Shown: positions 1 to 64,000 of the stretch, one piece after another
Position numbering within the stretch: position 1 is the stretch's first letter
Layout of the letters: each line of letters starts with the position of its first letter
Source: Escherichia phage vB_EcoM-Ro121c4YLVW
Reading direction: 5' to 3' (one strand)
Length of the DNA stretch: 64,000 nt
Sequence record: NC_052654.1
Program-made: the position numbers and the translations under genes
Notes under the pieces: model-generated
Database searches by the model: none
Seen by the model: only the letters and a program-made list of their open reading frames with translations
What the model was told of the DNA's origin: nothing

Positions 1-1
1 A

Positions 2-904
2 GAAAAATATGATGGACGATTCAACCTTGGAGTAGTTTCTATCAATTTACCTCTGATTGCTGCGGAAGCGAGAAGTAAAGGAGAATCTTTCACCGACCTC
101 CTTAATAAACATATGGAGATAGCCTACGATGCTCACATGTTACGTGTAAACCGTATTAGGCATACCAAAGCATCTGAAAACCCTATTCTTTTCATGGAAG
201 GGGCTTTAGCGCGTTTAAATGCCAATGATGAAATTGGTGTTTTGTTTGAAGGTGGCTATGCTTCTATTAGTATTGGTTATGTAGGTCTTGCCGAAGCTTT
301 GGAAATCCTTTATCCAGAGGAAAAAGATAAAAAGGAACTAGGTAAAAACATTCTGCAACATATGAAAGATGTGTGTGCTGTGTTTAAAGAACGATCTAAG
401 TTGGCATTTAGTCTTTATGGAACTCCAGCAGAATCCTTGTGCTATAAATTTGCAACAGCTTTAAATGAAAAATATCCAGGTCTGGTAGAAAGAGACTATC
501 TTACTAATTCTTTTCATCAACCTGTATGGTTGGTAACAAATCCTTTTGAAAAATGGGATTATGAAGCAGGTTTTGCACAGATTAGCAATGGTGGTAACAT
601 AAGTTATGTCGAAACACCAAACTTAAAGAATAACTTAGAAGCTTTGGAGACTTTAGTAGACTACGCTTATGAACATATTCACTATTTTGGTATTAATCAG
701 CCCGTGGATCAATGCTTTAAGTGTGGTTTTCATGGAGAATTTAAGGCAACGGCTAAAGGGTTTGAGTGTCCTAATTGTGGCAACCATGAAGAAGAAACTA
801 TTTCTGTAGTTAGACGTGTATCAGGGTATCTTTCTGCCCCTAATTCACGGCCTTATAACAAAGGTAAAATGCAGGAAGTTTTGCAAAGGGAGAAACATCT
901 TTGA
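2..904 (+). CDS. nrdD: anaerobic ribonucleoside-triphosphate reductase NrdD, C-terminal part (5' end lies outside the window)
   Basis: Frame is open from the window edge (GRFNLGVVSINLP...). C-terminal Cys cluster CFKCG...CPNCG followed by glycyl-radical loop VRRVSGYL; nrdG follows immediately. Confidence 0.9.
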   Translation, partial: EKYDGRFNLGVVSINLPLIAAEARSKGESFTDLLNKHMEIAYDAHMLRVNRIRHTKASENPILFMEGALARLNANDEIGVLFEGGYASISIGYVGLAEALEILYPEEKDKKELGKNILQHMKDVCAVFKERSKLAFSLYGTPAESLCYKFATALNEKYPGLVERDYLTNSFHQPVWLVTNPFEKWDYEAGFAQISNGGNISYVETPNLKNNLEALETLVDYAYEHIHYFGINQPVDQCFKCGFHGEFKATAKGFECPNCGNHEEETISVVRRVSGYLSAPNSRPYNKGKMQEVLQREKHL

Positions 905-1371
905 ATTTTGCAGGATATGAACCTGTAGATCTTATTAATGGTGAGGGAGTTAGGTGCTCCCTCTGGGTTAGTGGTTGTAGCCACGGTTGTCGTGGCTGTT
1001 TTAACCAGAAAGCCTGGTCTTATTCTTATGGGAAACCGTTCACTAACGAAAATGTAGAGCAAGTTTTAAAAGATTTGTCAAGACCGTTTGTAAAAGGTTT
1101 AACAATTTTAGGAGGAGAACCATTAGATCCGCAGAATATTTACAATGTTAAAAACCTTATAGAAAAGGTTAGAGACGTTTATGGGTCAAGCAAAGATATA
1201 ATGGTGTATACAGGATATACTTTTGAGGAAGTGCCTTTGTATATTAAAAATCTTGTTGACATTATTGTAGACGGAAAGTATGAAATAAACAATCCAACCA
1301 CAAAACCTTTCAGAGGGTCAGATAATCAAAGATTATGGACCAAAACGGCGAGTGGTTGGCAATCAGATTAG
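901..1371 (+). CDS. nrdG: anaerobic ribonucleotide reductase activating protein (radical SAM)
   Basis: N-terminus MNFAGYEPVDLINGEGVRCSLWVSGCSHGCRGCFN matches the NrdG pattern with a CxxxCxxC radical-SAM cluster; TTG start overlaps the nrdD stop. Confidence 0.9.
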   Translation: MNFAGYEPVDLINGEGVRCSLWVSGCSHGCRGCFNQKAWSYSYGKPFTNENVEQVLKDLSRPFVKGLTILGGEPLDPQNIYNVKNLIEKVRDVYGSSKDIMVYTGYTFEEVPLYIKNLVDIIVDGKYEINNPTTKPFRGSDNQRLWTKTASGWQSD

Positions 1372-1384
1372 CGTAGGAGGTTTT

Positions 1385-1576
1385 ATGGTTACATATTTTG
1401 CTGTAGGAGATAGGGTAGGGACGGCAGGAGAACTTTTGAAGAACAGTGATCGGGACGTTAAGGACATTCTTGCAACCCTTGTGGATATTTTACAAAGAAA
1501 AGAGTTGCTTTCTGATCGAGATGTTGCTAAATTACTTGATATCGGAGGAGATGAACTTCAAAGACTTCCATTTTAA
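1385..1576 (+). CDS. hypothetical small protein (63 aa)
   Basis: ATG at 1385 preceded by TAGGAGG; the ORF track shows a longer GTG-initiated version from 1352. No recognisable motif. Confidence 0.4.
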   Translation: MVTYFAVGDRVGTAGELLKNSDRDVKDILATLVDILQRKELLSDRDVAKLLDIGGDELQRLPF

Positions 1577-1591
1577 GTGAGGAGATAAGTA

Positions 1592-2197
1592 ATGCAACAT
1601 AGTGTAGTAGTCAACATGCCGAATAGTGGGGATAAATCTTTTGGTGTCCCTGCTAAAAAAGTGTGGAAAGCCCATTTTCATCTTACTTTATCTAACGTTA
1701 GTTCTGAAGAGTTGATGAAAGCAGCTAAGATTATTGGTGCCAAATGCACAACAATTGATTTACATCGGGATACAAAGTCTCAACGTGATCGTATGTTAAC
1801 AAAGTATCAAAGCGATCTCGACACTACTTTAATGTTGCAGTGTGTAGAAAAACTTGAGAATGCAGGTTTCAATGTTGTTCGTTACAAACTGGAACGAATG
1901 TTTAAACATGTTGCCTGTGTTCTTTTCATGGATCTAAGTAAAGAAAATTACGGAGAAGTTCACATTAAGACTTCAGCAAGTGATCCCGAAGTAGAAACAA
2001 ACTTCTTCCGTATTTCTTCTAATGCTGAAGAAATTGATTACCGATTTTATAATGCTCGCTTATATTCCGCAGAAGATAAGTTGCGTTTCAATGAAGCGTA
2101 TGATATGCTCTTGAACAGTGGGATACAGATAAAAGGCTACCACATAGAACAAGTGGTAGTGGACAGTAATCTTAACTTAGACGCATGGTGGGCTTAA
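1592..2197 (+). CDS. hypothetical protein; weak hint of a 2H-phosphoesterase-like H-x-T motif
   Basis: ORF with RBS GAGGAG. Contains HFHLTL (H-x-T-x) and a degenerate second motif VHIKT; assignment is speculative. Confidence 0.5.
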   Translation: MQHSVVVNMPNSGDKSFGVPAKKVWKAHFHLTLSNVSSEELMKAAKIIGAKCTTIDLHRDTKSQRDRMLTKYQSDLDTTLMLQCVEKLENAGFNVVRYKLERMFKHVACVLFMDLSKENYGEVHIKTSASDPEVETNFFRISSNAEEIDYRFYNARLYSAEDKLRFNEAYDMLLNSGIQIKGYHIEQVVVDSNLNLDAWWA

Positions 2198-2198
2198 T

Positions 2199-2855
2199 AT
2201 GACTATTAAACATATCTCTTTTGATGTATGGAACACACTGATCACAGCAAACTCCAATTACGCAGACATGCGAGCCTGGACTATCGCAAAATATGGAGAT
2301 ATTACGGAAGTGGAAGCAAGAGCAGCTTATAAAAAGATCAAAAAGGAACTGGATAATGCAGCACTTCAAGGCAAAGCCGAGTGTGCAGCATACGCTTGGG
2401 AAAGACTTGGTTCTGAACTTGGGATAACGCCTTGGAAGTCTGCAAAGCTTCGTTTCGAGTGTGAACAGTGGTTCCTTAAGTTTCCACCACACGTAGCCGT
2501 GGATCTGCCGATGTACTTGCTGTATCTTTCGGGGCGTTATGATTTGAGTATTAAGAGCAATACCAACTTCATATCAGGGGATATCCTGCGTCGTGCTTGT
2601 AAGTTTGATAGTTGGAATTGTTTTGAGTTCACCCATTTCTCGGATGAAGCTTTACTTTGTAAACCAGATCCGCGATTCTTTGCTCGCACGCTCACGTATT
2701 CTCCGGTCCCTCTGTTAGGGCACGAAGTATTGCACGTAGGCGATAGTGAAGAATATGATGGAAAATGTGTTGACTTAGGATTTAACTTCTGTCATATTAA
2801 GAACCCTAACGACTTACTAGAGAAACTTAAAAGAGGAGAAATTGTAAATGCGTAA
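2199..2855 (+). CDS. HAD-superfamily hydrolase (family IA-like phosphatase)
   Basis: Motif I-like FDVWNTL near the N-terminus, motif III LCKPDPRFF, motif IV HVGDSEEYD. Confidence 0.65.
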   Translation: MTIKHISFDVWNTLITANSNYADMRAWTIAKYGDITEVEARAAYKKIKKELDNAALQGKAECAAYAWERLGSELGITPWKSAKLRFECEQWFLKFPPHVAVDLPMYLLYLSGRYDLSIKSNTNFISGDILRRACKFDSWNCFEFTHFSDEALLCKPDPRFFARTLTYSPVPLLGHEVLHVGDSEEYDGKCVDLGFNFCHIKNPNDLLEKLKRGEIVNA

Positions 2856-3675
2856 TCAAACTCAAATTTTTGCAAATAAATTTGATGACCTGGAAACTGC
2901 TACTTTTGATATCAAAGATTATTCAAAATTGAAATTTGGTAGTAACCAAGCTGCGCGTCGTATGGGTAAAGAATTGGCACTTCAGTTTTTTGCTCAAGTG
3001 GCAATGAAACATATTGGGGAACAATTTGTTATCATCCCTTCTCCTTATAACCATGTGCATAATGCTGCAACAATGATGACAGATCATTTTATTAATTACT
3101 TTAATATGTTGCAAGCACAATATGATCAAGGTCGTTCAGCAGAACTGGATATTATTCATCGTAAAGTTAGCTATATCAACGATTATGGTTTCTTGGATAA
3201 AGCTAGTCGTAAGAAACTTATTGATGGGGATACATTCTACTGCAACAAAGAATTCTGGGGTGATAAGAAGCTTGTGTTCATTGATGATGTAAATATCACC
3301 GGAACTCATGAAGACAAACTGATTGAGATTCTTGATGAAAATCAAGTTAAAAATGATGTTTACTTCTTGTATTTTGCAAAATATGAAGGTAATCAAGCAG
3401 ATACTGAAGCTAAACTGAATTTTAACTACATCAATACACCAGAAGCGTTTGTTAAAATGATTAATGAAGAACGTGATGCACAGTGCCTTGTTCGTCCTAT
3501 TAAGTATCTTATGGGCCAAAATCACGAAGACTTCAAAATCATTCTTAGCCAATTGCCACACTACTATGTAGAGCAACTTTTCTTTGGATGTTTGGGAGAA
3601 GGTTACAACCGAATTTCAAAGTATGCTGAAAACTTTGAATTCTTGGATCGTTACACAAAACAACATATTCTGTAA
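2848..3675 (+). CDS. phosphoribosyltransferase (PRTase) domain protein
   Basis: PRPP-binding signature KKLVFIDDVNITGTHEDK (hydrophobic-DD-x-TGxT); start overlaps the HAD gene stop, suggesting co-translation. Confidence 0.65.
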   Translation: MRNQTQIFANKFDDLETATFDIKDYSKLKFGSNQAARRMGKELALQFFAQVAMKHIGEQFVIIPSPYNHVHNAATMMTDHFINYFNMLQAQYDQGRSAELDIIHRKVSYINDYGFLDKASRKKLIDGDTFYCNKEFWGDKKLVFIDDVNITGTHEDKLIEILDENQVKNDVYFLYFAKYEGNQADTEAKLNFNYINTPEAFVKMINEERDAQCLVRPIKYLMGQNHEDFKIILSQLPHYYVEQLFFGCLGEGYNRISKYAENFEFLDRYTKQHIL

Positions 3676-3688
3676 TAAGGAGCTAAAA

Positions 3689-4162
3689 ATGCTTAAAATG
3701 AAAACAGGTAATCTTATTGATGCCGCTAAAGCAGGAGAAGTAACTGTTATTGCTCATTGTTGCAATTGTATGTGTAATATGGGAGCAGGAATTGCTCCGC
3801 AAATTAAACGAGCATTCCCTTATGCATATGCGGCAGATTTAGACACAATGGCTGGTGATCAAAGTAAGTTAGGTTCTTTTAGTTTAGGGGTGCCAGACGA
3901 ACAATCAGACCCTTTGGTATATAATCTATACGGACAATACCGTTACGGATACAATGCTAAAGGTCGTCAGTTGGACTATGATGCACTTTACGATGCACTA
4001 ATAGCTATGGCTAATGATTTGCTTCTCCGTGACCAAAAATGTAAGATCGGCTTACCTATGATTGGCGCTGGATATGCTGGAGGTAATTGGGCTATCATCC
4101 AAGTGATGATTGAAGAAACTTTAGTAAAAACAGGTCACGATGTGACTATTTATAAACTTTAA
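3689..4162 (+). CDS. macro domain protein, TARG1/OARD1-like (ADP-ribose or O-acetyl-ADP-ribose hydrolase family)
   Basis: VIAHCCNCMCNMGAGIAPQIKRAFP and C-terminal IGLPMIGAGYAGGNWAIIQVMIEETL...VTIYKL parallel the TARG1 pattern (HCISEDCRMGAGIA...PRIGCGLDRLQWENV...ITVYTL) as recalled from memory. ATG 3689 with AAGGAG RBS; the track ORF starts earlier at 3584. Confidence 0.75.
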   Translation: MLKMKTGNLIDAAKAGEVTVIAHCCNCMCNMGAGIAPQIKRAFPYAYAADLDTMAGDQSKLGSFSLGVPDEQSDPLVYNLYGQYRYGYNAKGRQLDYDALYDALIAMANDLLLRDQKCKIGLPMIGAGYAGGNWAIIQVMIEETLVKTGHDVTIYKL

Positions 4163-4174
4163 GAGGAGATTAGT

Positions 4175-4396
4175 ATGGGTGTTTTTGCAGGTATTGTTGC
4201 AGTGGTAAGCTTTTTTGTTATTGCTTTTATGCTTAGTTTGATTCCAGCTTGGTTACTGTTGCTGGCTTACAACTATGTTGCTGAAGTTATGGGTCATGCA
4301 GATATCACTGTCCCAGTAACCTTCTGGACCGTGGTTTGTGTTTCGTTTATTCTGGCGGTATTACGAGGAATCTTTTCCTCTCATTCAACAAAATAA
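4175..4396 (+). CDS. small hydrophobic membrane protein (2-3 TM segments)
   Basis: RBS AGAGGAG; sequence dominated by hydrophobic helices; sits directly upstream of the TerC gene. Confidence 0.5.
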   Translation: MGVFAGIVAVVSFFVIAFMLSLIPAWLLLLAYNYVAEVMGHADITVPVTFWTVVCVSFILAVLRGIFSSHSTK

Positions 4397-4399
4397 GTG

Positions 4400-4428
4400 T
4401 TGACATAGTTCTTAAAAAGAGTAAGATA
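4400..4428 (+). promoter_or_regulatory. sigma70-like promoter candidate (TTGACA, 16-17 nt spacer, TAAGAT/AAGATA)
   Basis: TTGACA at 4400-4405 with a -10-like hexamer at the right spacing, in the intergenic gap upstream of the TerC gene. Confidence 0.45.
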
Positions 4429-4475
4429 TATCACATGAAGCGGGGAATAGTTCCCCGCAAAGAGAGGAGAAAAGA

Positions 4476-5447
4476 ATGCAACTCGGTTTCCCAATTATTG
4501 ATGTAGTTGTTTTAGTTGGTATTTTGGCATTGTCTATTGGTATCGATTTCTTTGGTCATAAAGAGAATAAAGAAATTGGAATTAAATCTGCTTTGCTTTG
4601 GTCTGTTTTTTGGATTGCTTTAGCTTTAGGATATTACGCATTCATTTGGGTAGAGCATGGTAAAGAGTTTGCCGCACTTTTCCTAAGTGGATATGTGTTG
4701 GAAAAGAGTCTTTCTGTAGATAACCTAATGGTGTTCATGGCAATTTTTGCAAGCTTTGGAATTAAGAGCACACATCTCCAACATAAGATTTTACTTTGGG
4801 GTATTGCAGGTGCCATTGTCTTCCGAGGTGTTTTTGTTGCAGCAGGGACAGCTTTGTTTAACCTGCATTGGTCGGTCCAAGTGTTGTTCGGTCTGATTGT
4901 AGCTTGGTCTGCCGTTGCTATTATCAAAGGTGGTGACGAAGAAGATATTGATTACTCTAAACATTGGGCTGTTCGTTTAGTAGGTAAAGTTCTGCCTGTG
5001 CACAACGCACTGGATGGTGAAAAGTTCATTACCATTAAGAATGGTATTAAATATGCAACTCCTGCTCTTCTTTGTGTGTTTGTTATTGAGCTTACAGATA
5101 TTGTGTTCTCTTTTGATTCAGTTCCGGCTGTTATTGGTGTGACACAAGAACCTCTGCTAGTTTATTCTGCAATGCTGATGGCTGTTCTTGGTTTACGTGC
5201 ACTTTTCTTTGTGTTAAGTGTAGCTGTGAAATATCTGGTTCACTTAGAGAAAGCTGTTGCTGTGGTTCTGGTGTTTGTTGGTGCTAAACTTATGTATCAC
5301 CCGTTCGGTGAAACACTTCATGCCAAGTGGTCATTCCTCCCGCATGATATTTCCCCTAACGTAAGTCTGATGATTGTTCTAGGCACATTAGCTCTTGGTG
5401 TTATTGCAAGCTTTATCTTCCCTGAAAAAGAAGAAGCTGCTGTTTAA
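4476..5447 (+). CDS. terC: TerC/Alx-family integral membrane protein
   Basis: Strong resemblance to TerC/Alx signatures: LSGYVLEKSLSVDNLMVF and IKNGIKYATPALLCVFVIELTDIVFSFDSVPAVIGVTQEP; multiple TM helices; RBS GAGAGGAG. Confidence 0.9.
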   Translation: MQLGFPIIDVVVLVGILALSIGIDFFGHKENKEIGIKSALLWSVFWIALALGYYAFIWVEHGKEFAALFLSGYVLEKSLSVDNLMVFMAIFASFGIKSTHLQHKILLWGIAGAIVFRGVFVAAGTALFNLHWSVQVLFGLIVAWSAVAIIKGGDEEDIDYSKHWAVRLVGKVLPVHNALDGEKFITIKNGIKYATPALLCVFVIELTDIVFSFDSVPAVIGVTQEPLLVYSAMLMAVLGLRALFFVLSVAVKYLVHLEKAVAVVLVFVGAKLMYHPFGETLHAKWSFLPHDISPNVSLMIVLGTLALGVIASFIFPEKEEAAV

Positions 5448-5453
5448 TAGATG

Positions 5454-5478
5454 AGCCTCCTTCGGGAGGCTATTTTAT
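5454..5478 (+). terminator. rho-independent terminator after the TerC gene
   Basis: Hairpin AGCCTCC-TTCG-GGAGGCT followed by ATTTTAT. Confidence 0.7.
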
Positions 5479-5489
5479 AGGAGAGACTT

Positions 5490-5840
5490 ATGAGTAATTT
5501 TGATGAAATTCAAAAACTTGTTTGGGATTTACCTGATGATGTTGATTACGTTTCAGATTATCTTTCAAAAGTTTACCCTGGGGTAAGCGTTATGATTGTG
5601 ACCAAAGATCCAATTAATTTGCCTCCTAATGTGGTAGCTTGTTGTGGGAGTGGTTCAGGGGAAGTGGAGCCTGTATCCCGTTGGGAATTAACTAAAGCTG
5701 TTTCAAAACGAAACGGTGAAGTTTTGAATATTGATATCGAGCAAATATGGACTTCTCCAGCAGCTAAATGGAATGATCCGAATGGTTGGGACTTGTTCTT
5801 CTGGGATAATGAAACTGATGATGAGGTATTTTTAAAATGA
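5490..5840 (+). CDS. hypothetical protein
   Basis: ORF with RBS AGGAGAG; no recognisable motif. Confidence 0.5.
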   Translation: MSNFDEIQKLVWDLPDDVDYVSDYLSKVYPGVSVMIVTKDPINLPPNVVACCGSGSGEVEPVSRWELTKAVSKRNGEVLNIDIEQIWTSPAAKWNDPNGWDLFFWDNETDDEVFLK

Positions 5841-6082
5841 AATACTTGTTGGTTGTGTTTGAAAATATTTGTTTTGCAATAGGGTTGTTTGTTGTAATTT
5901 TTGTATTGACAAGCGTAATCAACGGCAGTAAAGTGAGTTTATACCGAGATGGAGAGCAACTTTATTGCTTCTCTGGAGATTTCAAACACAGATGTATTAA
6001 TAGCCAAAACGAGGAAAGCAAATATGAAAAAACTAGCCCTGATTTTAATTGGTTGTATCTTTTTAACAGCTTGCGAGGATGA
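5837..6082 (+). CDS. hypothetical small membrane protein (doubtful)
   Basis: ATG overlaps the previous stop; N-terminal TM helix. It overlaps the better-supported lipoprotein gene by about 59 nt and contains a promoter-like site, so it may be spurious. Confidence 0.3.
   Translation: MKYLLVVFENICFAIGLFVVIFVLTSVINGSKVSLYRDGEQLYCFSGDFKHRCINSQNEESKYEKTSPDFNWLYLFNSLRG
5906..5934 (+). promoter_or_regulatory. possible sigma70-like promoter upstream of the lipoprotein gene
   Basis: TTGACA, 17 nt spacer, TAAAGT; located about 90 nt upstream of the ATG at 6024. Could be a chance match. Confidence 0.3.
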
Positions 6083-6461
6083 AACAAATCCTGCACAATA
6101 CCAACAACCTCCTCAACAATACGCTCAACAAGGATCTGACGGAGATACAACTATTATCAACAATGGTGGCGGTTCTAGTAGTAGCGGTGTTGGTGAGTTT
6201 GCTACAGGTATGTTGTTAGGGCATATGATGAGTGGCGGTAGTAATCGTAGCAGTGGGGATTATAACGATAACAGAACGATTATTAATAAGCATTATAATA
6301 CACCTAAACCGAAAACTAATTTTTATAGTAAGCCTAAACAAGAGATAAAAACTTATGAAAAGCCGAGACAAACTTTTAAAACAAATAGTAGCTATACAAC
6401 TCGTAAATCTTACAATAGCCCTTTAAGTAAAAAGAGTTCATCTCGTAGCAAGCGACGTTAA
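6024..6461 (+). CDS. predicted lipoprotein with low-complexity Gly/Ser-rich and basic C-terminal region
   Basis: MKKLALILIGCIFLTAC: basic N-terminus, hydrophobic core and lipobox L-T-A-C; RBS GAGGAAAG. The track ORF starts further upstream at 5949. Confidence 0.65.
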   Translation: MKKLALILIGCIFLTACEDETNPAQYQQPPQQYAQQGSDGDTTIINNGGGSSSSGVGEFATGMLLGHMMSGGSNRSSGDYNDNRTIINKHYNTPKPKTNFYSKPKQEIKTYEKPRQTFKTNSSYTTRKSYNSPLSKKSSSRSKRR

Positions 6462-6475
6462 TAAGGAGAAAAACA

Positions 6476-7069
6476 ATGACAATTTCTATTCGTACTTCCA
6501 TCGTAGGTGTTAAAAGGTTGCCTAATGCTTTGCAAATCACACGCGCTTTGAGGGATACATTCTCTGCTGTGGACGAGCATAAGATGCTTGATAATCTTTC
6601 AAATTGGCCCTATTTCCATTATTTTAAAAATGAAGATGACGAGTTTATAGACGCTGTTTCTTATGGTTATGATTTCGGTAAGGAGGTTTCTGCTGAAGAA
6701 TTTGTAGCTATGGTGTTCCCAAACGGTTTGCCTACTCGCAGTAAACGTAAAAAAGGACCAAAAAACAAGAAACGTGCTACTAATAAAGCTACCATTTTCT
6801 TTACTGATGGCACACAATATACGATTAAAGATTTTGAAGAGGTATCTTATACAGCAGGTGGGAATCTTTCTTTCTACACCATCAAAAAACAAAACTCTAC
6901 GTTCAGCCATGTTTCTAACATGATTGAAATGTTAGTAGAAGATATTGAAAGCGTAGCTGTGTTAGGTATGCATAAAAGCTTTTTAATTACAAATATTTCA
7001 GATTTCAGTGCACGTTTATCTGGTCCTGATTTTGAAACCACGACCACGCATTTCACTTTTAAGGTGTAA
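6476..7069 (+). CDS. hypothetical protein
   Basis: ORF with strong RBS TAAGGAGA; no recognisable motif. Confidence 0.55.
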   Translation: MTISIRTSIVGVKRLPNALQITRALRDTFSAVDEHKMLDNLSNWPYFHYFKNEDDEFIDAVSYGYDFGKEVSAEEFVAMVFPNGLPTRSKRKKGPKNKKRATNKATIFFTDGTQYTIKDFEEVSYTAGGNLSFYTIKKQNSTFSHVSNMIEMLVEDIESVAVLGMHKSFLITNISDFSARLSGPDFETTTTHFTFKV

Positions 7070-7072
7070 GTT

Positions 7073-7663
7073 ATGTATACCGAGAGAGACTTGCAACTCT
7101 TGTGGTGGGAAGTGATGCAGGAAATAAAAGAAGATTTTCCTGTTTACTACAACATGTTACGTGAAGCAGGATATAAAGCTTGTGTTAGAAACAAAGTGAA
7201 TAACTCTTTCGGTTGGTGCAACTACCGAGATAAAATTGTTGTTGTAAATTGGCACTTGCATAAGAACTCTACAAGAGATATGATCGTGGATACAATGAAG
7301 CACGAAATTGCTCATGCTATTGATGGTTGTATGGGTAAGTTTAGTAGACACGGTGCTCATTGGCAAAAACTGGCAGCAGAGTTAGGGGCTAATCCTAAAG
7401 CCACTTCCAAAGAGCCGTTGAACCACGAATATAAATATGTTCTTGTTCTGGTAGATAGGTTTGCGACAAGATGTGTTAGAGGTTATAATCGTAAACCTAA
7501 TCGCATGTACCCAGGTAAGCAACCTAATATGTGGTTGAAATCAGATAAAGAAGGGACCGAAGGAAAATTATGGTTGTATAAATGGGACGATTGGGTTAAA
7601 GTAGCTAAAGAGTACGGTGTTTCACCATATATAAGAGATGCAGAAGAGGAGAATGAAGAATGA
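7073..7663 (+). CDS. SprT-like zinc metallopeptidase domain protein
   Basis: HExxH motif in MIVDTMKHEIAHAIDGCMGKFSRHGAHW, as in SprT/Spartan-type proteins. Confidence 0.55.
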   Translation: MYTERDLQLLWWEVMQEIKEDFPVYYNMLREAGYKACVRNKVNNSFGWCNYRDKIVVVNWHLHKNSTRDMIVDTMKHEIAHAIDGCMGKFSRHGAHWQKLAAELGANPKATSKEPLNHEYKYVLVLVDRFATRCVRGYNRKPNRMYPGKQPNMWLKSDKEGTEGKLWLYKWDDWVKVAKEYGVSPYIRDAEEENEE

Positions 7664-8772
7664 CAAGTCCATTTTTAAAAGCAGCTACTGGCGGTCAGAA
7701 GAAGCCTGAAATGAGCGTATTTGCTGCAACAACAGATGCAAGTAAATCTGTATTCGCTCCAAGCGTGTTAGATGCCAGTCCTGTTTATGCACCAGCGGCA
7801 CCGCAAGAAGTTCCAGTTTTGCCTTCTATGACCCGACAAGAGATCGAAGAGATTGGGGCAGAGGCAGGAACAACCTTGCGTTCCTTGAATGCCGAGGTAT
7901 TAAAACATCAACGTAGTAATCAAGGCGATCAGATGAGTGAACGACTCACAGCTTTGATTAAACAGGCAAAACAACTTGATCCAAACTCTATTAAACAAAG
8001 CAAGGGTATTACTAAACTCATTAAAAAAGTTATGGGTATGAAAGAAGATCTGTTTGGGGAGTTTGATAATGTTAATAACCGTATTGAAGAGTTGGTAAAA
8101 AACCTTCAAATGGATATTCGCAAAGAAGAAGATTCCTTGGTATATCTTGAAAAGCTACATCAAGCTATTGGACAATATGCTGCAAGTTTGAACCGAGATA
8201 TGCAGCTTCTAACAGCAACCTATGAAAAAGAAGAACAAGCTTTGGCTGCTCTTCCAGAAGATGCAGTAGAACAGCGACAAGTGATCCGAGATACTTTGGA
8301 TCTTCTGGAGATTCGTATTGCAGATTTAAAAGCATTGCGCCTACTGTGTGTCCAAATGGGACCGCGTGTACAAGGTATGCAAAAAGTTTCTGCAAGCTTA
8401 ATGCGATCTGCGCGTAACATAGTAAATAATGTTATTCCTGCTTACTCTGCTAACTTCTCAATGTATATCGAGAGCTTACGTCAAATGAAAGCAGCAGAGA
8501 CGCAGAATAACGTTCTTGATGAATTTAACCTGGCAATTAAACTGGGTAGCGATCTTGCCACACAGAATCAGATAGAAGCAGCAGCACTGGCTAACCGTCA
8601 AGTGTTGGATATTGAAACTCTGCGTCACGATCAGGAAAACTTGGTTAAGATGTTGGAAGAAACTAACCGCATCAATACGGAAGCCCGTGCTGCTCGTGTT
8701 GATTATATTAATGAAGTTCAATCTTTGGAAGACGGGATGGTAGCTGCTGTGAAACGAGGGCTTGGTAAATGA
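7660..8772 (+). CDS. alpha-helical coiled-coil protein; possibly TelA-like (unverified)
   Basis: ATG overlaps the SprT stop (ATGA). 370 aa, Ala/Gln/Leu/Glu-rich helical sequence with a disordered N-terminus. TelA-like call rests only on size, composition and Ter-gene context. Confidence 0.6.
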   Translation: MTSPFLKAATGGQKKPEMSVFAATTDASKSVFAPSVLDASPVYAPAAPQEVPVLPSMTRQEIEEIGAEAGTTLRSLNAEVLKHQRSNQGDQMSERLTALIKQAKQLDPNSIKQSKGITKLIKKVMGMKEDLFGEFDNVNNRIEELVKNLQMDIRKEEDSLVYLEKLHQAIGQYAASLNRDMQLLTATYEKEEQALAALPEDAVEQRQVIRDTLDLLEIRIADLKALRLLCVQMGPRVQGMQKVSASLMRSARNIVNNVIPAYSANFSMYIESLRQMKAAETQNNVLDEFNLAIKLGSDLATQNQIEAAALANRQVLDIETLRHDQENLVKMLEETNRINTEARAARVDYINEVQSLEDGMVAAVKRGLGK

Positions 8773-8966
8773 GAATCCGTATCTATATAATTGATGAGGA
8801 CATTGGTGTCCGTTATGATGACGAAAAACGATTCGCACCAATGGGAGGCATATATCCCCCAAGTGTTCTAGCAGTTTGTCGTGATTGTTATATTTATGAA
8901 GGTTGTCGTAACTTCCGTAAATTCCAACTCCTTGCAGATATTGACTTCAATGAGGAGGAGGAGTAA
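8769..8966 (+). CDS. hypothetical small protein
   Basis: ATG overlaps the previous stop; acidic C-terminus (NEEEE). Confidence 0.35.
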   Translation: MRIRIYIIDEDIGVRYDDEKRFAPMGGIYPPSVLAVCRDCYIYEGCRNFRKFQLLADIDFNEEEE

Positions 8967-9139
8967 TGAAAATATTACGAGTGAATATTGAAACTGCTTG
9001 GTGTGGATGCAATGAGGTTGTGGATATCGAAATTGAAGATGATATGTCTCAAGAGGATATAGAAGATCTTGCCCACGAAACCTTTCAGGACTATTGTAAT
9101 TACGGGTTTCATATTTTAGAGGAGGAAGAAGATGTTTAA
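8966..9139 (+). CDS. hypothetical small acidic protein (57 aa, not in ORF track)
   Basis: ATG preceded by GAGGAGGAGGAG; hand translation MKILRVNIETAWCGCNEVVDIEIEDD...ILEEEEDV. Confidence 0.4.
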   Translation: MKILRVNIETAWCGCNEVVDIEIEDDMSQEDIEDLAHETFQDYCNYGFHILEEEEDV

Positions 9140-9335
9140 CTACGATAACGATCCTAATATTATCCAGTTAACCCGACAAGAACTGATCACAATCATTGAA
9201 GATGCTTTTATTGATGGTTGGAATACACAAGATAATGACTGGGGTGGACCCGAAGCTTTTCTGGAACATCATAAAGCTTATGGAGAATTTTGTGAAACCA
9301 CTGTAGCTCTTGATAATCTGAAGGAGGGTTTGTAA
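9132..9335 (+). CDS. hypothetical small protein
   Basis: ATG with GAGGAGG RBS. Confidence 0.45.
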   Translation: MFNYDNDPNIIQLTRQELITIIEDAFIDGWNTQDNDWGGPEAFLEHHKAYGEFCETTVALDNLKEGL

Positions 9336-9898
9336 TGGGTTGTTTTAGTTTTTTGTGCAAAGAATCGGGCAAAGCTGCCCTTTCTACTTCTTTCGACGGA
9401 TCACCTTGCTACCTCTTTCTTTTGAAAGACGGTGTTGTTATTGAAGAGATGTATGGCAACTATGATAGTTATGGTTGTGTTTTCTCTGGAAAAGAGGATG
9501 AAAATGGCGTTCGTGAACGGTTCGAATGGGCTATGGATTGGGGTAAGGTTTGTGATTTAATGCATTCCTCAAATCCAAGGGACGGTATTGCTATGGTGCT
9601 GGAAGAGTACTTTACAGGTGAAATCCCTACAGAACAATCTGACGGAGATCCTAATCAAGGTTGGGGTGATGGTGAAGAAGATCCAGATTGTTTTTTCAGC
9701 ACAGAAAAGAATAAGTTTAAACGTGTTGACAACCCTTATCACAAAGTGCATAATACTCTCATTGAAACAGAAGATGACAAGATGGAAATTGAAGAAGATG
9801 ATCCTCTTGTAACACTTCCTATAAGTGAGTTACAAAAGATCACTAAGGAAGCTTACGATTTGGGCTTCAAAATTGGTAGAGGAGGTATGCGTGTTTAG
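9335..9898 (+). CDS. hypothetical protein
   Basis: ATG with AAGGAGGG RBS; acidic, no recognisable motif. Confidence 0.55.
   Translation: MGCFSFLCKESGKAALSTSFDGSPCYLFLLKDGVVIEEMYGNYDSYGCVFSGKEDENGVRERFEWAMDWGKVCDLMHSSNPRDGIAMVLEEYFTGEIPTEQSDGDPNQGWGDGEEDPDCFFSTEKNKFKRVDNPYHKVHNTLIETEDDKMEIEEDDPLVTLPISELQKITKEAYDLGFKIGRGGMRV
9726..9754 (+). promoter_or_regulatory. sigma70-like promoter candidate (TTGACA, 17 nt, CATAAT)
   Basis: Located inside the 3' end of the preceding ORF, about 140 nt upstream of the small-protein/vWA gene pair. Confidence 0.4.
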
Positions 9899-10169
9899 AT
9901 TCAATATTCAAGAAGAAAAAAGTCAGGATTTACCTATTGCTTTCGAAGATCTTGACGTAGGGGCCACATTCATGTATTATGATGCCTATGAAGACGCAGG
10001 GTTGGATACCTACCGTAACTTGGTGTTCATTAAAAATTCCACAAACAGTGCGATTTGTATTAATGGATCACTAGCACAACGAGGCTATACTCATTGCATC
10101 CCACCAGATACAAATATGGTGGAAGTAGATTTAGAAGTTACCAATATTACACTTAAGAAGGAGAAATAA
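9891..10169 (+). CDS. small conserved protein, paralog A (pairs with 11191..11460)
   Basis: GTG start after GGAGG. Shares the pattern ...DLDVG(A/D)TF.Y...(F/Y)(E/D)(D/E)(A/N)GLD...LEV.LTVT.ITLKK with the ORF at 11191. Confidence 0.55.
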   Translation: MFRFNIQEEKSQDLPIAFEDLDVGATFMYYDAYEDAGLDTYRNLVFIKNSTNSAICINGSLAQRGYTHCIPPDTNMVEVDLEVTNITLKKEK

Positions 10170-10170
10170 T

Positions 10171-10965
10171 ATGTCCGAGAAAATCAGCCTGAAAAAACGT
10201 CAAGAAAACCTTGCTTTCTCTCTGAAAAAGAATAAGAACCTGAATGAAGGTAAGATTGTTCTTCGTGTAGCATGTGCTCTAGATATTTCTGGTAGTATGC
10301 ATGGTCTATATTCTAGTGGGGTAGTGAGTGATTTTGTAGGTAAACTGCTTCCTTTTGGTATGCTGTTCGACGATAATCAACAAATTGATATGTGGGCCTT
10401 CAATACGAGTTCCCAAGAGCTTACTCCAGCAACAGCAGACGTTTACGATGACTATGTTGGTAAATGTATGCGTAATGTTCGTATCGGAGGTGGAACAAAT
10501 TACGCCCCTGTAATGGCAGATATCTACGATGAGTATTTTGGCACTGTTACCAAATATATTACCACTAAACAAGTGGTACAAGAGGAGGCTCCAAAGAAAG
10601 GCTTCTTTAATCGTCTGCTTGGTAAAACTGAAACAGTGTCTGTAGAGCGTGAAAAAGTTGTAGCTGTATCTGAACCAGGTGCTGACGTTACCCCTGGTGT
10701 TGTATTCTTCCAGACGGATGGTGAGAATGGTGATCCTAGTGCTGTTCGTCGTCTTATTGAAGAGAATAAGAATAAACCTATTTATTGGTTCATGGTTGGC
10801 GTTGGTAATGAGAAGTTTGGCTTCCTGAAAGAACTGGCAAATGCTTATGATAATGTTGGTTTTATTGGCATTAAAGATTTAGACTTGACAGATTCAGAGC
10901 TTTATGACAAACTCTTATCTGAAGAGTTCGGAGAGTGGGTTGTTAAAGTAGGTGCTAAAAAATGA
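10171..10965 (+). CDS. vWA domain protein, TerF/TerY-like
   Basis: MIDAS motif DISGSM, then GGTNY and TDGENGD; N-terminus MSEKISLKK resembles the TerD-family N-terminal motif. Confidence 0.8.
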   Translation: MSEKISLKKRQENLAFSLKKNKNLNEGKIVLRVACALDISGSMHGLYSSGVVSDFVGKLLPFGMLFDDNQQIDMWAFNTSSQELTPATADVYDDYVGKCMRNVRIGGGTNYAPVMADIYDEYFGTVTKYITTKQVVQEEAPKKGFFNRLLGKTETVSVEREKVVAVSEPGADVTPGVVFFQTDGENGDPSAVRRLIEENKNKPIYWFMVGVGNEKFGFLKELANAYDNVGFIGIKDLDLTDSELYDKLLSEEFGEWVVKVGAKK

Positions 10966-11210
10966 TCGACGAGCTTGCCTCTCAAGTCGTAGAAAATTAT
11001 TGGCGCGAGAGAGAAGCTTTCATTATGCGCAGTCTCAAAGAGTATTTCATTGGGACTGTGCGAATGGAAGATATTGTAAGTAGAGTAGAGATTCATGTAT
11101 GGCCCGATTATGAAGAATGGGTTGACAAAGAAAATGAAAATGCTATAATTCTTCGTATATACAAACCGGAGATAACATTAGGAGGAAGAAGTGTTAAACT
11201 TCGAAATTGA
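10962..11210 (+). CDS. hypothetical small protein
   Basis: ATG overlaps the vWA stop; contains an internal promoter-like site. Confidence 0.4.
   Translation: MIDELASQVVENYWREREAFIMRSLKEYFIGTVRMEDIVSRVEIHVWPDYEEWVDKENENAIILRIYKPEITLGGRSVKLRN
11122..11149 (+). promoter_or_regulatory. sigma70-like promoter candidate (TTGACA, 16 nt, TATAAT)
   Basis: Consensus -35 and perfect -10 hexamer, upstream of the paralog B and TerD genes. Confidence 0.5.
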
Positions 11211-11460
11211 TGAGCAAAAAGTAAATAAACGATGCCTTACCATTAAAGATTTGGATGTAGGAGATACTTTCGTCTATGAAAATGCATTTGACGAAAATGG
11301 TTTAGACCTTAGTGAAATCATTGTTTATTTAAAAGTAGATGATGGGGAAAATGATTATTCTGCTGTAGAACTAAACCATCATGCACAATTAGTATCAATC
11401 CAAAACACATCTAAGCTTTTGGAAGTAGAATTGACTGTAACTGGTATTACACTTAAATAA
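11191..11460 (+). CDS. small conserved protein, paralog B (pairs with 9891..10169)
   Basis: GTG start after GGAGGAAG; sequence parallels paralog A. Confidence 0.55.
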   Translation: MLNFEIDEQKVNKRCLTIKDLDVGDTFVYENAFDENGLDLSEIIVYLKVDDGENDYSAVELNHHAQLVSIQNTSKLLEVELTVTGITLK

Positions 11461-11475
11461 TAGAGGAGACAAAAG

Positions 11476-12078
11476 ATGACTGATAAAATTTCCCTGAAAA
11501 AAGGCTCTAGCGAAAAAATTTCCCTGAAGAAAGTTGCTCCGGCTCTGAAAGAACTGCGCCTGGAATTCTCTTGGAAATCTGATTCTAAACTGGATCTGGA
11601 TGTAAGTGCACTGGTTTGTCGTCATAATGCCGCTGGCAATCCTGAAATGCTGTCCGCACGTCATCTGGTTTGCTATGCTAACAAGTTTGATCCTGAACGT
11701 TCTACCTTCGCTGGTGACGATGTTCGTGATGGGACTGGCAGCATGGAGCAGATTGATATTACTCTGGCTAAAATCTCTCCTGATGCACAAGAGATTGCCT
11801 TTGTTCTGACCATTGATGATGATACAGGTCTGAAACGTTTTGGTCATGCTTCTGAAGGTATGCTTAAAATCTTCGACTCCGAGCGTAATGTGGAAATTCT
11901 GGATTTTGACTTCCTGGCTCCTGAAGTAGCTGGCAACACAATCTGCCACGTGGCTTCCCTGGTTCGTGAAGATGGAGAATGGAAGCTGAAAGCATATGGT
12001 GTAGGTAAAGCTGGTCTGGATATTTGCGATGTGGTGATGGCCTTCGGTGGTAAAAAAGAATGGTATGAATGTCCATAA
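11476..12078 (+). CDS. terD: TerD-domain protein
   Basis: Matches recalled TerD signatures: N-terminal ISLKK repeats, DLDVSALVC, GDDVRDGTGSMEQIDITL, IAFVLTIDDD, DGEWKLKAYGVGKAGL. Codon usage is strongly E. coli-optimal (CTG, CGT, GGT). Confidence 0.9.
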   Translation: MTDKISLKKGSSEKISLKKVAPALKELRLEFSWKSDSKLDLDVSALVCRHNAAGNPEMLSARHLVCYANKFDPERSTFAGDDVRDGTGSMEQIDITLAKISPDAQEIAFVLTIDDDTGLKRFGHASEGMLKIFDSERNVEILDFDFLAPEVAGNTICHVASLVREDGEWKLKAYGVGKAGLDICDVVMAFGGKKEWYECP

Positions 12079-12096
12079 TAATTAACAAATGATTTT

Positions 12097-12116
12097 GAGG
12101 GGGAGAAATCCCCCTC
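12097..12116 (+). other. GC-rich stem-loop (GAGGGGGAGAAATCCCCCTC) without a clear U-tract
   Basis: Perfect inverted repeat between the TerD and endolysin genes. Confidence 0.5.
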
Positions 12117-12145
12117 TTGCAATAAAGCCTCTATCGTGTTATACT
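12117..12145 (+). promoter_or_regulatory. sigma70-like promoter candidate (TTGCAA, 17 nt, TATACT)
   Basis: Immediately downstream of the stem-loop and about 30 nt upstream of the endolysin RBS. Confidence 0.5.
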
Positions 12146-12177
12146 AGAAGTTCGTTAACTTAAAAAGGAGGCAAAAT

Positions 12178-12699
12178 TTGCTGATAAAAAACTTTGTAAC
12201 AGTTGCGTTACTATCCTTAACTGCTTTTACATTTACACCTGTTGTGGCGAAAGCCGAAGCTGCAAACGTAAAAACCGCTAAAGTAGTTCACAAATGTACA
12301 AAGCAATATAATGATAAAATTCTATTAGCTTGTGCAATTTACGCAGAAGGTCGCGGTCTGGGTAAAAAAGGAATGAATGCCGTTGGGAATGTGGTAATCA
12401 ACAGAAGAAATGATGCCTACTTCCCTAACACAGTCAAGGGAGTCTTGTTCCAGAAAGGGCAATTCTCATATGCGAAAACTTTTAACGTGACAGAGAAAGA
12501 TAAGTGGCAGGAAGCAAAAGCAATAGCGGAGCGTTTACTTTATTTAGAGAAACATTTTCCTGAATTGCGGTCTGTTTTAGATGTTACTAAAGGTGCTCTA
12601 TACTTCAAGAAACGGAATATAAGGACACACTGGGAGCGTGATATGCGTCTTGTTTATCGAGATAAAGTGCATGGTTTCTATCTACCAAAGGGGAGTTAA
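12178..12699 (+). CDS. cell-wall hydrolase (SleB/Hydrolase_2-like) with N-terminal signal peptide; candidate secreted endolysin
   Basis: TTG start after AAAGGAGG; signal peptide with AKA-EA cleavage-like site; CAIYAEGRGLG...GNVVINRR...FQKGQFSYAKTF resembles SleB-type hydrolases. Confidence 0.7.
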   Translation: MLIKNFVTVALLSLTAFTFTPVVAKAEAANVKTAKVVHKCTKQYNDKILLACAIYAEGRGLGKKGMNAVGNVVINRRNDAYFPNTVKGVLFQKGQFSYAKTFNVTEKDKWQEAKAIAERLLYLEKHFPELRSVLDVTKGALYFKKRNIRTHWERDMRLVYRDKVHGFYLPKGS

Positions 12700-12700
12700 A

Positions 12701-12985
12701 ATGCAAGAAGATAATACTGTTGTTGTAGCAAGTTACCTGGTTGTCGGTCTTACCGAAGAGGACGTATACTACACCCGTAAACATTTGGAAGCATACACTA
12801 CTTTGTTTATGGAAGATGAAAAAGATGTAGATAAATATAGCATTGATATGATCAACGACAGTATTTATCCTTGTATGGTTCTTAAAGTAGATGCTGTGCT
12901 GTGGGAGCGTTTTGCAAGGACTCATGATGCTGTAGAATGCTCCGCAGTAATGTCTCAAAACAACATTTTAGGGGAGATTCACTGA
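12701..12985 (+). CDS. hypothetical protein
   Basis: ATG at 12701 just after the endolysin stop; the track version starts at 12638. Confidence 0.45.
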   Translation: MQEDNTVVVASYLVVGLTEEDVYYTRKHLEAYTTLFMEDEKDVDKYSIDMINDSIYPCMVLKVDAVLWERFARTHDAVECSAVMSQNNILGEIH

Positions 12986-13215
12986 TGGGAGAAGTCATTG
13001 AAGTAAATTTTCGCACTAAACAAAAAGTGCAAAAATATGTTGTTATTAAAAACATTTGCGTTGTCTGCTTCAATACTGTAATATACGATTCACGACGCGG
13101 AGAAAACGAAAATGAACCTTACATTGAAATTTCTAAGAACAAAGGTCAATGTATTTGTAAGAACTGTGCAGTAGCTATTAAGGAGGTTGTAAATGAAAAC
13201 GCTTGGGACCAATGA
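12985..13215 (+). CDS. small zinc-ribbon-like protein
   Basis: CxxC...CxxC spacing (CVVCF...CICKNC); ATG overlaps the previous stop. Confidence 0.45.
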   Translation: MGEVIEVNFRTKQKVQKYVVIKNICVVCFNTVIYDSRRGENENEPYIEISKNKGQCICKNCAVAIKEVVNENAWDQ

Positions 13216-13384
13216 AACTGGCGAGATCTCTCTTCAAGAAGTGACAAACGACAAGCTGATTAAACTACGGGATGTAGCTCGTGACCATCTCCAAGAATCT
13301 TTTAAAGAATATATGGAAGCACGAGATCGTGTCATCCAAATCCAACAAGAAATGATTAAACGTGGGATTGTAGCTGACAGTTAA
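13193..13384 (+). CDS. hypothetical small protein
   Basis: ATG with GGAGG RBS. Confidence 0.4.
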   Translation: MKTLGTNETGEISLQEVTNDKLIKLRDVARDHLQESFKEYMEARDRVIQIQQEMIKRGIVADS

Positions 13385-13400
13385 TATAACGGAGGGGAGA

Positions 13401-13964
13401 ATGATTTATTATATTACTCCCTATCTGACAGGAAATATCGGCAAGGCTATCAATGAAGCTATTGCCGTTCTTCCAGATGATAGTTGGGTGTGCTTAAGAG
13501 ATACCGATACAATGTTCCTCCTGCCTGATCAACCATCTATGCTTGAAGAGCTTGTTATGTCAAACCCGCCTTTTGATGTAATAGGTGCAACTTGTAACAG
13601 GTTAGGTAGTGGTTATCAGCTTTTCTCTAACCAAATTAACGATGATCCAGATATTCTAAACCATATAGAATATGCTAAGATTGCAAGAGAATATCATAAA
13701 GTGAGTGTTGAAGAAGTTCCTTTCGGAACACCTCTGGCAGGTTTCTTTTTGCTTTTTAGAAAATCATTGTGGAATGAAATTCCTTTCGAAGAAAAATCTA
13801 TCCAATTCGACCTAATTTTCTCTCGCACTTTACATGAAAAAGGAAAGAGGTTAGGATTGATGCGGGGAATGTATCTGTTTCACATTTACAGATTAGGTCA
13901 AACAAATCCTCAACGGTCTATACATCATTTATTACACTGTCACGATCACAGTAAAACTATCTAG
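13401..13964 (+). CDS. putative GT-A fold glycosyltransferase
   Basis: N-terminal beta-strand YYITPY followed by D-x-D-like LRDTDTMF; weak. Confidence 0.45.
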   Translation: MIYYITPYLTGNIGKAINEAIAVLPDDSWVCLRDTDTMFLLPDQPSMLEELVMSNPPFDVIGATCNRLGSGYQLFSNQINDDPDILNHIEYAKIAREYHKVSVEEVPFGTPLAGFFLLFRKSLWNEIPFEEKSIQFDLIFSRTLHEKGKRLGLMRGMYLFHIYRLGQTNPQRSIHHLLHCHDHSKTI

Positions 13965-13972
13965 GAGAGAAA

Positions 13973-14656
13973 ATGGAAAATATTAAAATCGGAGTGGGTG
14001 TTATCACTGTAGGTGTCCGTCCACTTAAAGACTATCTTGTAACAGATCCACATGCAGATTTTCGAGTATTCAACGATCCAGATCGTAAAGGTGTAGCTTA
14101 CGCCAGGAATGAACTTATGCACCAGTTTTATGAAGAAGGTTATGATTATTGGTTTATTTTTGACGACGATTGCTACCCAATCATGGAGGGATGGGAAACA
14201 TATTTTGTAGATCAAGCTGTCTCTGGAAGATGGGATTTCTTTGGTATGCCGGAGTATTTCAAAGATAAAGTTGTTGGGAGTAAAGGAGAAGTTATTCTCT
14301 GGGAACTTGCAATGTGTCAATTTGCAATGTATTCTCGTGCCGTTGTTGAGAAGATGGGTTATTTCCGCCCTTACACTCACGGCTATGGTTTTGAAGATGC
14401 TGAATGGGTACACCGTTTGAAAGCTGCTGGTTTGAATCAGGGTATTCAGGCAATACCTTGTCCACTTCGTATCATGGCTTATATCCACCCAGACGATGTT
14501 TTTGGAAACAATCCTATGCCTTTTGCTAATCTGACAAAAGAAGAGAAAGAAGCTGCTATTGGCATTAACTGGGAAGAATATAAAGCGTCTTTAGAAGATA
14601 TTAAAAATGGGAAAATCCGAATTTCTTATGAGGAGGCACTGGCACATGTCAAATAA
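13973..14656 (+). CDS. glycosyltransferase, GT-A fold (family 2-like)
   Basis: DxD motif FIFDDDCYP and downstream GFEDAEW; RBS AGGAGAG. Confidence 0.65.
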   Translation: MENIKIGVGVITVGVRPLKDYLVTDPHADFRVFNDPDRKGVAYARNELMHQFYEEGYDYWFIFDDDCYPIMEGWETYFVDQAVSGRWDFFGMPEYFKDKVVGSKGEVILWELAMCQFAMYSRAVVEKMGYFRPYTHGYGFEDAEWVHRLKAAGLNQGIQAIPCPLRIMAYIHPDDVFGNNPMPFANLTKEEKEAAIGINWEEYKASLEDIKNGKIRISYEEALAHVK

Positions 14657-15593
14657 AAAATGGACTAAACTGAAAATTGATGCAAAACCTCACAGTGGTT
14701 GTGATTATCATCGTATTGTTATACCATTTAACAACAATAATTTTCAGCCTAAGAAAGATGTTGTCGTGTTTAACCGTATTCATTCTAAAGGTGCAGAATA
14801 CGTTTTATCTTTGAAACGTCAAGGTGTTAAGATTGTTGTAGATTTAGATGATTTCTACCAACTTAATCCAGAACATTATTTAGCAAGTCTATACGAGTCA
14901 AACACTCATGCTATTGTAGCTATGGTTAAGCTTGCTGATGTGGTTATTGTGACTACGGAATATTTAGCATATAAGATCCGTCACTTAAATAGGAATGTTG
15001 TTGTGATCCGAAATGCACTTCCTTTTGATAGCGGACAATTCACTTTGTCAAATGATCGTTCATCCGGTACCCCTGTTGTATGGGCTGGCGGTGCTAGTCA
15101 CGAACCAGACTTACGACTAGTCTCTAATACTTTCGATGATGAACTTCTTACTATTGCGGGATATGAAGCATCACAAAGCATCACGGGACAAGAGTGGATT
15201 AAGATTCGCAGAAATTTACCAAATGCCAAATATAAAGCCGCCGTAAAAGATTTAGATAATTACATGAGTGTTTACGAAAGTCATGCTATTGCTATAGCTC
15301 CTTTGGTAGATAATGATTTTAATAATTGTAAAAGTAATCTCAAAATCCTGGAAGCTGGAGCAAAAGGTATTCCGATTGTTTGTTCTAAGGTATTACCTTA
15401 TTTTAACCCTGTAGATGCTCGCGCTGTTGCTTACGCAGAGAATAAAGCAGAATGGCATTACGAAATTGTTAAGCTTCTTCGCAATCCAAACTATCGGGAA
15501 GATCGTGGCTTGTTCTTGGCTGAACATGTTCGAACACATTATAATCTGGCAGATGCAAACGAGTTGCGACGCCAGGTTATTGAAAGTTTGTAG
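14646..15593 (+). CDS. glycosyltransferase, GT-B fold (GT4-like), paralog 1
   Basis: C-terminal KSNLKILEAGAKGIPIVCS resembles the GT-B E-x7-E region; ATG 14646 follows AGGAGG; paralogous to the next gene. Confidence 0.65.
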   Translation: MSNKKWTKLKIDAKPHSGCDYHRIVIPFNNNNFQPKKDVVVFNRIHSKGAEYVLSLKRQGVKIVVDLDDFYQLNPEHYLASLYESNTHAIVAMVKLADVVIVTTEYLAYKIRHLNRNVVVIRNALPFDSGQFTLSNDRSSGTPVVWAGGASHEPDLRLVSNTFDDELLTIAGYEASQSITGQEWIKIRRNLPNAKYKAAVKDLDNYMSVYESHAIAIAPLVDNDFNNCKSNLKILEAGAKGIPIVCSKVLPYFNPVDARAVAYAENKAEWHYEIVKLLRNPNYREDRGLFLAEHVRTHYNLADANELRRQVIESL

Positions 15594-15600
15594 GTGAAGT

Positions 15601-16545
15601 ATGGGACAAATAATTCTTGACAATCGTAACGGAATCAATTATAGTGTCTGCGATTTCCATAGGGTAGTGCTGCCTTACTCAAGGCAGTTCTCTTCACAAC
15701 CTAAACACAACGTTTTCGTTTTTAACGGAGTGCCAACAAAAGGTAAAGAGGGCTTTTTAGCCCTTAAAAACCTGGGCTTTAAAATGGTTATGGATTTGGA
15801 TGACTCTTTAGTTATTCCAAAAGGACACATGTTAGAAGGTATTTTTGAATCAGGTATTCGTGAACATTTAAAATGGTTTTTAGAGCACAGTGATCTTGTT
15901 ACAACTACGACACCTGCCTTGCAAGTTGAACTTTCACAATACAATGATAATGTGCACATAATCCCTAATGGACTTCCTTATGATGAAGGTCAATTTGTGT
16001 TGACCCGTGATCGCTACTCCAAAACTCCATTAGTCTGGGCTGGAAGTGAAACACATAAACAAGATTTGGCTATCTTGCCCGATTTTGGTAAAGATCTTAC
16101 AATATGTGGTTTTCGTAGGGATTCTGAAGTTTTAAGTAGTCGTGAATGGTCTGTAATTAGAGAAAATGTAGCACCAACTAGTGTTTATGAAGGTGTAAGA
16201 CCATATGCCAACTACATGGAATCTTACGATGGTCATCAAATCAGTCTTGCACCATTGGTCGATAACGTGTTTAATAATGCAAAAAGCAATCTTAAAATTC
16301 TTGAGGCAGGTGCTAAGGGTTTACCTTTAATCTGCTCTCCTCGTGAGAATTATCATACGCAAGAGTTTAAAGATTTGTTATTCTTTGCTGAAACACTTTC
16401 CGAGTGGAAAGATATTACGGAATACTTATTAAGTGCTCCCGATGTTTGCATGGAGAAAGGATTAGCATTAGCTAAGTATGTCAGGACTCATTATCACATT
16501 GATGTGTTGAATGAGCGTCGTAGACTTTTATTTGAGGAGCTATAA
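15601..16545 (+). CDS. glycosyltransferase, GT-B fold (GT4-like), paralog 2
   Basis: KSNLKILEAGAKGLPLICS and overall co-linear similarity to 14646..15593. Confidence 0.65.
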   Translation: MGQIILDNRNGINYSVCDFHRVVLPYSRQFSSQPKHNVFVFNGVPTKGKEGFLALKNLGFKMVMDLDDSLVIPKGHMLEGIFESGIREHLKWFLEHSDLVTTTTPALQVELSQYNDNVHIIPNGLPYDEGQFVLTRDRYSKTPLVWAGSETHKQDLAILPDFGKDLTICGFRRDSEVLSSREWSVIRENVAPTSVYEGVRPYANYMESYDGHQISLAPLVDNVFNNAKSNLKILEAGAKGLPLICSPRENYHTQEFKDLLFFAETLSEWKDITEYLLSAPDVCMEKGLALAKYVRTHYHIDVLNERRRLLFEEL

Positions 16546-16823
16546 TGATTAACACTTTTGATTTTGAATACACCACTCGTAACGGGAAAGCCTTGGTTGT
16601 GGAGGTGGATTACTATTATGAAGAACCTAATCCACTTTCTCGTGAAAGCGATTGGGATTACCACGGAGGGCTTTTAATTGACGGTATTCGTTTTTATGAA
16701 GGATCTACAGAAGTTTTTGAAAAAGATTTAAATGTAACTGTAGCAGAAATTGCTTTCCAATTTAGAAAGCACATGGAAGAACTAGAAGCAGAATATATGA
16801 TGGAGACTAACGAACCATTTTAA
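16545..16823 (+). CDS. hypothetical protein
   Basis: ATG overlaps the previous stop; RBS GAGGAG. Confidence 0.45.
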   Translation: MINTFDFEYTTRNGKALVVEVDYYYEEPNPLSRESDWDYHGGLLIDGIRFYEGSTEVFEKDLNVTVAEIAFQFRKHMEELEAEYMMETNEPF

Positions 16824-16835
16824 CAGGAGAACAAA

Positions 16836-18614
16836 GTGTCGCACATTATAACTAAATATGGATTTGATGTTGATCTTAGCAAGGAAGGGCATACAGGTTG
16901 TCCGCGCTGCATGAAAAATGGCAAGGATCGCTCTCGTAATAACCTGATGGTTTATGGATTAGATTCTAATGGAGAGCATAAAGGTGCTAAGTGCTTTGCG
17001 TGTGAATACACTATTCCTAGCGTAGAATGGTTACGAGAAAATGGTGAAGTTTTAGAAGAAGAGGAGGAGATTGTGGGTTCGGAATTTAATAAACAGATTC
17101 ATCGTAAAATTGTTCAAGAAACATCAACCAACCCACGTGGTTATCGAGGCATTAAAGAAAAAGTTTCATCTTTCTATGGTGTTCGTTATGAATACCGTCA
17201 GGAAGGGGATCAGATGGTAGTAGAAAGTTGTTTATATCCGACTACCATCGGTAAAGAATTGGTTGGTTTTAAGCGTCGTATTCATCCTAAAGATTTCAGT
17301 AAACCTATTGGTCAAGTAGGTAAAGATGTAGATCTTTTTGGACAAATTCGTTTTGCAGACCGTTCTCATACTGTGGTAATTACAGGTGGTGAACACGATG
17401 CTCTGGCAGCTTATCAAATGCTGTCTGAAAACTTGGACAACAAATATGAACTTCCAGCAGTAGTTAGTGGCACAACTGGTGAAACCAGTATGTATAAACA
17501 AGTTCAGGCACAATATCCTTTCTTTGAAAAATTTAAGAAGATTATTGTTTGCATGGATAATGACAAAGCAGGTAATGAGGCATTTGAAAATATTGTTAAG
17601 GTGCTACCTCGTAACAAAGTCTACCGTATGCAGATGGATCTTAAGGATGCCAATCAGTATCTGGAAGAAGGTCGTGCAAAGGATTTCGTAAAGGCTTTTT
17701 GGAGTGCTCGTCTATACACCCCAGCAGGTGTTTATGCTTCTAATGTCTTGTATGAAGCTGCATTAGAATGCTTGGAATCCAAGATGATTACCTTGCCTCC
17801 TTTTATGCGTGTTGCTGCAAATATGCTGGGTGGTGGTTTAGTAGAGGAAGAGATTACAGTCATCCTAGCAAAGACCAGTATCGGTAAAACTTTGATGGTG
17901 AACGAGATCACCAAACATATTATTGTTGCGCACCCAGAACATACCCTAGGTATTCTGTCATTGGAAGCAACTTATAAGAAATATTCTCGTAACCTGTTGT
18001 CCTCGTTCCTGCATATTCCTCTACATAGGAAAACACCGGAAGAGAAATTTCAAATCTTGGAAGAGAATAAAGAAAAAATCCTAGATTTTTACGAAAGAGA
18101 AGATGGATCACCACGTTTTTATGTGTGTGATGATCGTGGAGCAGATGTGGAGTCTATCAAAGAAAAAGTTTTGGAGATGATCATCTATTTTGGAGTAACA
18201 ATTCTTGTTATCGACCCTTATTCTGATTTGCTTTCTGGTATGGATGTTCAAGCCCAAGAAGAGTTAGCAACATGGTTGAAGCGTATCATGAAAGAGTATG
18301 CTATAACTATTATCGTCATCTCACACGTTAAGAAATCGGCTAATGGTGGCAATGAACACTTAACAGAGGACGATGCAATGGGTAGTAGTTTCTTGGCTAA
18401 AGGTGCTGGTATTACCTTGGCTTTGGAACGAGATAAAGCCGCTGAAGACCCTGTAGAACGCAATACGACTCATTGCTTTATCCTAAAAAACCGTGAGTTC
18501 TCGGAGACTGGTCCGGCAGGGCAGTTTTACTATGACATTAGAACTGCAACTCTGCATGACAAAGAGCAGTATTTCAACAACCCTGCTAATTTGCCTACGG
18601 ATAGCAACTATTAA
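16836..18614 (+). CDS. bifunctional DNA primase-helicase (T7 gp4-like)
   Basis: N-terminal Zn ribbon CPRC...CFAC; TOPRIM-like VVITGGEHDA...CMDNDKAGNEA; helicase Walker A AKTSIGKT and Walker B-like VLVIDPYSD. Confidence 0.9.
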   Translation: MSHIITKYGFDVDLSKEGHTGCPRCMKNGKDRSRNNLMVYGLDSNGEHKGAKCFACEYTIPSVEWLRENGEVLEEEEEIVGSEFNKQIHRKIVQETSTNPRGYRGIKEKVSSFYGVRYEYRQEGDQMVVESCLYPTTIGKELVGFKRRIHPKDFSKPIGQVGKDVDLFGQIRFADRSHTVVITGGEHDALAAYQMLSENLDNKYELPAVVSGTTGETSMYKQVQAQYPFFEKFKKIIVCMDNDKAGNEAFENIVKVLPRNKVYRMQMDLKDANQYLEEGRAKDFVKAFWSARLYTPAGVYASNVLYEAALECLESKMITLPPFMRVAANMLGGGLVEEEITVILAKTSIGKTLMVNEITKHIIVAHPEHTLGILSLEATYKKYSRNLLSSFLHIPLHRKTPEEKFQILEENKEKILDFYEREDGSPRFYVCDDRGADVESIKEKVLEMIIYFGVTILVIDPYSDLLSGMDVQAQEELATWLKRIMKEYAITIIVISHVKKSANGGNEHLTEDDAMGSSFLAKGAGITLALERDKAAEDPVERNTTHCFILKNREFSETGPAGQFYYDIRTATLHDKEQYFNNPANLPTDSNY

Positions 18615-18634
18615 GGGCTTCGGCCCTTTTATTA
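18613..18634 (+). terminator. rho-independent terminator after the primase-helicase gene
   Basis: AAGGGC-TTCG-GCCCTT followed by TTATT. Confidence 0.75.
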
Positions 18635-18644
18635 AAAATACCTG

Positions 18645-18673
18645 TTGACAACTTTGCGGAAGGGACTTATACT
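18645..18673 (+). promoter_or_regulatory. strong sigma70-like promoter candidate (TTGACA, 17 nt, TATACT)
   Basis: Near-consensus -35 and -10 hexamers in intergenic DNA just upstream of the gene at 18707. Confidence 0.6.
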
Positions 18674-18706
18674 TGTCTCATCAACCAAACAAGAGGAGAA
18701 GTAAAA

Positions 18707-19138
18707 ATGCGTATGACAATCGATTTGAATGCAAAAGTTAAAGCTGCTGGTGCTCTGGGTGCTGGTGTTATTAAACACAAACAAGCGTTGGCATTTGCCA
18801 TCCCACATATGATTGTTGAGGATCATCCTGAAGAGTTTGCTGTAAAAGTTGTTGAGAACAATGTTTCTGTTATTGAACATATCCCAACTGGACGTTCTTA
18901 CCGTGTTGTTTCTTCTAAAGGTTTCCGTTTCGATGTAAGCCCTTCTTTCACAAAAGGTGCTGGTCGTAGTAAAGTGGGTATTCTTTCTTACAAATATTAT
19001 ATCGATAAAGTTGCAGATGGTGTTGCATTCTGTCGTGTAAGTGAAGGTAAAGTAGATATCATCTTTAAAAATACTAAAAACATGGTTATTTCTGATGATG
19101 GTAAAGTTGACCTCACTATTGAGTTCGCTAACAACTAA
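18707..19138 (+). CDS. hypothetical protein, probably highly expressed
   Basis: Strong RBS AGAGGAGAAG; codon usage biased to GGT, CGT, GTT, CTG like the capsid and SSB genes; no recognisable domain. Confidence 0.6.
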   Translation: MRMTIDLNAKVKAAGALGAGVIKHKQALAFAIPHMIVEDHPEEFAVKVVENNVSVIEHIPTGRSYRVVSSKGFRFDVSPSFTKGAGRSKVGILSYKYYIDKVADGVAFCRVSEGKVDIIFKNTKNMVISDDGKVDLTIEFANN

Positions 19139-19147
19139 GGAGGACTA

Positions 19148-19942
19148 TTGAGCAAGTTGAACACACTTGATCAATATTACACTAACCCCGCTTATGCGGG
19201 GTTCTTATGTGATAAGATCAAAGAAATTTTTGGAGAGGAAGCTAACTACGTAGAACCATCTGCGGGAGAAGGAGCTTTCTCTTCTTGTTTTAAAAACATA
19301 ACTTCTTTTGATATTGACCCTAAGTTTGAAGATTGTATTGAGGCAGATTTTTTAGCTCAATCTGTTGAGTCTGTTGGTAGCGTAACTGCTTTTGTCGGTA
19401 ATCCTCCATTTGGAAAAAATGCTAGTCTTGCCATTAAATTCTTTAACCATTGTGCTGAAATGCTGGATAACGAAGGTGGTATTTGTTTTATCTTGCCTCG
19501 CACATTTCAAAAAATCTTTTTTGCACACAAACTAAATCCCCATATGCATCTTCTTTACGAAGAAGAATGTCCAAAAGGATCTTTTATTCTTCATGGAGAA
19601 CCTTGGGATGTTCCTTGTGTATTCCAGGTATGGATTAAACGCAACGAGAAGCGTTCTCCCGTTGTTTTAGGAGAGAATCGACTATTCGTATTAGGTAACA
19701 GTAAAGACTACGATATAGCTGTTAGGAGAGCGGGAGCAAGTGCAGGTAGAGTGTTATCAGAAGAAGATTCTTTATCTGAAGCATCTACCTATTTTTTAAA
19801 AGCCTTGACTTCTGATCTTAAAACGCGTATCATTGAGGCTTACCCGTTACTTAAAGCTGAAGCTAGTAAAACTGCGGGAGTAAGAAGTTTAAGTTTAAAA
19901 GAACTTCAGTGGGTTCTGGAGAACATTAGAAAGGAGGAATAG
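19148..19942 (+). CDS. N6-adenine DNA methyltransferase (orphan; gamma-class motif order)
   Basis: Motif I EPSAGEGAF precedes motif IV GNPPFG; TTG start after AAGGAGG. No restriction endonuclease gene is adjacent. Confidence 0.75.
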   Translation: MSKLNTLDQYYTNPAYAGFLCDKIKEIFGEEANYVEPSAGEGAFSSCFKNITSFDIDPKFEDCIEADFLAQSVESVGSVTAFVGNPPFGKNASLAIKFFNHCAEMLDNEGGICFILPRTFQKIFFAHKLNPHMHLLYEEECPKGSFILHGEPWDVPCVFQVWIKRNEKRSPVVLGENRLFVLGNSKDYDIAVRRAGASAGRVLSEEDSLSEASTYFLKALTSDLKTRIIEAYPLLKAEASKTAGVRSLSLKELQWVLENIRKEE

Positions 19943-22900
19943 TGAGTAAGTTTACATGGGATATTGAAGCAAACGGATTGTTGAATAATGACACTATTGA
20001 TTATTTAGCTAGTCCTTATCGTCTCAAAGACACATTTCAAATGCACTGTATTGTCTTAGAGAACCATGAAACAGGAGAAATAGTAGCTTTCCACGATGGC
20101 CCTAAATACATCTTTGATGGGCGTCCTTATGAAGAGTCAGATGGTAAATACACATATGTTCTTAAAGAGTATGTGGCGCAAGATTACACACATTTTCAAC
20201 TAAAAGATTTCCCAGACTTTATTAATCATGAAGGTTATTTTAAAGATAAGCCTGAATATCTGGTTGAAATGGCTGTGGCTCACAACGGTATCAACTACGA
20301 CTGGTTGGCTACAAAACTGTTTTATGGATTAGATTACAGTGTTAAATATAATACGTGGGGCAAAAATAAGGTAAAACTTATTGACTCCTTGATTTTGAGT
20401 AAAGTGTTAAACCCAGATCGAAAGATTGAGGGCAAATCAGGACATAGCTTGGCAGCACTTTCTCGAAAAGCAGGTGGTGATGTAAAAATAGATTTCCGTA
20501 AAGAGATTCCAGAAGAAGATCGATTTAAGACTTTTGCTGCGGATATGCTTTATTACTGTATCTATGACAACAAAGCCAATACGAGCGTATATAATTACCT
20601 TATGGAAGAATGGGGCGATTATGATAAATGGGAAGGTCCATTTGAACTTGAACAACGTGTAGCAGACATTATTACACGCCAGGAACACCGTGGGTTTGCT
20701 TTTAACATGAAGCAAGCAGAAGAGAACCTTGCTTTTTTGGATGCAGAAATGGAGCGTCTTCGTTTACTCGTTGAGCCTATTTTGCCACCTAAACCAGCAA
20801 CAAAAGGTTATCTTAAGGCTTTTATTCCACCTAAGTTGCAAATTAAAAAGAACTTAGAGCCAACTAACCATATGATCAATTTTGCTAAGAAACATGATGG
20901 TCATTTGGAAGAGAGGGATGGCGATTGGTGGTTAGTTATGTTGGGGAAAGAGTGGAAACTGCCAGTTGCAGCAGATGAGCCTCTATGTGATCCTAACATC
21001 CCTGCAACATTGAACGATACAACCCATATTAAAAACTGGCTCGTAGGATTAGGTTGGGTACCGTCTGAATATAAAGATAAAGACTTGACGCTTAAATCTG
21101 GCACCAAAATTAAAAAGAGCGAGGAAGAACTTCAGAAAGGTATTAGAGCTTACGTTGAGCAAACTCTATCTTCTAATTTTTGTCAGGATCGTTGTGATCA
21201 TCTGGAGTGCACACCGGAAACTTTGGAAAGGAAGATTCAAGAGCGTATAGCAAAAGGTAAAGGTCGCGGTCTTAAAGTATTGACTAACCCATGTTTTACC
21301 AAAGGTCAGGAAAAAGAAATTTGTCCTAACCTGCAAGCTTTGGGTGAGAAATTTCCTTATGCTACACAGATTGTAGAATACTTAACGTATAAGCATCGTA
21401 GGAACTCTATTTTAGGTGGCGGTGCTGATTGGGAAGAAGATGAAGAAGATCAAGAATACGATAAAGGTTTCTTAGCCGCAGTAAGGGCGGATGGGCGTAT
21501 TCCTACACCAGCCGCTACATGTGATGCTGCAACCTCTCGTATGAAACATAGATCTGTAGCTAATATTCCTCGTGTCACATCTTTGTTTGGATGGGAGATG
21601 CGTAACTTGTTTGGTGTAGAAGTTCCTAAATACTTCCAGATCGGTTATGACTTCGACTCTTTGGAAGCAAAGATTGAGTCGCATTACTGTGTGCCGATGG
21701 ATGCTCAAGCTTTGACTCGTAAAGGTTGGGTAGGATATCACGACCTGAAGGAAGGGGATGAGATTTTAGGGTACAATGCTGAAACAGGTATGAAAGAATG
21801 GACTAAAGTAAAAGGTAAGGTCTTCTATAAAAATAGTAAGACGTTTGAGATTAAAGGGAAATCACACACTTACCGTGCAACAGCAGATCACCGTTGGTAT
21901 GTTAATACCCGTAGTAAAGGGAATACTTATGTGCCTAAAGTCAGAACAACTGCCGAGCTTTGCACAGGAGATAATATTATTTGTAATGCTCCATTTAACA
22001 TGGAACAAGATCAGGTAAATAGTTTAACTTCTGTTCAACAAGGTAAATGGGATGTTCCGTGGGTAGAGCGTGTAGTTAATATGTCTCATGCCGAGCGTGT
22101 AGCTTTCTTGGAAGGTTTCTTGATTGCAGATGGTTACTGGCATGAACATAAACAAAAACCTGTTTGGCGTTGGGCGCAGAACCCAGGTGAACTTTTTGAA
22201 GCAGCTTTAACTGCCTCGTACCTGGTGCATGGAGGCAATATCTCTGTAGCTTTCAATACAAAAGAGCAGAAAGTAAAAGTGGCAACATTGACTAACCGCT
22301 CTCACATTCCTGTTCAAAGTTTGACTATTGAAGAGTGGGGTGTAGAGGATGTTTGGTGTCCACAAACAGAACTTGGTACGTGGGTCATGCGTCAGAAAGA
22401 CTGCATTACCATCACAGGAAACTGTTGGCGCTACGAACCGGAGCCTCATGAATACTGTAACGCTCTCTTGTTAGAGAAGCCTAACGATGTTCATACCATG
22501 ATGGCAAAACGTATTACAGATACTATTGGGCGTAAATTTGAACGTAGTCCGGCGAAATCTGTTAAATACGGGATCACTTATGGTGCACAAGCAGACAAGG
22601 TTGCTAAAACAATTGGTAGCGATAAATACACAGGGCAACTGGTGTTCGATGCTTTCTGGGAAGCTGCATTCCCACTGGCGCGTCTTAAAGAACGTTTAAA
22701 CGATTTCTGGGTTAAGACTGGTAAACAGTATGTTTTGGGTATTGACGGTCGTAAGGTTCCTACTCGTTCTGCTCACGCGATTCTTAACTCTCTGTTCCAA
22801 AGTGGTGGGGTTATCTGTGCTAAACGTGCAATGGTTATTTATGACGACATGATCGAAGAAGAAGGGCTAAGTGTTGACTTCTTTAAAGATGACTGGAAGA

Positions 22901-23274
22901 ATAAAGACTTCGTGCAACAAATGATTGCATATCACGATGAAGCCCAGCTTGAAGTTTCTCGTAACCTTGTAGAATTTAAATGGTTTTCACCTGAATCATT
23001 AGGTTGGAAGAAAGTAGACGATCCTGAAGAACAAAAGAAAATTGATAAAGAATGCCTTGCTAAAGTTGAAGAATGGAAACATAATAAGGAAAAAGAGACA
23101 GGGCAAATTTGGGCTAACATTCATGAATCTCCCAAAGGTGGATGGTTTACAGCCTATAGTCGGGCAGGTGAACTTGCTGCTTTAGCTGTTACTAAGGCTG
23201 GAGAATTTTACAATCTTAATGTTCAGCTTACTGCCGGATATGATGTGGGTAACTCCTGGGCGTCCTGTCACTAG
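19942..23274 (+). CDS. family A DNA polymerase with 3'-5' exonuclease domain, interrupted by an intein
   Basis: Exo I motif WDIEANGL; motif A region GYDFDSLEAKIESHY; motif B RSPAKSVKYGITYGA; about 245 extra residues lie between motifs A and B. Confidence 0.9.
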   Translation: MSKFTWDIEANGLLNNDTIDYLASPYRLKDTFQMHCIVLENHETGEIVAFHDGPKYIFDGRPYEESDGKYTYVLKEYVAQDYTHFQLKDFPDFINHEGYFKDKPEYLVEMAVAHNGINYDWLATKLFYGLDYSVKYNTWGKNKVKLIDSLILSKVLNPDRKIEGKSGHSLAALSRKAGGDVKIDFRKEIPEEDRFKTFAADMLYYCIYDNKANTSVYNYLMEEWGDYDKWEGPFELEQRVADIITRQEHRGFAFNMKQAEENLAFLDAEMERLRLLVEPILPPKPATKGYLKAFIPPKLQIKKNLEPTNHMINFAKKHDGHLEERDGDWWLVMLGKEWKLPVAADEPLCDPNIPATLNDTTHIKNWLVGLGWVPSEYKDKDLTLKSGTKIKKSEEELQKGIRAYVEQTLSSNFCQDRCDHLECTPETLERKIQERIAKGKGRGLKVLTNPCFTKGQEKEICPNLQALGEKFPYATQIVEYLTYKHRRNSILGGGADWEEDEEDQEYDKGFLAAVRADGRIPTPAATCDAATSRMKHRSVANIPRVTSLFGWEMRNLFGVEVPKYFQIGYDFDSLEAKIESHYCVPMDAQALTRKGWVGYHDLKEGDEILGYNAETGMKEWTKVKGKVFYKNSKTFEIKGKSHTYRATADHRWYVNTRSKGNTYVPKVRTTAELCTGDNIICNAPFNMEQDQVNSLTSVQQGKWDVPWVERVVNMSHAERVAFLEGFLIADGYWHEHKQKPVWRWAQNPGELFEAALTASYLVHGGNISVAFNTKEQKVKVATLTNRSHIPVQSLTIEEWGVEDVWCPQTELGTWVMRQKDCITITGNCWRYEPEPHEYCNALLLEKPNDVHTMMAKRITDTIGRKFERSPAKSVKYGITYGAQADKVAKTIGSDKYTGQLVFDAFWEAAFPLARLKERLNDFWVKTGKQYVLGIDGRKVPTRSAHAILNSLFQSGGVICAKRAMVIYDDMIEEEGLSVDFFKDDWKNKDFVQQMIAYHDEAQLEVSRNLVEFKWFSPESLGWKKVDDPEEQKKIDKECLAKVEEWKHNKEKETGQIWANIHESPKGGWFTAYSRAGELAALAVTKAGEFYNLNVQLTAGYDVGNSWASCH
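21688..22422 (+). mobile_element. intein (Hint domain with LAGLIDADG-like segment) inside the DNA polymerase gene
   Basis: Starts with Cys (CVPMDA, block A-like), TADH block B-like, LEGFLIADGYW endonuclease-like motif, ends ...ITITGN followed by +1 Cys. Flanking extein resumes in the T7-like GDIHT-equivalent region (NDVHT). Confidence 0.7.
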
Positions 23275-23292
23275 TTAACTCATTGTTTTATA

Positions 23293-23310
23293 AGGGGCTT
23301 CTGCCCCTTT
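23293..23310 (+). terminator. terminator-like hairpin after the DNA polymerase gene
   Basis: AGGGGC-TTCT-GCCCCT followed by a short T run, directly before the next RBS. Confidence 0.45.
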
Positions 23311-23322
23311 ATAGGAGGAGAT

Positions 23323-23514
23323 ATGCATTACGATTTAGATTGTCTTGGTATGCCTTATCTACCAGATGAATTTGAAGGTGAAGAAGAACGTGAATGGGAC
23401 GATGGGGATATCCGTTGTTGGTCTTGTGGTAAAGATATGTCCTATGAACAACATATGCACAATGATGGTTTCTGCATACATTGTTATAATGAAATTGATC
23501 TGGAGGAAGATTAA
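23323..23514 (+). CDS. small acidic Cys-rich (zinc-binding?) protein
   Basis: RBS AGGAGGAG; CWSCGK...CIHCYN; acidic termini. Confidence 0.45.
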   Translation: MHYDLDCLGMPYLPDEFEGEEEREWDDGDIRCWSCGKDMSYEQHMHNDGFCIHCYNEIDLEED

Positions 23515-23681
23515 TGGGAAATGGTATCATGATTTGCTATAAAATTGTGCGTATTGTCGGAGACGAAGTTATCACTCGGTATTTTATGATAGAGTCTCAA
23601 GCCGATGAGGTTTACAATGACTGGCTTGAAAAAGGTGGATACGATTTTGTATCTAAAGAAACTTTCCGTTTAGAAGTATAA
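23514..23681 (+). CDS. hypothetical small protein (55 aa, not in ORF track)
   Basis: ATG overlaps the previous stop (TAATG) after GGAGGAAG; hand translation MGNGIMICYKIVRIVGDEVITRYFMIESQADEVYNDWLEKGGYDFVSKETFRLEV. Confidence 0.35.
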   Translation: MGNGIMICYKIVRIVGDEVITRYFMIESQADEVYNDWLEKGGYDFVSKETFRLEV

Positions 23682-23691
23682 GGAGAAAACA

Positions 23692-23910
23692 ATGCGTAAA
23701 TTAGTGAGCTTTAATGTTTCAATTCTTGTTGATGAACAAAATGAAGATGTTATTAAAGGTCTTGCAAATAAGATTGCAGGTGGAATGACGGAAGCTGAAG
23801 TGTGGGAAGAATGTGCTCGACTTTATGAGGAAGGTGTTATTGAGGTCTTGGGGGATGAGATTAATATGGACGATGTTGTAAAAGTAACTGTGGAGCGTAT
23901 CCATGACTAA
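23692..23910 (+). CDS. hypothetical small protein
   Basis: RBS TAAGGAGAA. Confidence 0.45.
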   Translation: MRKLVSFNVSILVDEQNEDVIKGLANKIAGGMTEAEVWEECARLYEEGVIEVLGDEINMDDVVKVTVERIHD

Positions 23911-24496
23911 ATCAAAACAAATCAATATTGCCAAAGAAATTCTTACCGTATTAAAGATTGCTGATCCTAATTCTGTCTTGGCTGGCGGCGCTGTTCGTGA
24001 TTGGCGTATTCTTGATATTGCTGGACGTGATCTGGATTTTTACACGTCTCTTCCTGCACATCGATCAGAAGAGCAAATACAAGAATTGATTGCATCTGCT
24101 TTGATGGGAACTAATGTTCGTAAATTAGGAAACAAAGAGGCTTCTGACAATTATGAAGGTGTTACTGGTCTTAAACACGTTTTTGAGTTTGAACGTGATG
24201 GTCAGCTTTGCAACCTTATGATTATGGAACCAAGCGTAATGACAACCTTTCTAAATGAGTTTGATCTGTCCATCTGCCAGGCTGCATTTGATGGGAAGGA
24301 TTGTTATTACTCTAAAGATTTTGAAACAACTTTGGAAACAGGGATCTGCTTCTTGCACAAAGATGTTAGAGAAGATGCCAAACACGTTATTAAAATTGCT
24401 ACACGTTTCCCATATCTTCGTTTTGTGAAAGAGGTTAAGGTTCCACGTCCACCTCAAGTAGATACCAGATTGGAAGAAGATGATATTCCTTGGTAA
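23903..24496 (+). CDS. minimal Pol-beta-type nucleotidyltransferase (tRNA-NT/CCA-adding head-domain-like) with acidic SSB-tail-like C-terminus
   Basis: LAGGAVRDWRILDIAGRDLDFYT matches the GGxVRD...DxD NTase signature of CCA-adding enzymes; only 197 aa; C-terminus ...RLEEDDIPW resembles the SSB tail DDDIPF. Confidence 0.65.
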   Translation: MTKSKQINIAKEILTVLKIADPNSVLAGGAVRDWRILDIAGRDLDFYTSLPAHRSEEQIQELIASALMGTNVRKLGNKEASDNYEGVTGLKHVFEFERDGQLCNLMIMEPSVMTTFLNEFDLSICQAAFDGKDCYYSKDFETTLETGICFLHKDVREDAKHVIKIATRFPYLRFVKEVKVPRPPQVDTRLEEDDIPW

Positions 24497-24502
24497 TTAA
24501 AG

Positions 24503-24532
24503 CTTGACAATATTAAACATTTTATGATAGGA
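24503..24532 (+). promoter_or_regulatory. sigma70-like promoter candidate (TTGACA, 18 nt, TAGGAT)
   Basis: Intergenic TTGACA with a weak -10, upstream of the ORF at 24542. Confidence 0.35.
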
Positions 24533-24541
24533 TAGCATTCA

Positions 24542-24934
24542 ATGACTGAACGTTCTAAGATAGCTGTTGAAACTGTTTATGGAAACTACACCAGTTTGAC
24601 ACTAGTTGAGAAAAATGTTGTAGGTCTTGACAACTCTTTTTATTTTCAAATTTTGGTTATTCAAGGTGGAAACAAGAAGCTAACTGCTCGTGTCGAAACA
24701 TCTGAAATAATTGAAACCACTGTTACAAACAAAGAATTCATTTCACTGCAAGATACAATCCGAAACGTTATAGACGAAGAAGGCAAAGCTGCCACAATTA
24801 AACTCGGAGGTTTCCCAGTGCAAATAGTTCATTTTCCTAATGGTGAAATTGGAGTTGGAATAGGTAAAGGTAAATACCTGTTAGAGCAAGATGATATGGA
24901 AAGACTCCGCTCTTTCTGTGCAAAATTAATGTAA
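24542..24934 (+). CDS. hypothetical protein
   Basis: ORF between replication genes; no recognisable motif. Confidence 0.5.
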   Translation: MTERSKIAVETVYGNYTSLTLVEKNVVGLDNSFYFQILVIQGGNKKLTARVETSEIIETTVTNKEFISLQDTIRNVIDEEGKAATIKLGGFPVQIVHFPNGEIGVGIGKGKYLLEQDDMERLRSFCAKLM

Positions 24935-24950
24935 TGTAGAGGAGATAATA

Positions 24951-25838
24951 ATGTCCGTAATTAATACTGAAACTGATCGTAAAGGCAAAACCGTAACTTA
25001 TGCAACTGGTATCGTAGACTACGTTAAACTGGATAAATTCGCTGAACCTAAAACTTTTCATTGGGAAGGAAAAACGATTGTTTCAACTCACCGAGCCTCT
25101 CTTGTTCTGAAAGAGAAAGGTGCTAAACCAGATGAGAAAGGTGTTTGGATTTCTCTTGGTGACATTGAACTGAAAGAAGGTTATGAAAACCTGCAAGTCA
25201 AAGAAGGTGATAATTGGATCACTATTGAAAAAGGTGTAGAAGTAAGTATTGATATTGATCGCGTTGATAATAAAGGCGGTAAAACTTACTACAATACTAA
25301 AAAATCTCGTATTACAGTATTGTCTACCGATGGTGTTCAGAAGTCTAACAAATCTTCTGGTAATAAAGGTTCCAACGATGCTGCTCCTAAGCAGTCCTAT
25401 AAAAAACGTGATACTGTAGGTCTGGAAACTGGTCACGCAGTAAATGGTGCACTGGAACTGATTCGTAATGGTGTTAAAGGCGATGCTTTCGATATCGCTG
25501 GGGTTGTTCAATCTGCAACTGTCACGCTGAAATCTGAAATTGCTGAATCTCGTGGCGTTGATATTAATGATTATGATCTTGGGGCATCTGTTGGTCACGC
25601 TATTCTCAATGCTTGTAAAGACCATACCATTAAGACTGTCTCTGTAGAAGATCTGATTGATTCTGCTCGTAAAGTTCTGGCTCTGTCTGATAAAGTTGCT
25701 GCTGCCATTCGTGGTTCCGCAGAACAGCCTAAGAAAGAAGAGAAGAAAGAAGTTAAGAAACCTGAACCACAACCAGAACCAACTCCAAGTAATCAAGAAG
25801 AACCTCCAATGGACTTCGACGATGATATTCCATTCTGA
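24951..25838 (+). CDS. single-stranded DNA-binding protein
   Basis: Canonical acidic C-terminal tail PPMDFDDDIPF; strong RBS; highly biased (optimal) codon usage. Confidence 0.8.
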   Translation: MSVINTETDRKGKTVTYATGIVDYVKLDKFAEPKTFHWEGKTIVSTHRASLVLKEKGAKPDEKGVWISLGDIELKEGYENLQVKEGDNWITIEKGVEVSIDIDRVDNKGGKTYYNTKKSRITVLSTDGVQKSNKSSGNKGSNDAAPKQSYKKRDTVGLETGHAVNGALELIRNGVKGDAFDIAGVVQSATVTLKSEIAESRGVDINDYDLGASVGHAILNACKDHTIKTVSVEDLIDSARKVLALSDKVAAAIRGSAEQPKKEEKKEVKKPEPQPEPTPSNQEEPPMDFDDDIPF

Positions 25839-25870
25839 TCTTATTGATTTATAAAGAGTTTTTATAAAAG

Positions 25871-25900
25871 AAAAGGGAACCTTTGCGGGTTCCCTTTTTT
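25871..25900. terminator. bidirectional rho-independent terminator between convergent plus-strand and minus-strand modules
   Basis: AAAAGGGAACC-TTTGC-GGGTTCCCTTTTTT with A-tract upstream and T-tract downstream. Confidence 0.8.
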
Positions 25901-25901
25901 A

Positions 25902-28577
25902 TTAGTCGTAATATTTCAAACCTGTAATGAACTTCGATCCCCAATCCGCACTTGCGGCGGTGAACGTCAACATCCAAGTTGTAGCTGTACCAGTGAAGAC
26001 CTCTCGTTGCACAGTACCATCAGTGTGGTAAATGTCCACGCCAGTATGTCCATTCTTAGGAATAGTGAAGGTAACAGCACTGGTAGTGTCTCGTGCATAA
26101 GAACAAACAAATGGTGTCCCCGCCCAAACTGGATTTGTCATATCACCCATCTCAAGCTGTGGAACCCAAGCAATAAGACCTGCCGTACCATCTCCTGCGA
26201 AAGTGTCTGATCCACTTGCATTCAAAGCTATAATCTCATAGGTTATAGATGCTTGTTTGGCAACTGTCACTTTGTGTAGAATTACACGATACCAACCATT
26301 CCCCATATCGATTATGTTTGCATCTGCACCTGTAAATGTTCCAGCTACAAGATCATAAGTCCCTTCGTTAATCTCATCTCCTGAAGTCAATTTGAGTTTC
26401 ACTTTAGTGATCCCATCTGGCTTCAAGAATACGGATGCCGCCCAGTGCTTACCTGCTGTAATATCAGAAGCTGTATTCACTGCTGATAAAATATGTTGTC
26501 CTGAAGTTGTAGAAGGTGTTAACTTGTAAGTGTTAGCCGTAGTTCCAACCGGAGAGTTGATTGTTGATGCTGTGACTGTCAAGTTCGTCTTCAACCACGG
26601 GGAAGCTGTTGTCAAGTTATTGTTGATAAAGATATGTGTACGGTTGGCTGCTACAACACGTCTACCTTGTGGAGTTGTACCAACATATTCTAAAGGTGCT
26701 ACGGGAGCAGAACTCTCTGTAGGTACAAGGATATCTCCAGAAGCCCTGGCATAACGGTTACTCCTATTGACCTTTACATCCGTTGGAATAGTTTCTTGCG
26801 TCAAATCATAGTCCATCACAATCACCACAGCATTCACTGCGAGATAAGAACTATCTTCGGCAGTTACCACACCTTGATAAGTTGCTCTACAACCGATACG
26901 ACAATCACCATCAGCAACCGCTGTAATAACGCCTGTAACGGGGTCAACTGTTGCTACCGTAGGGTCATTAGAGAAATACTCAACAACCATACCAGGTAAG
27001 CTTGCTGCCCCTGTTGGCGTTATTTCTGCTACCATTGTTTGTGTTGTTCCTACTTCCATCGCAGATAAGCTAGGAGTGTAAACGCTCAATGTTGAAGCAT
27101 ATCCTCCAGAGGTATCTGATAAAGTTGTTCCTTCAGCGTTTAAGGCTGTCATACCTGCATCAAAACCACCTTCTGCATGGAAAGTCATTAAACCAGTAGA
27201 TGATATTGTCATGTTTGCAGGGGCAGAAGAAGTGTATTTAATATTGAAAAGTTTACCTCCTTCTGGGCTAACAGAATGTGTCAACTGTTTAGTTCCGCCT
27301 ACAATACAAATTCCTAAAGAATCTGTAGTTAAGCCAGTTGCCAGAATATCACCCGTAATCACGGAGCTTGCTATTGGTGTGAATTTATTATAGTTTAGAC
27401 CACTATTGAACAGATACGAGGCTTTCCCATCTTTCCAAATACCGGAATAATACATATCTCCATTATAAACGAAAAAGGTTCCTTGATAACCTAATTGGTT
27501 AGTAACATCCATATTCAGCGTATGAACGCTTGTGAGCTTGTTTATATCCCAAGAACCCACTCCTTCAGGTTTAACTGGTTTTCCCACCTGGAGTGGATCT
27601 CCGCTCGCAGAATCATACCCCAAACCTAAGTTTGCAGTGTAGTTCTTACCAATAGCCCACAAGGAATTATTGATCCCAACGAAAAAAGAGTGGCGGCTTG
27701 GTGGAAATTTCCATGTTGAAAAACCTGCTGCAAAGGTGTCCAGTTTAGTGTAGGTTGTTTCTGTATTAGACCTAACATACAAGTAGTTTACCGTACCCGT
27801 ACCACCGGAGGTATCTCCTACAACTATTGTCTGGGAAACTGTATTGATGTAATCTTTGACATACACTGTTTCAGTAGCGGATATCTTGGCATTGACAAAA
27901 GCTGTTGTTGTGTTATTATTACCTGCTAAACCTTTACTGGCTCCACAAACACGCAAGGTTCCCACATTGTTGACATAAGAACATTGGTTGTAACCTGCAT
28001 CAAAAGCAACTGCTGCGCTTGTTATCTGACGAGGAGTAGAAACTTCGTTAGTAGTGCTTGCACCTAAACTGCCTACTGTATTTTGACCCGATCCATAAAG
28101 AACACCACTATTCATTAACCAGAGAGTATTGTTATACCCTCCTTTAACCTCTTTAAGATTGGCTAAAGAAATAGTCCCTGTTATTACAGATGGAAAGCTG
28201 GTCCAAGTAGTTACACATGCATCCGTACCACCTGCTGCTATAGATCCTACCAACCCTGCTGTCAATCCTGAATATTGCCATCCCCCACTGTTAGTTTTAA
28301 TAACAAAACAACGATCTGCGGTAAACACATCTGCTACTACAGTAGAAGCTAAGTGGAAATTATTGAATCGTGCACTACGAGTTCCATCTGCAATCTCACC
28401 AAAAAGGTTTGCGCCTTGAGTAAACAATCTACCATCATTAAGCAAAATTGCTAAACTGCTATTAGAATTACCAGCATTATCTGGGTAATCTAAAGTGATT
28501 ACTTTTTTAACAATACCTGCTGGCAGAGGAACGACACCAGTGCTGGTCATAATAGTAAATATTGGAATTGGAAACAT
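25902..28577 (-). CDS. tail fibre / receptor-binding protein (large, Gly/Ser/Thr/Asn-rich)
   Basis: 891 aa, beta-rich low-complexity composition typical of fibres; last gene of the minus-strand tail module; RBS GGAGGG. Confidence 0.65.
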   Translation of the reverse strand: MFPIPIFTIMTSTGVVPLPAGIVKKVITLDYPDNAGNSNSSLAILLNDGRLFTQGANLFGEIADGTRSARFNNFHLASTVVADVFTADRCFVIKTNSGGWQYSGLTAGLVGSIAAGGTDACVTTWTSFPSVITGTISLANLKEVKGGYNNTLWLMNSGVLYGSGQNTVGSLGASTTNEVSTPRQITSAAVAFDAGYNQCSYVNNVGTLRVCGASKGLAGNNNTTTAFVNAKISATETVYVKDYINTVSQTIVVGDTSGGTGTVNYLYVRSNTETTYTKLDTFAAGFSTWKFPPSRHSFFVGINNSLWAIGKNYTANLGLGYDSASGDPLQVGKPVKPEGVGSWDINKLTSVHTLNMDVTNQLGYQGTFFVYNGDMYYSGIWKDGKASYLFNSGLNYNKFTPIASSVITGDILATGLTTDSLGICIVGGTKQLTHSVSPEGGKLFNIKYTSSAPANMTISSTGLMTFHAEGGFDAGMTALNAEGTTLSDTSGGYASTLSVYTPSLSAMEVGTTQTMVAEITPTGAASLPGMVVEYFSNDPTVATVDPVTGVITAVADGDCRIGCRATYQGVVTAEDSSYLAVNAVVIVMDYDLTQETIPTDVKVNRSNRYARASGDILVPTESSAPVAPLEYVGTTPQGRRVVAANRTHIFINNNLTTASPWLKTNLTVTASTINSPVGTTANTYKLTPSTTSGQHILSAVNTASDITAGKHWAASVFLKPDGITKVKLKLTSGDEINEGTYDLVAGTFTGADANIIDMGNGWYRVILHKVTVAKQASITYEIIALNASGSDTFAGDGTAGLIAWVPQLEMGDMTNPVWAGTPFVCSYARDTTSAVTFTIPKNGHTGVDIYHTDGTVQREVFTGTATTWMLTFTAASADWGSKFITGLKYYD

Positions 28578-28589
28578 TTAAACCCTCCA

Positions 28590-28616
28590 TAAAAAGAAAG
28601 CCCCTTTCGGGGCTTC
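28590..28616 (-). terminator. rho-independent terminator (minus strand) after the collagen-like fibre gene
   Basis: Hairpin AGCCCC-TTTC-GGGGCT with a U-tract on the minus strand. Confidence 0.65.
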
Positions 28617-28618
28617 TG

Positions 28619-30643
28619 TTATCGTGTTACAACAACCATGTCCACGATATCACCCACACCAGGATACGTTAATTGCAAAATTGTTACTGCGTTAGCAGTA
28701 GTTGCTATTTCTGTATCATTTAGTGCTCCATAAGACGCATCTAGTGTAACCGTGTGTCCCGTTGTATCTTGAATCAAATAAATCATTGCTGAAAACGCTT
28801 TAGGTTTTGTAGAGCCAGTGACACCAGGCCATGCTCCAACTGTCAGAGCGTCAGTTACTGTAACAACATACATATTGGAAGTTCCAGAAGGAGTCCAAGA
28901 TGCTCCAGAGTTGGCAGTAGTTGTTTCAAGTTCCATGAAACCTGCTGTAACTTTAGTTGGTGTTATAGCTTCCGTAGGATCTGATCCTGATATTTCGATC
29001 CAGTTTCCATCAGACCGACCATACGTCAAGCCGTCTTGAGGGGCTTCTGGTATACTAGGAAGAGTGCCTATAAGCGTCCACGTAGAAGAATCTGTTTTCT
29101 TAAACACTGCTCCAGTGGTAGTATTGAAGGCGTAATCATTGATAACACCGTCTCCTGTGACTGGATTAGTTGTTGCTACAAACCACTGTGCGCCATCCTT
29201 ACCGTTGGTCCCATCAGTACCGTTGGTTCCGTTTGTTCCAGGATCACCCTTATCTCCTTTATCCCCTTTTTCACCTTTGTCGCCTTTAATACTTCCCATG
29301 TCAACAAAAGATGCGGAATTGGTGTCTTGATCGTAGGTATAGATGTAAAGATTACTAGTGTCTTCAGTTAAGTAAGCATCACCATAGTTATTGTAAACAG
29401 GGAGAGCTTCACTGTTCGGAACATGACCTTTAGCTGTAATTGATGTTCCTCCAAGACTGCCAACATTCATCCATTCCGTAGCATCTTGGACCCAAACATA
29501 TAAATCATTATTAATTTTATATGCGTCACCTACTTCTCCAGTAGGAGGAAGTTCAGCTTCACTGTTCAGAACCCCGATAATCTCTAAGCCTGATCCTGTT
29601 GCACCCACTGGTCCTTGTGGACCTAGTTCACCTTGTGGACCTCGCTCTCCTTGATCACCCTTGTCTCCTTTTGGACCTTTAAGTGAGGCAATAAAATCTA
29701 CTTCTGTCCCTTCATTACCAGCATCCAGCCAACTTTGATATGCAGATTTCCCTTCATCTCCATCTGTTCCATCAAGACCGTCTTTACCTGCCTCACCTTG
29801 TGGACCTTGAGGACCAACAATATTACCCATGTTGACCCAAGCTGTCCCATTAGAGACATAAAGATTACCATTGATAGAATAAGCTTGGCTTACGTTTTCA
29901 GAGTTAGGTTGTGGTAAGTTACTTGTAGAAGGTAAATCCCCACGATAATCAAAACCGTTGGCGTTAACACCAGGTGCTCCCTGTGGCCCTGTAGGACCAA
30001 CATCACCTTTATCACCTTTTATAGAGGTAAGAAAGTCATAAACAGATCCTGTATTACCATCTGCCAACCATACCTCATAAGCTGATTTCCCTTCTGGTCC
30101 AAGAGAAGAAATAAGTTTCCAAACAGAACCATCCCAAGCGTAAATCACATCACCTACGATATAACCATCTCCTGCGATGTTACCTGTAGATGGTAGTTCA
30201 CTAGTGCTTGCTAATGATCCCTTAATATTAAGTTGAGCACCAGTATCTCCTTTCAAAGAAGCAAGCCACTGGGCTTCTGTTCCAACAAAACCATTATCAA
30301 GTGCGATCTGATAAGCCGATTTACCAGCTTCAGGTATTGCTTCTGACAAATCATTAATCTGTTGTTGCACTGCCGTAAACTTGGCATTGATAATTGCTAT
30401 ATCATCAGCGGTCCCAACATTTTGCCATGCAAGGGAAGAAATACCACCTGTGGTGGCTGGCGTAGAGTTTGCTGGAACTACTTTAGGAAAAGTTCCTTTC
30501 CATTGGTAATAATTCCCTTCTGCTGCTAACAGCAAAACTTCACGGGAATTACGTAATGTAAAACCTGCCTCAAAGCTGCGACGTTTTCGATAAGTAGCTT
30601 CTACCAGATCGGCTATCGCACTATTAGGTCTTGTTAAATTCAT
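28619..30643 (-). CDS. tail fibre protein with collagen-like G-X-Y repeats
   Basis: Several GXY runs, e.g. GDKGEKGDKGDKGDPGTNGTNGTDGTNGKDG and GPKGDKGDQGERGPQGELGPQGPVGATG. Confidence 0.75.
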   Translation of the reverse strand: MNLTRPNSAIADLVEATYRKRRSFEAGFTLRNSREVLLLAAEGNYYQWKGTFPKVVPANSTPATTGGISSLAWQNVGTADDIAIINAKFTAVQQQINDLSEAIPEAGKSAYQIALDNGFVGTEAQWLASLKGDTGAQLNIKGSLASTSELPSTGNIAGDGYIVGDVIYAWDGSVWKLISSLGPEGKSAYEVWLADGNTGSVYDFLTSIKGDKGDVGPTGPQGAPGVNANGFDYRGDLPSTSNLPQPNSENVSQAYSINGNLYVSNGTAWVNMGNIVGPQGPQGEAGKDGLDGTDGDEGKSAYQSWLDAGNEGTEVDFIASLKGPKGDKGDQGERGPQGELGPQGPVGATGSGLEIIGVLNSEAELPPTGEVGDAYKINNDLYVWVQDATEWMNVGSLGGTSITAKGHVPNSEALPVYNNYGDAYLTEDTSNLYIYTYDQDTNSASFVDMGSIKGDKGEKGDKGDKGDPGTNGTNGTDGTNGKDGAQWFVATTNPVTGDGVINDYAFNTTTGAVFKKTDSSTWTLIGTLPSIPEAPQDGLTYGRSDGNWIEISGSDPTEAITPTKVTAGFMELETTTANSGASWTPSGTSNMYVVTVTDALTVGAWPGVTGSTKPKAFSAMIYLIQDTTGHTVTLDASYGALNDTEIATTANAVTILQLTYPGVGDIVDMVVVTR
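29200..30020 (-). repeat. collagen-like triplet-repeat coding region (interrupted Gly-X-Y blocks)
   Basis: Four GXY blocks in the fibre protein; the nucleotide sequence shows short imperfect triplet periodicity. Confidence 0.6.
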
Positions 30644-30704
30644 TTATCTCTCCTATCATTAGACCATTCTATTGGAAGAAGAGGGGGAATCCCCCTCTAT
30701 TCCA

Positions 30705-33700
30705 TTAGGTTGTTGGCACATCTACTACTGGCGTTGGGCGAATAACCGCAGTATTACCTACAGAAACATTACTGGAATCATTAGGTATGGTTTTAATTCT
30801 AACTCCAGCACTTGTAGGCGTTACAATTGGATCTGCAATGTCTATTTTAACTGGGTTAGTCCACGTATCATTATCTTGATAAGGTGCACGAGTAATAACT
30901 GTGTCCAAATCTGCTCCACCTACGCCAGCACCAGGAATACGGATACGTGTCCCTGCTGACAGAGGGTAATGATACAACCAAGAAGCATTTGTTGCTGTCC
31001 CGTTAGGAGTCAAGTTCTGTGTCAGGAAGGTATCTCCTGCCTGTGTAGCTCGAATACCGAAAGCTGGGATATCTGGAATATATGCCCCACTTGTTGTTAC
31101 AAGGAAGAACGTATTATCCGCCTTGACTATCATATCACCTTTGTCAAACTCTTTCCCTGTTGGGAAATGCATTCCATCAATGTTTCGACTAGGATTAGGT
31201 TCTAAGTAATAAACTTTGCCCGTTGTCCCTACAATAGCTCCAATACCACCTGCGATATTGGTATACATATTAGCTTCAACATTACAGTTGACACGATGAA
31301 TATCCGAGTAACGGCAACGGCTCCACTGTGGACGACCAGTAACCATCGTCTTGCCATCTGGGTAACAGTTCACGTTAACCATTTCAAGAACAGATTTTTC
31401 TCTACGGAAGAATCCATCATAAAATGTCCCTGGACCAGATTCAGGTTGACCAACACAATCGAAGATATTACAGGTGATGTTAGACATTGAAAGCCAAGAA
31501 GCTATACCGAACAACTGCAATGCAGCGCAACGAATATTTTCAAAGCTAACTCTGTTTTCATAACCTGGCCCAGCGGAAACTCCTGCAAAAACACGCCCAG
31601 TTTTGGTGTGAATATTACGAACAGAATAGTTAAAGCATGGGTTTGAAGGTCTACCCTGTGCCGGAACTACCGGATTACCCTCTTCGTCCAGAACTGCGTT
31701 AGTTCCCCACTCCAAATAAATCATACGGATATTACTTGCAAGTGTGCTACCGTCTGTTTTAGGCTCTCCGTAAACACCGTCAATCGTAAAATCTTTACTT
31801 CCATACATTACAACTGCGCCAGTTGCCAAACCTGTCCCAACAGATACAGTCTGGTCTGGATCGCCATGAATGTTTTCGATAGAGATATTACGACCAACTT
31901 CTACGTGGACAATCTGACGACAACGTTTTGCAAAAACGTTACGAATTGTAATATTCTTGCAATATTGATCATCAGGGATTCCGTAACCATATGGTCCTTT
32001 ACCAGCTACACCGATACCGATACCCCAGTTGGACAGAGGAATAGGAGCGTTAGTCCCATCGATATTAGACAGGTAAATATTCTCAATCACACAACCATCG
32101 TCATAATGTTTATTGATGACGTTCAGTTCTATTGCATCACCTTGCATATCCATGAAGGTAAGGTTACGGAAGACACCACGTGTTACTGGTTCCCCTGTTC
32201 CTTGTTGAAGGATGCCATACAACCCGTTTTTAAAAGTACAATTATCAATTTCAAAAGTACCTGATATTGGGTTGCCTTGGAATACCAAGCTACCAACTTG
32301 ACCTGCGCGAGGAGCACCGTCCCACAAACAATCGAACATGCGCACAGCACCACCCCAATACATAACACGAGAGTTACGGAAAGTTGTGCCTTCTACTGTA
32401 GCATTTTGCACACGATAGTCGCGTTGACCACGGAACACACCCCCACGCAAAGTGATACCTTGAATATCAAAAGAGCTTGTCGTGAAAGTCATATCGCAAC
32501 CGTAAGCATCGAGAATCTTGCTTTTCGAAGCTTTTGCTGCTAACAGTGCCGCTTGGAAAGCTGCTTCTGGTGTGGTATATGTTGTTGTGTTGTTAGCAAA
32601 TTCTGACAAGTAGACAACATCGAATAAATCGTTGTATGTTCCACCACGAGGGGTTAACAGTCCTTCTGTATTGGTCAGAACCCATGCATTTGGACCTAAT
32701 CCACCGCTTGTCTCCAATGTATCGGAGGCCAAAATACTTTTTGGTAAACTTCCAGCCCAACGATAACGACCAGCACCACGTCCAATCGTCTGATTTTTAG
32801 CTGTCAGAGTTACGTTATTACCAAAGCTTGTAGGCAAATGAACAAACTGTCCACGTTCAACAGCTAGTGCAGAAAGATCTACAGACCCCCCAGAATAAGT
32901 CATTACTCCAGAAACAGACAAGGATGTTAAAGTTCCTGTGATGTTAGGAGGTAATGTGTAGGAAGACTGTGCTACTGGATCATACAGAGCTTTAATCCCT
33001 GTTAATGATTGACCTGCTGTTGCGTAAGCCACCTCATCATCTAACAAACCATATTTACGAGCAATAGTTTGCAGAGGGACTTTATCCATGCTTTCTGTTA
33101 GTTCTTCCGTTTTTGTTTCTAAACTAACAAGACGGTTCTCTAGATTAGGATCTGTATCTGCTGAAGCTACGATTTTACCAATATAAGCAAAAAGCTTGTT
33201 TGGTAGTCCTGTTGCAGGATCGTGTCCCAAAGGTTCAGATAAGATGATCTTACTATCTTCTATACGGAAAGCTTCCCCCAGAACCTGAATAACACCATTG
33301 ATCGTAACAATAGCACTATCAAAGATGTAAGGAGGACTAATTACTGTTTCATAACCCGTTGCACCAGAGTATACCCACGGGGTGACTTCTGTTGCTAATT
33401 GTTCTGTTTTCAGTCCCCACAATACCCAGTTGTTATCTCCTACTGGAGTCCCTTGCATAGGGATTGGGTTAACCAATGTAGCGTTAGGGGCATAGTAATA
33501 ACCGCTCAATACTCCATTCTGGAAATAACGAAGTTGGTTAAAAACTGTTTCGTTTGTGCCTTGCGCCCAATCCAATGGGCTTTTAAAGAAAAAGTTGTCA
33601 ACAAGGGCTTTTCTCAGGGTTGGTATCAACCCTGATTCTGTTTCAATACTCTCTGTAGCACTTCCATTAATAACATCATGGAGTTGGTTAGATGAGAAAA

Positions 33701-33758
33701 TAACCAGGTCTACGCCCTGTTCGAGAGACGTTGCTGGATATGTTGGGAATGTTGCCAT
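30705..33758 (-). CDS. tailspike protein with predicted right-handed beta-helix (pectate-lyase-like; candidate polysaccharide depolymerase)
   Basis: 1017 aa; repetitive N/G/T/V-rich beta-strand segments (e.g. NCTFKNGLYGILQQG...FRNLTFMDMQGDAIELNVI) typical of parallel beta-helix spikes. Confidence 0.7.
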   Translation of the reverse strand: MATFPTYPATSLEQGVDLVIFSSNQLHDVINGSATESIETESGLIPTLRKALVDNFFFKSPLDWAQGTNETVFNQLRYFQNGVLSGYYYAPNATLVNPIPMQGTPVGDNNWVLWGLKTEQLATEVTPWVYSGATGYETVISPPYIFDSAIVTINGVIQVLGEAFRIEDSKIILSEPLGHDPATGLPNKLFAYIGKIVASADTDPNLENRLVSLETKTEELTESMDKVPLQTIARKYGLLDDEVAYATAGQSLTGIKALYDPVAQSSYTLPPNITGTLTSLSVSGVMTYSGGSVDLSALAVERGQFVHLPTSFGNNVTLTAKNQTIGRGAGRYRWAGSLPKSILASDTLETSGGLGPNAWVLTNTEGLLTPRGGTYNDLFDVVYLSEFANNTTTYTTPEAAFQAALLAAKASKSKILDAYGCDMTFTTSSFDIQGITLRGGVFRGQRDYRVQNATVEGTTFRNSRVMYWGGAVRMFDCLWDGAPRAGQVGSLVFQGNPISGTFEIDNCTFKNGLYGILQQGTGEPVTRGVFRNLTFMDMQGDAIELNVINKHYDDGCVIENIYLSNIDGTNAPIPLSNWGIGIGVAGKGPYGYGIPDDQYCKNITIRNVFAKRCRQIVHVEVGRNISIENIHGDPDQTVSVGTGLATGAVVMYGSKDFTIDGVYGEPKTDGSTLASNIRMIYLEWGTNAVLDEEGNPVVPAQGRPSNPCFNYSVRNIHTKTGRVFAGVSAGPGYENRVSFENIRCAALQLFGIASWLSMSNITCNIFDCVGQPESGPGTFYDGFFRREKSVLEMVNVNCYPDGKTMVTGRPQWSRCRYSDIHRVNCNVEANMYTNIAGGIGAIVGTTGKVYYLEPNPSRNIDGMHFPTGKEFDKGDMIVKADNTFFLVTTSGAYIPDIPAFGIRATQAGDTFLTQNLTPNGTATNASWLYHYPLSAGTRIRIPGAGVGGADLDTVITRAPYQDNDTWTNPVKIDIADPIVTPTSAGVRIKTIPNDSSNVSVGNTAVIRPTPVVDVPTT

Positions 33759-33761
33759 TAA

Positions 33762-34097
33762 TTACCCCTTATTCTGTGTACGTTTAACTATGTCATCTAG
33801 CATCATTTGGATAGTCGCATTCTTGAGGTCCATAATCTTTTCAATTTTTTGCTCAAGGGTGTTATTATTTGCCATTAATGTAGAGTTAATTTGATTTAGC
33901 ATCTGGGTAAGTTCGGCTTTAGTTGCATAAGTTGATTCAACAAAGACCAACTTCTTCTCTAGCTCTCGACTTTTCTCCTCCATTTCCTCAAGATCAGAGC
34001 CGAATTTATCCATTTTTTGTTTGAAAAAGAACCAGATGACTCCGATTAAAGGGATTATTGCATCCTTTGCAAGTCCCCATGCTTCTTGAAATTCCAT
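33762..34097 (-). CDS. membrane-anchored coiled-coil protein
   Basis: N-terminal hydrophobic helix AIIPLIGVIWFFF followed by heptad-like charged sequence. Confidence 0.45.
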   Translation of the reverse strand: MEFQEAWGLAKDAIIPLIGVIWFFFKQKMDKFGSDLEEMEEKSRELEKKLVFVESTYATKAELTQMLNQINSTLMANNNTLEQKIEKIMDLKNATIQMMLDDIVKRTQNKG

Positions 34098-34106
34098 AGT
34101 GATCCC

Positions 34107-34652
34107 TTATTCTGTCGGTAATGTAGGCCAATCTATAGCGTAAGGATAGTCTTTTTGGAGCGGAACACGATTTAGTTTAACTACATAAACTTGAAGATTT
34201 TTAAGATAAGCTAATTCGTCTTCAGTAGCCATTTCTAAATCTTTAGCATACTGTAAAGGTGTTATAAGTGCTACCGCTGTTTCTTGTAAAGAGCGAATTT
34301 TTGCACTAGCTTGTGTCATCAACTCTTCACGGGAATACTCTTTATCCTTAAGAGTTAAGGTTTCTAAATCCAGAACCTTGTTCCTAATATCCTCAAAAGT
34401 ATCTATATTAAAGTCTACTTGTGCTATAGAAAGATCTTCAGGGCAAAGTAGTGTAGGATCAGTATTCCAAAACACAATACGATTTTGATCATCAAAAACG
34501 ACTTTCATTTTATCGTTATTGAATTCTGTGCTACGTAAATCATACCAATCGTAACCTTGATCGCAACGAAGAAAAAGAATGTTCTCTGCTTCTACCAATT
34601 CTTTTAGTTCAGGGTCTTCAGGAATATATTTTTTAAAGTTTGTAAATATCAT
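34107..34652 (-). CDS. tail fibre assembly chaperone (Tfa-like), putative
   Basis: 181 aa gene immediately downstream of a tail fibre gene, the typical Tfa position; call is by position and size. Confidence 0.5.
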   Translation of the reverse strand: MIFTNFKKYIPEDPELKELVEAENILFLRCDQGYDWYDLRSTEFNNDKMKVVFDDQNRIVFWNTDPTLLCPEDLSIAQVDFNIDTFEDIRNKVLDLETLTLKDKEYSREELMTQASAKIRSLQETAVALITPLQYAKDLEMATEDELAYLKNLQVYVVKLNRVPLQKDYPYAIDWPTLPTE

Positions 34653-35714
34653 TTAGCCTCCAATATCGTACCAGTTTCCGTTAACGTTGCGCTGGAGGCG
34701 TTTGAAGTAAACCCCACCGATGTTATCCGCAGAGCTACGTCCTGTTTCCTGTACGATAATACCAGAAAGAACATAACCAGAAGAACAGATATAAGTCCAA
34801 GAAACCTCGTTCCCTGGTGGATAATACACACCTTGGCTAGTATAACGAATATCTCTTACAAAGGTTCCGTTAGCATAGTTGTAGTTATTTGTAATCTGAC
34901 TTTGATGATTACTTTCTACATTGTTTATACGAGAAGAGAGGTTGTTGTTAACATTATTCAAGTTGTTTTGAACACTGTTAATATTCGTCTGCAATGTGTT
35001 CTGAAGGGAAGTCAAACGAGAGTTCAGATAATCTAAACGAACTAAAGCATTTCCGTTAGAAGTATCTTGTCCACTGTTCGATCTTGGATTATCTATTAGA
35101 ACATAACCTGCATCATATAAACGAACACCTGCCGATATACTACCTGTGCTAGGATTTCTACGATAGATGTAAAGCTGACCTCCGCTTTGATACTCGGCAG
35201 AAATCTCACCATTTGTTTGTCCTGCAAAGTTTTTGAAGAACAGTGTTGCAGGATCTGTTGTGGAAGTACCGTTAACATAAACATCGCCACCATAAATAGC
35301 ACCACCCGCATCACGTTTTACCAACACGTTTGGTGTTACTGTTGAACTAGTGGCATCTGTAATGTTTGCCGACAAGTGATTATGACTGTTATCTTGAACC
35401 TGGATAGATAAAGTAACTTCTTTGTTACCGTTCCAAGTAGCCTCACCCGTAGCATCACCTGCCATTGTAATCTTAGTTCCCACTAAAGGCAAGTAGGTAT
35501 TAGGTAAAGTTGGAAGAAAGTCATCCACCAAATAGCGAATCCATAAACCGATATTATTAAGAATCCAGTTCATTTCTTCGCAAGTCATGATTTGACCATA
35601 ATCCATACCAACTGTGCGGATGGTTTCTTTAGGTCTAATTTTGTTTGTGTTTAAAGTTCCTGGGAGCGTTACAGTTTGTGTAGCCCAGTCAGGATAATAT
35701 ATTGGCTTCGCCAT
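34653..35714 (-). CDS. tail fibre protein (gpH-like position)
   Basis: 353 aa, N/S/T/G-rich with a short heptad region (LNSRLTSLQNTLQTNINSVQNNLNNVNNNLSSRINNVE); follows baseplate-like genes. Confidence 0.6.
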   Translation of the reverse strand: MAKPIYYPDWATQTVTLPGTLNTNKIRPKETIRTVGMDYGQIMTCEEMNWILNNIGLWIRYLVDDFLPTLPNTYLPLVGTKITMAGDATGEATWNGNKEVTLSIQVQDNSHNHLSANITDATSSTVTPNVLVKRDAGGAIYGGDVYVNGTSTTDPATLFFKNFAGQTNGEISAEYQSGGQLYIYRRNPSTGSISAGVRLYDAGYVLIDNPRSNSGQDTSNGNALVRLDYLNSRLTSLQNTLQTNINSVQNNLNNVNNNLSSRINNVESNHQSQITNNYNYANGTFVRDIRYTSQGVYYPPGNEVSWTYICSSGYVLSGIIVQETGRSSADNIGGVYFKRLQRNVNGNWYDIGG

Positions 35715-35723
35715 TTAAACTCC

Positions 35724-36353
35724 TTAATCTATTTGCTTGAGAAGCGTACACATGCGTCCTGTTTCATCCCCAGTAGATTCCATGTACAGGGAACCTAAAC
35801 CACCAATACCATGAGGCGGTTTGGTAGCATAATAAGAACTAAAACCAAAAGCTGATCCTGCTTTTGCTCCAAGACGGTAGCTACTAATAATAGGGAAAAC
35901 ACTTAGCAACTGCTCTAAAGCTTGATCAGATTGAAGACACAGGTTGTAGAAAAACACATCAAAGGTTTTATTCAAACCTACGTAAGTATTAAGCGTTTCA
36001 CGCTCTGTTCCTGTGAAACGGGCGAAGATATCAATTATGTCACCACGAGTCCCCGATGAGGCTACGCGGTAAGCCCTGATTTTTAATATTGTTCTATACT
36101 CTTCATCATCAGAGCCATTACGTTCGATCCCCATTTCTTCCCCTAGAATATCTAAGTATTTGCCTGTGGCTGTAGAGATCAAGCGGTGTTTAGCAAGATA
36201 GATCATTGCCTGATCTATCTTTTGCTTTTCACTGGATACGATGTAGAGGAGCTTGACAATGTTAGGAGAAGATTTAAAATCTTCAATCAGAAGGTTTTTA
36301 ACATCTTCATTGATACTGGCCCAAGTTGTTACATGGTCAACACTCACTGCCAT
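35724..36353 (-). CDS. baseplate protein (P2 gpI-like position), putative
   Basis: Directly downstream of the baseplate J-like gene; call by position. Confidence 0.45.
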   Translation of the reverse strand: MAVSVDHVTTWASINEDVKNLLIEDFKSSPNIVKLLYIVSSEKQKIDQAMIYLAKHRLISTATGKYLDILGEEMGIERNGSDDEEYRTILKIRAYRVASSGTRGDIIDIFARFTGTERETLNTYVGLNKTFDVFFYNLCLQSDQALEQLLSVFPIISSYRLGAKAGSAFGFSSYYATKPPHGIGGLGSLYMESTGDETGRMCTLLKQID

Positions 36354-36355
36354 TT

Positions 36356-37843
36356 TTACACTCCATACTCGTAAGAAATGTTATCAAGGTCAAAAGAAGG
36401 GACAACATTATAAGCAGGAACTATATTATTCTCTGTATATTTACTGTCATCCTCAGTATTAAGTTTAACATAAACACGAAGAGAAGTCAAGCGTCCAAAA
36501 GCAAGTGCTGCATAAATAACACCTTTGATTTGATCGTTCGTTACTGAAGAACCTAATTCAAAGTAAGCTTGCAGGTTTTGTAAAGCTTCTACAATGTTTT
36601 GTTTTTCTGTTCCACTTAAAGTTGTTCCGTTGACAGTTTGATAAACAAGTTTTACGGAATACATAGCAGAAGCACCAGGAGAGAAGCGAATAATTTCTTG
36701 TCCTCCATCTTCTGTTGTAACTGTTATGTTAGTTGTTCCGTGTGTCAAAGTGTTGATTGGTTTGGTTTTATAGATAACATTTGCAATTTCTTCTGCACTG
36801 CCACCATAAACTATAGTCTGGAAAGTCATAGCTGGAGCGTGTTCTTGATCATGTAACGTAGGGTTATCATAAATCTTCACCTTAGTGACACCATCTGTAA
36901 GTAACAGAGCTTTCACAATAGCTGCTCGTGTCCCTGCGTTAGCTTCGTCAACGTTGTCATTGAAACGAGAGCGGAATTCTGCATCTGTCTCAACATCTCG
37001 ACCAGGAGAAAATGAATAGAAGTTACCACTGTCAAGATAACCTGTAAAGGTAGAAGATATCCCTGTAATAGACTCCACACCAACAGGATTGTATCCTTTC
37101 TCTGCTGCAACTACCGGAATCTCACTCCATTTGGTTCCAACCGGAACACTAGCATAAAATTTAATAGGAGTTACCAGCCCCACTGGAGTATCACTGGTTA
37201 AAGAAGTAAAACCAATTGATAAGTTACCTGAATCAGAAAATACAAGACTACGATCAGCTTCTGTTAAATTTGCCTTGATAAAAGTTTCAAGATCGGTTAT
37301 AAATGTAGAAGAACCAGGTGCAAGTGTTTTACTGTTTAGTCCTCCATCGACCGCACTTTGTGCATAAAAAGTAATATTCGGAACACCTGTAGCAGTTGCA
37401 TTAGCACGAGAGATTTGATAAGCTGCAATCTTAGCATTCAACATAGTTGGTGTGCTAACATAGTAGTTCATATCACTATCAGAGTTGAAGTAAATATCCG
37501 TGCCTAGCTCATAAGTCCAAGCTGCTTTGTTATTACTCTTAACATATGCATAACCTGTACTTGCTGCTGCACCTGCTCGATAGAAACCGCGTTTAGAAAA
37601 GATTTCATCAAGATAAATACCTTCTGCACCATCCAGTGTTTGAGTATTATAAACACCTTGCATACCTTCCCACAATGTGTAATCTGTGTATGCAATTATT
37701 CTAAACAGTTGTCCGATCACAGTATCTTCCGAAGTGGCTGCATCTGCACCAAATGTGTTTTTTACTGCTGTCATGTAGTTGTTTAAAACATCGTCAAAAG
37801 TCGGGATTACAAATCCCGCATCTGTCAAACCATATTCGTCCAT
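36356..37843 (-). CDS. baseplate wedge protein (gpJ/gp6-like), putative
   Basis: 495 aa; size and gene order (J-like, I-like, fibre, chaperone) resemble the P2-type baseplate-fibre module. Confidence 0.55.
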   Translation of the reverse strand: MDEYGLTDAGFVIPTFDDVLNNYMTAVKNTFGADAATSEDTVIGQLFRIIAYTDYTLWEGMQGVYNTQTLDGAEGIYLDEIFSKRGFYRAGAAASTGYAYVKSNNKAAWTYELGTDIYFNSDSDMNYYVSTPTMLNAKIAAYQISRANATATGVPNITFYAQSAVDGGLNSKTLAPGSSTFITDLETFIKANLTEADRSLVFSDSGNLSIGFTSLTSDTPVGLVTPIKFYASVPVGTKWSEIPVVAAEKGYNPVGVESITGISSTFTGYLDSGNFYSFSPGRDVETDAEFRSRFNDNVDEANAGTRAAIVKALLLTDGVTKVKIYDNPTLHDQEHAPAMTFQTIVYGGSAEEIANVIYKTKPINTLTHGTTNITVTTEDGGQEIIRFSPGASAMYSVKLVYQTVNGTTLSGTEKQNIVEALQNLQAYFELGSSVTNDQIKGVIYAALAFGRLTSLRVYVKLNTEDDSKYTENNIVPAYNVVPSFDLDNISYEYGV

Positions 37844-38085
37844 TAGTCATCCTCTTTGGTAGATTGTGATCTGCCCCAGCGTAAATCAATAAGATTTTTC
37901 ATGAGGCGAGAAGGAGTTATCATGAAAACAAAAGCCCAACCCATCCATTCAGGAATTTCTTTTTCTATTCCTAAAAAGATAAACATGCCTGTCATAACCG
38001 ACATGCCTACAGCGTTCCAGACTTTCGTAGAACTGACTTTATTATCAGGATATGTACAGAACATACCTATTAAAAATTTTCTCAT
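37843..38085 (-). CDS. small membrane protein (2 TM; holin-like)
   Basis: Two hydrophobic segments with a charged C-terminus (KEDD). Confidence 0.4.
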   Translation of the reverse strand: MRKFLIGMFCTYPDNKVSSTKVWNAVGMSVMTGMFIFLGIEKEIPEWMGWAFVFMITPSRLMKNLIDLRWGRSQSTKEDD

Positions 38086-38390
38086 AGTGCGTTCTCATTA
38101 CTTTTTAAATCACAAGATATAGCTAATTCCCCAAGGTCTACAGAACCCGCTGAATGCACAAGTACAGCAGCACTAAGACTAATGGCAGTAGTACCTGGGG
38201 CAATATCAGCAGGTAGGGAATACGCCCTTTGCGTCTCCTTATCATAGATAACCTTATACCCACCCAAATCCACACCAACTGAGAAGTAAACAACCTCAGA
38301 TTGTTTAACTCCAAAGTGACGGGCTACTGCTTGTTTATTGGTTAAGATTCCGGTTGAACCTTTACCACCTTGGGAGAACATTTCGTTCAT
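38082..38390 (-). CDS. hypothetical protein
   Basis: ATG with AAGAGG RBS. Confidence 0.45.
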   Translation of the reverse strand: MNEMFSQGGKGSTGILTNKQAVARHFGVKQSEVVYFSVGVDLGGYKVIYDKETQRAYSLPADIAPGTTAISLSAAVLVHSAGSVDLGELAISCDLKSNENAL

Positions 38391-38414
38391 AACAACCTCT
38401 TTGTTTTTCTAAGT

Positions 38415-38436
38415 AAGCCCCTCTTTGGAGGGGCTT
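38415..38436. other. GC-rich stem-loop in the 250-bp noncoding region
   Basis: AAGCCCCTC-TTTG-GAGGGGCTT; sits just upstream of the RBS of the gene at 38390 on the minus strand; no canonical U-tract. Confidence 0.45.
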
Positions 38437-38615
38437 GCAGTGGTAGTGACAACACTTTGAGTTAGTACGATAGTAACTAAAGACAAGATTAACCCTGCTA
38501 CGATATGTTTTCATCATTTTATCACATGGCGATGACATGCACTTGCAGGACATAGCTTGTGTGGATTGTGCTGAATGCAATTTTGGCCTATTGTCATCAG
38601 TAAGAAAGCATTCAT

Positions 38616-38640
38616 TCCCCCGCCGAAGCGGGGTTTTTGT
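38616..38640. other. GC-rich hairpin (CCCCGCCGAAGCGGGG) with plus-strand T-tract; terminator-like, orientation ambiguous
   Basis: Hairpin followed by TTTTTGTT on the plus strand, directly downstream of a minus-strand spike gene; core resembles the hairpin at 50051-50066. Confidence 0.4.
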
Positions 38641-40928
38641 TATATAACTGAAGTAACAACACCATTGATTGTTGCTTTTATCTGTGCAGTTGGATGAGGT
38701 CTAACATTAATGGTTCCTCTATTGCTTGATGCCCCAATGAATACATCATACCCTGAAGTTGCGTTGAAATCCGAGAACAGGCTAACCGGGCTTGCATTCT
38801 GAGTGGCAGGCACAGCAGATGATGTTCCATAACGCTTCAGGATACCTGGTGTTGCTAAGGATGATGCAGCATCGCGACGGCAAGTAACGTCAAGATCAAA
38901 TGTGTATCCATCAAACCCGTATTGTGTTGAATCCTGATAAAGTTTCATTACTTCTACTGTTGAACCTCCGACAGAAGAGTTATGGTTAAGTCCTGTGAAC
39001 TTCATTCTGGTAAATCGATTGTCCTGCGCAACTGTATCGAATGTCTTTTCAATTTTAAGGCTGCTTAAACCATATACACCGTTCAGAAGTATAGGGTTCT
39101 GAACACGCGTACTCATGCTTATATCAATAGTCGGCGCGTTATACAGGTCAATCCTGTCACCAATGGAACCTGAACGATCTTTGATATTTACGGCAATAGA
39201 AAATGTAGCATCATTATTATCAATTTTTATTGTCGATCTCTTATCTACCTCTATTGTCATAGATGGAGATGACTCTGCTACTGAAGTTCCTGTTATTGTC
39301 AAAGAACGTGGATATTTAGTTACATATATTTTTGCTTCTTCGCTATAGTTTCCCGCCACAAAGGTTGCCTGGCTGTCTCCTATGCGTATTTCACCAGTTT
39401 CAACAGTTGCAGCAATAACAGACGTTCCAATAATCGGAACCTCTACTTTAGTTCCGGAAGGGAAATCAGATGTCATTGCTCGATCAAGAGTAATGACGTT
39501 TCCCGATATTGCTGTAATTCTTCGAGTCTCAACACCGCCAGTCGAGTTTGTAAAAGCAATCTCAAACCAGGTATCAAAACCAGAGGCATCTGCAACAGTA
39601 ACAGTGTTGTCATTGATAGATGCTGGCGATGTTAGTGTGGTGCTCATACCCTCAATAGACAAAGTACATTGGGCTTTGTCACTACTACCAATGTAACCCA
39701 TCAACTTGATGGAGTTATTACGAACTCGAACACCGTATTTAGTAGCCGTCGAGCCGTTTTTTGTTCCCTGTGAGTGTCCATACCAATACATAACAAGATG
39801 TAAAAGATCGTAGTTGCTGATACGGTGATCAATTGATTTATTACGAACAGTAGCATAAGGCGCAGTATAGATAGCTCTGGCTGCTGCGCTGGCACCATTA
39901 TTAGAAATGTTGCCATTTACGGTGAACCCTTCGACGGTTTGGTGCCAGTGGAAACGGTCACGGTTCCTGTCACGCGGATCAATTCCGACATGGTGCAGTG
40001 AAATGTCAGATGACGTTGACATGATTATTGTTGCGTCATTTCCGGCACCGGAAAAAGTAAATCCTCGACGATCAACATCAAGGTTGATTGTATTTGATAG
40101 ATAACTTCCGGAAGGGAATGATAACTTAGATATTATACTGTTAGCCCTTGCAACCCTGTTTGCTTCATCTATAGCAACTGAGTTTTCATCTGCGTCTGCA
40201 CCGCCAAAACCGAATTCATCATACCCCATGCTCTCTCTTACAATTAAGTTGGCATTAAACCCGCCCGCTATTGGGATTGAGTATGTATCATCATTTTGTG
40301 TTGTTGATATTAACCATTCTGACTCAGATCTTATTCCATGTTTGTTTTTATATGTTTTTACAGTCATCCCTTCGCTGAATGTGGCACCATCCCCTGATGG
40401 CAGAATTCCAGATATTAACTCTGAAACGCTATTAAATATTATAGTTGTGTTTTTATTAACCCACAATCTCAAAGAAGCATCGCCAACACTAACCCACGCA
40501 CTAGGACCAACGCCACCAGTTGATGTAGGGGTTGATTTAGGTGGTACATCTTTAGGGAAACCAGACCCCCATGTGTAGCACTGAGCACCCGCTATGTACC
40601 AGACAGCATCAGTTACACTGCCCACTGTAGCCCCTTCTTCAAAACTACCATCAACAAGAGTTAACCCAGCCTCGGCAAGACTACGACGCCACTGTTCACG
40701 ATCATTAAGAAGATTGTTATTCAACTCTTCCTGAACAGTATTACCATTTGAGGATTGTATTAAATCTGCTCCATCTGTATCTTTCAACTGGGTGGCTAAA
40801 ACCACCCCAGTGTCAGTAAGAAAGTTGGAAACTGTGCTTTTAACAGTCTTATCAGGTTGGTCTAAAACCAGGTAATCAGAACCATTAACTTTTGATGTTT
40901 CGGGTAAATTAGTAATTGTAGTTGACAT
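38640..40928 (-). CDS. tailspike / receptor-binding protein
   Basis: 762 aa, beta-rich with N/G/S/T repeats. Confidence 0.6.
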   Translation of the reverse strand: MSTTITNLPETSKVNGSDYLVLDQPDKTVKSTVSNFLTDTGVVLATQLKDTDGADLIQSSNGNTVQEELNNNLLNDREQWRRSLAEAGLTLVDGSFEEGATVGSVTDAVWYIAGAQCYTWGSGFPKDVPPKSTPTSTGGVGPSAWVSVGDASLRLWVNKNTTIIFNSVSELISGILPSGDGATFSEGMTVKTYKNKHGIRSESEWLISTTQNDDTYSIPIAGGFNANLIVRESMGYDEFGFGGADADENSVAIDEANRVARANSIISKLSFPSGSYLSNTINLDVDRRGFTFSGAGNDATIIMSTSSDISLHHVGIDPRDRNRDRFHWHQTVEGFTVNGNISNNGASAAARAIYTAPYATVRNKSIDHRISNYDLLHLVMYWYGHSQGTKNGSTATKYGVRVRNNSIKLMGYIGSSDKAQCTLSIEGMSTTLTSPASINDNTVTVADASGFDTWFEIAFTNSTGGVETRRITAISGNVITLDRAMTSDFPSGTKVEVPIIGTSVIAATVETGEIRIGDSQATFVAGNYSEEAKIYVTKYPRSLTITGTSVAESSPSMTIEVDKRSTIKIDNNDATFSIAVNIKDRSGSIGDRIDLYNAPTIDISMSTRVQNPILLNGVYGLSSLKIEKTFDTVAQDNRFTRMKFTGLNHNSSVGGSTVEVMKLYQDSTQYGFDGYTFDLDVTCRRDAASSLATPGILKRYGTSSAVPATQNASPVSLFSDFNATSGYDVFIGASSNRGTINVRPHPTAQIKATINGVVTSVI

Positions 40929-40936
40929 TTTTACTC

Positions 40937-43090
40937 CTATATATAAAATTTTTGTGTTGTTACTAAATCTTCTCCAGATTTAGTAGCTAATGTAATTCCA
41001 CTTATGGTAGCAATCTCAACATTTGCTTGTTTAAGAGTGATATCTTGCAAATAACAATTCAAAGGCACATTACCCATATAGAAAACTTGGGATTGAGAAT
41101 TAACTACCGTGATGGAATCATGCATTATTTGAGGATAGGCCCATATATATTGTGTAAGCCCATTGAACTTATTGGCGTTCAACACTATATTACCTATAAT
41201 CATTTTCCAAAGATACGTGCGGTAGTTTGATTCAGGATCGAAGCCATACAAAGGTGCAAGAGTAGCATCTGGAACAAAACCCGAAAGATAGTGAATATCA
41301 GAATATTCAAAACCTAATTTTTCATGTGGTATGGTAATTGCATCGAATGCTTTCATCATTTTACCTTCCAGAAGCCAGTCGTAACACTCTGAACAGTAAA
41401 AATCAAAAGTTTCAGGAATGTAGTAATCAGACGGAAAGTTAACTTTCTCCATCAAACCGTTGCCAATAATTGACGGTAAGAACGGAAGCAATGTTACTTT
41501 AGCCCCTGGATAAGTTGCTCTGGTGTCTGTTGCAAACTTTGTAACTCTTAACCCTAGTTTACGAGACAAAAATGCATAGTATTCGTCAAATGGTGTTCCT
41601 GTTTTATAATTATCTATTGTTCCTGCATCTTGTGCAAATAAGCCTGTTTCTGTATTGAATGCCAGTTTGGTAGTGTAATCATATATACAAGGCATTTTAC
41701 TTGCTGTATTATACCACCACCAAGGTTCACCAATTTGAATGACGACTGGAATATTGTTAGCTTGAGAAATAGATGCTATTTTGTTAATAACATTTTGCAA
41801 ATATTCCATGCCTTCGTCAATAGTTGGAGACAACACGTAACTAGGAGGCTTATACCCTGTTGCTGCAAGAGCATCGTTCCAATCATGCTGGACCCATTCA
41901 ACAGGACAAACTGTGCTCATCAACTCAAAACTTAAAGAGTTCATTATTGTGTAACCCTTCTCGTTCGCTATAGAATGGAAACTATTTAGCCAAGCTTCTG
42001 TAGCTGGATTCAGGAAGACAGATCTATTTAAAGCCCAAGATGTTCCGTTCCATGAGAACTCATAATAGTGAGACATTCCGTTGTAATGGTTAATCATTCC
42101 ACGATAACCTAGTGCATATGTATTATAAATAACTCTCTCTGGAGTCAGGTTATACATATCATCATAAGATGTGCACATGCGAATATCATGTTCAGGCTGG
42201 ACAAGGTTGCTGACTTTCATCATACTGTAACCAGAAGTAGGTTCAAGAAGAGTGAAAGTAAACCAAGCCTCTTGACTGGCAATAGGTACAATCTCTTCTA
42301 TTTCTTCATACCTTGCTGTAATCAAAGAGAAGAAAATATTATCTACAGCACTCATATCCAAAGGAATATCATTATTAGGGCCAGAAAAGATATTACCAAA
42401 ATCTAACTTTATTGTGGCTGTTTTACCATCTTCTGAAATATCTGAAGCGTAGAATCCTAAACTGACATAATGAACACTTTTATCCAGGAGAGTTACAGTC
42501 AAAGTCGGCACCAAAGGTTCTTCTTTAAAACCTGGCATGTTTTGACTAATTTCCATTTTAAACCAAAGTTTCTCTGAACTTAAATCTGTGTGAGGCAAAT
42601 ACCCAACACCTTTATGGTCATATTTGTCAACTGTGCTCCAAATAACCCCTGCCAAACCTGCTGTTGTTCTGTTTACAAATCTTGCAGTAAAAGAGTCTCC
42701 ATGAGATACAATAGAACAACTTTCCGTTGCTTGAGAATCTATTGTCCAATACATAGGAGAGAACATTTTAACGTCTTTTGTAGTCCAAGTTATTGGAGTA
42801 GTATTTTCTTGGATAGTAGTTATAATACAATTGATGGTTGTTTCAACCATCATGTTATTTTGACTAATCCCTGAAACTTGGAGGGAGAAGTTAAGATCTA
42901 TTGAGTTCTTTGGTCGTTCAAATACTTCAACCACAATAGTAGCAGAATCAGCATCATCAGGGAACACAAGTGTTCCCGATTTTGCAATATAATCTCTACC
43001 AGCGACTGCTGTTCCGTCAACAGTCGTGTAGTTAAATGAACTCGCATTTACTCTCTTGTCTCGCGTGACAGTAAATATAGCTTGTTTCAT
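40937..43090 (-). CDS. tailspike / receptor-binding protein with N-terminal Calx-beta-like segment
   Basis: 717 aa; N-terminal DGTAVAGRDYIAKSGTLVF...TIVVEV resembles Calx-beta-type beta-sandwich motifs. Confidence 0.55.
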   Translation of the reverse strand: MKQAIFTVTRDKRVNASSFNYTTVDGTAVAGRDYIAKSGTLVFPDDADSATIVVEVFERPKNSIDLNFSLQVSGISQNNMMVETTINCIITTIQENTTPITWTTKDVKMFSPMYWTIDSQATESCSIVSHGDSFTARFVNRTTAGLAGVIWSTVDKYDHKGVGYLPHTDLSSEKLWFKMEISQNMPGFKEEPLVPTLTVTLLDKSVHYVSLGFYASDISEDGKTATIKLDFGNIFSGPNNDIPLDMSAVDNIFFSLITARYEEIEEIVPIASQEAWFTFTLLEPTSGYSMMKVSNLVQPEHDIRMCTSYDDMYNLTPERVIYNTYALGYRGMINHYNGMSHYYEFSWNGTSWALNRSVFLNPATEAWLNSFHSIANEKGYTIMNSLSFELMSTVCPVEWVQHDWNDALAATGYKPPSYVLSPTIDEGMEYLQNVINKIASISQANNIPVVIQIGEPWWWYNTASKMPCIYDYTTKLAFNTETGLFAQDAGTIDNYKTGTPFDEYYAFLSRKLGLRVTKFATDTRATYPGAKVTLLPFLPSIIGNGLMEKVNFPSDYYIPETFDFYCSECYDWLLEGKMMKAFDAITIPHEKLGFEYSDIHYLSGFVPDATLAPLYGFDPESNYRTYLWKMIIGNIVLNANKFNGLTQYIWAYPQIMHDSITVVNSQSQVFYMGNVPLNCYLQDITLKQANVEIATISGITLATKSGEDLVTTQKFYI

Positions 43091-43098
43091 TTTACCCC

Positions 43099-45975
43099 TT
43101 ACTCGGTAACGTCCACACTAATGTTTGCCATTGTCAAAACAGTAAGTGCAGGAATATTGCTCGAATCCAAAACAGGTAATGCATTTTGGGGATTAAGTTT
43201 TTTGTATAAAGCATACAACCCAAAACCACGTAACAACTCTCCAGCGTGGAAGCCAAAGAAGACTCCGTTATCACTGTCTGGTCTAGGAGCAGCACTCCAA
43301 CAACCATTCATAACGTGATTAGGACCAAGAACAATATAGTTTTCCTGAATAAGTTCAAAACAGCGGTCTGCTACTATTTTAATGTTAGGAATTTCTGAAT
43401 CATATCCAGCCATCCCCATTATAGCACATCCCGCCATAAAGAGCGCAGACATGTGACTTGTAAAATCATCTACAGGCGCAGCCACTTCTCCATTGGGATA
43501 AAATATTGTTGGTGTTCTTCCTTCGTTGTTATCTTGGAACCACTTCAGATAGTTGATCCAGTTTTTACAAACTGTTAAAAGTTTTTCAGGAACTTCTGCT
43601 CCTCGTTGTTTCAGTTCGTATACTGTATGACACGCACAGAAGAATGCTCGTGCTTCATAACCATCCCAAGCTTTATCGTTCCAATGATACATTGTGAACT
43701 CATTCTTGTTTCCGTATTTATGAGCATCCCAACGATCCCAAACATAAGCTTGTGCCATTGGCCCAGGCATCACAGGGGCAAACTTATTATAAAACCACAT
43801 TTGTGAATCATATAAAAAGTCTATACTGTTGTTCATACGAACCCAGTCAATATCTCTCCCTTTAAAACAATATAAGGATGGGTATTGATAACCTGGGTAA
43901 GGAATACCACGCCAACCGTCATATAATGCTGTGTTAGGATCACTAATATTGGAAAATGGAATGATTCCTGGAGTATAATTCAAACTGTCAAGTTTATAGT
44001 CCAGTATTGTACAATCTCCAAGTTTTGCTGTATAAGGATTTTCAGATGAAACTGTAACCCTGAAATACATTGTGTAATCATCGCCAGCGGCTGAAGAATA
44101 CAAAGATGGGATATCGTTAACGCAATAAAAGTCGATTGCCCCTGTCAAGCCATTTGCAGGTTCAGAATCCAATGCAATGTTGATCTGATCAACAGTAGTC
44201 AGGTTTATTGACGAAGGTTTTGTCTCTGTGTCATTGTGATTAGGTTGCCAAGTGCTTAATTTGAAATCAGCAGGACTTAAAGCTTTAGTAACCCATGCAG
44301 AATTTGTTTTTTCTAACATGGCCCACCATCTCCAACCTGCGGAATCCGTAATAGTGATGTTAAAATCATCTGCGTATGAACGATATGTAATAGATTTTAA
44401 ATTGGCTGTTTTAGTTGGTGTTAACCAAAACCCAACAGTAAAACCACCATCTGAATCCATATTAGCAGAAACTATCTGATCACTATTTGTCCCAGCAATA
44501 CCAGTTGCATATTTATATTGTATCACAGTATTGCTTCCCCAGTCAACAATAATTCTGGGTTCAGCAATAATATATACACCACCTCCAGGAGGTTCGGTGC
44601 GCATAAAACTAGATAAAGGTATATCCATCTTAGTCATATTAGCTGCACCAAGAGGTAAGCCACAACGATATGTCACTGTGTCTGTTTCACTCTTAGTTTT
44701 GCTTAATTCTAGCTCTGGACGGAAAAGAACACCTTCCCCTGCATCATCTACACCTTGAAACTCAATACGCAGTTTTGAATTCTGATCTACTCTGAACCAA
44801 ACTGCCTGTTGTTCTAGAGTTGTTTGTGCTGAAACATCTTGGCGAATTACTGTGTATCCTAATTCGTCACGAGAATATTTAGGTATTGCTGTAGATGGGT
44901 ATGAGTAATCATACGAGATACCATCTGTAAAAGGAATTATTGCTGTCGTAGATCTACGGAAGAATTTATCAAACATATCGATGTTTGAGTAGTCTTGACA
45001 CAACAATAAAGAAGATTGCCAGCAAAGCCAGTATTTTCTCTCTCCTGTGATCTGATACATCAAGTAGTTTGCATCACACCACCACGTTTCAGCATCGGAA
45101 GCATTATCTTGATAGCCTAACTCTACCGGAACGTTTACAGGACGGTTATGCCACATCTCATTACGCTTAAGCAGATATCCACCGTGTTCTACAGGATTGC
45201 ATGTAGCGTAGTTGAATTTATAGTCCCCGTTCACAGAAGCATTTTTAAGTTGCACTGTTCCATATTCTGCAAAGCTATGACCAGTAGATAAAATGTTACC
45301 ATCCCAATCAACTTTACGTCCTAGACGGTCTATAATCCATTCAACGTCCCACTGATCTCCATATTCTTTCCAGTTGGTTGAACCATCTGGGTTAGTTGCA
45401 TAAACTGTTGCGTTAACGGAGTTCCAACCAAGATTGCCATTGAAAGCAAACCAAGCTTTATCTAAGTATTCCCCCCAATGCGGTGCACCTTTAGGAATAA
45501 CAGTCCTTCCGTTAATCCAAGTCATCATGCTACCTTTGAACCCGCCGTGCGTAGGATACCCATCATCTGTGAGAGGGTAATGTGCTAAACGTGGTTCTTT
45601 ACCATTGATGATCCAGTTGGGACGATATTTAGCTGGAGGATCAGGAATAGGTTGGCCCCCGAAGAAGTGATCTATGTAGGCTTGCCAATACTTCTCGGCA
45701 GATTCAAGATATTTTTTATCCCCTGTAGCCAAATATGTATAAGCAAAACCAGTGATAAGCACAGATTGACCTTCGGTAGTAGCGTCACCGTTTGGTTGCC
45801 CTTCCTGCGCTGTCCAGTTAATAAAGTGTCTGTTGTTCGCCAATACGTTTTGTGGGTTGATAATGTAATGCTGAACCGTAGGATCTATGGTAAGCCCAGT
45901 ATTTCTTTCCAAAAACTGAACCAACCCTTCAATCAACTGAAACGTGTTGTCAATATTGTGCTTAACTTTTGACAT
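43099..45975 (-). CDS. tailspike-like protein with possible glycoside hydrolase domain
   Basis: 958 aa; aromatic-rich N-terminal half (many W/Y/H) suggesting a carbohydrate-active domain; no firm family assignment. Confidence 0.55.
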   Translation of the reverse strand: MSKVKHNIDNTFQLIEGLVQFLERNTGLTIDPTVQHYIINPQNVLANNRHFINWTAQEGQPNGDATTEGQSVLITGFAYTYLATGDKKYLESAEKYWQAYIDHFFGGQPIPDPPAKYRPNWIINGKEPRLAHYPLTDDGYPTHGGFKGSMMTWINGRTVIPKGAPHWGEYLDKAWFAFNGNLGWNSVNATVYATNPDGSTNWKEYGDQWDVEWIIDRLGRKVDWDGNILSTGHSFAEYGTVQLKNASVNGDYKFNYATCNPVEHGGYLLKRNEMWHNRPVNVPVELGYQDNASDAETWWCDANYLMYQITGERKYWLCWQSSLLLCQDYSNIDMFDKFFRRSTTAIIPFTDGISYDYSYPSTAIPKYSRDELGYTVIRQDVSAQTTLEQQAVWFRVDQNSKLRIEFQGVDDAGEGVLFRPELELSKTKSETDTVTYRCGLPLGAANMTKMDIPLSSFMRTEPPGGGVYIIAEPRIIVDWGSNTVIQYKYATGIAGTNSDQIVSANMDSDGGFTVGFWLTPTKTANLKSITYRSYADDFNITITDSAGWRWWAMLEKTNSAWVTKALSPADFKLSTWQPNHNDTETKPSSINLTTVDQINIALDSEPANGLTGAIDFYCVNDIPSLYSSAAGDDYTMYFRVTVSSENPYTAKLGDCTILDYKLDSLNYTPGIIPFSNISDPNTALYDGWRGIPYPGYQYPSLYCFKGRDIDWVRMNNSIDFLYDSQMWFYNKFAPVMPGPMAQAYVWDRWDAHKYGNKNEFTMYHWNDKAWDGYEARAFFCACHTVYELKQRGAEVPEKLLTVCKNWINYLKWFQDNNEGRTPTIFYPNGEVAAPVDDFTSHMSALFMAGCAIMGMAGYDSEIPNIKIVADRCFELIQENYIVLGPNHVMNGCWSAAPRPDSDNGVFFGFHAGELLRGFGLYALYKKLNPQNALPVLDSSNIPALTVLTMANISVDVTE

Positions 45976-46448
45976 TAAATAACTCCTGCTAAAACTAAGC
46001 TACCTGTCCAAGTTGCTCCATTATCATAACTGATAAACTCAAAAGTGTCTGTTGCACCTTGACGATAACTCAAAACTGGGGAACGACCAAAACTCCATTT
46101 TACAGAAGAAGGCCATACGACTTTATTTGCACCACTTCCTTGACGCAAAGCTAAAGTAAAGTTTAAAACTGCATTTGTTGCTACTGGAATATTAGTAAAA
46201 CTAATTGTGCACGTTGCAGAAGATAAAGTTGCTGAAAAATATTCTGCCGAACTAATATCTAATGCCAGGGTGCTAGTTACTGTTCCCCGTGCATTCAGAC
46301 GGTTTCTAGTTACCCCTGCACCACTCAACAACACTTTCAAAGAAGTTTTCTTTGTTATTCCAGCCTGATCTGTTACAAAGAAATCTGTATCAGACACAGA
46401 GGTTGTTTGTGTAAGATCAGAAATTTTGATCGTAGTTAAATCTGCCAT
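45975..46448 (-). CDS. tail/baseplate structural protein, putative
   Basis: ATG overlaps neighbouring gene; position within tail module. Confidence 0.45.
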   Translation of the reverse strand: MADLTTIKISDLTQTTSVSDTDFFVTDQAGITKKTSLKVLLSGAGVTRNRLNARGTVTSTLALDISSAEYFSATLSSATCTISFTNIPVATNAVLNFTLALRQGSGANKVVWPSSVKWSFGRSPVLSYRQGATDTFEFISYDNGATWTGSLVLAGVI

Positions 46449-47074
46449 TACTCTTCTACTCCTGTCATAGCTGTTATACCGAAATTATTGTTTGTAGCTA
46501 ATGCATCACCTTTTTCGTTAACCATGATTCTTTCCACTGCTGACTCTGTAGACCATTCATTCCACCAAGTAGAGTAGGTATCACGTGGCAAACCAACAAA
46601 GTTGATAAAGCGATAAAGTCTATTCGAATTCTCAACAATACTGTAAGCTTCACAAATGATCGCTGCATTGTCTTCACCAGCTTCAGGGTAAATAAACTCT
46701 TCAGAAGGTTGAGTATTGAATATAGATGTTACTGTATCTGCTCCTACTGTTACCATAACTGTCATTGAGTAATAACGTTGATCCATATCATAAGCAGATT
46801 TATAACTGTTTATTGTATCTATGTAAACGTTTTTGGCAATCTCTGCTAAAAATATTCTGTCTACAATATCTTTCTTTCTAGCAACACCAATAATCTCTTG
46901 TAAGTAAGGAACACCGAAGTTAGTATTTAAAAACCACTCCCCACGATACGTGTTCAGAGTTATCCCAAGAGTTTGTGCTGCAATTTCTGTTCTGGTTGTA
47001 GTGAGGACCAAATCCCCATCATCCATGATGAGGTCGTTGTTTGGCCCAAGTTTTAAGTCAAAAGGGATTCCCAT
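46448..47074 (-). CDS. baseplate protein, putative
   Basis: Translationally coupled within the baseplate block. Confidence 0.45.
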   Translation of the reverse strand: MGIPFDLKLGPNNDLIMDDGDLVLTTTRTEIAAQTLGITLNTYRGEWFLNTNFGVPYLQEIIGVARKKDIVDRIFLAEIAKNVYIDTINSYKSAYDMDQRYYSMTVMVTVGADTVTSIFNTQPSEEFIYPEAGEDNAAIICEAYSIVENSNRLYRFINFVGLPRDTYSTWWNEWSTESAVERIMVNEKGDALATNNNFGITAMTGVEE

Positions 47075-47075
47075 G

Positions 47076-47810
47076 TTAGGCTCCTGTTGGTTTTAAGGAC
47101 TCGGCACTTGAGTTACCGCTCTGAATGTTACGAACCGTGTGCGTGTGAGTATGGAATCCGATGCCATTACCATCTGTCATCAAACCGTTCTGATCTATTT
47201 TAAGACCATTGATATCTGCCACGCCGCCTTTGAAAGTTAAATTACCACCTTTTAGATCCAAAGTCCCTATGCCATCTGTAATAGTAATACCGGAGGTAGT
47301 AATATCTATTTTCATCCCTTGACTATTCCATATTGAAATATTACCTGTAGGGTCGAAAGAAGCGTACGTGTTTTTGTTATTAGAAATAACTACCTTTTCA
47401 GAATCTACAGCTTCTGTTGAATCTGTTCCTGTAGCTATTTTGGGAATAAAACAAATAGGGTATAATCCACAAGGCTGCATAAAAGTGGATGATGAAGAGG
47501 TTTCTCCACTAGTTTGCAGTGCATTAGAAGGATCTCTTTCAGAAAATATAACAGTTCCTAAATCGCCAGCTTTAATAGGGAATGAGATTCTTCCTGTCCC
47601 ACCCCCATTAACCATAAAAGGAACATCTTCAAAAGTAGGATAATCTATTTCATCTTCACTAGATCGTGTGTTTTTAACAATAGATTCTAAAGTGACAGTT
47701 TTAGCACCATAATTAACGCCAGTCACACGGACTGGCAGGGCTGTATGGACTTCTGCTAATTGTTCTGTCATTAAGCCACGCATTGCTGTGACAAAATTCA
47801 ATGCATCCAT
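47076..47810 (-). CDS. baseplate central spike protein (gpV/gp5-like) with His-rich apex motif
   Basis: C-terminal GIGFHTHTHTV resembles the HxH metal-binding apex of contractile-tail spikes; repetitive beta-strand sequence. Confidence 0.5.
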   Translation of the reverse strand: MDALNFVTAMRGLMTEQLAEVHTALPVRVTGVNYGAKTVTLESIVKNTRSSEDEIDYPTFEDVPFMVNGGGTGRISFPIKAGDLGTVIFSERDPSNALQTSGETSSSSTFMQPCGLYPICFIPKIATGTDSTEAVDSEKVVISNNKNTYASFDPTGNISIWNSQGMKIDITTSGITITDGIGTLDLKGGNLTFKGGVADINGLKIDQNGLMTDGNGIGFHTHTHTVRNIQSGNSSAESLKPTGA

Positions 47811-48820
47811 TATTTCTCCTTAGTCATTATTTCAGACACGGATACACATTCCACTTCAGTAACCCACTCTTTACCTTCTTTATCTCCGTTGTGAGAAACA
47901 GAAACTACTTTAAATGGACCATCATAATCTCGGCTTTTTAACCAGATTGTTTTTTCTGGTAATATTGCACCATTCATTTGGCATTTGAATTTAACACCAT
48001 CTGTAGGTTTCTTTGCCTTCTTAGAGGACTTGGTAACTTTTTTAGTAGGTTTTATATCGTTGTGGAATGGTTCTGGACTTCCTATCAGACCAGTTTCAGG
48101 GCTAATATAGGCGCTACGTGCACTAGACATTTGTGAACGAGGAGTGACATAAACAGATCCATCTTGTATTGACACATTGTGATCAATACTTTTACAAATA
48201 TGTTCTAGGTAATGTGAAGTGTTTCCACACATAGCTGTTGCTGAGGATAAGGTTTGATCATTATCTACGTGTATATTACCTTCTGTAGTTCCTAAATCCT
48301 TTACCAAATCTGTCACAACACGTTTGATTTTAGTTCCTTTTGGATAACTGCGGCTTGTTCTTGCTTCTGCAATGTTAATACCGCCATCCAAACAGTGTAA
48401 AGTGGTTTTCCTGTCTACCGAGTCAAAAGTGTCACTAACCCACTGGATAGTTCCTTTGAAGACCATAACCAACTCTTCACCTTCGTATCCTACCGCTAAA
48501 GCAACAGCCAAGTTATTTCGGATACCACGGTTTATATAGTTAACAGTATCATCCGAAAGGTTATAAACTACAATCTCTGCTTGGTTAGGATCTTTGTTAT
48601 TATCTTTCTTAATACTGAAGGTTATTTGATGGTCTTGCAACAAATACAAATTAGAAGAGGATTTTTCTGTTGTTCCTAACTTGGTATCCAAATCTACTGT
48701 AGATTTAAATGCCGAGTTCTTAGTTCTCTTCTGTATTGTGTTTGTGGCAGAACCAATTAATAATTTGTATGCCCTGTTTAAATTAGGGGCAGGAGCTTTT
48801 GTATACTCTCTTTCTGCCAT
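47810..48820 (-). CDS. baseplate hub / tail protein, putative
   Basis: 336 aa ORF coupled to the spike gene. Confidence 0.45.
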   Translation of the reverse strand: MAEREYTKAPAPNLNRAYKLLIGSATNTIQKRTKNSAFKSTVDLDTKLGTTEKSSSNLYLLQDHQITFSIKKDNNKDPNQAEIVVYNLSDDTVNYINRGIRNNLAVALAVGYEGEELVMVFKGTIQWVSDTFDSVDRKTTLHCLDGGINIAEARTSRSYPKGTKIKRVVTDLVKDLGTTEGNIHVDNDQTLSSATAMCGNTSHYLEHICKSIDHNVSIQDGSVYVTPRSQMSSARSAYISPETGLIGSPEPFHNDIKPTKKVTKSSKKAKKPTDGVKFKCQMNGAILPEKTIWLKSRDYDGPFKVVSVSHNGDKEGKEWVTEVECVSVSEIMTKEK

Positions 48821-48829
48821 ATTATCTCC

Positions 48830-49243
48830 TTACGCCTGATTAGGTTTGTTATCAATATAAACCAATACAAAACGTTTATCTCGACCTGTAGTTGTATACC
48901 CAGGACGACCATTAATCTTAACTGTATCTACTATATACAATTGACCATCTGGCACACTTTCAAGATATTTATAAGGTTTAAGAAGATCTAAACCATTTGT
49001 AACTTTGAAACTTATACTTGGATCATCTCCAGATAATCCTATCTGACATTGCCAAGACTCGTCCCTCGTGTTCCACCTTAAACGAATGTCATAATCAACT
49101 CCATCCAATGTAACTGTATATGTTTGATCAGGGTACTCTTCAGTTTTCAGATACCATGCAAAATAAGTAGAATGGTCCTCCAGATAAACTGCACTGTAGC
49201 CAGTATTACTTGTAGACCTTGTTGTTTTAGAATAAGTTGTCAC
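48830..49243 (-). CDS. tail structural protein, putative
   Basis: ORF in the tail module. Confidence 0.45.
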   Translation of the reverse strand: MTTYSKTTRSTSNTGYSAVYLEDHSTYFAWYLKTEEYPDQTYTVTLDGVDYDIRLRWNTRDESWQCQIGLSGDDPSISFKVTNGLDLLKPYKYLESVPDGQLYIVDTVKINGRPGYTTTGRDKRFVLVYIDNKPNQA

Positions 49244-49245
49244 TA

Positions 49246-49947
49246 TTAACCTCCGTTGTTTGTTGGGGTATTAGTAGCTTCAGCAGTTCTTACTGTAATA
49301 TCTGACTTAGGACCATTAGAAGCGACTTGACCTTTCACATCACCACCAGTTGACTTATTTGGTGCTGTTTTTACAGCAATAGCATTAGTAGTGGCCTTAG
49401 AGACTAGACGAATTTGTTCGAACTCTAAATCAAATTGCATAGCAAATTCAGATTTATAATCATAAGAGTAGCCTTTCAGAATAACATTTTCAAAAGTCCT
49501 GTGTTCTGTCAAAAGAACTATTGGTTGTCTTGACTCAAATATTTGATCTAGATATTCTATTGCTTGAGAAATCCTTGCCCCATTTACACCTGCACTGTAT
49601 AATTGATCTCGCATAAGCCGAATTGGTGTTTCGGTAATTATACCTGAAAGTTTAAATCTGTTGTTTTTTATTTGAACGTGGTCACTTACATCCGATCCTG
49701 ATTCTACTGGAAAACTTGTAACATCTGCCTCACGAGTTACACCTACTTCAGGGACCGAATCGAAAGTAATTGCTTTAAAGTTTTGAATGTATTGATCACT
49801 TGAACTATTATAAACACTTGCTAAAATGCAGAAACCATTATCACCCTTTACAGTAGATGCCGAGGTATTTTTATTCTCGGTAGAGTTGATTTCCTGTTCT
49901 GCCTTATAGACGGCTCTCACCGACTGTTGTGGAGTCATTGCTGCCAT
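49246..49947 (-). CDS. tail structural protein, putative
   Basis: ORF downstream of the tape measure gene; preceded by its own promoter-like site. Confidence 0.45.
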   Translation of the reverse strand: MAAMTPQQSVRAVYKAEQEINSTENKNTSASTVKGDNGFCILASVYNSSSDQYIQNFKAITFDSVPEVGVTREADVTSFPVESGSDVSDHVQIKNNRFKLSGIITETPIRLMRDQLYSAGVNGARISQAIEYLDQIFESRQPIVLLTEHRTFENVILKGYSYDYKSEFAMQFDLEFEQIRLVSKATTNAIAVKTAPNKSTGGDVKGQVASNGPKSDITVRTAEATNTPTNNGG

Positions 49948-49977
49948 GATAACCTCGTAGTAATGATAATGCCAAAA

Positions 49978-49996
49978 GGAAGATGCAAGATCTTCC
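49978..49996 (-). other. 5'-UTR stem-loop (GGAAGAT-loop-ATCTTCC) followed by UUUU
   Basis: Perfect 7-bp inverted repeat between the promoter-like site at 50007-50036 and the start codon at 49947. Confidence 0.4.
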
Positions 49997-50006
49997 CATA
50001 TTGATT

Positions 50007-50036
50007 ATTGTAACACATATAGAAACTTCGTGTCAA
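50007..50036 (-). promoter_or_regulatory. sigma70-like promoter candidate on minus strand (TTGACA, 18 nt, TACAAT)
   Basis: Reverse complement of 50031-50036 is TTGACA; reverse complement of 50007-50012 is TACAAT. Confidence 0.45.
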
Positions 50037-50042
50037 GGGAAA

Positions 50043-50066
50043 CGAAAAAACCCCGCCGAAGCGAGG
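50043..50066 (-). terminator. terminator hairpin after the tape measure gene
   Basis: Minus strand reads CCTCGCTTCGGCGGGG then TTTTTTCG; A/T runs on both sides, so it may act bidirectionally. Confidence 0.55.
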
Positions 50067-50073
50067 TATTTTA

Positions 50074-52062
50074 TTAACCACCAGTGTTAGATTGTCCACT
50101 TAGAGTTGAAAGAGACAAACGTTGGAAAATGCTATTTCCGCTATTTTGAATTCTTGCATCAAGAATATTTCCAAACTCTGAAGAAGGGCTGATCGTAACT
50201 TTGATAAGATCACTTGGTATTGCTACCGTATTCTCAACAACAGGTTGATTACGAGCCAAACTTACGTTAGGTGTATAGGCTGATTCACGTAAATCTTCAA
50301 GAGGATTACCAAATCCAAAAGCACGTGTCCTTGTTTGTTCTCCTCTCCACATACGACCAATGTCTTGTGTATCAATACCTGTTAAATTGTACAACCAATC
50401 TGCTACAGGATTGCTGTCTCCACTTTGCGTTGCCTCGTATGCTTTTTGTGCCATAGATTTATTAGGATCTGTGTTGTCTCCGAATGTATCTGGGAATGTT
50501 TCTTTAAGCCAATTGGTAAAAGATCCGAAACCATCTCCCAACTCTTTAGCAAAACCTCCTAATTGAACTGTTGTCTTACCGAGTTCTTCACCTAAATCTT
50601 TGGCAAACTGATCTAGCACTTTAACGTTATCCAACCAAGAATCATCTTTAGGTAAGGCTTTCACAAAACCCTCTAAGAAGTGGTTCTGCATACCTTGACC
50701 TACAAGCTGAACTGTTGCAGCAAAACGAGTAAACTCTTTAGAAGCATCTATTTGTTCTTGAGTTAATGTTGCACCTGTTCTTTGAAGCATTTTCAATACT
50801 TCATTATACCCTTCGCCGTTTTTACTAAACATACGTTGGTAGTGCATAAGGTCATCACCAAGGTTTTCAAGAAGTCGCCCGATTTGAGCAGAGTTCATAC
50901 CTCGACGCTCACCTTCATTAACAGTAGCCTGAATAAAAGCTAAAGGATCGTTCTGTAAAGGTTTAAGCTGTTCTGGATTCCATCCAAACAAGTTCATAAT
51001 GTCATTTATGCCATTATCACCGCCTTTCCACTTCCCTTCTTTTTCATTCCACTTTGCAGCTAAAACGGTATTACCAAGACGTTCACGAACGTCTTTAATA
51101 TTATCTATTGATTTAATAATATTTGCAGAGTCTACACCGTTCTGTTCACCCCAAGCCGTCATTGCCAAAATAGCGTTGGCGTTTGTCTGAACGTTTTCAG
51201 CACCACGGCTTACAAGTTTAATTCTTTCGTTAGTATTCATCAACGTGTTACCAACTACAGAACCACCTGCAAACAGACCAGCACCTATCAAAGAGGATGC
51301 AATCATACGTGGATTAAGACCTGCTGCACCTTCTTTTAATTGTCCGTATCTACGATCACGATCACGTTTCTGTTGAGCTAATTCACGCTTACGGTTGCGT
51401 TCTATATCTCTAAGTTCACGATTTCGCATACGTATACGCATTTTAGCTTCTGCTTCTAGCTCTCTACGAATACGGCGACGACCGCGAACCTCGTCTTCTA
51501 TTTCAGCATTCTTTTCACGATGAGATCTGCGTAAAGCATCCAACTGGTGAGCAAGAGCTTGGTTCATACGTTGAAGAGTTATTTCACCCTTTTTGTATTG
51601 CTCTACAGCTTTACCCATAACGTCCCTAGCTTCTTGCATAGCGCCAGGACTGGCTTTACTAAATGCTCTTGCTCTGTAGTTAAAGTTCTGCAAACGAAGA
51701 TTACCTAAATCTTCCCTACGTGCTGCTGCTTTAGCTTCGCGTTCAGCAGCTTTACGAGCTTTTTCTTCTTCTCTTCCTTGCGGGGTTTTAGGAGTTCTAG
51801 GTCTACCAGATCCTCCTACAGGAGCACCCGCTCCAGCGGGAGTAGGTGCTCGCATAGGTTTTTGACTTTGAGTTTGAGCTTTCTTAAGTTCACGCTCAAT
51901 CTCTTTCATTTGTTGTCTAAACTTGGTCATGTTCATAGTGGGTTGCATTTTATTTGCAAACTTCTGAACACTCAACACGGCATCTTTTGCTTCCTTGAGA
52001 CTGTTCTTGTCCACCTTAAACGTAACCACGTTACTAATTTTGGAGGCGTTAATTTCTAACAA
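50074..52062 (-). CDS. tail tape measure protein
   Basis: 662 aa, long Arg/Glu/Lys/Ala-rich coiled-coil region, Gly-rich hydrophobic segment (IASSLIGAGLFAGG); downstream of tube and chaperone genes. Confidence 0.8.
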   Translation of the reverse strand: MLEINASKISNVVTFKVDKNSLKEAKDAVLSVQKFANKMQPTMNMTKFRQQMKEIERELKKAQTQSQKPMRAPTPAGAGAPVGGSGRPRTPKTPQGREEEKARKAAEREAKAAARREDLGNLRLQNFNYRARAFSKASPGAMQEARDVMGKAVEQYKKGEITLQRMNQALAHQLDALRRSHREKNAEIEDEVRGRRRIRRELEAEAKMRIRMRNRELRDIERNRKRELAQQKRDRDRRYGQLKEGAAGLNPRMIASSLIGAGLFAGGSVVGNTLMNTNERIKLVSRGAENVQTNANAILAMTAWGEQNGVDSANIIKSIDNIKDVRERLGNTVLAAKWNEKEGKWKGGDNGINDIMNLFGWNPEQLKPLQNDPLAFIQATVNEGERRGMNSAQIGRLLENLGDDLMHYQRMFSKNGEGYNEVLKMLQRTGATLTQEQIDASKEFTRFAATVQLVGQGMQNHFLEGFVKALPKDDSWLDNVKVLDQFAKDLGEELGKTTVQLGGFAKELGDGFGSFTNWLKETFPDTFGDNTDPNKSMAQKAYEATQSGDSNPVADWLYNLTGIDTQDIGRMWRGEQTRTRAFGFGNPLEDLRESAYTPNVSLARNQPVVENTVAIPSDLIKVTISPSSEFGNILDARIQNSGNSIFQRLSLSTLSGQSNTGG

Positions 52063-52082
52063 AGTATGTTCCTCGTGTTGGA

Positions 52083-52442
52083 TTAAACAAGTTTCTTAAA
52101 CAAATCTGACATTTTATTTGTCTGGTTTTGATGTTTTCTCTTTATTGAAGTGTCTTTAACATACATGGCTTCAACATACTCTTCGTATGTTAAATACTCA
52201 TATAGTTTTAAAAGATAATCTACACCGTAGTTATCCAATGTTTTCAGTGTTTCCGAGGTATCTTTAACGACTTTGCAAAGAATAACCTCATACCACTTCA
52301 AAGTAAGGGTTTTCGTTGCTGTGTCGATAGCATGTTCAATCGCAGGTGTTAATTTGCTGCTAAACTCGTCATCGCCTGAAGCTGTGTGAACAGTTTTCCG
52401 AAACCTCGTTTGAAAAAAGGGCCGTAGTTTACCTCCAGAACT
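52083..52442 (-). other. -1 frame extension ORF of the tail assembly chaperone (programmed frameshift product, C-terminal part)
   Basis: The -1 frame is open from 52442 to the stop at 52083 and overlaps the 3' end of the chaperone ORF; slippery heptamer U UUU UUC at 52418..52412 on the minus strand. Confidence 0.6.
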
Positions 52443-52831
52443 TTAGCAGTAAGATCTAACACTAGTTCTGGGTGAGCCATAAATAATTCATCAAAATTTT
52501 CTGCAACGTTATAACCGTCTTGCGTATAAACCTCATCTAAAATTTTACGCAAAAAGACAGTTAAATTCTTTTCTTCCAAACCTGCAAAAAGTTGGATCAG
52601 TGCCATAGCAATACGTGACTCAAGGTCTTCGTCTGCCGACATTGTTGCTGTGCTATACATAGTCATAGGAACAACCAGAACACTACCCAATTCTGGAATC
52701 CTGTCAAACACTTTAGATGGACTCCACTTCATAATACGGAAAGTAACAGATCTGTTTCCATCTAACGGAATCTCAACTACTTCTTCTGGTCGAGCATATT
52801 TTTGAATTGTGTTATCTTGTTCTTGTGACAT
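52349..52831 (-). CDS. tail assembly chaperone (gpG-like), zero-frame product
   Basis: 160 aa acidic protein between tube and tape measure genes; contains the slippery site about 25 codons before its stop. Confidence 0.6.
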   Translation of the reverse strand: MSQEQDNTIQKYARPEEVVEIPLDGNRSVTFRIMKWSPSKVFDRIPELGSVLVVPMTMYSTATMSADEDLESRIAMALIQLFAGLEEKNLTVFLRKILDEVYTQDGYNVAENFDELFMAHPELVLDLTAKVLEVNYGPFFKRGFGKLFTQLQAMTSLAAN

Positions 52832-52845
52832 ATTTTCCTCTCTAA

Positions 52846-52870
52846 TGATAAAAAGGGCATTTCTGCCCTT
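52846..52870 (-). terminator. rho-independent terminator (minus strand) after the tail tube gene
   Basis: GGGCA-TTTC-TGCCC hairpin with a U-tract on the minus strand. Confidence 0.6.
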
Positions 52871-52876
52871 TATTTA

Positions 52877-53356
52877 TTATTGAATTGTCAGAGCAGAGAT
52901 TGAGTTAAGGGTGCTCAAACCTACACCAACTTCATTACGCAGAAGGCTTGCATCTTTAAGACCAATAACCCATTGGTTCTCTGTAATCATTTCGCCAATA
53001 GTATCTTCAGGCTGACTTTGAATCCATCCAATCGTGCTAATGTAATAGCCACGTGGGTCTTCCAAGTAAACACTGAATGCTACTTGACGAGTAGAATACA
53101 TTGTTTGTGCATATGTTGCAAGTACTTCGTTAGCTGGAGATGTGCGTTGCAAAGACATTGTGAGTGTTCCCAAACGGTTACGACTCAAAGCTAGTGAAAC
53201 GTCGCCATCAGTCCCTGAATAAGGGTTGATAATATCGTTAGATTTAGCAATAACGATTTTAGTATCAGCCGCAAAACCCCACGGTTCCCAACCACCTAAT
53301 GAAAGGATAACTTGAGATGGGTCGTAGGCCATTACGCCAGTAAGCATTTTATCCAT
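52877..53356 (-). CDS. tail tube protein, putative
   Basis: 159 aa gene immediately downstream of the sheath gene; strong RBS. Confidence 0.6.
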   Translation of the reverse strand: MDKMLTGVMAYDPSQVILSLGGWEPWGFAADTKIVIAKSNDIINPYSGTDGDVSLALSRNRLGTLTMSLQRTSPANEVLATYAQTMYSTRQVAFSVYLEDPRGYYISTIGWIQSQPEDTIGEMITENQWVIGLKDASLLRNEVGVGLSTLNSISALTIQ

Positions 53357-53381
53357 TATAGATCCTCTTTATTTTGATAAC

Positions 53382-53397
53382 GGGGGCTTAACCCCCG
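53382..53397. other. GC hairpin (GGGGGCTTAACCCCC) between sheath and tube genes
   Basis: Perfect inverted repeat; no clear U-tract in either orientation. Confidence 0.35.
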
Positions 53398-53402
53398 CCG
53401 TA

Positions 53403-54776
53403 TTAGTTTGCAGTACGGTTAGTCAGGACGTTGACCTGAACTTTAACGTAATGGAAGAAGCCAGCGTAAACATATTCAATCTTCATCCCATCAACCAGAC
53501 GAGCATTGATTTGCGCATCAGTCATATCGGCACGAGAAGGAATATAAACAATAGGTTTCAGATCGACACGCAAACCAGTCTCTTCAGAAGTAACAACTTC
53601 ATTAGCGATGGAACCGTTGAGGATACCTACTTGGATCGGGTTAGCCAGAACAGCTTGTCGAATCAAAGCCAGACCGTTTGAAGTAGCACGAACACCACCA
53701 CCCAGCATAGACTGTTGTTTAAACAGTGTAAACAGTGATTCTTCTGTGCGAGCTTTAAACCACAAAGCATGAACAACATAGTCAACAAAGAAACCGCTAA
53801 CCATCAATCCGTCACGATAGAACAGAGTTCCATGCTCTTTACGATAGATGTTACCGTTCTGTTGAACAATATTGTTTTCCGAAGTCTGATCCAGTTTCTC
53901 GATCTCTACACCTACCAGTGTTTTACCGTGAAGAGTAGTCAAACCAGGTTGACGAGAACAGATTGCACCAACAACTGCTGCTTCTGGGAATACAGAATCT
54001 GCATCGGTCATCCACAAAGCAAAGCAAGTGTTATTATAACCGAGGTCATTCAGTCGTTCCAGAACGTTGTCTTCTGCTTTCGTTTTAATTCCAGGTTCAG
54101 AGCTAGAGAAGAAGTAAACTTTATCATTCTCTTCTACCCATGCAGCCAAAGCTAGAACATCTTCTGTTTCATGGGAATCTGAAAGGGTCCAGAACCAGCT
54201 ACTATCAATATCATGCAGAGCAGCAATATCTTCCGTAATAGCATTAGCATAGACAGTTTCTTGAGTGAAACCTGTGCTGTCAATAGAACCAAACTTACCT
54301 TCTACTGGAGTGAAAGTCATTGCAGCGCCGTTGTTAGCTACTGTAAACAGTGGGCCATAAACAAGATCTGCATTGATCATTTCAGTCAGACCAACTACAA
54401 TCTCTTGTGCAGTTGCAGTGTCATCAGCAATGAATTTAAATTCTTTTTTCTTGGTACCATTTTTGATGGTAATTGTGTAAGTTGCACTATCTTCTACGAT
54501 TGGAGTTAGAGTAAAGTTTGTAACTTCACGCTTACCAACCATGACTTGATCTGGTGGGAACAAACCGTTAAACAGTTTGACTGCCATAATATACGCTGGA
54601 TCATTTAATCCATAACCTGCTTCCAAAAGTGCATCGGAAGAAGAGTAATATTGAATCGCTTCGCCAGTTACGTTCTGACCTGTAAGGATCAGAGGAATAT
54701 CGAACTGGGTTTCACGAATTGATGTAGCACCATACAGTAAAGTTACGGTTGCTACCTTTTCACGAAAAGTTGCCAT
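53403..54776 (-). CDS. tail sheath protein
   Basis: 457 aa; position upstream of tube, chaperone and tape measure; optimal-codon bias; sheath call by size and order. Confidence 0.7.
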   Translation of the reverse strand: MATFREKVATVTLLYGATSIRETQFDIPLILTGQNVTGEAIQYYSSSDALLEAGYGLNDPAYIMAVKLFNGLFPPDQVMVGKREVTNFTLTPIVEDSATYTITIKNGTKKKEFKFIADDTATAQEIVVGLTEMINADLVYGPLFTVANNGAAMTFTPVEGKFGSIDSTGFTQETVYANAITEDIAALHDIDSSWFWTLSDSHETEDVLALAAWVEENDKVYFFSSSEPGIKTKAEDNVLERLNDLGYNNTCFALWMTDADSVFPEAAVVGAICSRQPGLTTLHGKTLVGVEIEKLDQTSENNIVQQNGNIYRKEHGTLFYRDGLMVSGFFVDYVVHALWFKARTEESLFTLFKQQSMLGGGVRATSNGLALIRQAVLANPIQVGILNGSIANEVVTSEETGLRVDLKPIVYIPSRADMTDAQINARLVDGMKIEYVYAGFFHYVKVQVNVLTNRTAN

Positions 54777-54810
54777 TTATGCTCCTGTTAGAAACTTAAT
54801 TCCAATGAGT

Positions 54811-55470
54811 TTATTCGGTAGGGTTGTTAAATAATGATCCATTTTGATTAACTGACGAGTATTCGCCTGGAACCAAAGTAATTGCATAAACCCTGTTTAG
54901 AATTAAATCTAAAGGGATAGGATCATTGTAACTATCTCTGAATGAACGGATGTGCATGTTGATTGCTTCTATTGGTGTAGTAGCAATATCTTCAATACTC
55001 ATACGAGTGTTGAACGTCATAACCATACGCGCTCTTAATTCAGTCTTATCTCCGTCTACAATCGTATTGGCTTGAGCTATATTAGAGGCTCCTAAAAAAC
55101 CAAGACCTTTAGAATAGAGATGTTTGTATTTTAATTCCTCTGCACCACGGAGAGCAGCCAGAACATAGCTCATCAAAGTGGTAGGTCTTCCACGATAGGC
55201 TACAAGTTCAATCTCGTAGGTATTATCCATCTCGTAGGAATACATATCATTTTGAATAGAGCTTCGGTAAGACCAACCTCCAGAATCGCTGGAAGTGATA
55301 ATACGTAGTGCTAGGTAAGGAGTATCCGGTTTAATGAATGGCTTATCCATAACATAGACTGGCAACCCCACTAATTCTTGAAGGAAGCCACCTATATTTA
55401 AGTAGATGGCATTTTCGTATGCTTCTATTTGTTGGTAAATATTAGCCAAAGTTTCCTCCTTCTGTTCCAT
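54811..55470 (-). CDS. head-tail joining / tail completion protein, putative
   Basis: ATG with AGGAGGAA RBS; sits between capsid and sheath genes. Confidence 0.45.
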   Translation of the reverse strand: MEQKEETLANIYQQIEAYENAIYLNIGGFLQELVGLPVYVMDKPFIKPDTPYLALRIITSSDSGGWSYRSSIQNDMYSYEMDNTYEIELVAYRGRPTTLMSYVLAALRGAEELKYKHLYSKGLGFLGASNIAQANTIVDGDKTELRARMVMTFNTRMSIEDIATTPIEAINMHIRSFRDSYNDPIPLDLILNRVYAITLVPGEYSSVNQNGSLFNNPTE

Positions 55471-55891
55471 AAGACCAGGAGTTGTTTTGATCGTCTAATA
55501 TTGCAACACAGTGATGATGGACTAAGAAAGATGTTCTGGTCCAATCTTTAAGGGAATAAACAGAATACCATTTACCATCTATCAATATCTGATCTGATAA
55601 CTGTTCTGTTCCTTGTTGTAACCCCTTCATTTCTGTTTTAGTCCAGAAACTATATTGAGCCTTAGATCTGTAACCTTCAGGTAGTGCATTCAGTGTTTTA
55701 CCAGATATCGGTTGTAAGCTTGCCGCTTCAATAGTAAATGGTTCATATTCTACACTACTGTCTAAGTTAGCAATAACTGAATCAACTGCCTCTTTGTAGA
55801 TTCGTCTACGACCTTGGTATTCAGTTAGATCAAGGAGAGTAAATTGATCTAGTAACACTTGTATCTCCTTTTTAGTATACATCAAAAACAA
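55442..55891 (-). CDS. head-tail connector protein, putative
   Basis: ORF in the neck module. Confidence 0.45.
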   Translation of the reverse strand: MFLMYTKKEIQVLLDQFTLLDLTEYQGRRRIYKEAVDSVIANLDSSVEYEPFTIEAASLQPISGKTLNALPEGYRSKAQYSFWTKTEMKGLQQGTEQLSDQILIDGKWYSVYSLKDWTRTSFLVHHHCVAILDDQNNSWSYGTEGGNFG

Positions 55892-55903
55892 AGTTTATGC
55901 AAG

Positions 55904-56392
55904 TTATTTTTTAGACTTGCTTTTTGTGATTTTTGTTTCGATTGCATTTATCATGTGTGCCGTATCTATTAAGATATGATTAGAATAGTTGCCTTTATCT
56001 TGTCGTATCTTAATTGTCACAGGAGATAAAGGACGATAACGTTGCATTGCAATCGCTTGAGCTATTCCTTCTCTAGAGGCTCTCGCTATAGGCTCAAAAA
56101 CAGCTAACCCGACATTATTCATTAAGTAATTTGCAAACACCTGCTTCATCTTTTTAGCGATATTGTTCTGTGAGATAACAGCGCCATCTGTTATAAAAGG
56201 GCGAGCAGGTATGTTATTTGTTTCATTACCATATTGTTGAATAGCTGCTATTGCAGGAATAGTGAGATCTGATTCAGGATGCCTTTTGTTTGTTAAAAAA
56301 CCAGCTTCGATTTGAACTTGTTCAAGGTCCATCATCTTTTTGATAATGGTTTCCCAATCCGTATCATCACCTGGTAAGATCTCACTTTCCAT
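55904..56392 (-). CDS. head-tail connector protein, putative
   Basis: ORF in the neck module. Confidence 0.45.
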   Translation of the reverse strand: MESEILPGDDTDWETIIKKMMDLEQVQIEAGFLTNKRHPESDLTIPAIAAIQQYGNETNNIPARPFITDGAVISQNNIAKKMKQVFANYLMNNVGLAVFEPIARASREGIAQAIAMQRYRPLSPVTIKIRQDKGNYSNHILIDTAHMINAIETKITKSKSKK

Positions 56393-56940
56393 TATTTGTC
56401 CCTACGATAAAAAGAAACAGGTCCATAATTTCGCAAATAATTAACGTTGCGTGTATTACGATCAACACTTGCAACATTACCAAGACCATTTACAGAGTTA
56501 GGATCACTGTTTACTCGATCAATCTCACGAGCATCAACACCACCAATAAGAACTTTACTGGTTGCTCCTCGTCCTGCCGTGCACCCAGGAATGACCATAA
56601 GACCATTTAAATAGTTATGATAGATATCTTCCCACGGAGATTTATAAGTGACTTGACCGTTGTTAAATTTAACTTCAACTTCGACTTCACCCATCTTTTC
56701 TCTGCGGGACATAGCTCCTCCTGTTTGAGTACTGTTGTTAAGAACATCGTTGTTCCATAAATACTCTAAAACAGAAATCAAGCTGTTCCACAATACTGCA
56801 CACTTATCCTTATCTTCATTCCCTATAATATCAATCCAAGTTTGGATGATCTGAATCAGCATCGCATCTGGCAATACTTCTTGAGAAGGGTTATAAACAA
56901 GAATTCGGATCAGTGGTGCCAACTCTACCGCATTCAGCAT
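56392..56940 (-). CDS. head-tail connector / head completion protein, putative
   Basis: ORF in the neck module, coupled to the downstream gene. Confidence 0.45.
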   Translation of the reverse strand: MLNAVELAPLIRILVYNPSQEVLPDAMLIQIIQTWIDIIGNEDKDKCAVLWNSLISVLEYLWNNDVLNNSTQTGGAMSRREKMGEVEVEVKFNNGQVTYKSPWEDIYHNYLNGLMVIPGCTAGRGATSKVLIGGVDAREIDRVNSDPNSVNGLGNVASVDRNTRNVNYLRNYGPVSFYRRDK

Positions 56941-56949
56941 AAGCCCACC

Positions 56950-57294
56950 TTATTTTTTACGAAGGGAACGTTTTTTAGCTGGAGTGTCTACCGCTTCTAC
57001 TTTTAAAACTTCTTCTTTGATTTTTACAGGTGCATAGTCTTCGTAACTTACAAGATAGTAACCCATGTGTTCTTCACTTGCAAAAGGATGCACAAGAATA
57101 CCTGTTTCTTCTCTCAAACGCGTGAGGAAGTGAATGAAGTTTCCACCTAATGCAATACGACCATCTTTCAGATAGAAAGACATTGGTGGCGCAGATACTA
57201 ATGTTTTATCAGCATCAATCAGTGGTGAAAGCGATTCGAAATCACGAATCATTTCGTGATAACTAAAGTAACGTTTCAATTCTGGGTTTGACAT
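56950..57294 (-). CDS. hypothetical neck/head protein
   Basis: ATG at 57294 with GAGGAG RBS; the track ORF begins at a GTG at 57348 that would overlap the terminator hairpin. Confidence 0.45.
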   Translation of the reverse strand: MSNPELKRYFSYHEMIRDFESLSPLIDADKTLVSAPPMSFYLKDGRIALGGNFIHFLTRLREETGILVHPFASEEHMGYYLVSYEDYAPVKIKEEVLKVEAVDTPAKKRSLRKK

Positions 57295-57325
57295 ATCAAT
57301 CTCCTCGTTGTAAACTCTTATTGTA

Positions 57326-57358
57326 AACAGAAAAGGCTCGCCCATCACGGACGAGCCT
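57326..57358 (-). terminator. terminator-like hairpin (minus strand) after the major capsid gene
   Basis: Minus strand reads AGGCTCG-loop-CGAGCCT followed by TTTTCTGTTTAC. Confidence 0.5.
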
Positions 57359-57378
57359 CTAATCTTAACAGAGTTCTA

Positions 57379-58380
57379 TTAAGCCGTAGTCAGTTTAACT
57401 ACCAGTTCTGGACGGGTGTTAACTGCGAGCAGCGAGAATTCAGACTGAAGCTGAATAGTGCGGTGCTGGCTGATCATGAAGGTATACAGTTCACGAGCCT
57501 GGGTGTTAGCCAGTTCTGGAGTATCCGCAGGAGCGTAGTGCGCCTGGAACATACCTTCGATACCCATAGGCAGAACATATGCTTCACCAGCAGGGATGTT
57601 ACCGTGGATATCTTCAATGTAAGTTACACCATTCCATTCAAACACCTGAACATCCATGTTACCGCTAAGGCGGTCACGCAGAAGGTTAGGAGTTCCCTGG
57701 AAATACTGATATGCCTGGCGAACAAATGGAGAGTTAACCAGAGATGCGAAAAATTCACGAGAACACAGAGCTACGATACGAGTAGCGGTAGAGCCATCTT
57801 GTTTAGTATCGATGATGTAAGCACGAGCTTCTTGCTCGATAGTGGCTGCTGGAGAAACAGTGGTAGAAGCAAAGTCTACAGCAACAGATTTCTGGGTAGC
57901 ATTCCACTCGGTATACCAGTTGTATGCAGAGTTAGCTGCACCACCTACGCCGTTATAGGCACGACCCATAACTGCTTCTGCAAAGATTTTCTCTTTGGTT
58001 TTTGCTACGTCACGCAGAATCTGGGACATATAGCGGTTAACAACTTCAGCGTCTGTGCGCAGAGAGTCATTGATTCCTGCCATTGCAAAGCTACGGAAAG
58101 ATTGAATATCTTGAGCTTTGATGTTTTTATCCAGAGGGAAGAACGGAATGCGGAACGCTTTCAGTTCTGGATTTTTCATGGTCAGGAAGTTACGCTCACC
58201 ACCACGCTCACGAGCGGAGATCAGAGCATCTTCAGCTTTTTCTTTACCGATTTCAATAGCGGTAGTTGAATGATAGTCAACACTGAACAGATTCAGGCTG
58301 GCAATCAGTGTATCAGGGGAATCCTGAAGTTCGATCATAGGGCTGAAATCTACAACCTGATCTAAAATTACTGCTGGCAT
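57379..58380 (-). CDS. major capsid protein (lambda gpE-like family suggested)
   Basis: 333 aa; strongest optimal-codon bias in the window; ANTQARELYTF resembles a lambda E-type motif from memory; flanked by decoration and scaffold-like genes. Confidence 0.7.
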   Translation of the reverse strand: MPAVILDQVVDFSPMIELQDSPDTLIASLNLFSVDYHSTTAIEIGKEKAEDALISARERGGERNFLTMKNPELKAFRIPFFPLDKNIKAQDIQSFRSFAMAGINDSLRTDAEVVNRYMSQILRDVAKTKEKIFAEAVMGRAYNGVGGAANSAYNWYTEWNATQKSVAVDFASTTVSPAATIEQEARAYIIDTKQDGSTATRIVALCSREFFASLVNSPFVRQAYQYFQGTPNLLRDRLSGNMDVQVFEWNGVTYIEDIHGNIPAGEAYVLPMGIEGMFQAHYAPADTPELANTQARELYTFMISQHRTIQLQSEFSLLAVNTRPELVVKLTTA

Positions 58381-58401
58381 TATATTAATCTCCTATTAAA
58401 A

Positions 58402-58800
58402 TTAAGAAGTGAAAACGACTTTTTCGGTCAGTTTCAGATCATGTGTTTCCAGTGCTGCTACGCCAGCGTCATCTACCAGGGAGCCATCTTTGTAGTATAC
58501 TGCAAAGCGGTTCAGAGTAAGATCACGTACGCCAACAACTGCGGTGAAAGTGTCACCTACTGCTACATCGTCAATACCGAACAGAGCATCAGTCCAAATC
58601 AGAACTTTAGCAGCATCGGCAGCTTCAGCTTTAGCAGCTTCAGTGTTGTCAGCTTTCAGGATAGAACCAATTTTCATGGTTGCTGTTTTAACCAGGTTAA
58701 CTTCACGTACACAGTGTCCAAGGTCAGAGCTAAACACTCCACCCAGAACCAGGTGTCCGAATTCCTGGCGAGAGTTAGATAAAGTAATTCCTTTAGCCAT
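58402..58800 (-). CDS. head decoration protein (gpD-like), putative
   Basis: 132 aa gene immediately upstream of the capsid gene; high-expression codon usage; RBS AGGAGAT. Confidence 0.55.
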   Translation of the reverse strand: MAKGITLSNSRQEFGHLVLGGVFSSDLGHCVREVNLVKTATMKIGSILKADNTEAAKAEAADAAKVLIWTDALFGIDDVAVGDTFTAVVGVRDLTLNRFAVYYKDGSLVDDAGVAALETHDLKLTEKVVFTS

Positions 58801-58819
58801 TTAATTTAATCTCCTAAGA

Positions 58820-59935
58820 TTATTGTTTCTGGGCTTTTTTAAGTTCAGCAGCTTTCTGACTAATCAGTTCAGAAGAAGATTTAGCTACAGGTTGAGTATT
58901 GATCACATCAACACCACGTTCTGTTCCAAATTCTTTCTTAACTGCGTCCACTTCTGCACGTGCTTTTTCGAATGCTTTGACGATAGTTTCAGCGATATCT
59001 TTATTGTCTACCAGATATTTAACGAGAGCTTCAACTTTGTCTTCTTCTACGAAAGAATAGGATTTAACAACAGTTGTATATTCTTCTTCGATACGAGCTT
59101 GTTCAGCTTTACGAAGTTCTTCTGCTTCCTGTTCTGCCTTAGCGATTTTTTCCTGTGCTTCAAGTTCTGCGGCTGCACGTGCATCTGCGGCTGCTTTTTC
59201 TACAGCTTCAGCGATCTGTGCTTTCATCAGTTCTTGGAATTCAGCAGATTTCAGGAATTCTTCTTTGTTGATATTTTCCAAAGGGGTTTCTCCTTTATTG
59301 ATTCCAGTTGTGTTTGCAGATTTATCACCTGCGGGGTTAGCCTCTGCATCCACAGAGTTTGTATTAGCTTTAGCGTGAGCTTTCACTAAATAATCTTTAA
59401 CTTGACTTTGTTTCAAGGAACTCTTAACGAGATTACTCAAAGCATCGTCTAAAACGTCCTCAAAGAAATCAATGGAGATCATTACATCACCATCAACAAC
59501 TTGATAATCAGTAACACGAACAACAGGTTTAGCAACCTCTTCAACTTCAACATTCAGTCCGTCAACTTTAAAGCCAACAGAGAACATACCGTTATCTGAA
59601 CAGAAAATTGCAACGTTCGCATCGAAGTCAGCATCAATAACGTAAACCCAATCCCAACCAGCTTCAAATTTTTCACGCACTTTTTCAGAAATGCGATCCA
59701 TCACTTGTTGAATATAGCTTTTACGTAACTCTGTAACATCTTCTCCCATTTTAGTGAGAGCTTCTAACTTTTCAAAAGTTATGTCTGGAGATCCGTCTGA
59801 CTTAAATAAAAGGGGGGTATTGTAACCAGATGCCGCTCCACCTTGAAAATCAAAAGTGTAAGCAATATGAGCACCTAGTGACTCTTCCGTAGCTTTTCCA
59901 GAAAAGTCTACGTTAGTTAAATATGTATTTGCCAC
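58820..59935 (-). CDS. scaffolding protein, putative
   Basis: 371 aa with long Ala/Glu/Lys-rich coiled-coil C-terminal half; between portal and capsid genes. Confidence 0.55.
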   Translation of the reverse strand: MANTYLTNVDFSGKATEESLGAHIAYTFDFQGGAASGYNTPLLFKSDGSPDITFEKLEALTKMGEDVTELRKSYIQQVMDRISEKVREKFEAGWDWVYVIDADFDANVAIFCSDNGMFSVGFKVDGLNVEVEEVAKPVVRVTDYQVVDGDVMISIDFFEDVLDDALSNLVKSSLKQSQVKDYLVKAHAKANTNSVDAEANPAGDKSANTTGINKGETPLENINKEEFLKSAEFQELMKAQIAEAVEKAAADARAAAELEAQEKIAKAEQEAEELRKAEQARIEEEYTTVVKSYSFVEEDKVEALVKYLVDNKDIAETIVKAFEKARAEVDAVKKEFGTERGVDVINTQPVAKSSSELISQKAAELKKAQKQ

Positions 59936-59937
59936 GA

Positions 59938-60417
59938 TTAGTCCTTCTTGACTTTAACGCCCATTGCGCCTATACTCAAACCTTTAAGAACGCCGTCTTT
60001 ACGAGCTTGATATAATTCAGGGTCGTTGAATTGGATTTTAACGAGGGGAGTTCCTTCCACAACGAGTTCGTCACCAATGTAACAATCGACTTCATTTACC
60101 CAAGCTTTAATTGGAGAAAACTTATCGGTGTTCTTCATGTGACCAAGATTACCACTAATATTGGTAATATTCTCATTGAAGTTGTCAACCATCTTCCTGA
60201 TTTCCAAATCAGACATGCGCTCTCCGTGGAGATCGTCTTCTTCAGGTGGACAATACAAGACCTCAATAACCTGCATCTTTTCTTCATCAAATTTATTTTG
60301 TTTGACTAGAGTTTCAGGTTTTTGAGATGGTATAGAATCTTGTTGGGATTCAGAATTCTCTTTAAAACCAGCGAAGGTTTTGAAGAGTTCCCACAGTGTA
60401 TCTTTATTGAGTTCCAT
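59938..60417 (-). CDS. head morphogenesis protein (possibly prohead protease), putative
   Basis: 159 aa ORF between portal and scaffold; RBS AAGAGG. Confidence 0.4.
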   Translation of the reverse strand: MELNKDTLWELFKTFAGFKENSESQQDSIPSQKPETLVKQNKFDEEKMQVIEVLYCPPEEDDLHGERMSDLEIRKMVDNFNENITNISGNLGHMKNTDKFSPIKAWVNEVDCYIGDELVVEGTPLVKIQFNDPELYQARKDGVLKGLSIGAMGVKVKKD

Positions 60418-60453
60418 TTGAAACCTCTTAAAAACAGATATCCCATAAATCTT

Positions 60454-60482
60454 AGTCTACAGGATATTTGTTGTTTTGTCAA
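60454..60482 (-). promoter_or_regulatory. sigma70-like promoter candidate on minus strand (TTGACA, 17 nt, TAGACT) with A/T-rich upstream element
   Basis: Intergenic, between the portal stop and the downstream head gene. Confidence 0.45.
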
Positions 60483-60510
60483 TAGAAAAATTAAAAAATA
60501 TTAAATATTT

Positions 60511-62076
60511 TTAATTCGACAGGTTTTGTGCTGAAGGATCTAAAGCAGAAACAGTATCAGATGTTCCAGTTCCCGCTGTAGCTAAACCATCTCCTGATCG
60601 TGAAGTTTTATCAGGCATATAGTTATCCATGAATTCAAAGAATTTCTCTTTATTGGCAACAATATCGTCAGGGATGCGATATTCAAAACCAATTTTTTCA
60701 AGGAACTCGTTAATAACTTCTGGGGTTAAAGGTATTGCACCAGAGGCTACCAACTGCTGAATAGCTTTAGCATTTACTTCAATATCAGGATCACCCATTT
60801 CACCACTGACAAACTTAGGCATATCTTCATCAGAAAGGAAGATATTGTTTAGTCGTAGTGTTTGAGGGATCAGTTGAGAGTTTATAGCTTCTACAACAAT
60901 ATCTACATCTCGCTCAATAAAATGAGACAATAGTGTTTGTTTGTTGTCAGAAAGCGCAAAACTTCCTGCATCACCATCACCCATAATCAACACACCCGCA
61001 CCAAAGCGGTTATAAATATCTAGCTTGCGTTGTTTGATTAGTGCTTGAGTGTCAAACTGTTTACCCGTGCCATCAACACCTTGGAATACAAGATCGTATT
61101 GACGCATCACTGTGCCTTCATAAACGTCTGAAGGCAATACCATGTAGGCTTGCTCACCAGAGTGCAGGTTAGCGATGTTGGCTTGGAGAACTCGAAGAGA
61201 TTGTGCTTCATCCCCAGCAGGATCTAAAGATGCCCTGTTTAGAATGTCACTTGGAACCTTAAGAACTGGCATACCGCCTAAATCTTTAGATACCCCAATA
61301 ACCTCAAATTCCTGAATAAGAGATTTTTCACGCCAGCTACGATATACAGCTAAAAGCGGACTAACTCCTAGTGGGTTATTCTCTGTAATGTTACTACCAA
61401 CAAATAAAACTTTACTGAAAGGAATTTCTTTAATACCAGTTTCTAAAGTTGTATTACCTGGAGCTAACATCGTATTGGTGATATTCTGGTTAACAGATAG
61501 AATAGAACGTCCGTCTGCCGAATATGTAAAAGGTTGAGCCATGTGAAGAGTGTCTTGTGGTCTAAAAGCCAGTTTGGTCAATCGCCAATACCCAAAGTAA
61601 GGACTTTTAGGATCTTCATCCAACTCATAAACTTTCTCTGCGAATGCAAAACCATATTGCTTATATGTCAAAAGTGATCTAACATATTGACGTAGAGGGG
61701 CTTGCATATTGCGTAACATGTAATCAATAAACTTAGCAGCTTTTCTTGACTTTGCCGAGTTTACATTGTATTTTATCTTGAAATCAAAGAATGCTCTATC
61801 TACAAAGATATATGTAGCGTCAAGAGCAGTAGCTACATCAGGGTCTTCACCCATCTCTTTAAAAGTGCGAATACATTCTGGGAAACGAGTCTCATAAGGT
61901 TGCATGAAATTCGTAAATGCTTTGATTGAGTTTAATCCGATCGTTCCTATTTCAGGTGACAGGAGTAACGTTTTCTCTTTCTCTGCCTCTTTTGTTGGAG
62001 AGAGAGCAGCTTTATTTGCAGCACCTTTGTCCCAGTATTCTGACTTTTTAGTGTACGTTCTTTTTCCTGTTGACAC
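60511..62076 (-). CDS. portal protein
   Basis: 521 aa gene immediately downstream of the terminase large subunit; GTG start with GGAGG RBS. Confidence 0.7.
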   Translation of the reverse strand: MSTGKRTYTKKSEYWDKGAANKAALSPTKEAEKEKTLLLSPEIGTIGLNSIKAFTNFMQPYETRFPECIRTFKEMGEDPDVATALDATYIFVDRAFFDFKIKYNVNSAKSRKAAKFIDYMLRNMQAPLRQYVRSLLTYKQYGFAFAEKVYELDEDPKSPYFGYWRLTKLAFRPQDTLHMAQPFTYSADGRSILSVNQNITNTMLAPGNTTLETGIKEIPFSKVLFVGSNITENNPLGVSPLLAVYRSWREKSLIQEFEVIGVSKDLGGMPVLKVPSDILNRASLDPAGDEAQSLRVLQANIANLHSGEQAYMVLPSDVYEGTVMRQYDLVFQGVDGTGKQFDTQALIKQRKLDIYNRFGAGVLIMGDGDAGSFALSDNKQTLLSHFIERDVDIVVEAINSQLIPQTLRLNNIFLSDEDMPKFVSGEMGDPDIEVNAKAIQQLVASGAIPLTPEVINEFLEKIGFEYRIPDDIVANKEKFFEFMDNYMPDKTSRSGDGLATAGTGTSDTVSALDPSAQNLSN

Positions 62077-62145
62077 TTGTTCCTCCAGTCAGGTATAAAA
62101 TCGTTAAGGCAAGGCTGTATTATATACAACCTCACCTATCTAGTT

Positions 62146-62174
62146 ATAATACACTTTAAAGTGACTTTTGTCAA
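62146..62174 (-). promoter_or_regulatory. sigma70-like promoter candidate on minus strand (TTGACA, 17 nt, TATTAT)
   Basis: In the terminase-portal intergenic region. Confidence 0.45.
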
Positions 62175-62177
62175 CAA

Positions 62178-63947
62178 TTATCTTTTACGGACACTATACG
62201 GTTGGTGAAATCCGCTGTTCATTCTACTGTATCCTGTAGGAGCATTTGTTGTTGCAGGGATAGCTACTGCTTTGAAAGTATTCTCTTTTGACAGAGTATT
62301 GAAACAAGAAGCAGCAGCATCGGGAATGTCATCTTTAATAGTGGCTGTAGATCTTTCACCATTGAAAGATTCCAATTCTTTATAAAAGTGGGTTAAAGTT
62401 TCCACATTAGGGAAAGAATCTTCAACAATATAAACAAAACCGTTTTGACACGCACTACTAAAAGGCATAAAACGCTGAAGCTTTTTCTTGTTGCCTGGCA
62501 TAGCATCTGGTTTAACAACAAAACCCTCTAGAATAAGTTTCTTTGCAGACTCTGTATATTCTATTGTCCCAGCACCAGATGGGTCTTTAGGAAGAACTAC
62601 TGTAACTTCTGGTCCATCAATCTTACATTGATTTAGAATCAGGTTATCCCTTTCCCCAGGTAATCTTCGAAACCTTCCGAAAATTTTACTTTTCTCATCC
62701 ACAGCATCATAATCATAGTCACCAAAGATGTAGATATTACCATCTTGGTCTTTACCCATTTTGACAGATGTTGTATAGTCTGGATAACGATAAGTTTCTG
62801 TAGGAACTGAAACAGCTTTATCCCATGCTCGCATTAGTTTAAGATTATTAGGAACATCTTTATAAGATATCTTATGCAACCATTCACGTTGGAAGAAAGA
62901 CTCTTTCTGTATACGTGCAAACCAACAGCCGTCCAAGAGTTGTGCTCTTTTGATTGCTGTTTGTGATTTAAGCTGTGCTAAATAATTAGGGTTAAGCCTA
63001 ATCAATTCTGGGTTATCAAATATTGTCCCACCGATAAATACGAAAGTTTGTGGTTCAATAACAACTGTCTCCCCTGTATTAGGGTTTTCCATGAAACAGT
63101 TTTCTGGATATTTTTCTTTCAGTTCTTCAGGTGTGTCAGCAAAAACAGGTTCATCGTTAACAATGATGAAATATTTTTGTTTACCACACATATCTTCTCT
63201 AGGATAACCGCCCTCATCGAGATAAGGTAGTACCCAATTCAAAACCCAACTATCTGCATCGGGGTTACATGTGCACAACATGAAGCTTGTTTCTGATTCT
63301 GAACGCATACGTCCCAGAAGATAGAGCATTTCATACTGTGTGAAGTGGGTTAACTCGTCAAAACCTACCATTGAATACTGTGTACCCTGATGGTTTGTTT
63401 CTGCGGTTACGTTATCGTTTTCCAAATGGTCAAATTTGAGGGTTCCGCCGCCAGTGGCTTCAAAAATGATATCCATTGTACTTTCTTTTACGTGTGGTTG
63501 TAAAGGAAGATACAAACGTTTTGCTTCTGTAAACAGACCACCTGGTTTACGGTGAGCAGTGGTGTTCTTACGGAAAAGTATTCCACCAAACAAAGGGTCT
63601 TTGTAGGCGTATTTTAAAGCTTTCAGCAATAGCAGACGAGACTTGCCGCTATTCCCAGTAACGAAGCAGTGATCGCCACGTCTAAAGACAATATAGCTGC
63701 TTGGAGTCTCAAAACAATATTTCTTATCATCTGTTGAAATAACCTCGTGTATTTTTAAGTAAGTGCTCTTTTTACCAGGTATGTTAAAAGGAACACGTTT
63801 ACCGAATGGATTTTCTACATAACCTTGCAGGGGTTTTCCTATTTGCTGTAATGCAATAAGATCTCCTACAAGAATCTCGAAATGTTTCTTTGATTTCTTT
63901 TTCTTATAGAATACAAAACGGTGTTCCATACTAAGTTCTTGGAACAA
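62178..63947 (-). CDS. terminase large subunit
   Basis: Walker A-like VTGNSGKSR, Walker B MVGFDELTH, CTCNP motif, C-terminal nuclease motif LPKDPSGAG. Start uncertain (TTG 63947 or ATG 63929); upstream in-frame stop at 63963-63965. Confidence 0.85.
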   Translation of the reverse strand: MFQELSMEHRFVFYKKKKSKKHFEILVGDLIALQQIGKPLQGYVENPFGKRVPFNIPGKKSTYLKIHEVISTDDKKYCFETPSSYIVFRRGDHCFVTGNSGKSRLLLLKALKYAYKDPLFGGILFRKNTTAHRKPGGLFTEAKRLYLPLQPHVKESTMDIIFEATGGGTLKFDHLENDNVTAETNHQGTQYSMVGFDELTHFTQYEMLYLLGRMRSESETSFMLCTCNPDADSWVLNWVLPYLDEGGYPREDMCGKQKYFIIVNDEPVFADTPEELKEKYPENCFMENPNTGETVVIEPQTFVFIGGTIFDNPELIRLNPNYLAQLKSQTAIKRAQLLDGCWFARIQKESFFQREWLHKISYKDVPNNLKLMRAWDKAVSVPTETYRYPDYTTSVKMGKDQDGNIYIFGDYDYDAVDEKSKIFGRFRRLPGERDNLILNQCKIDGPEVTVVLPKDPSGAGTIEYTESAKKLILEGFVVKPDAMPGNKKKLQRFMPFSSACQNGFVYIVEDSFPNVETLTHFYKELESFNGERSTATIKDDIPDAAASCFNTLSKENTFKAVAIPATTNAPTGYSRMNSGFHQPYSVRKR

Positions 63948-64000
63948 TCCTACACCATTTGTTATTCTGTATAGATTATCTCCATTTAAATCGTATTCTA

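What the first reader, a model, noticed from the sequence alone, without database searches (positions are those of the whole stretch)
11122..12078. TerD gene is codon-optimised like capsid and SSB genes and sits behind a consensus promoter
The TerD ORF uses almost exclusively CTG for Leu, CGT for Arg and GGT for Gly, contrasting with the AT-rich codon usage of neighbouring accessory genes and matching the bias of the major capsid and SSB genes. A TTGACA-16-TATAAT promoter lies about 330 nt upstream. This predicts very high TerD expression, or alternatively recent acquisition from an enterobacterial ter locus.
Basis: seen in the sequence. Interest (0 to 1): 0.5.

Follow-up and report, generated by a model that had tools for sequence, protein, structure and literature searches.

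The report
Capsid-level codon-optimised phage TerD gene
A phAPEC8-like E. coli phage carries a TerD stress-protein gene written in host-preferred codons as strongly as its capsid genes and placed behind the genome's only perfect host-type promoter, so it is probably made in very large amounts; it is an old phage gene, not a recent import from bacteria.

Summary
The window is a Phapecoctavirus (phAPEC8-like) E. coli myophage. The 200-aa ORF at 11476..12078 is a true TerD-family protein by Pfam and predicted fold. Its E. coli codon adaptation index is 0.551. That ranks 3rd of 75 window genes and 3rd of about 253 ORFs genome-wide, behind only the head-decoration and major capsid genes. CTG is 18/19 Leu and CGT 7/8 Arg, but GGT is only 9/15 Gly. 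TTGACA-16-TGcTATAAT at 11122..11149 is the only perfect sigma-70 consensus in the roughly 145-kb genome. It lies inside gp190 and drives a two-gene unit, gp191 then TerD, closed by a GC hairpin.

The high-expression reading is supported, though only indirectly. The bias, the private promoter and the downstream hairpin recur in orthologues from four other lineages (81-91% identity), and a weaker bias persists in a 53%-identical metagenomic relative.

The reading of recent enterobacterial acquisition is rejected. There is no nucleotide match in 5,426 E. coli genomes, enterobacterial TerD/TerE are only 30-31% identical, and GC3 is 0.36 against 0.54-0.58.

TerD belongs to a conserved phage Ter module (HAD, PRTase, macro, TerC, TelA, vWA-TerF-like). 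The gene is already annotated and phage Ter modules are already described. The codon and promoter ranking is an incremental addition.

The parts
11122..11149 (+). Sigma-70-type promoter TTGACA-16-TATAAT with TGn extended -10. It is embedded in the 3' end of the gp190 coding sequence, 42 nt upstream of the gp191 start codon.
   Evidence: It is the only 12/12 match in window 4000-20000, in the whole window and in the roughly 145-kb genome. Both hexamers, the spacing and the TGn are conserved in phiWec181 although the flanks are 18% diverged. It has the same TTGACA-16-TAnnnT architecture as the array of early promoters.
10962..11210 (+). gp190, an 82-aa protein of unknown function (PHROG 22387) whose 3' end carries the promoter. 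Present in Phapecoctavirus only.
   Evidence: It is absent from phi92, KP2025 and Tr1. CAI 0.165.
11191..11460 (+). gp191, an 89-aa protein with a GTG start and the first gene of the promoter-to-hairpin unit. It is a paralogue of gp188 (9891..10169), which precedes the vWA gene.
   Evidence: Both fall in PHROG 11278 and align together. CAI is 0.257 with 0/12 CTG, so the codon bias is specific to TerD and not to the transcript. The structure prediction failed, pLDDT 33.6.
11463..11468 (+). Shine-Dalgarno GAGGAG of TerD, 7 nt before the ATG.
   Evidence: The anti-SD duplex is -9.1 kcal/mol, rank 24 of 75. The -30..+30 fold is -2.9 kcal/mol, 5th least structured of 75.
11476..12078 (+). TerD-family protein gene, 200 aa, codon-optimised to capsid-gene level.
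   Evidence: Pfam PF02342 E = 3.2e-28. AF2 pLDDT 90.4. Foldseek top hits are TerD-family structures 9a6r_B, 3ibz and 2kxt.
12097..12116 (+). GC-rich hairpin GAGGGGGA-GAAA-TCCCCCTC, 18 nt after the TerD stop. Probably a terminator or 3' mRNA-stabilising stem, but it has no U tract in this phage.
   Evidence: Fold energy is -17.2 kcal/mol, z = -3.0 against shuffles. Equivalent hairpins, with T runs, follow TerD in phi92, KP2025 and Tr1.
10171..10965 (+). vWA-TerF-like protein (gp189), 264 aa. This is the domain that is fused to a TerD domain in bacterial TerF.
   Evidence: Pfam PF10138 E = 1.6e-37. CAI is 0.367 here and 0.41-0.60 in relatives.
9891..10169 (+). gp188, a small paralogue of gp191 placed directly upstream of the vWA gene.
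7660..8772 (+). TelA-family protein (gp183).
   Evidence: Pfam PF05816 E = 3.2e-33.
4476..5447 (+). TerC/Alx-family membrane protein (gp177). It has its own TTGACA-16-TAAGAT promoter at 4400..4427 and a terminator hairpin at 5454..5471.
   Evidence: Pfam PF03741. NCBIfam TIGR03718 scores 318.9 bits, above the 246.4 cut-off.
2199..4162 (+). HAD hydrolase (2199..2855), ComF-like PRTase_3 (2848..3675) and macro-domain protein (3689..4162). This is the putative nucleotide-metabolite arm of the Ter module.
   Evidence: The macro domain also matches the PADLOC DarG model.
57379..58800 (-). Major capsid protein (57379..58380) and head-decoration protein (58402..58800). These are the only two genes with higher CAI than TerD.
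24951..25838 (+). gp212, 295 aa, with an SSB-like acidic C-terminal tail (the likely 'SSB' comparator), CAI 0.490. It is the second gene behind the TTGACA promoter at about 24504.
18707..19138 (+). gp203, 143 aa, unknown function, CAI 0.513. It sits directly behind an 11/12 promoter at 18645..18673.

Best explanation
Region 11122..12116 is a short transcription unit read by the host sigma-70 RNA polymerase in a Phapecoctavirus. It runs from a perfect extended -10 promoter, through the small ORF gp191 and TerD, to a GC hairpin. TerD's codon usage is the product of long-standing translational selection for very high protein output from the host tRNA pool, the same pressure that shapes the capsid and decoration genes. 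TerD is therefore predicted to be one of the most abundant non-structural phage proteins, and judging by its promoter class it is made from early in infection.

Shown here:
- gene identity, fold, codon bias and genome-wide rank;
- promoter and hairpin sequences and their conservation;
- the antiquity of the gene in this phage lineage;
- membership of a phage Ter module (HAD, PRTase, macro, TerC/Alx, TelA, vWA-TerF-like, TerD).

Inferred:
- A need for capsid-like quantities implies a stoichiometric job rather than a catalytic one.
- The most likely job is ligand or metal binding beside its vWA partner (the two domains are fused in bacterial TerF), working with TelA and TerC at the inner membrane. 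This would keep envelope and ion homeostasis intact in the infected cell and exclude superinfecting phages or colicins, as the bacterial Ter system does.

Confidence is about 0.75 for the expression and selection part and about 0.3 for the specific physiological role.
For: Codon bias:
- CAI 0.551, rank 3 of 75 and 3 of about 253.
- z = 10.5 against resampled synonymous versions of the same protein.
- Highest PC1 in a reference-free RSCU PCA, and 2nd among non-reference genes with capsid plus decoration as the reference.
- The bias is codon-specific. CTG, CGT, GGT/GGC, GCT and TCT/TCC are favoured while GC3 stays at 0.36.
- gp191, which lies on the same predicted transcription unit, shows none of it.

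Orthologues:
- They keep the bias: phiWec181 0.577, KP2025 0.583, phi92 0.520, Tr1 0.617, each the local maximum.
- The 53%-identical metagenomic L007 is 0.416, the highest of 27 genes.
- 39-46% of identical-residue codons differ between lineages, yet Leu stays CTG.
- TerD is the most conserved protein of its neighbourhood, at 81-91% identity against 67-76% for vWA and endolysin.

Promoter and hairpin:
- It is the only perfect consensus in the genome and is conserved in phiWec181.
- phi92, KP2025 and Tr1 lack gp190 and gp191 but have TTGAC(T/A)-16-TA(A/G)AAT in the vWA-TerD spacer, with conserved hexamer blocks and a variable spacer.
- GC hairpins follow TerD in all of them.
- The architecture matches about 16 early promoters of the phage.

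Supporting context:
- The TerD initiation region is weakly structured.
- TerD avoids AGA, GGA, CAA, ACA and CCA, the codons read by the phage's own tRNAs.
- In the enterobacterial ter operon, terB, terD and terE also have the highest CAI (0.48-0.49 against 0.29-0.36), and TerD and TerE appear as multiple 2D-gel spots (PMC3823874).
- terD genes were among the highly transcribed regions of unrelated gut huge phages (PMC12363816).
- Phage genes for abundant structural proteins are known to prefer host-preferred codons (PMC2266997, title and abstract listed).
- The superinfection-exclusion rationale is from Iyer et al. 2021 (PMC7824862) and PMC6141743.
Against: - There is no direct measurement of RNA or protein for any Stephanstirmvirinae phage.
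- The perfect promoter alone is not statistically significant, and it lies inside a coding sequence.
- The window's hairpin has no U tract, so termination is not assured.
- The Shine-Dalgarno strength is only average for this phage, rank 24 of 75.
- Two-fold codon families (GAT 16/19, ATT 8/11, TAT 3/3) are not host-optimal, so optimisation is partial.
The reference-free analyses agree with it.
- The functional role is inference. PADLOC has no model that matches TerD, vWA, TelA or TerC. The canonical acidic Ca2+ loop is shortened in the phage clade.
Confidence: 0.72

Rival explanations
1. Recent horizontal acquisition. On this view TerD looks host-like in codon usage because it was recently copied from an enterobacterial ter locus and has not yet drifted toward the phage's AT-rich usage.
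For: TerD has the highest GC of its neighbourhood, 0.446 against a median of 0.386. ter operons are common on enterobacterial plasmids, with 2,317 plasmid records matching at protein level.
Against: - No blastn (word 11) match in 5,426 complete E. coli genomes.
- The best enterobacterial proteins are 30-31% identical.
- Enterobacterial terD and terE have GC3 0.54-0.58 and a lower CAI (0.48) than the phage gene (GC3 0.36, CAI 0.55).
- TerD is present at 81-100% identity in all genera of the subfamily.
- At 53% identity it keeps the same synteny, TerC..TelA..vWA..small ORF..TerD..endolysin..primase, in a distant metagenomic phage.
- The nearest database relatives all lie on roughly 150-kb phage-sized contigs.
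- The phage clade has its own diagnostic loop, GDDVRDGTGxxE, rather than GDNxTGEGDGDDE.
Confidence: 0.02
2. Timing rather than amount. On this view TerD is tuned to host tRNAs because it must be translated immediately after infection, before the ten phage tRNAs accumulate. It would not need to be especially abundant.
For: - The promoter is of the early class.
- TerD avoids the A-ending codons read by the phage tRNAs Arg-TCT, Gly-TCC, Gln-TTG, Thr-TGT and Pro-TGG.
- Several small early-region ORFs have above-average CAI of 0.39-0.44.
Against: - The late capsid and decoration genes show the same bias, or a stronger one.
- gp191, on the same predicted transcription unit, has CAI 0.257.
- No other ORF in the early region exceeds 0.44, whereas TerD is 0.55.
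- The other strongly biased non-structural genes, gp212 (SSB-like) and gp203, are of the kind needed in bulk.
Confidence: 0.15
3. The promoter match is fortuitous, and TerD is transcribed by read-through from upstream promoters of the + strand block.
For: - One perfect match per 64 kb is expected 0.17 times by chance.
- The site is inside the gp190 ORF.
- Genes 9132..12078 are tightly packed with no terminator detected between them.
Against: - Both hexamers, the 16-nt spacing and the TGn are preserved in phiWec181 while surrounding codons diverge.
- Lineages that lack gp190 and gp191 have an equivalent promoter in the vWA-TerD spacer, with conserved -35 and -10 blocks.
- The architecture is identical to the phage's early promoter array.
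Confidence: 0.08
4. TerD is a virion or packaged protein, which would explain capsid-like codon usage.
For: Its CAI equals that of the structural genes.
Against: - It lies in the + strand replication and accessory block, about 14 kb from the start of the structural block (25902 onward), which lies on the opposite strand.
- It sits behind a host-type early promoter.
- The phi92 GenBank note for gp172 says only 'putative stress protein'.
- The 2026 phi92 whole-virion structure paper mentions neither gp172 nor TerD.
Confidence: 0.03

Closest known systems
Bacterial TerD/TerE of the terZABCDEF tellurite-resistance operon (for example Klebsiella pneumoniae TerD, PDB 2KXT)
   Same: They share the same Pfam domain over nearly the full length and the same beta-sandwich fold. 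The DLDxSA motif is conserved. Both are linked to TerC and to a vWA/TerF-type protein. The TerD-type genes are also the most codon-adapted members of the bacterial operon and are abundant on 2D gels.
   Different: Protein identity is only 30-31% and there is no nucleotide similarity. The acidic loop GDNRTGEGDGDDE is replaced by the shorter GDDVR-DGTGSMEQ throughout the phage clade. There is an extra N-terminal repeat, ISLKKGSSEKISLKK. The phage has one TerD copy rather than several paralogues, and it is expressed from its own promoter rather than as part of a long operon.
[quoted passage not shown]
   Same: The component set is the same: PRTase, HAD, TerD, TerC, TelA and a TerF-type vWA protein. 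The proposed role is also the same, namely superinfection exclusion or xenobiotic tolerance.
   Different: That work catalogues gene content and does not address expression level, codon bias or promoter structure. Here the module sits in a 145-150 kb myophage and is interrupted by unrelated small genes, and TerC and TerD are each autonomous promoter-terminator units.
phi92 gp172 and phAPEC8-group 'putative stress protein / TerD family protein' annotations
   Same: These are the same gene. It is 100% identical in more than 60 public phage records and 81% identical in phi92. It is variously annotated as a tellurium resistance protein, general stress protein 16U or TerD family protein. It is listed in PMC4690881, and PMC6141743 reports four tellurite-resistance-related genes in ZCKP1.
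   Different: The literature I could search contains no analysis of its codon adaptation or transcription unit.
Bacillus subtilis YceC/YceD (SCP2 / general stress protein 16U) of the yceCDEFGH envelope-stress operon
   Same: PDB 9a6r_B, described in the entry only as 'SCP2', is the best structural match, with TM 0.83 and rmsd 1.9 A. That SCP2 is B. subtilis YceC, and that the yce operon encodes TerD paralogues with a TerC-family (YceF) and a TelA-family (YceH) protein and responds to stress, is from my own knowledge.
   Different: Sequence identity is 23%. It is a cellular gene under stress sigma factors, not a phage early gene.
terD genes of gut 'Jug' huge phages (PMC12363816)
   Same: These are phage-borne TerD genes transcribed as small independent operons with high RNA read depth. 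This is precedent for high TerD expression in phages.
   Different: They belong to an unrelated phage clade with Bacteroides-type hosts. There are three copies per genome, and those authors suggest host-phage HGT, which is not the case here.

Membership tests
TerD family (Pfam PF02342) | Sequence match to the TerD domain model above the curated threshold | tested here: met
   98.9 bits against a cut-off of 25.3, E = 3.2e-28, covering profile positions 3-177 of 187. phmmer against PDB gives 2kxt at 1.5e-15 and 3ibz at 2.9e-14.
TerD family (Pfam PF02342) | TerD beta-sandwich fold | tested here: met
   The AF2 model has pLDDT 90.4 and pTM 0.89. The top six Foldseek PDB hits are all TerD-family structures, with TM 0.63-0.83. 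This is a predicted structure, not a solved one.
TerD family (Pfam PF02342) | Ca2+-binding residues: the DLD motif plus the acidic loop GDN(R/L)TG(E/A)GDGDDE. The motif is recalled from the K. pneumoniae TerD NMR study and was not verified here. | tested here: inconclusive
   DLDxSA is conserved. The acidic loop is one residue shorter and reads GDDVR-DGTG(S/Q)(M/L)E in every member of the phage clade down to 45% identity, so three acidic positions are lost. Metal binding cannot be decided from sequence.
Ter stress-response module (Anantharaman/Iyer/Aravind sense) | Genomic association of TerD with TerC, TelA, a TerF/TerY-type vWA protein and PRTase/HAD enzymes | tested here: met
   HAD, PRTase_3, TerC, TelA, vWA-TerF-like and TerD all lie within window 2199..12078. 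The same order occurs in the distant relative L007.
Ter stress-response module (Anantharaman/Iyer/Aravind sense) | Confers tellurite, colicin or phage resistance | not testable with these tools
   This needs genetics. None has been reported for these phages.
Recently transferred enterobacterial ter gene | Detectable nucleotide similarity, high protein identity and donor-like composition | tested here: not met
   No blastn hit in 5,426 E. coli genomes. Protein identity is at most 31%. GC3 is 0.36 against 0.54-0.58.
Highly expressed gene class defined by codon adaptation | CAI or RSCU profile in the top tail of the genome, alongside known abundant proteins | tested here: met
   Rank 3 of about 253, z = +3.8. 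It is extreme on PC1 and z = 10.5 against resampling.
Highly expressed gene class defined by codon adaptation | Measured high mRNA or protein abundance | not testable with these tools
   No expression data set was found.
Sigma-70 (host RNAP) phage early promoter | -35 and -10 hexamers at 16-18 nt spacing, conserved among relatives | tested here: met
   12/12 with TGn. It is conserved in phiWec181. Analogous conserved promoters occur in phi92, KP2025 and Tr1, and the architecture matches the early array.
Sigma-70 (host RNAP) phage early promoter | Mapped transcription start and dependence on host RNAP | not testable with these tools
   Requires 5'-end mapping or in vitro transcription.
Intrinsic (Rho-independent) terminator | GC-rich hairpin immediately followed by a U tract | tested here: not met
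   The hairpin is present, at -17.2 kcal/mol with z = -3.0. It is followed by TTGCAATAAA, so the scanner did not call it. The phi92 and KP2025 equivalents do have T runs. In this phage it may act mainly as a weak terminator or as a 3' stabiliser.

The most novel reading that the evidence does not exclude
TerD may be needed in capsid-like stoichiometric amounts because it is a bulk effector rather than a sensor. It could be a cytoplasmic divalent-cation or ligand buffer. Alternatively, together with its split-TerF partner (the vWA protein), TelA and TerC, it could be a sub-membrane coat that seals the infected cell against superinfecting phages, colicins or host membrane- or Ca2+-triggered abortive-infection systems. 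The phage-clade-specific remodelling of the acidic loop would then indicate a ligand different from that of bacterial TerD. If this is right, this easily grown coliphage would give a tractable, single-copy, high-expression model for the unresolved biochemical function of Ter proteins.
Probability: 0.2. Interest if true: 0.6.

Novelty: already known. Interest (0 to 1): 0.3.

Why it matters
The biochemical role of Ter proteins is still called elusive after decades of work (PMC3823874). I show here that a lytic coliphage lineage has kept a single TerD gene under capsid-grade translational selection, with its own strong promoter, across several genera. That argues TerD is required in bulk and matters for phage fitness, and it points to a stoichiometric mechanism. 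It also gives a clean experimental handle: one gene, one promoter and an easily grown E. coli phage. For phage-therapy genomics, where phAPEC8-like phages are frequent candidates, it clarifies that the 'tellurite resistance' genes are ancient phage genes and not recently captured bacterial resistance cargo. As a discovery it is incremental, because the gene and the phage Ter module are already annotated and discussed.

Tried and rejected
- Literature search for TerD, tellurite, transcriptome or proteome data on Phapecoctavirus, phAPEC8 and phi92. I found only annotation-level mentions.
- The phi92 genome and virion-proteome paper (PMC3457257, doi 10.1128/JVI.00801-12) is not held, so virion mass-spectrometry data could not be checked.
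- PADLOC models. None matches TerD, vWA, TelA, TerC, PRTase or gp191. NCBIfam also has no model that matches TerD.
- Rfam on window 1..27000. I looked in particular for a yybP-ykoY-type riboswitch ahead of TerC or a structured leader ahead of TerD, and found nothing.
- gp191. The homologue search returned only near-identical proteins, and the AF2 model from a 3-sequence alignment was unusable, pLDDT 33.6. Its function stays unknown.
- Shine-Dalgarno strength as an extra expression signal. TerD is only average for this phage, so I do not use it as support.
- The minus-strand ORF 11395..11949 (184 aa) overlapping TerD is not annotated in any relative. I treat it as a shadow ORF of a codon-biased gene.
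- Regional GC or mutational bias as the cause of the signal. I reject it because the bias is confined to one gene of the transcript and to particular codons while GC3 stays low.
Full report
IDENTITY OF THE WINDOW. Megablast of 10100-12800 finds 130 phage records. The best, Escherichia phage nieznany (Phapecoctavirus, Stephanstirmvirinae), is 99.8% identical. The whole window aligns to nieznany 75405-139404 at 97-99%, with a few indels. I transferred nieznany's CDS annotation to the window by tblastn and obtained 75 complete genes.

CHECK OF THE OBSERVATION: THE GENE. The ORF at 11476..12078 (+, 200 aa) matches Pfam TerD (PF02342, E = 3.2e-28) over almost the whole model. An AlphaFold2 model has pLDDT 90.4. 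Its best PDB matches are all TerD-family structures: 9a6r_B (TM 0.83), 3ibz and 2kxt.

CHECK OF THE OBSERVATION: THE PROMOTER. TTGACA-16-TATAAT with a TGn extended -10 lies at 11122..11149, 327 nt before the TerD ATG. The promoter sits inside the 3' end of the gp190 coding sequence (10962..11210). A further gene, gp191 (11191..11460, GTG start), lies between it and TerD.

CHECK OF THE OBSERVATION: CODON USAGE.
- TerD uses CTG for 18 of 19 Leu and CGT for 7 of 8 Arg. It uses GGT for only 9 of 15 Gly, plus 4 GGC. 'Almost exclusively' is therefore right for Leu and Arg and overstated for Gly.
- E. coli CAI is 0.551 against a window median of 0.259. Only the head-decoration gene (0.583) and the major capsid gene (0.559) are higher.
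- I added the rest of the genome from nieznany with an automatic ORF caller. On the window, that caller recovers 70 of the 75 mapped genes.
- Across those roughly 253 ORFs TerD is still third, z = +3.8, and it has the highest CTG fraction of any gene with at least 8 Leu.
- Genome-wide, CTG accounts for only 13% of Leu codons.
- Resampling synonymous codons for the TerD protein from pooled genome usage gives CAI 0.284 +/- 0.025, with a maximum of 0.412 in 20,000 draws. The observed value is 10.5 sd higher.
- The result does not depend on the E. coli table. With capsid plus decoration as an internal reference, TerD ranks second among the remaining genes. In a reference-free PCA of RSCU it has the highest PC1 score, and PC1 correlates with CAI at r = 0.70.
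- Neighbours are unbiased: gp190 0.165, gp191 0.257, endolysin 0.229. Only the vWA gene is mildly raised, at 0.367.
- The other strongly biased non-structural genes are gp203 (0.513, unknown function) and gp212 (0.490).

IS THE PROMOTER REAL? One perfect consensus in 64 kb is not significant by itself. The expectation is 0.17, and 17 of 100 shuffles have at least one. It is, however, the only 12/12 site in the whole roughly 145-kb genome on either strand, and it is conserved.
- In phiWec181 (TerD 91% identical) the -35, the 16-nt spacing, the TGn and the -10 are all intact, while the surrounding coding sequence is 18% diverged.
- phi92 (Justusliebigvirus), Klebsiella phage KP2025 and Citrobacter phage Tr1 lack gp190 and gp191 altogether. 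They carry TTGAC(T/A)-16-TA(A/G)AAT in the 75-95 nt vWA-TerD spacer instead.
- An alignment of those spacers shows conserved CTTGAC and AGTA(G/A)AATA blocks separated by variable sequence.
- The architecture, TTGACA with a 16-nt spacer and TAnnnT, is that of about 16 regularly spaced promoters in the phage's early small-gene region. I therefore read it as a host-RNAP early-class promoter.

DOWNSTREAM HAIRPIN AND INITIATION REGION. A GAGGGGGA-GAAA-TCCCCCTC hairpin at 12097..12116 follows TerD. It folds at -17.2 kcal/mol, z = -3.0. It lacks a U tract here, but the equivalent hairpins in phi92 and KP2025 have one. The TerD initiation region is the 5th least structured of 75. Its Shine-Dalgarno is only average for this phage. 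No Rfam family matches in 1..27000.

SELECTION OR RECENT TRANSFER? All tests go against recent transfer from an enterobacterial ter locus.
- blastn with word size 11 finds no match to the TerD gene in 5,426 complete E. coli genomes.
- tblastn against 72,556 plasmids finds 2,317 records, all below 60% identity. The typical IncHI2-type TerD/TerE are at 31%.
- On one such Klebsiella plasmid, terD and terE are 30-31% identical to the phage protein. Their GC3 is 0.54-0.58 and their CAI is 0.48, lower than the phage gene's.
- The phage gene has GC3 of only 0.36. It favours CTG, CGT, GGT/GGC, GCT and TCT/TCC while keeping AT-ending codons in two-fold families such as GAT, ATT and TAT. That is the signature of translational selection acting on an AT-rich genome, not of imported DNA.
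- TerD is present in every branch of the subfamily: 100% in 63 records, 91% in phiWec181, 86% in Klebsiella phages, and 81% in phi92 and Tr1.
- In the 5.8-billion-protein collection its nearest relatives sit on roughly 150-kb phage-sized contigs.
- A 53%-identical homologue lies on a 54-kb metagenomic contig with the same gene order: TerC, TelA, vWA-TerF-like, small ORF, TerD, endolysin, primase-helicase, DNA polymerase.

THE BIAS IS MAINTAINED ACROSS LINEAGES.
- Orthologue CAI values are 0.577, 0.583, 0.520 and 0.617, each the local maximum. The distant L007 copy is 0.416, the highest of 27 genes.
- Between lineages, 39-46% of codons at identical residues differ, yet Leu positions stay CTG.
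- TerD is also the slowest-evolving protein of its neighbourhood, at 81-91% identity against 67-76% for vWA and endolysin and 44-61% for gp190 and gp191. That is typical of highly expressed genes.

CONTEXT. TerD is the last member of a dispersed phage Ter module:
- HAD hydrolase, 2199..2855;
- ComF-like PRTase_3, 2848..3675;
- macro-domain protein, 3689..4162;
- TerC/Alx, 4476..5447, with its own TTGACA-16-TAAGAT promoter and terminator;
- SprT-like protein, 7073..7663;
- TelA, 7660..8772;
- vWA-TerF-like protein, 10171..10965.

The vWA domain is the one fused to a TerD domain in bacterial TerF, so the phage vWA and TerD genes look like a split TerF. gp188 (before vWA) and gp191 (before TerD) are paralogous small proteins. 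The function of gp191 could not be resolved.

The phage encodes ten tRNAs, including Arg-TCT, Gly-TCC, Gln-TTG, Thr-TGT and Pro-TGG. TerD largely avoids the codons these tRNAs read.

The phage TerD clade has a diagnostic change in the acidic loop that is canonical in bacterial TerD. GDNRTGEGDGDDE becomes GDDVR-DGTG(S/Q)(M/L)E, while the DLDxSA motif is kept. Ca2+ binding is therefore uncertain.

MECHANISM.
- Shown: the anatomy of the unit (promoter, gp191, TerD, hairpin), the capsid-grade codon adaptation, and their evolutionary maintenance.
- Inferred: TerD is produced in very large amounts from early in infection by host RNA polymerase and host tRNAs. Such amounts imply a stoichiometric role.
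- Following the Ter-system model summarised by Iyer et al. 2021 (PMC7824862) and the suggestion made for phage ZCKP1 (PMC6141743), the most likely role is a ligand- or metal-binding component. It would act with vWA, TelA and TerC at the membrane to preserve envelope and ion homeostasis and to exclude superinfecting phages or colicins.
- Supporting analogies: TerD-type genes are also the most codon-adapted of the bacterial operon. TerD and TerE appear as multiple 2D-gel spots (PMC3823874). terD operons are highly transcribed in unrelated gut huge phages (PMC12363816).
- No PADLOC defence model matches these proteins, and no experiment exists for this phage group.

RIVALS.
- 'Early timing, not abundance' is partly compatible. 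It is weakened because late capsid genes share the bias, gp191 on the same predicted transcription unit lacks it, and other early-region ORFs reach at most 0.44.
- 'Fortuitous promoter' is weakened by conservation.
- 'Virion protein' is unlikely given the gene's location, its promoter class and its absence from the phi92 structural literature available to me.
- 'Recent HGT' is rejected, as set out above.

NOVELTY AND VERDICT. The gene is 100% identical to genes already deposited in more than 60 phage genomes, where it is variously labelled hypothetical, TerD family, tellurium resistance or general stress protein. Phage Ter modules have also been described. What is new is quantitative. TerD is the third most codon-adapted gene of the genome and owns its only perfect sigma-70 promoter, and both features are conserved across genera. 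That is a useful lead about dosage and mechanism, but it is not a new kind of system.

The high-expression interpretation is supported as a prediction. The HGT alternative is rejected. Interest is modest.

Noticed in passing
window 3689..4162 (+): gp175 is a macro-domain protein (Pfam PF01661) whose best PADLOC match is the N-terminal macrodomain of the DarG antitoxin (E = 2.4e-10). It could be a phage counter-defence against DarT DNA ADP-ribosylation, or part of the Ter nucleotide-metabolite arm, since it directly follows the PRTase and HAD genes.
   Followed up: no
window 9891..10169 and 11191..11460 (+): gp188 and gp191 are paralogous proteins of about 90 aa (PHROG 11278). One sits immediately upstream of the vWA-TerF-like gene and the other immediately upstream of TerD. 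phi92, KP2025 and Tr1 have no small gene between vWA and TerD; phi92 has a copy upstream of vWA, and the distant L007 has one upstream of TerD. Function is unknown, and the AF2 model was unusable.
   Followed up: partly
window 10171..12078 (+): The vWA-TerF-like protein and TerD are separate adjacent genes. In bacterial TerF the two domains are fused, with the TerD domain N-terminal and the vWA domain C-terminal, so the phage pair looks like a split, order-swapped TerF. In some relatives the vWA gene is also strongly codon-optimised (Tr1 0.595, phiWec181 0.507).
   Followed up: partly
window 4400..5471 (+): TerC/Alx (4476..5447) is also an autonomous unit, with a TTGACA-16-TAAGAT promoter at 4400..4427 and a good intrinsic terminator at 5454..5471 (AGCCTCC-TTCG-GGAGGCT followed by ATTTTAT). 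No yybP-ykoY-type riboswitch precedes it.
   Followed up: partly
L009 10000..17000 (nieznany 50-57 kb), minus strand: There is an array of about 16 evenly spaced TTGACA-16-TAA(A/G/T)(C/A)T promoters. Each lies in an 80-100 nt spacer ahead of a small ORF, and many are accompanied by GC-rich hairpins. This is a classic early-gene 'promoter ladder'.
   Followed up: no
window 18645..19138 (+) and 24504..25838 (+): Two further non-structural genes combine a private TTGACA promoter with high codon adaptation. gp203 (143 aa, no family hit beyond PHROG 9938, CAI 0.513) follows a terminator and an 11/12 promoter. gp212 (CAI 0.490, SSB-like C-terminal tail) is the second gene behind a TTGACA-18-TGaTAGGAT promoter, after the low-CAI gp211. 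That is the same layout as gp191-TerD.
   Followed up: partly
window 19942..23514 (+): The DNA polymerase gene is 1,110 aa here against 1,189 aa in nieznany, and the tblastn HSP is only 73% identical. The HNH endonuclease gene that follows it in nieznany (gp206) is absent from the window. This suggests intein or homing-endonuclease polymorphism.
   Followed up: no
public records hit by window 10100..12800: Near-identical genomes (99-100% in this region) are deposited as 'Campylobacter phage B15/A150/C3', 'Acinetobacter phage vB_AbaM_ABPW7' and 'Klebsiella phage ZCKP1'. Such host labels for a coliphage genus look like contamination or mis-assignment, or else an unusually broad host range.
   Followed up: no
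L004 2440..2480 (Klebsiella phage KP2025): KP2025 has a 20-nt perfect hairpin, GGGGAGAG-ATGG-CTCTCCCC, inserted in the TerD 5' UTR between the promoter and the RBS. It is absent from phi92 and Tr1. It may be a 5' mRNA stabiliser or a regulatory element.
   Followed up: no
window 11395..11949 (-): A 184-aa antisense ORF overlaps TerD. It is not annotated in any relative, and I take it to be a shadow ORF produced by the strong codon bias of TerD.
   Followed up: partly

What the first reader, a model, noticed from the sequence alone, without database searches (positions are those of the whole stretch)
12097..12699. Signal-peptide SleB-type endolysin with TTG start and no adjacent holin
The cell-wall hydrolase has a cleavable-looking signal sequence and its own stem-loop plus promoter. 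The downstream genes are not membrane proteins. Holin-like small membrane proteins are instead found elsewhere (4175..4396 and 37843..38085), implying a dispersed lysis system with Sec-dependent endolysin export.
Basis: partly seen in the sequence, partly recalled or inferred. Interest (0 to 1): 0.4.

Follow-up and report, generated by a model that had tools for sequence, protein, structure and literature searches.

The report
Secreted SleB-type wall hydrolase, accessory lysin
This E. coli phage gene encodes a small cell-wall-cutting enzyme that is exported to the periplasm, but it is already annotated in about 130 related phage genomes and is probably an accessory enzyme, because those genomes also carry a classic T4-type lysozyme.

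Summary
ORF 12178..12699 (+) starts at TTG behind a strong Shine-Dalgarno. It encodes a 173-aa protein with a Sec-type signal peptide (predicted cleavage AKA|EA, 26/27) and one Hydrolase_2 (SleB/CwlJ catalytic) domain with the catalytic Glu (E57). A hairpin and a sigma70-like promoter precede it. No membrane protein follows it.

The window is a Phapecoctavirus (phAPEC8-like), 99.7% identical to phage nieznany over the 2-kb locus. There the same ORF is already called 'endolysin / cell wall hydrolase SleB'.

All 124 related genomes found also encode a soluble T4 e-type lysozyme, and nieznany carries Rz/Rz1 spanins beside the terminase. Both lie outside this window.

Homologous signal-peptide SleB-like genes sit in replication modules of T5-like and rV5-like phages, Pakpunavirus and Cr30. 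In T5-like phages and Pakpunavirus they lie far from the holin-linked endolysin.

The most likely role is an accessory, holin-independent periplasmic peptidoglycan hydrolase, not the principal endolysin. Its exact role is untested.

The two 'holin-like' ORFs are small membrane proteins with no holin family match.

One thing is unexplained: codons 1-45 show nearly frozen synonymous sites across 13 relatives.

The parts
12097..12116 (+). Hairpin GAGGGGGA-GAAA-TCCCCCTC directly after the TerD-like gene (stop at 12078). Probably a leaky terminator or an RNA-end element.
   Evidence: Sequence. It is present in the MFE fold. All 17 relatives folded keep a hairpin with different stem sequences, e.g. 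GGGGC-GAAA-GCCCC followed by TTTCTCTT. The terminator scan did not call it because the T-run here is short.
12117..12145 (+). Sigma70-like promoter: -35 TTGCAA (12117-22), 17-nt spacer, extended -10 TGtTATACT (12137-45).
   Evidence: Scan hit, 9/12 with TG. The -35 and the TGnTAnAnT -10 are kept in 15 of 18 unique relatives while spacer flanks vary. This is one of only five intergenic gaps of at least 35 nt in the 27-kb + strand block.
12127..12132 (+). Pyrimidine-rich GCCTCT inside the promoter spacer (CCCTCCT in most relatives), complementary to the Shine-Dalgarno. Possible anti-SD; weak evidence.
   Evidence: It pairs with the SD in the MFE of all 14 Stephanstirmvirinae-type read-through RNAs. 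However, the RBS opening energy ranks only 24th of 81 genes.
12165..12171 (+). Shine-Dalgarno AAGGAGG, 6 nt before the start codon.
   Evidence: Sequence. GGAGGC is invariant in 18 unique relatives.
12178..12699 (+). CDS, TTG start, 173 aa: exported Hydrolase_2 (SleB/CwlJ-type) peptidoglycan hydrolase.
12178..12255 (+). Predicted Sec signal peptide, residues 1-26, with cleavage AKA|EA.
   Evidence: n-h-c layout and the -3/-1 rule. pLDDT is below 56 for residues 1-30, so this part is not in the fold. The signal peptide is a family-wide feature, 107/111.
12256..12696 (+). Predicted mature enzyme: 147 aa, 16.97 kDa, pI 9.9.
   Evidence: The AF2 model has pLDDT 86-99 from about residue 31 onward (mean of 10-residue blocks).
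12361..12681 (+). Pfam Hydrolase_2 match, residues 62-168. The fold starts earlier, at about residue 38.
12346..12348 (+). Codon GAA for Glu57, aligned with the Glu of YGESRGE in SleB.
   Evidence: phmmer alignment to 4F55/4FET. E57 is invariant in 83 aligned homologues. The SleB catalytic glutamate is essential for lytic transglycosylase activity (PMC12331253).
12295..12333 (+). Cys40 (12295-97) and Cys52 (12331-33): a candidate periplasmic disulfide.
   Evidence: Both are invariant in 14 clade members and kept in rV5-like and Henunavirus homologues. Distance in the model was not measured; the disulfide is an inference.
12178..12312 (+). 5' 45 codons with nearly frozen synonymous sites (unexplained).
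   Evidence: Identical-codon fraction is 0.81-0.93 in windows within codons 1-45, against 0.39-0.58 from codon 51 onward, in 13 genomes. Neighbouring genes score 0.40-0.78. Folding z-scores are +0.2 and -0.6. There is no Rfam hit and no second copy.
4175..4396 (+). 73-aa membrane protein upstream of the TerC-like gene.
   Evidence: Two hydrophobic segments. PHROG 16065 is of unknown function, and there is no holin family match. An early-type promoter plus hairpin follows it, at 4391-4469.
37843..38085 (-). 80-aa membrane protein with a charged C-terminus inside the baseplate operon. The more plausible holin candidate, but unproven.
   Evidence: Sequence. PHROG 1322 'membrane protein'. No Pfam or NCBIfam hit. 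A paper on phage BME3, which also carries a lysozyme plus a SleB-like hydrolase, mentions distant 61- and 81-residue class II holin-like proteins (PMC12210895).

Best explanation
The gene encodes a small single-domain peptidoglycan hydrolase of the Hydrolase_2 family, the catalytic domain of the spore enzymes SleB and CwlJ. By homology it is most likely a lytic transglycosylase using Glu57.

It is translated from a TTG codon and carries a classical Sec signal peptide. The proposed path is as follows (all steps inferred). It is exported across the inner membrane and cut by signal peptidase I after Ala26. It is then released as a basic 17-kDa periplasmic enzyme, probably stabilised by a Cys40-Cys52 disulfide. 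It therefore reaches the wall without a holin.

It is an accessory muralytic enzyme. The canonical holin-dependent endolysin of this phage type is the soluble T4 e-like lysozyme encoded elsewhere, with Rz/Rz1 spanins beside the terminase.

My best guess for its job is that it nicks or loosens the sacculus from the periplasmic side, before or in parallel with holin triggering. This would make lysis faster or more robust. Low output (TTG start) or dependence on membrane de-energisation would keep it from killing the cell early.

Shown here: domain, fold, catalytic residue, export signal and its family-wide conservation, gene context, co-occurrence with a second lysin. Inferred: cleavage site, disulfide, bond specificity, timing, contribution to lysis.
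For: Domain and fold:
- Pfam Hydrolase_2, 64.1 bits.
- The AF2 model has mean pLDDT 86.7.
- The only significant PDB fold matches are SleB catalytic domains 4F55/4FET, probability 1.00, target TM 0.69-0.76.
- E57 is invariant in 83 sequences and aligns to the SleB Glu.

Export:
- The n-h-c signal with AxA is present.
- The same layout with different sequences occurs in T5-like (MKAALLLVAALTFSFSSQA|S), rV5-like (..LSLPVVA|AP) and Henunavirus homologues.
- 107 of 111 homologues carry it.
- Paired cysteines are conserved.

Accessory status:
- A T4 e-type lysozyme is found in 124 related records.
- Spanins lie by the terminase in nieznany.
- Pakpunavirus B31 has an endolysin-holin-lipoprotein cassette 34 kb from its SleB-like gene.
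- In T5-like phages the SleB-like gene (T5.083) lies far from the holin-linked M15 endolysin.
- In JG004, Cr30 and rV5-like phages the gene sits among replication or rII genes.

Link to lysis and toxicity:
- CB7_83, a homologue with a signal peptide, was toxic when expressed in E. coli (authors' data not shown), and a 2-TMD protein overlaps it (PMC7344957).
- The Henunavirus order is SleB-like, then a 76-aa 2-TMD protein, then a 660-aa ORF in the position that rIIA holds in nimi.

Literature:
- Papers already describe 'two endolysins' in this kind of phage (PMC10793346, PMC12210895).
Against: - No experiment on any phage Hydrolase_2 protein was found.
[quoted passage not shown] This conflicts with my rule-based call and with the CB7 paper.
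- SleB acts on spore cortex, so activity on ordinary E. coli peptidoglycan is assumed, not shown.
- Timing is unknown. Sigma70-like promoters precede both replication and structural genes in this phage.
- If the enzyme were active and exported early, the cell should lyse early. How this is avoided is pure inference.
- The T4-like lysozyme's role as the endolysin rests on homology to T4 e, not on data for this phage.
Confidence: 0.6

Rival explanations
1. It is the principal endolysin, exported by Sec ahead of time and unleashed when a distant holin collapses the membrane potential. On this reading the T4-like lysozyme has another or a redundant role.
For: It has a muralytic domain plus an export signal. 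RefSeq and PHROG label it 'endolysin'. In Certrevirus and Henunavirus a 2-TMD holin-like gene is adjacent. The homologue is toxic in E. coli. No holin lies next to the T4-like lysozyme either; the upstream 49-aa protein is hydrophilic.
Against: A full-length T4 e homologue is conserved in every related genome found. In T5-like phages and Pakpunavirus the homologous gene coexists with a separate endolysin-holin cassette. In PVP-SE1 the characterised endolysin is, to my recollection, the other enzyme. The RefSeq label comes from automatic family naming.
Confidence: 0.15
2. It is exported and active, but its purpose is not host lysis. Instead it remodels periplasmic peptidoglycan during the replication phase, for example to allow cell enlargement, to alter envelope properties against superinfecting phages, or to feed wall turnover products into sugar-nucleotide pools.
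For: It is consistently placed among replication, nucleotide-metabolism or rII genes in five lineages. Here it heads a unit with four glycosyltransferases and the primase/helicase. It is retained alongside complete lysis cassettes.
Against: No evidence supports any specific non-lytic role. Genome position is a weak guide to timing in this phage. The adjacent holin-like genes in some Vequintavirinae point towards lysis.
Confidence: 0.2
3. The N-terminal segment is not cleaved but acts as a signal-anchor-release (SAR) or plain membrane anchor. The enzyme would then be held inactive at the membrane until depolarisation, as in P1 Lyz or phage 21 R.
For: The hydrophobic stretch is long for a signal peptide (18-19 residues) and rich in Thr/Ser/Ala: 42% G/A/S/T, with a summed Hessa-scale insertion energy of about +1.6 kcal/mol, which is marginal. 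Its amino-acid sequence is unusually conserved. The Pakpunavirus homologue has an N-terminal hydrophobic helix without an obvious AxA site.
Against: There is no glycine in the segment. P at -6 and A at -3/-1 are conserved across diverged homologues whose hydrophobic cores differ. T5-like and rV5-like versions are textbook cleavable signals.
Confidence: 0.1

Closest known systems
SleB-like 'cell wall hydrolase' genes of other large virulent phages: Pectobacterium phage CB7 gp83, Cronobacter phage CR3_087, coliphage T5 T5.083, Pakpunavirus JG004 PJG4_029
   Same: They share the same single Hydrolase_2 domain (29-36% identity) and an N-terminal export signal. They are located away from the canonical endolysin. 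CB7_83 is reported to have a signal peptide and to be toxic in E. coli.
   Different: The neighbours differ. In Certrevirus and Henunavirus the neighbour is a 2-TMD protein, and in rV5-like phages it is rIIA/rIIB. Here the neighbours are TerD-like and glycosyltransferase genes, and nieznany has no rIIA homologue. None has been characterised biochemically.
Bacillus CwlJ and the C-terminal catalytic domain of SleB (PDB 4F55, 4FET)
   Same: Same fold and catalytic glutamate. The single-domain layout matches CwlJ (PMC12331253).
   Different: It is not a SleB orthologue: TIGR02869 scores 52.5 against a cut-off of 236.5. It has no N-terminal peptidoglycan-binding domain and no YpeB-type partner nearby. 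The host has no muramic-lactam cortex, so the substrate must differ.
Sec-exported endolysins of Gram-positive phages (Oenococcus phage fOg44 Lys44; from my own knowledge)
   Same: A muralytic enzyme with a cleavable signal peptide that reaches the wall without a holin.
   Different: There the exported enzyme is the only endolysin and sits in the lysis cassette. Here a second, cytoplasmic lysozyme exists and there is no cassette.
SAR endolysins (P1 Lyz, phage 21 R; from my own knowledge)
   Same: Holin-independent export through Sec in a Gram-negative host.
   Different: Those have Gly/Ala-rich uncleaved anchors. This protein has no Gly in the segment and has a conserved AxA site.
T4 lysozyme (gene e), as the likely true endolysin of this phage type
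   Same: Phage nieznany gp046 aligns to T4L residues 3-161, E about 1e-48. As in T4, it is unlinked to the spanins (and in T4 also to the holin; my own knowledge).
   Different: It lies outside the window and is unrelated in fold to the SleB-like protein.

Membership tests
Hydrolase_2 (PF07486; SleB/CwlJ catalytic domain) | Profile match above the curated threshold | tested here: met
   64.1 bits against 27, E 2e-17, residues 62-168.
Hydrolase_2 (PF07486; SleB/CwlJ catalytic domain) | SleB catalytic-domain fold | tested here: met
   AF2 mean pLDDT 86.7. Foldseek hits 4F55/4FET at probability 1.00; the next hit has E > 3.
Hydrolase_2 (PF07486; SleB/CwlJ catalytic domain) | Catalytic glutamate in the Y-x-E-x-R-G motif | tested here: met
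   E57 aligns with the Glu of YGESRGE and is invariant in 83 homologues.
SleB proper (spore cortex-lytic enzyme, TIGR02869 equivalog) | Equivalog score | tested here: not met
   52.5 bits against a cut-off of 236.5.
SleB proper (spore cortex-lytic enzyme, TIGR02869 equivalog) | N-terminal peptidoglycan-binding domain | tested here: not met
   Pfam finds only Hydrolase_2. Residues 27-37 form a short low-confidence linker.
Phage endolysin (functional class) | Muralytic catalytic domain | tested here: met
   (by homology only).
Phage endolysin (functional class) | Linkage to holin or spanin genes, or being the sole muralytic enzyme | tested here: not met
   The neighbours are not membrane proteins. 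A T4-type lysozyme is present in all 124 related genomes found. The spanins in nieznany lie about 52 kb away.
Phage endolysin (functional class) | Required for host lysis | not testable with these tools
   Needs phage knockouts.
Sec-exported (signal-peptide) endolysins, fOg44 Lys44 type | N-terminal n-h-c signal with an AxA signal peptidase I site | tested here: met
   By rules and conservation only. No SignalP-type predictor was available. One paper reports no signal peptides in such phages; another reports one in a homologue.
Sec-exported (signal-peptide) endolysins, fOg44 Lys44 type | SecA-dependent export, processing, and activation on membrane depolarisation | not testable with these tools
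   Experimental.
SAR endolysins | Uncleaved, weakly hydrophobic Gly/Ala/Ser-rich N-terminal transmembrane segment | tested here: inconclusive
   The segment is 42% G/A/S/T, has no Gly, and has marginal insertion energy. However, a conserved AxA site follows it.

The most novel reading that the evidence does not exclude
Signal-peptide SleB/CwlJ-type hydrolases form a conserved class of phage proteins separate from the holin-endolysin-spanin pathway. They occur in T5-like, rV5-like and phAPEC8-like phages, Pakpunavirus and Cr30. On this reading they are exported during the replication phase to remodel the host wall for a purpose other than, or preparatory to, lysis. Their output would be tightly controlled at the RNA level. 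This is hinted at by the conserved TTG start, the SD-complementary motif inside the promoter, and the frozen synonymous sites of codons 1-45.
Probability: 0.3. Interest if true: 0.55.

Novelty: already known. Interest (0 to 1): 0.27.

Why it matters
Many large virulent phages of Gram-negative bacteria carry this second, exported wall hydrolase, and databases label it 'endolysin' automatically. If it is not the endolysin, those labels mislead people who mine phage genomes for enzybiotics. A widespread phage function acting on the host envelope before lysis would then remain undescribed. For this particular window the result is modest. The gene is real and correctly delimited, but it is already annotated, and the dispersed-lysis picture needs the T4-type lysozyme and the spanins that lie outside the window.

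Tried and rejected
1. T4 gene e-style translational gating.
- Idea: an anti-SD (GCCUCU/CCUCC) sits in the promoter spacer and would silence read-through transcripts.
- The pairing appears in the MFE of all 14 Stephanstirmvirinae-type relatives, and the motif is conserved.
- However, the RBS opening energy is unexceptional, 24th of 81 genes.
- The SD is invariant, so no covariation is possible. I kept this only as a note.

2. A conserved RNA structure to explain the frozen synonymous sites.
- RNAalifold draws a 36-pair hairpin over codons 6-42. Of its pairs, 32 never vary and none has a change on both sides.
- Single-sequence folding is no better than shuffles, z +0.2 and -0.6. There is no Rfam match.

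3. An overlapping ORF or a second genomic copy as the cause of that conservation. None was found.

4. Using promoter type to time expression.
- The early promoter-plus-hairpin class (TTGACA-N16-TAAGAT followed by a GGGCGG hairpin) is distinct from this gene's promoter.
- But sigma70-like promoters with an extended -10 also precede structural genes, so timing cannot be called.

5. An rIIA/rIIB link, as seen in rV5-like phages. Nieznany has no rIIA homologue.

6. Holin family membership of 4175..4396 and 37843..38085. No family matched.

7. A hairpin covariation alignment with hand-set coordinates failed because some coordinates were wrong. I used the per-sequence folds instead.

8. Extending the synonymous-site test to rV5-like phages. 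Too few diverged loci were found.

9. Literature searches for an experimental study of a phage Hydrolase_2 enzyme or a Phapecoctavirus transcriptome. None was found.
Full report
WHAT THE WINDOW IS

A 2-kb stretch around the finding is 99.7-99.8% identical to Escherichia phages of the genus Phapecoctavirus (phAPEC8-like, Stephanstirmvirinae). 130 phage records match it. The window is collinear with phage nieznany (NC_052659.1), positions about 75405-139404. It runs from the anaerobic ribonucleotide reductase through a Ter-like cluster, glycosyltransferases, replication genes and the tail and head genes, and it ends inside the large terminase.

THE OBSERVATION

The ORF 12178..12699 (+) is real and 173 aa long. 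TTG is the first possible start after an in-frame stop. AAGGAGG lies 6 nt upstream. RefSeq annotates the same ORF with the same start as 'endolysin; putative cell wall hydrolase SleB'.

All 13 Stephanstirmvirinae-type relatives for which I obtained DNA start at TTG. A Henunavirus homologue also uses TTG, and an rV5-like one uses GTG.

The 99-nt gap upstream contains two elements.
- An 8-bp GC-rich hairpin at 12097-12116.
- A sigma70-like site: TTGCAA, 17 nt, TGtTATACT (12117-12145).

As a consensus match the promoter is weak evidence. It scores 9/12, and such matches are common by chance. Comparison makes it credible. In 15 of 18 unique relatives the -35, the extended -10, the SD and the start codon are kept while flanking bases change. 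Every relative has a hairpin, built from different stem sequences and often followed by a longer T-run.

The three ORFs downstream have no hydrophobic segment. I regard the descriptive part of the finding as confirmed.

THE PROTEIN

Pfam finds one domain, Hydrolase_2 (PF07486), at 64 bits. PHROGs places the protein in an 'endolysin' family. The only solved relatives are the catalytic domains of the spore cortex lytic transglycosylase SleB. The alignment covers the YGESRGE motif, which reads YAEGRG here.

An AlphaFold model built on 83 homologues has mean pLDDT 86.7. Confidence is low only for about the first 30 residues. Foldseek against the PDB returns the SleB catalytic domains at probability 1.00 and nothing else of significance.

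Glu57 is invariant in the 83-sequence alignment. The corresponding glutamate is essential for SleB's lytic transglycosylase activity (PMC12331253).

The protein is not a SleB orthologue. It scores 52.5 against a cut-off of 236.5 for the SleB equivalog model and lacks SleB's N-terminal wall-binding domain. In layout it resembles single-domain CwlJ. Several phage papers call such proteins 'amidases'; the solved relatives are lytic transglycosylases.

The family of small single-domain relatives is large, with 3632 cluster representatives at E <= 0.001.

EXPORT

The N-terminus is MLIK / NFVTVALLSLTAFTFTPVV / AKA|EA.
- It has one basic residue and an 18-19-residue hydrophobic core.
- Pro is at -6 and Ala at -3 and -1, followed by an acidic residue.
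- It has no lipobox and no twin-arginine motif.

I had no dedicated predictor, so the call is rule-based. The stronger argument is comparative. Homologues whose N-termini are unrelated in sequence have the same layout.
- T5-like: MKAALLLVAALTFSFSSQA|S.
- rV5-like: ..AIILSALLSLPVVA|AP.
- Henunavirus..ACAISLTTAPAMA|TE.

In total, 107 of 111 homologues have a hydrophobic segment ahead of the catalytic motif. Two cysteines (40 and 52) are invariant in the clade and kept in rV5-like homologues, which suits an oxidising compartment.

Cleavage at 26/27 would give a 147-aa, 17.0-kDa, pI 9.9 enzyme.

One paper on three such phages says no signal peptides were detected (PMC10698182). A paper on the homologue CB7_83 reports one (PMC7344957). 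A SAR-type uncleaved anchor cannot be excluded, because the segment is 42% Gly/Ala/Ser/Thr and only marginally hydrophobic. The conserved AxA site and the absence of glycine argue for cleavage.

IS IT THE ENDOLYSIN?

Phage nieznany encodes a 166-aa soluble protein that aligns with T4 lysozyme over residues 3-161 at E about 1e-48. It has no hydrophobic N-terminus. That gene is found in 124 phage records of the same group, including the window's closest relative PQ438048.1. It is absent from the window.

Nieznany also has an Rz-like inner-membrane spanin and a lipoprotein Rz1-like partner immediately upstream of the terminase, just past the window's end.

But a conventional cytoplasmic endolysin is among them.

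The same pattern holds in other lineages that carry a signal-peptide SleB-like gene.
- Pakpunavirus B31 has an endolysin-holin-lipoprotein cassette after the tail fibre genes. Its SleB-like gene lies 34 kb away, between DNA ligase and phosphohydrolase genes.
- In T5-like phages the SleB-like gene (T5.083) lies in the early region, far from the holin-linked peptidase endolysin.
- In Caulobacter phage Cr30 it lies between the primase/helicase and the helicase loader.
- In rV5-like phages it abuts rIIA/rIIB.

Published genome papers already note 'two endolysins' in these phages and leave open which is used (PMC10793346, PMC12210895, PMC11180984).

There are some links to lysis. In Certrevirus a 65-aa two-TMD protein overlaps the SleB-like gene, and the protein was toxic in E. 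coli (authors' data not shown). In a Henunavirus a 76-aa two-TMD protein follows it.

I conclude that the protein most likely is an accessory, holin-independent periplasmic wall hydrolase. I assign a confidence of 0.6 to that reading. The rivals are:
- 0.15 that it is the principal endolysin;
- 0.2 that its role is not lysis at all;
- 0.1 for the separate sub-question of whether the N-terminus is an uncleaved anchor rather than a cleaved signal.

These values are independent confidences, not a partition of one question.

TIMING

The gene heads a transcription unit that continues through three small ORFs, four glycosyltransferases and the primase/helicase (12178 to about 18615). Only five intergenic gaps of at least 35 nt exist in the 27-kb + strand block.

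The phage has a distinct class of early promoters (TTGACA-N16-TAAGAT followed by a GGGCGG hairpin). One of these precedes the TerC-like gene at 4391-4469. The promoter of the SleB-like gene is not of that class. However, sigma70-like promoters with an extended -10 also precede structural genes. I therefore cannot assign a temporal class.

THE PROPOSED HOLINS

4175..4396 encodes a 73-aa protein with two hydrophobic segments, just upstream of the TerC-like gene. 37843..38085 (-) encodes an 80-aa membrane protein with a charged C-terminus inside the baseplate operon. Neither matches a holin family in PHROGs, Pfam or NCBIfam. The second is the more plausible candidate, given late-operon context and a charged tail. 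Another group noted distant 61- and 81-residue holin-like proteins in phage BME3, which likewise carries a lysozyme plus a SleB-like hydrolase. This remains a guess.

UNEXPLAINED FEATURES

First, synonymous sites are nearly frozen in the first 45 codons (signal peptide plus linker). Across 13 genomes the fraction of identical codons among conserved residues is 0.81-0.93 in windows within codons 1-45. It is 0.39-0.58 from codon 51 onward, at similar amino-acid identity. Neighbouring genes run at 0.40-0.78. The 90 nt at 12209-12298 are the most conserved of a 5.5-kb locus against AMO3598 and among the most conserved against phiWec181. The intergenic bases upstream do vary, so a recent recombination tract is unlikely. 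I found no supporting RNA structure, no Rfam family, no overlapping ORF and no second copy.

Second, the promoter spacer holds a conserved pyrimidine motif (GCCTCT here, CCCTCCT in most relatives). It is complementary to the Shine-Dalgarno and pairs with it in every predicted read-through RNA of the Stephanstirmvirinae-type relatives. This recalls the control of T4 gene e (my own knowledge). But the opening energy of the ribosome-binding site is ordinary for this phage, 24th of 81 genes, so I do not claim it.

VERDICT

The feature is real and correctly delimited. The gene, its family assignment and the 'two lysins, dispersed lysis genes' picture are already in the databases and literature, so novelty is 'already known'. 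The open question is what this widespread exported hydrolase does. The odd RNA-level conservation of its 5' end gives it some residual interest.

Noticed in passing
window 12178-12312: Synonymous sites of codons 1-45 of the SleB-like gene are almost invariant across 13 diverged genomes. The identical-codon fraction is 0.81-0.93 in windows within codons 1-45, against 0.39-0.58 from codon 51 onward; neighbouring genes run at 0.40-0.78. No RNA structure, Rfam family, overlapping ORF or second copy explains it.
   Followed up: yes
window 12127-12132 (with 12167-12172): A conserved GCCTCT/CCCTCCT motif in the promoter spacer is complementary to the Shine-Dalgarno. The -35 hexamer is also predicted to pair with the UUG start region. 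Together they could silence read-through transcripts as in T4 gene e. The energy is not exceptional (rank 24 of 81) and covariation cannot be tested.
   Followed up: yes
window 4391-4469; phage nieznany about 50.7-57.0 kb (L004, minus strand): A repeated early-promoter module: TTGACA-N16-TAAGAT/TAAACT followed about 10 nt later by a GGGCGG...CCGCC hairpin. It occurs before more than 10 small genes in nieznany and once in the window, ahead of the TerC-like gene.
   Followed up: partly
window about 3683-12078: A phage-borne Ter-like cluster lies immediately upstream of the hydrolase. It includes a macro/phosphatase-like gene, a TerC-like membrane protein (4470-5444), a 'tellurite resistance' gene (7657-8769), a vWA-TerF-like gene (10171-10965) and a TerD gene (11476-12078). 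Its function in a virulent phage is unknown.
   Followed up: no
window 13401-16546: Four consecutive glycosyltransferase genes lie between the hydrolase unit and the primase/helicase. One has a weak hit to TET-associated glycosyltransferase. This may indicate DNA or surface sugar modification.
   Followed up: no
L010 2498-5245 (Erwinia phage pEa_SNUABM_56): In this Henunavirus the gene order is SleB-like (TTG start), a 76-aa two-TMD protein, then a 660-aa ORF that occupies the position rIIA holds in nimi. This is a possible lysis-control cluster that the Phapecoctavirus lacks; tblastn finds no rIIA homologue in nieznany.
   Followed up: partly
phage records MG065650.1 and four others: Five records named 'Campylobacter phage' appear among the Phapecoctavirus matches, and one of them (MG065650.1) is 99.8% identical to E. 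coli Phapecoctavirus DNA over the lysozyme region. This probably reflects mislabelled hosts or contaminant phages.
   Followed up: no
L003 23212-23709 (phage nieznany gp046): The phage's T4-type lysozyme matches PDB 7RGR 'Artificial protein L056' better (E 3e-72) than T4 lysozyme itself. It is identical to it over about the first 70 residues.
   Followed up: no
window 35054-35389 (approx., minus strand): A small lipoprotein gene lies between the colanic-acid-degrading tail protein and the tail fibre assembly gene. It may be a receptor-blocking or exclusion lipoprotein.
   Followed up: no

What the first reader, a model, noticed from the sequence alone, without database searches (positions are those of the whole stretch)
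13401..16545. Cluster of four glycosyltransferase genes directly upstream of the replication genes
Two GT-A-type genes (one with a clear DDD motif) and two paralogous GT-B-type genes lie in a row, followed by primase-helicase, methyltransferase and DNA polymerase. In virulent phages such clusters may glycosylate modified DNA bases as anti-restriction, or modify the virion or host surface polysaccharide. No base-hydroxymethylase gene is visible in this window, so the target is open.
Basis: inference. Interest (0 to 1): 0.55.

Follow-up and report, generated by a model that had tools for sequence, protein, structure and literature searches.

The report
Four-glycosyltransferase cassette in a coliphage
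The four glycosyltransferase genes are real and already annotated in this well-known group of E. coli phages; their target has never been shown, but it is probably not the phage DNA and may be the virus particle, which would matter for phage therapy.

Summary
Window 13401-16545 holds four tightly packed + strand genes: two GT-A enzymes (GT1, DxD = D34-T-D36; GT2, D64-D65-D66) and two paralogous GT-B/GT4-like enzymes (GT3 and GT4, 41.6% identical).

The window is a Phapecoctavirus (phAPEC8-like, Stephanstirmvirinae), 99.7% identical to phage vB_EcoM_3A1_SA_NWU. The same cassette is annotated as four glycosyltransferases in RefSeq and in phi92 (gp166-gp163), so the genes are not new. Their function is untested.

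DNA glycosylation is disfavoured:
- No hydroxymethylase or TET is annotated in the genome; only ThyX is.
- Phapecoctavirus DNA is cut by HincII.
- Cassette-bearing phi92-like BASEL phages are reported as exceptionally sensitive to restriction-modification (RM) systems.
- The GT-B model resembles GT4 enzymes, not the T4 DNA glucosyltransferases.

In unrelated small phages the GT1-GT2-GT3 module sits in late or head operons. Twice it lies between the major capsid and head-tail adaptor genes. It also lies between lysis genes and terminase, and between Q and the lysis genes in a lambdoid phage. Sugar-tailoring enzymes often lie next to it. GT2 also resembles a glycosyltransferase in a mycobacteriophage virion-glycosylation operon.

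Best reading (about 0.4): a soluble pathway that builds an oligosaccharide on virion proteins, possibly using the phage's own dTDP-rhamnose. The main caveat is that the phi92 cryo-EM study reports no glycans.

The parts
13401..13964 (+). GT1: small (187 aa) soluble GT-A glycosyltransferase, DxD = D34-T-D36
   Evidence: ORF. It matches phrog_14179 'glycosyltransferase' at 8.5e-113 but has no Pfam or NCBIfam hit. The AF2 model has pLDDT 89.6, and its Foldseek PDB hits are GT-A enzymes such as the LH3 GT domain, GalNAc-T2 and RmlT. Invariant residues include D34, D36, E131, D137 and H161. No transmembrane segment was found.
13973..14656 (+). GT2: 227-aa GT-A glycosyltransferase with an invariant DDD (64-66) motif and a YGFED motif
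   Evidence: ORF. It matches phrog_2456 at 6.4e-79. Its own Pfam hits are weak: TAGT, Glyco_transf_7C and Glycos_transf_2. The profile search found 956 representatives; of 79 sampled, 40 hit Glycos_transf_2 and 32 hit Glyco_transf_7C. It is 25% identical (E = 5e-14) to the N-terminal GT-A domain of mycobacteriophage MilleniumForce gp102.
14646..15593 (+). GT3: 315-aa GT-B (GT4-like) glycosyltransferase; ortholog of the single GT-B found in three-gene versions of the cassette
   Evidence: ORF (the longest ORF starts at 14607). It matches phrog_7162 at 6.8e-149, and Pfam Glyco_trans_1_4 and Glyco_trans_1_2 just below their cut-offs. It is 41.6% identical to GT4. It is 46-54% identical to the single GT-B of the three-gene and lambdoid two-gene versions (L010, L011, L028-L030, L041, L044), whereas GT4 is only 36-41% identical to them. 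The exception is L004, where both are about 37-40%.
15601..16545 (+). GT4: 314-aa GT-B (GT4-like) glycosyltransferase, a paralog of GT3
   Evidence: ORF. It matches phrog_7162 at 1.1e-144, and Pfam Glyco_trans_1_2 at 23.8 bits against a cut-off of 25. The AF2 model has pLDDT 92.0 and pTM 0.90. Its Foldseek PDB matches are PglA, TreT, GlgM, SdgB, BshA, MshA and GtfC. In BFVD it matches phage and giant-virus group-1 glycosyltransferases.

Best explanation
The four genes encode soluble cytoplasmic enzymes that act as one glycan-assembly pathway. Two GT-A and two GT4-like GT-B transferases add sugars one after another to build a short oligosaccharide on a non-DNA acceptor.

The most likely acceptor is one or more proteins of the assembling virion (head, tail or fibres). 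The donors would be host nucleotide sugars, probably together with the dTDP-L-rhamnose made by the phage's own rmlBACD operon, which lies outside the window. The result would be a glycan coat on the particle, as shown for mycobacteriophages.

Shown here: the genes, their fold classes, their conservation as a mobile module, and their gene neighbourhoods. Inferred: the acceptor, the sugars, and any biological effect.
For: 1. The enzymes are real and soluble. The fold models, motifs and PHROG matches agree, and there are no transmembrane segments.

2. The module travels as a unit. GT1-GT2-GT3 in the same order occurs in a Serratia HK97-like prophage between the lysis genes and the terminase (L011).

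3. In IMG/VR siphovirus L030 the order is scaffold, major head protein, GT1, GT2, GT3, head-tail adaptor.

4. In L033, which has an unrelated major capsid protein (MCP) family, three glycosyltransferases again lie between the MCP and the adaptor.

5. The GT2+GT3 pair lies between terminase and portal in L004. In a lambdoid phage it lies between the Q/ant region and the lysis genes, at the start of the late operon (L041).

6. Distant relatives sit next to sugar-tailoring genes. These are a Methyltransf_24 enzyme, a hexapeptide acyltransferase, a further Pfam family-2 (GT-A) glycosyltransferase, NAD-dependent epimerase/dehydratases and a DegT aminotransferase. All lie beside portal, MCP or terminase genes. 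Such enzymes are typical of glycoprotein or polysaccharide glycans.

7. GT2 is homologous (E = 5e-14, shared FxFDDDCYPI motif) to the GT-A domain of MilleniumForce gp102. That gene lies in the same operon as gp105, which is 85% identical to Che8 gp110. Che8 gp110 is described in the literature as essential for capsid glycosylation.

8. Gene content of the cassette varies among relatives: 4, 3 or 2 glycosyltransferases. This is what glycan-structure diversification looks like.

9. A near-identical genome carries rmlB-A-C-D.
Against: - There is no direct evidence of glycosylated virions.
- The phi92 cryo-EM study (head at 3-3.9 A; MCP, cement, sheath and tube modelled) does not mention glycans or extra density. 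Flexible glycans and the unresolved fibres could have been missed.
- The window's MCP, tube and other structural proteins have no Ser/Thr-rich tails.
- The structural proteins of the window phage show no BLAST similarity to anything in the other phage loci that carry the module. No conserved acceptor protein therefore travels with it.
- None of the four proteins is significantly similar to Che8 gp108, gp109 or gp110 themselves.
- In this phage the cassette sits in the replication-gene operon, not the structural one.
- Several distant GT1 homologs lie next to DNA methyltransferases just upstream of the packaging genes. That position would also suit a late DNA-modifying function.
Confidence: 0.4

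Rival explanations
1. DNA glycosylation. The enzymes would add sugars, perhaps rhamnose, to modified bases in phage DNA to block restriction or other nucleases, as T-even phages do.
For: - The cassette lies in the replication and nucleotide-metabolism operon.
- GT2 has weak local matches to Pfam TAGT (E = 1.3e-3) and to the PHROG family of the T2/T6 beta-glucosyl-HMC-alpha-glucosyltransferase (4e-6, residues 31-72 only).
- 12 of 79 sampled GT2 relatives hit TAGT.
- Olsen et al. 2020 suggested rhamnosylation of hydroxymethylated nucleotides for these phages.
- Some distant GT1 homologs abut DNA methyltransferases.
Against: - No dCMP/dUMP hydroxymethylase or TET/JBP enzyme is annotated anywhere in a near-identical phage's genome; only ThyX is.
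- DNA of Phapecoctavirus isolates, including ESCO13 (98.9% identical here), was cut by HincII in a screen where only three Tevenvirinae resisted.
- The phi92-like BASEL phages PaulScherrer, EmilieFrey and JohannJBalmer carry the full cassette. This group is reported as exceptionally susceptible to RM systems.
- The GT-B model matches GT4 enzymes. No hit named as a T4 alpha- or beta-glucosyltransferase appears in the top 50 of PDB or BFVD.
- The module occurs in lambdoid and HK97-like temperate phages of about 40-57 kb.
Confidence: 0.12
2. Host envelope remodelling. The enzymes would act at the cytoplasmic face on the LPS core or on lipid-linked O-antigen, ECA, colanic acid or NGR intermediates. 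This would alter receptors, either to exclude superinfecting phages or to stop progeny sticking to debris.
For: - GT4-like GT-B and family-2/8-like GT-A enzymes are the classes that build the LPS core and lipid-linked repeat units.
- PglA, PimA and TarM are among the structural matches.
- BFVD neighbours carry automatic 'RfaG' names.
- These phages use surface glycans as receptors and carry several depolymerase spikes.
Against: - A virulent phage with a short latent period can replace little of the surface LPS.
- In the temperate phages the module sits in late operons, which are silent in lysogens. That is the opposite of Gtr-type lysogenic conversion.
- There are no membrane segments and no GtrA/GtrC-like partners.
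- A position between the capsid and adaptor genes is hard to explain this way.
Confidence: 0.15
3. Other acceptor. The enzymes would glycosylate a small molecule or a non-structural protein. One candidate is the nucleoside-like product predicted for the neighbouring Ter-associated PRTase/HAD module. Another is a host factor or a defence component.
For: - A Ter module lies directly upstream in the same orientation: HAD, PRTase_3, Macro, TerC, TelA, vWA-TerF and TerD.
- The same synteny is kept in distant relatives L010 and L044.
- Structural neighbours of GT4 include small-molecule glycosyltransferases such as BshA, MshA, TreT and a tetrahydrobiopterin glucosyltransferase.
- They also include protein O-glycosyltransferases acting on non-virion proteins, such as SdgB and GtfC.
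Against: - The cassette is separated from the Ter genes by the endolysin gene and three small ORFs.
- It occurs without any Ter genes in the loci fetched from the Serratia prophage, the lambdoid phage and the siphoviruses.
- Four transferases suggest an oligosaccharide rather than a single tag.
Confidence: 0.15

Closest known systems
phi92 gp166-gp163 and the 'glycosyltransferase (x4)' cassette annotated in Phapecoctavirus and Justusliebigvirus RefSeq records
   Same: The same four genes lie in the same order at the same genomic position. They are 95-99.7% identical in nucleotide sequence within Phapecoctavirus, and 66-76% identical in amino-acid sequence to phi92. The phi92 record already notes a GT fold, a ppGalNAc-T2 fold, a GT-B fold and a TreT fold.
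   Different: Nothing structural differs; this window is simply another member. No functional study was found in the searched literature.
Actinobacteriophage virion-glycosylation operons (Che8 gp108-110, Corndog, Myrna; Freeman et al. 2023, as cited in PMC12363180 and PMC11256854)
   Same: Both are operons of several phage-encoded soluble glycosyltransferases, sometimes with a methyltransferase, carried by both temperate and lytic phages. GT2 is homologous to the GT-A domain of MilleniumForce gp102, which shares an operon with an 85% identical copy of Che8 gp110. Relatives of the window cassette sit inside head-gene modules.
   Different: There is no significant similarity to Che8 gp108, gp109 or gp110 themselves. 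The host is Gram-negative. Here two GT4-like GT-B enzymes are present, plus a phage dTDP-rhamnose pathway. Glycosylated virions have not been shown for this group, and the phi92 cryo-EM paper does not report glycans.
T-even phage DNA glucosyltransferases (T4 alpha-GT and beta-GT; T2/T6 beta-glucosyl-HMC-alpha-GT)
   Same: These are also phage-encoded soluble GT-B and GT-A enzymes placed among DNA-metabolism genes. GT2 shares a roughly 40-residue DxD-region match with phrog_842.
   Different: There is no hydroxymethylase, no full-length similarity, and no named match in the structure searches. DNA of close relatives is restriction-sensitive.
TET-associated glycosyltransferases (Pfam TAGT, PF20691)
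   Same: They belong to the same GT-A superfamily. GT2 scores 19.2 bits, and 12 of 79 sampled relatives pass E <= 1e-3.
   Different: The score is below the gathering score of 27.5. No TET/JBP dioxygenase was seen in the window or in the genome annotation. The adjacent methyltransferase is an N6-adenine type, not a C5-cytosine type.
Giant-virus capsid and fibril glycosylation machinery (chloroviruses, mimiviruses)
   Same: Both combine a virus-encoded nucleotide-sugar pathway (rhamnose) with several cytoplasmic glycosyltransferases. Giant-virus group-1 glycosyltransferases are among the structural neighbours of GT4. The comparison of function rests on established knowledge, as reviewed in PMC9614988, which was listed but not read.
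   Different: The viruses and hosts are unrelated, the similarity is at fold level only, and no glycan has been shown here.

Membership tests
GT-A fold glycosyltransferases (Pfam Glycos_transf_2 / Glyco_transf_7C clan) | Single Rossmann-like GT-A fold | tested here: met
   GT1: the AF2 model (pLDDT 89.6) has GT-A enzymes as its top 50 Foldseek PDB hits, with probability 0.92-1.00 and TM about 0.45-0.53. GT2 was not modelled. Its relatives link it to Glycos_transf_2 (40 of 79) and Glyco_transf_7C (32 of 79).
GT-A fold glycosyltransferases (Pfam Glycos_transf_2 / Glyco_transf_7C clan) | DxD metal/nucleotide-sugar binding motif conserved across the family | tested here: met
   GT1 residues D34 and D36 are invariant in 24 sequences. 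GT2 residues D64, D65 and D66 are invariant in 15 sequences.
GT-A fold glycosyltransferases (Pfam Glycos_transf_2 / Glyco_transf_7C clan) | The protein itself scores above the Pfam gathering threshold | tested here: not met
   GT1 has no Pfam hit. GT2 scores 13-19 bits against cut-offs of 23-27.5. Both are divergent members, recognisable only through profiles or structure.
GT-B fold, GT4-like (Pfam Glycos_transf_1 / Glyco_trans_1_2 / Glyco_trans_1_4) | Two Rossmann-like domains with a GT4-type C-terminal nucleotide-sugar domain | tested here: met
   The GT4 model (pLDDT 92.0) gives 224 PDB matches with E <= 1e-3. The top matches are PglA, TreT, GlgM, SdgB, BshA and MshA. GT3 is included through its 41.6% identity to GT4.
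GT-B fold, GT4-like (Pfam Glycos_transf_1 / Glyco_trans_1_2 / Glyco_trans_1_4) | Score above the Pfam gathering threshold | tested here: inconclusive
   GT4 scores 23.8 bits against 25 for Glyco_trans_1_2. GT3 scores 22.6 bits against 27 for Glyco_trans_1_4. More distant relatives pass (precomputed Pfam annotations).
T-even type DNA glucosyltransferases | Full-length homology to alpha-GT, beta-GT or beta-alpha-GT | tested here: not met
   The PHROG scan gave only a 42-residue local match of GT2 to phrog_842, and nothing for GT1, GT3 or GT4. No named T4 glucosyltransferase appears in the top 50 of the PDB or BFVD fold searches. One unnamed 351-aa BFVD entry at rank 30 could not be identified.
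T-even type DNA glucosyltransferases | Co-encoded pathway that makes a hydroxymethylated base (dCMP/dUMP hydroxymethylase, or TET/JBP) | tested here: not met
   None is present in the window ORFs examined, and none is annotated in the whole 150-kb genome of OR062524.1. That genome encodes ThyX and RNRs only. This was not an exhaustive HMM scan of every ORF.
T-even type DNA glucosyltransferases | Virion DNA refractory to restriction enzymes and RM systems | not testable with these tools
   Literature only. Only three Tevenvirinae among 42 isolates resisted HincII in the study that isolated five Phapecoctavirus phages. The phi92-like BASEL phages that carry the cassette are 'exceptionally susceptible' to RM. 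Both observations point to this feature not being met.
TET-associated glycosyltransferase (TAGT, PF20691) | Pfam gathering score, plus a neighbouring TET/JBP dioxygenase and C5-cytosine methyltransferase | tested here: not met
   GT2 scores 19.2 bits against 27.5. No TET/JBP enzyme is present, and the neighbouring methyltransferase has an N6-adenine NPPF motif.
Actinobacteriophage virion-glycosylation operon (Che8 type) | Homology to the glycosyltransferases shown to be needed for capsid glycosylation | tested here: inconclusive
   There is no significant match to Che8 gp108, gp109 or gp110. GT2 does match MilleniumForce gp102 (E = 5e-14), which lies in the operon that also holds an 85% identical copy of Che8 gp110.
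Actinobacteriophage virion-glycosylation operon (Che8 type) | Glycans covalently attached to capsid or tail proteins | not testable with these tools
   This needs mass spectrometry of virions. The phi92 cryo-EM paper does not mention glycans.
Gtr-type O-antigen modification (GtrA/GtrB/GtrC) | Membrane-embedded flippase and transferases, expressed from the prophage | tested here: not met
   No hydrophobic segment typical of a membrane helix was found. The highest Kyte-Doolittle 19-residue window is 1.65, in a charged Rossmann-fold segment. In temperate relatives the module lies in late operons.

The most novel reading that the evidence does not exclude
Virions of common therapeutic coliphages (Phapecoctavirus, Justusliebigvirus) and of several lambdoid or HK97-like enterobacterial phages carry a phage-made, possibly rhamnose-containing, oligosaccharide. 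It would be built by a mobile GT1-GT2-GT3(-GT4) module. This would be the first virion glycosylation system in phages of Gram-negative bacteria.
Probability: 0.35. Interest if true: 0.7.

Novelty: new member of a known kind. Interest (0 to 1): 0.42.

Why it matters
Phapecoctavirus and phi92-like phages are isolated again and again for therapy against pathogenic E. coli. If their particles carry a glycan coat, that would affect antibody recognition, clearance, mucus binding and stability, as reported for glycosylated mycobacteriophages. It would also give a portable three- or four-gene module for engineering phage surfaces.

If the enzymes modify DNA instead, it would be a modification that does not protect against classical restriction, which would be unusual in itself. 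Either way, this is a conserved four-enzyme pathway, supported by a phage dTDP-rhamnose operon, that has no assigned target. It can be tested directly with standard mass spectrometry.

Tried and rejected
- Sequence and profile searches of GT1, GT2 and GT4 against PDB sequences gave only chance hits.
- NCBIfam gave nothing useful.
- hhalign of the GT1 family against the GT2 family, and of GT1 and GT2 profiles against Che8 gp108-110, gave no significant match. No direct homology to the characterised Che8 enzymes is therefore claimed.
- A look for Ser/Thr-rich tails on the MCP, cement protein, sheath, tube and portal found none.
- A BLAST test for a shared structural protein between the window and the small module-bearing phages found none.
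- An attempt to correlate rmlC with the number of GT-B genes across IMG/VR contigs failed, because the scan found only close relatives.
- The genome-contig scan with the GT1 profile returned a single metagenome-assembled contig (L047) whose match is 99% identical to GT1.
- Two metagenomic contexts were too short to help.
- The primary papers Freeman et al. 2023 and Schwarzer et al. 2012 are not held. Statements about them rest on papers that cite them and on the phi92 GenBank notes.
- I considered the 92-aa ORF at 16545-16823 as a fifth member of the cassette and rejected it. Its phi92 counterpart is noted as similar to a PVP-SE1 protein. No BLAST-level GT2 homolog turned up in enterobacterial phages outside Stephanstirmvirinae. 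The ORF that follows the cassette in the Serratia prophage also looks unrelated.

Full report
**What is there**

The interval 13401-16545 is filled by four + strand ORFs:
- GT1, 13401-13964, 187 aa.
- GT2, 13973-14656, 227 aa.
- GT3, 14646-15593, 315 aa. The longest ORF starts at 14607.
- GT4, 15601-16545, 314 aa.

The genes are separated by 8 nt, an 11-nt overlap and 7 nt. The GT4 stop overlaps the start of a 92-aa ORF (16545-16823). After that come the primase-helicase (16836-18614), a 143-aa ORF, a methyltransferase with an NPPF motif (19148-19942) and DNA polymerase I (19942-23274). No + strand terminator-like site lies between 11000 and 17716. The cassette is therefore probably transcribed together with its neighbours.

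**Are they glycosyltransferases?**

All four match PHROG families named glycosyltransferase over their full length, with E-values from 6e-79 to 7e-149. Pfam sees them only weakly. GT1 has no hit, and GT2, GT3 and GT4 fall just below the gathering scores. NCBIfam and PDB sequence searches give nothing. Structure and deeper profiles settle the question.

- GT1: the AlphaFold2 model has pLDDT 89.6, and Foldseek finds only GT-A enzymes. These include the LH3 glycosyltransferase domain, ppGalNAc-T2, LARGE1, Listeria RmlT and COLGALT1. D34 and D36 are invariant.
- GT2: the D64-D65-D66 motif is invariant. A profile search of 1.84 billion representatives found 956 relatives. Of 79 sampled, 40 hit Glycos_transf_2, 32 hit Glyco_transf_7C and 12 hit TAGT.
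- GT4: the model has pLDDT 92.0 and is a GT-B fold close to GT4-family enzymes. The best matches are PglA, TreT, GlgM, SdgB, BshA, MshA, GtfC and PimA, with E about 1e-9.
- GT3 and GT4 are 41.6% identical.
- None of the four has a membrane segment.

**Whose genome is it?**

The region is 99.7% identical to Escherichia phage vB_EcoM_3A1_SA_NWU and 95-99% identical to about 60 other Phapecoctavirus records. Many RefSeq records already label these genes 'glycosyltransferase (x4)'. The sister genus Justusliebigvirus has the same four genes in the same place. In phi92 they are gp166-gp163, and the record's notes give fold predictions of a GT fold, ppGalNAc-T2, GT-B and TreT. The cluster is therefore known and annotated. 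I found no functional study.

**Rest of the genome**

A near-identical genome encodes rmlB-A-C-D (the dTDP-L-rhamnose pathway), ThyX, class Ia and class III RNRs and several DNA methyltransferases. No ThyA-like hydroxymethylase or TET/JBP enzyme is annotated.

Olsen et al. 2020 noted the rml pathway in these phages and speculated about rhamnosylation of hydroxymethylated nucleotides. One Phapecoctavirus, ESCO37, lacks rmlA and rmlB but keeps the cassette.

**Is DNA the target?**

Several independent lines argue against it.
- No pathway for a hydroxylated base was found (see above).
- In a screen of 42 coliphages, only three Tevenvirinae resisted HincII. The five Phapecoctavirus isolates were not among them; they include ESCO13, which is 98.9% identical here.
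- Maffei et al. 2021 report that Vequintavirinae and their relatives, including the phi92-like BASEL phages, are 'exceptionally susceptible' to RM systems 'despite a putative dTDP glycosylation machinery'.
- I confirmed that the BASEL phages PaulScherrer, EmilieFrey and JohannJBalmer carry the full cassette.
- The GT-B model matches GT4 enzymes. No named T4 glucosyltransferase is in the top 50 of PDB or BFVD.
- GT2's similarity to TAGT and to the T2/T6 enzyme is confined to the DxD region and falls below the family thresholds.

Partial or unusual DNA modification cannot be excluded without nucleoside mass spectrometry.

**Where else does the module occur?**

This was the most informative analysis.

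- GT1-GT2-GT3, with a single GT-B orthologous to GT3, occurs in the same order in more distant myovirus relatives (L010, L044, L028-L030). It also occurs in a Serratia sp. M24T3 HK97-like prophage, between the lysis genes and the HNH/terminase genes.
- In IMG/VR siphovirus L030 the order is terminase, portal, head morphogenesis, scaffold, major head protein, GT1, GT2, GT3, head-tail adaptor, neck, major tail protein.
- In L033, which has a different MCP family, three glycosyltransferases again lie between the MCP and the adaptor. They are a 443-aa protein matching Pfam Glycos_transf_2, a GT2-like protein and a GT1-like protein.
- The GT2+GT3 pair lies between terminase and portal in L004. In a lambdoid phage it lies between the Q-antiterminator/ant region and the holin-lysozyme genes, at the head of the late operon (L041/L042).
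- More distant GT1 homologs lie just upstream of terminase, portal or MCP genes. They often sit with sugar-tailoring genes: Methyltransf_24, a hexapeptide acyltransferase, a further Pfam family-2 glycosyltransferase, an NAD-dependent epimerase/dehydratase and a DegT aminotransferase. Sometimes they sit with a DNA methyltransferase.
- Gene content varies among close relatives: GT1-GT3-GT4, GT1-GT3, and so on.

**Link to known virion glycosylation**

A tblastn search with GT2 finds 348 mycobacteriophage records. The best characterised example is MilleniumForce gp102. Its N-terminal GT-A domain aligns with GT2 (E = 5e-14), sharing the FxFDDDCYPI motif. It lies in an operon with gp105, which is 85% identical to Che8 gp110. 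Che8 gp110 and Corndog gp38 are described as the essential capsid-glycosylating enzymes. The window proteins are not detectably similar to Che8 gp108, gp109 or gp110 themselves. This is a lead, not proof of membership.

**Interpretation**

The cassette is a mobile, soluble, multi-enzyme glycan-assembly module. In small phages it is expressed with late or head genes.

The best-supported target is the virion. Four transferases would build a short oligosaccharide on one or more structural proteins. In Stephanstirmvirinae the phage's dTDP-rhamnose operon would be a likely donor source. I put this at about 0.4.

Evidence against this reading:
- The 2026 cryo-EM study of phi92 reached 3-3.9 A in the head and modelled the MCP, cement, sheath and tube proteins. 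It mentions no glycans. The fibres were not resolved, and flexible glycans can be missed.
- There are no Ser/Thr-rich tails on the window's structural proteins.
- No shared structural protein accompanies the module.

Rivals are host-envelope remodelling (0.15), another acceptor such as a product of the adjacent Ter-associated PRTase/HAD module or a non-structural protein (0.15), and DNA glycosylation (0.12).

**Verdict**

The feature is a further member of a known and annotated kind, a phage glycosyltransferase cassette, whose function is untested. Interest is moderate. It would be considerably higher if virion glycosylation in coliphages were shown, and standard mass spectrometry can test that directly.

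Noticed in passing
window 21688-22422 (within the DNA polymerase I gene, 19942-23274): The polymerase is 1110 aa, against 865 aa in ESCO13, because of a 245-aa in-frame insertion with 100% identical flanks. The insertion starts with Cys, ends ...TGN, is followed by Cys, and contains a LAGLIDADG-like 'FLEGFLIADGYW' motif. This looks like an intein with a homing endonuclease. It is absent from ESCO13 and, judging from the gene length in the annotation, from the closest relative vB_EcoM_3A1_SA_NWU. Pfam reported only DNA_pol_A.
   Followed up: partly
window 2199-12078: A phage-encoded Ter-type module lies upstream of the cassette: HAD hydrolase (2199-2855), PRTase_3 (2848-3675), Macro domain (3584-4162), TerC (4476-5447), SprT-like (7073-7663), TelA (7660-8772), vWA-TerF-like (10171-10965) and TerD (11476-12078). 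A SleB-like endolysin follows at 12178-12699. A perfect sigma-70 consensus with an extended -10 TG lies at 11122-11149.
   Followed up: partly
OR062524.1 30995-34273 (outside the window; locus L003): A near-identical phage genome carries a complete rmlB-rmlA-rmlC-rmlD operon for dTDP-L-rhamnose, next to class Ia RNR and ThyX. One relative, ESCO37, is reported to lack rmlA and rmlB while keeping the glycosyltransferase cassette.
   Followed up: partly
L030 9013-12592; L033 4452-11164: Two metagenomic siphoviruses with unrelated major capsid protein families both carry glycosyltransferase genes related to GT1/GT2(/GT3) inserted between the major capsid gene and the head-tail adaptor gene.
   Followed up: yes
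L041 9394-10969 (lambdoid phage contig, JGI 3300063406): A GT2+GT3 pair sits where lambdoid phages often carry cargo genes, between the Q antiterminator/ant region and the holin-lysozyme genes. A HicAB toxin-antitoxin pair lies just upstream.
   Followed up: partly
L004 16754-17359: A gene hitting Pfam Nmad5 ('nucleotide modification associated domain 5') lies about 5 kb from the GT3/GT2 pair, inside the structural region of a Sf6/P22-like contig. I did not work out its relevance.
   Followed up: no
search results for the cassette: Several GenBank records named 'Campylobacter phage' (for example B15, A110a, A150) are about 97-99% identical to these coliphage cassettes and have coliphage-like genome sizes. 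This suggests mislabelled hosts or contaminating phages in those submissions.
   Followed up: no
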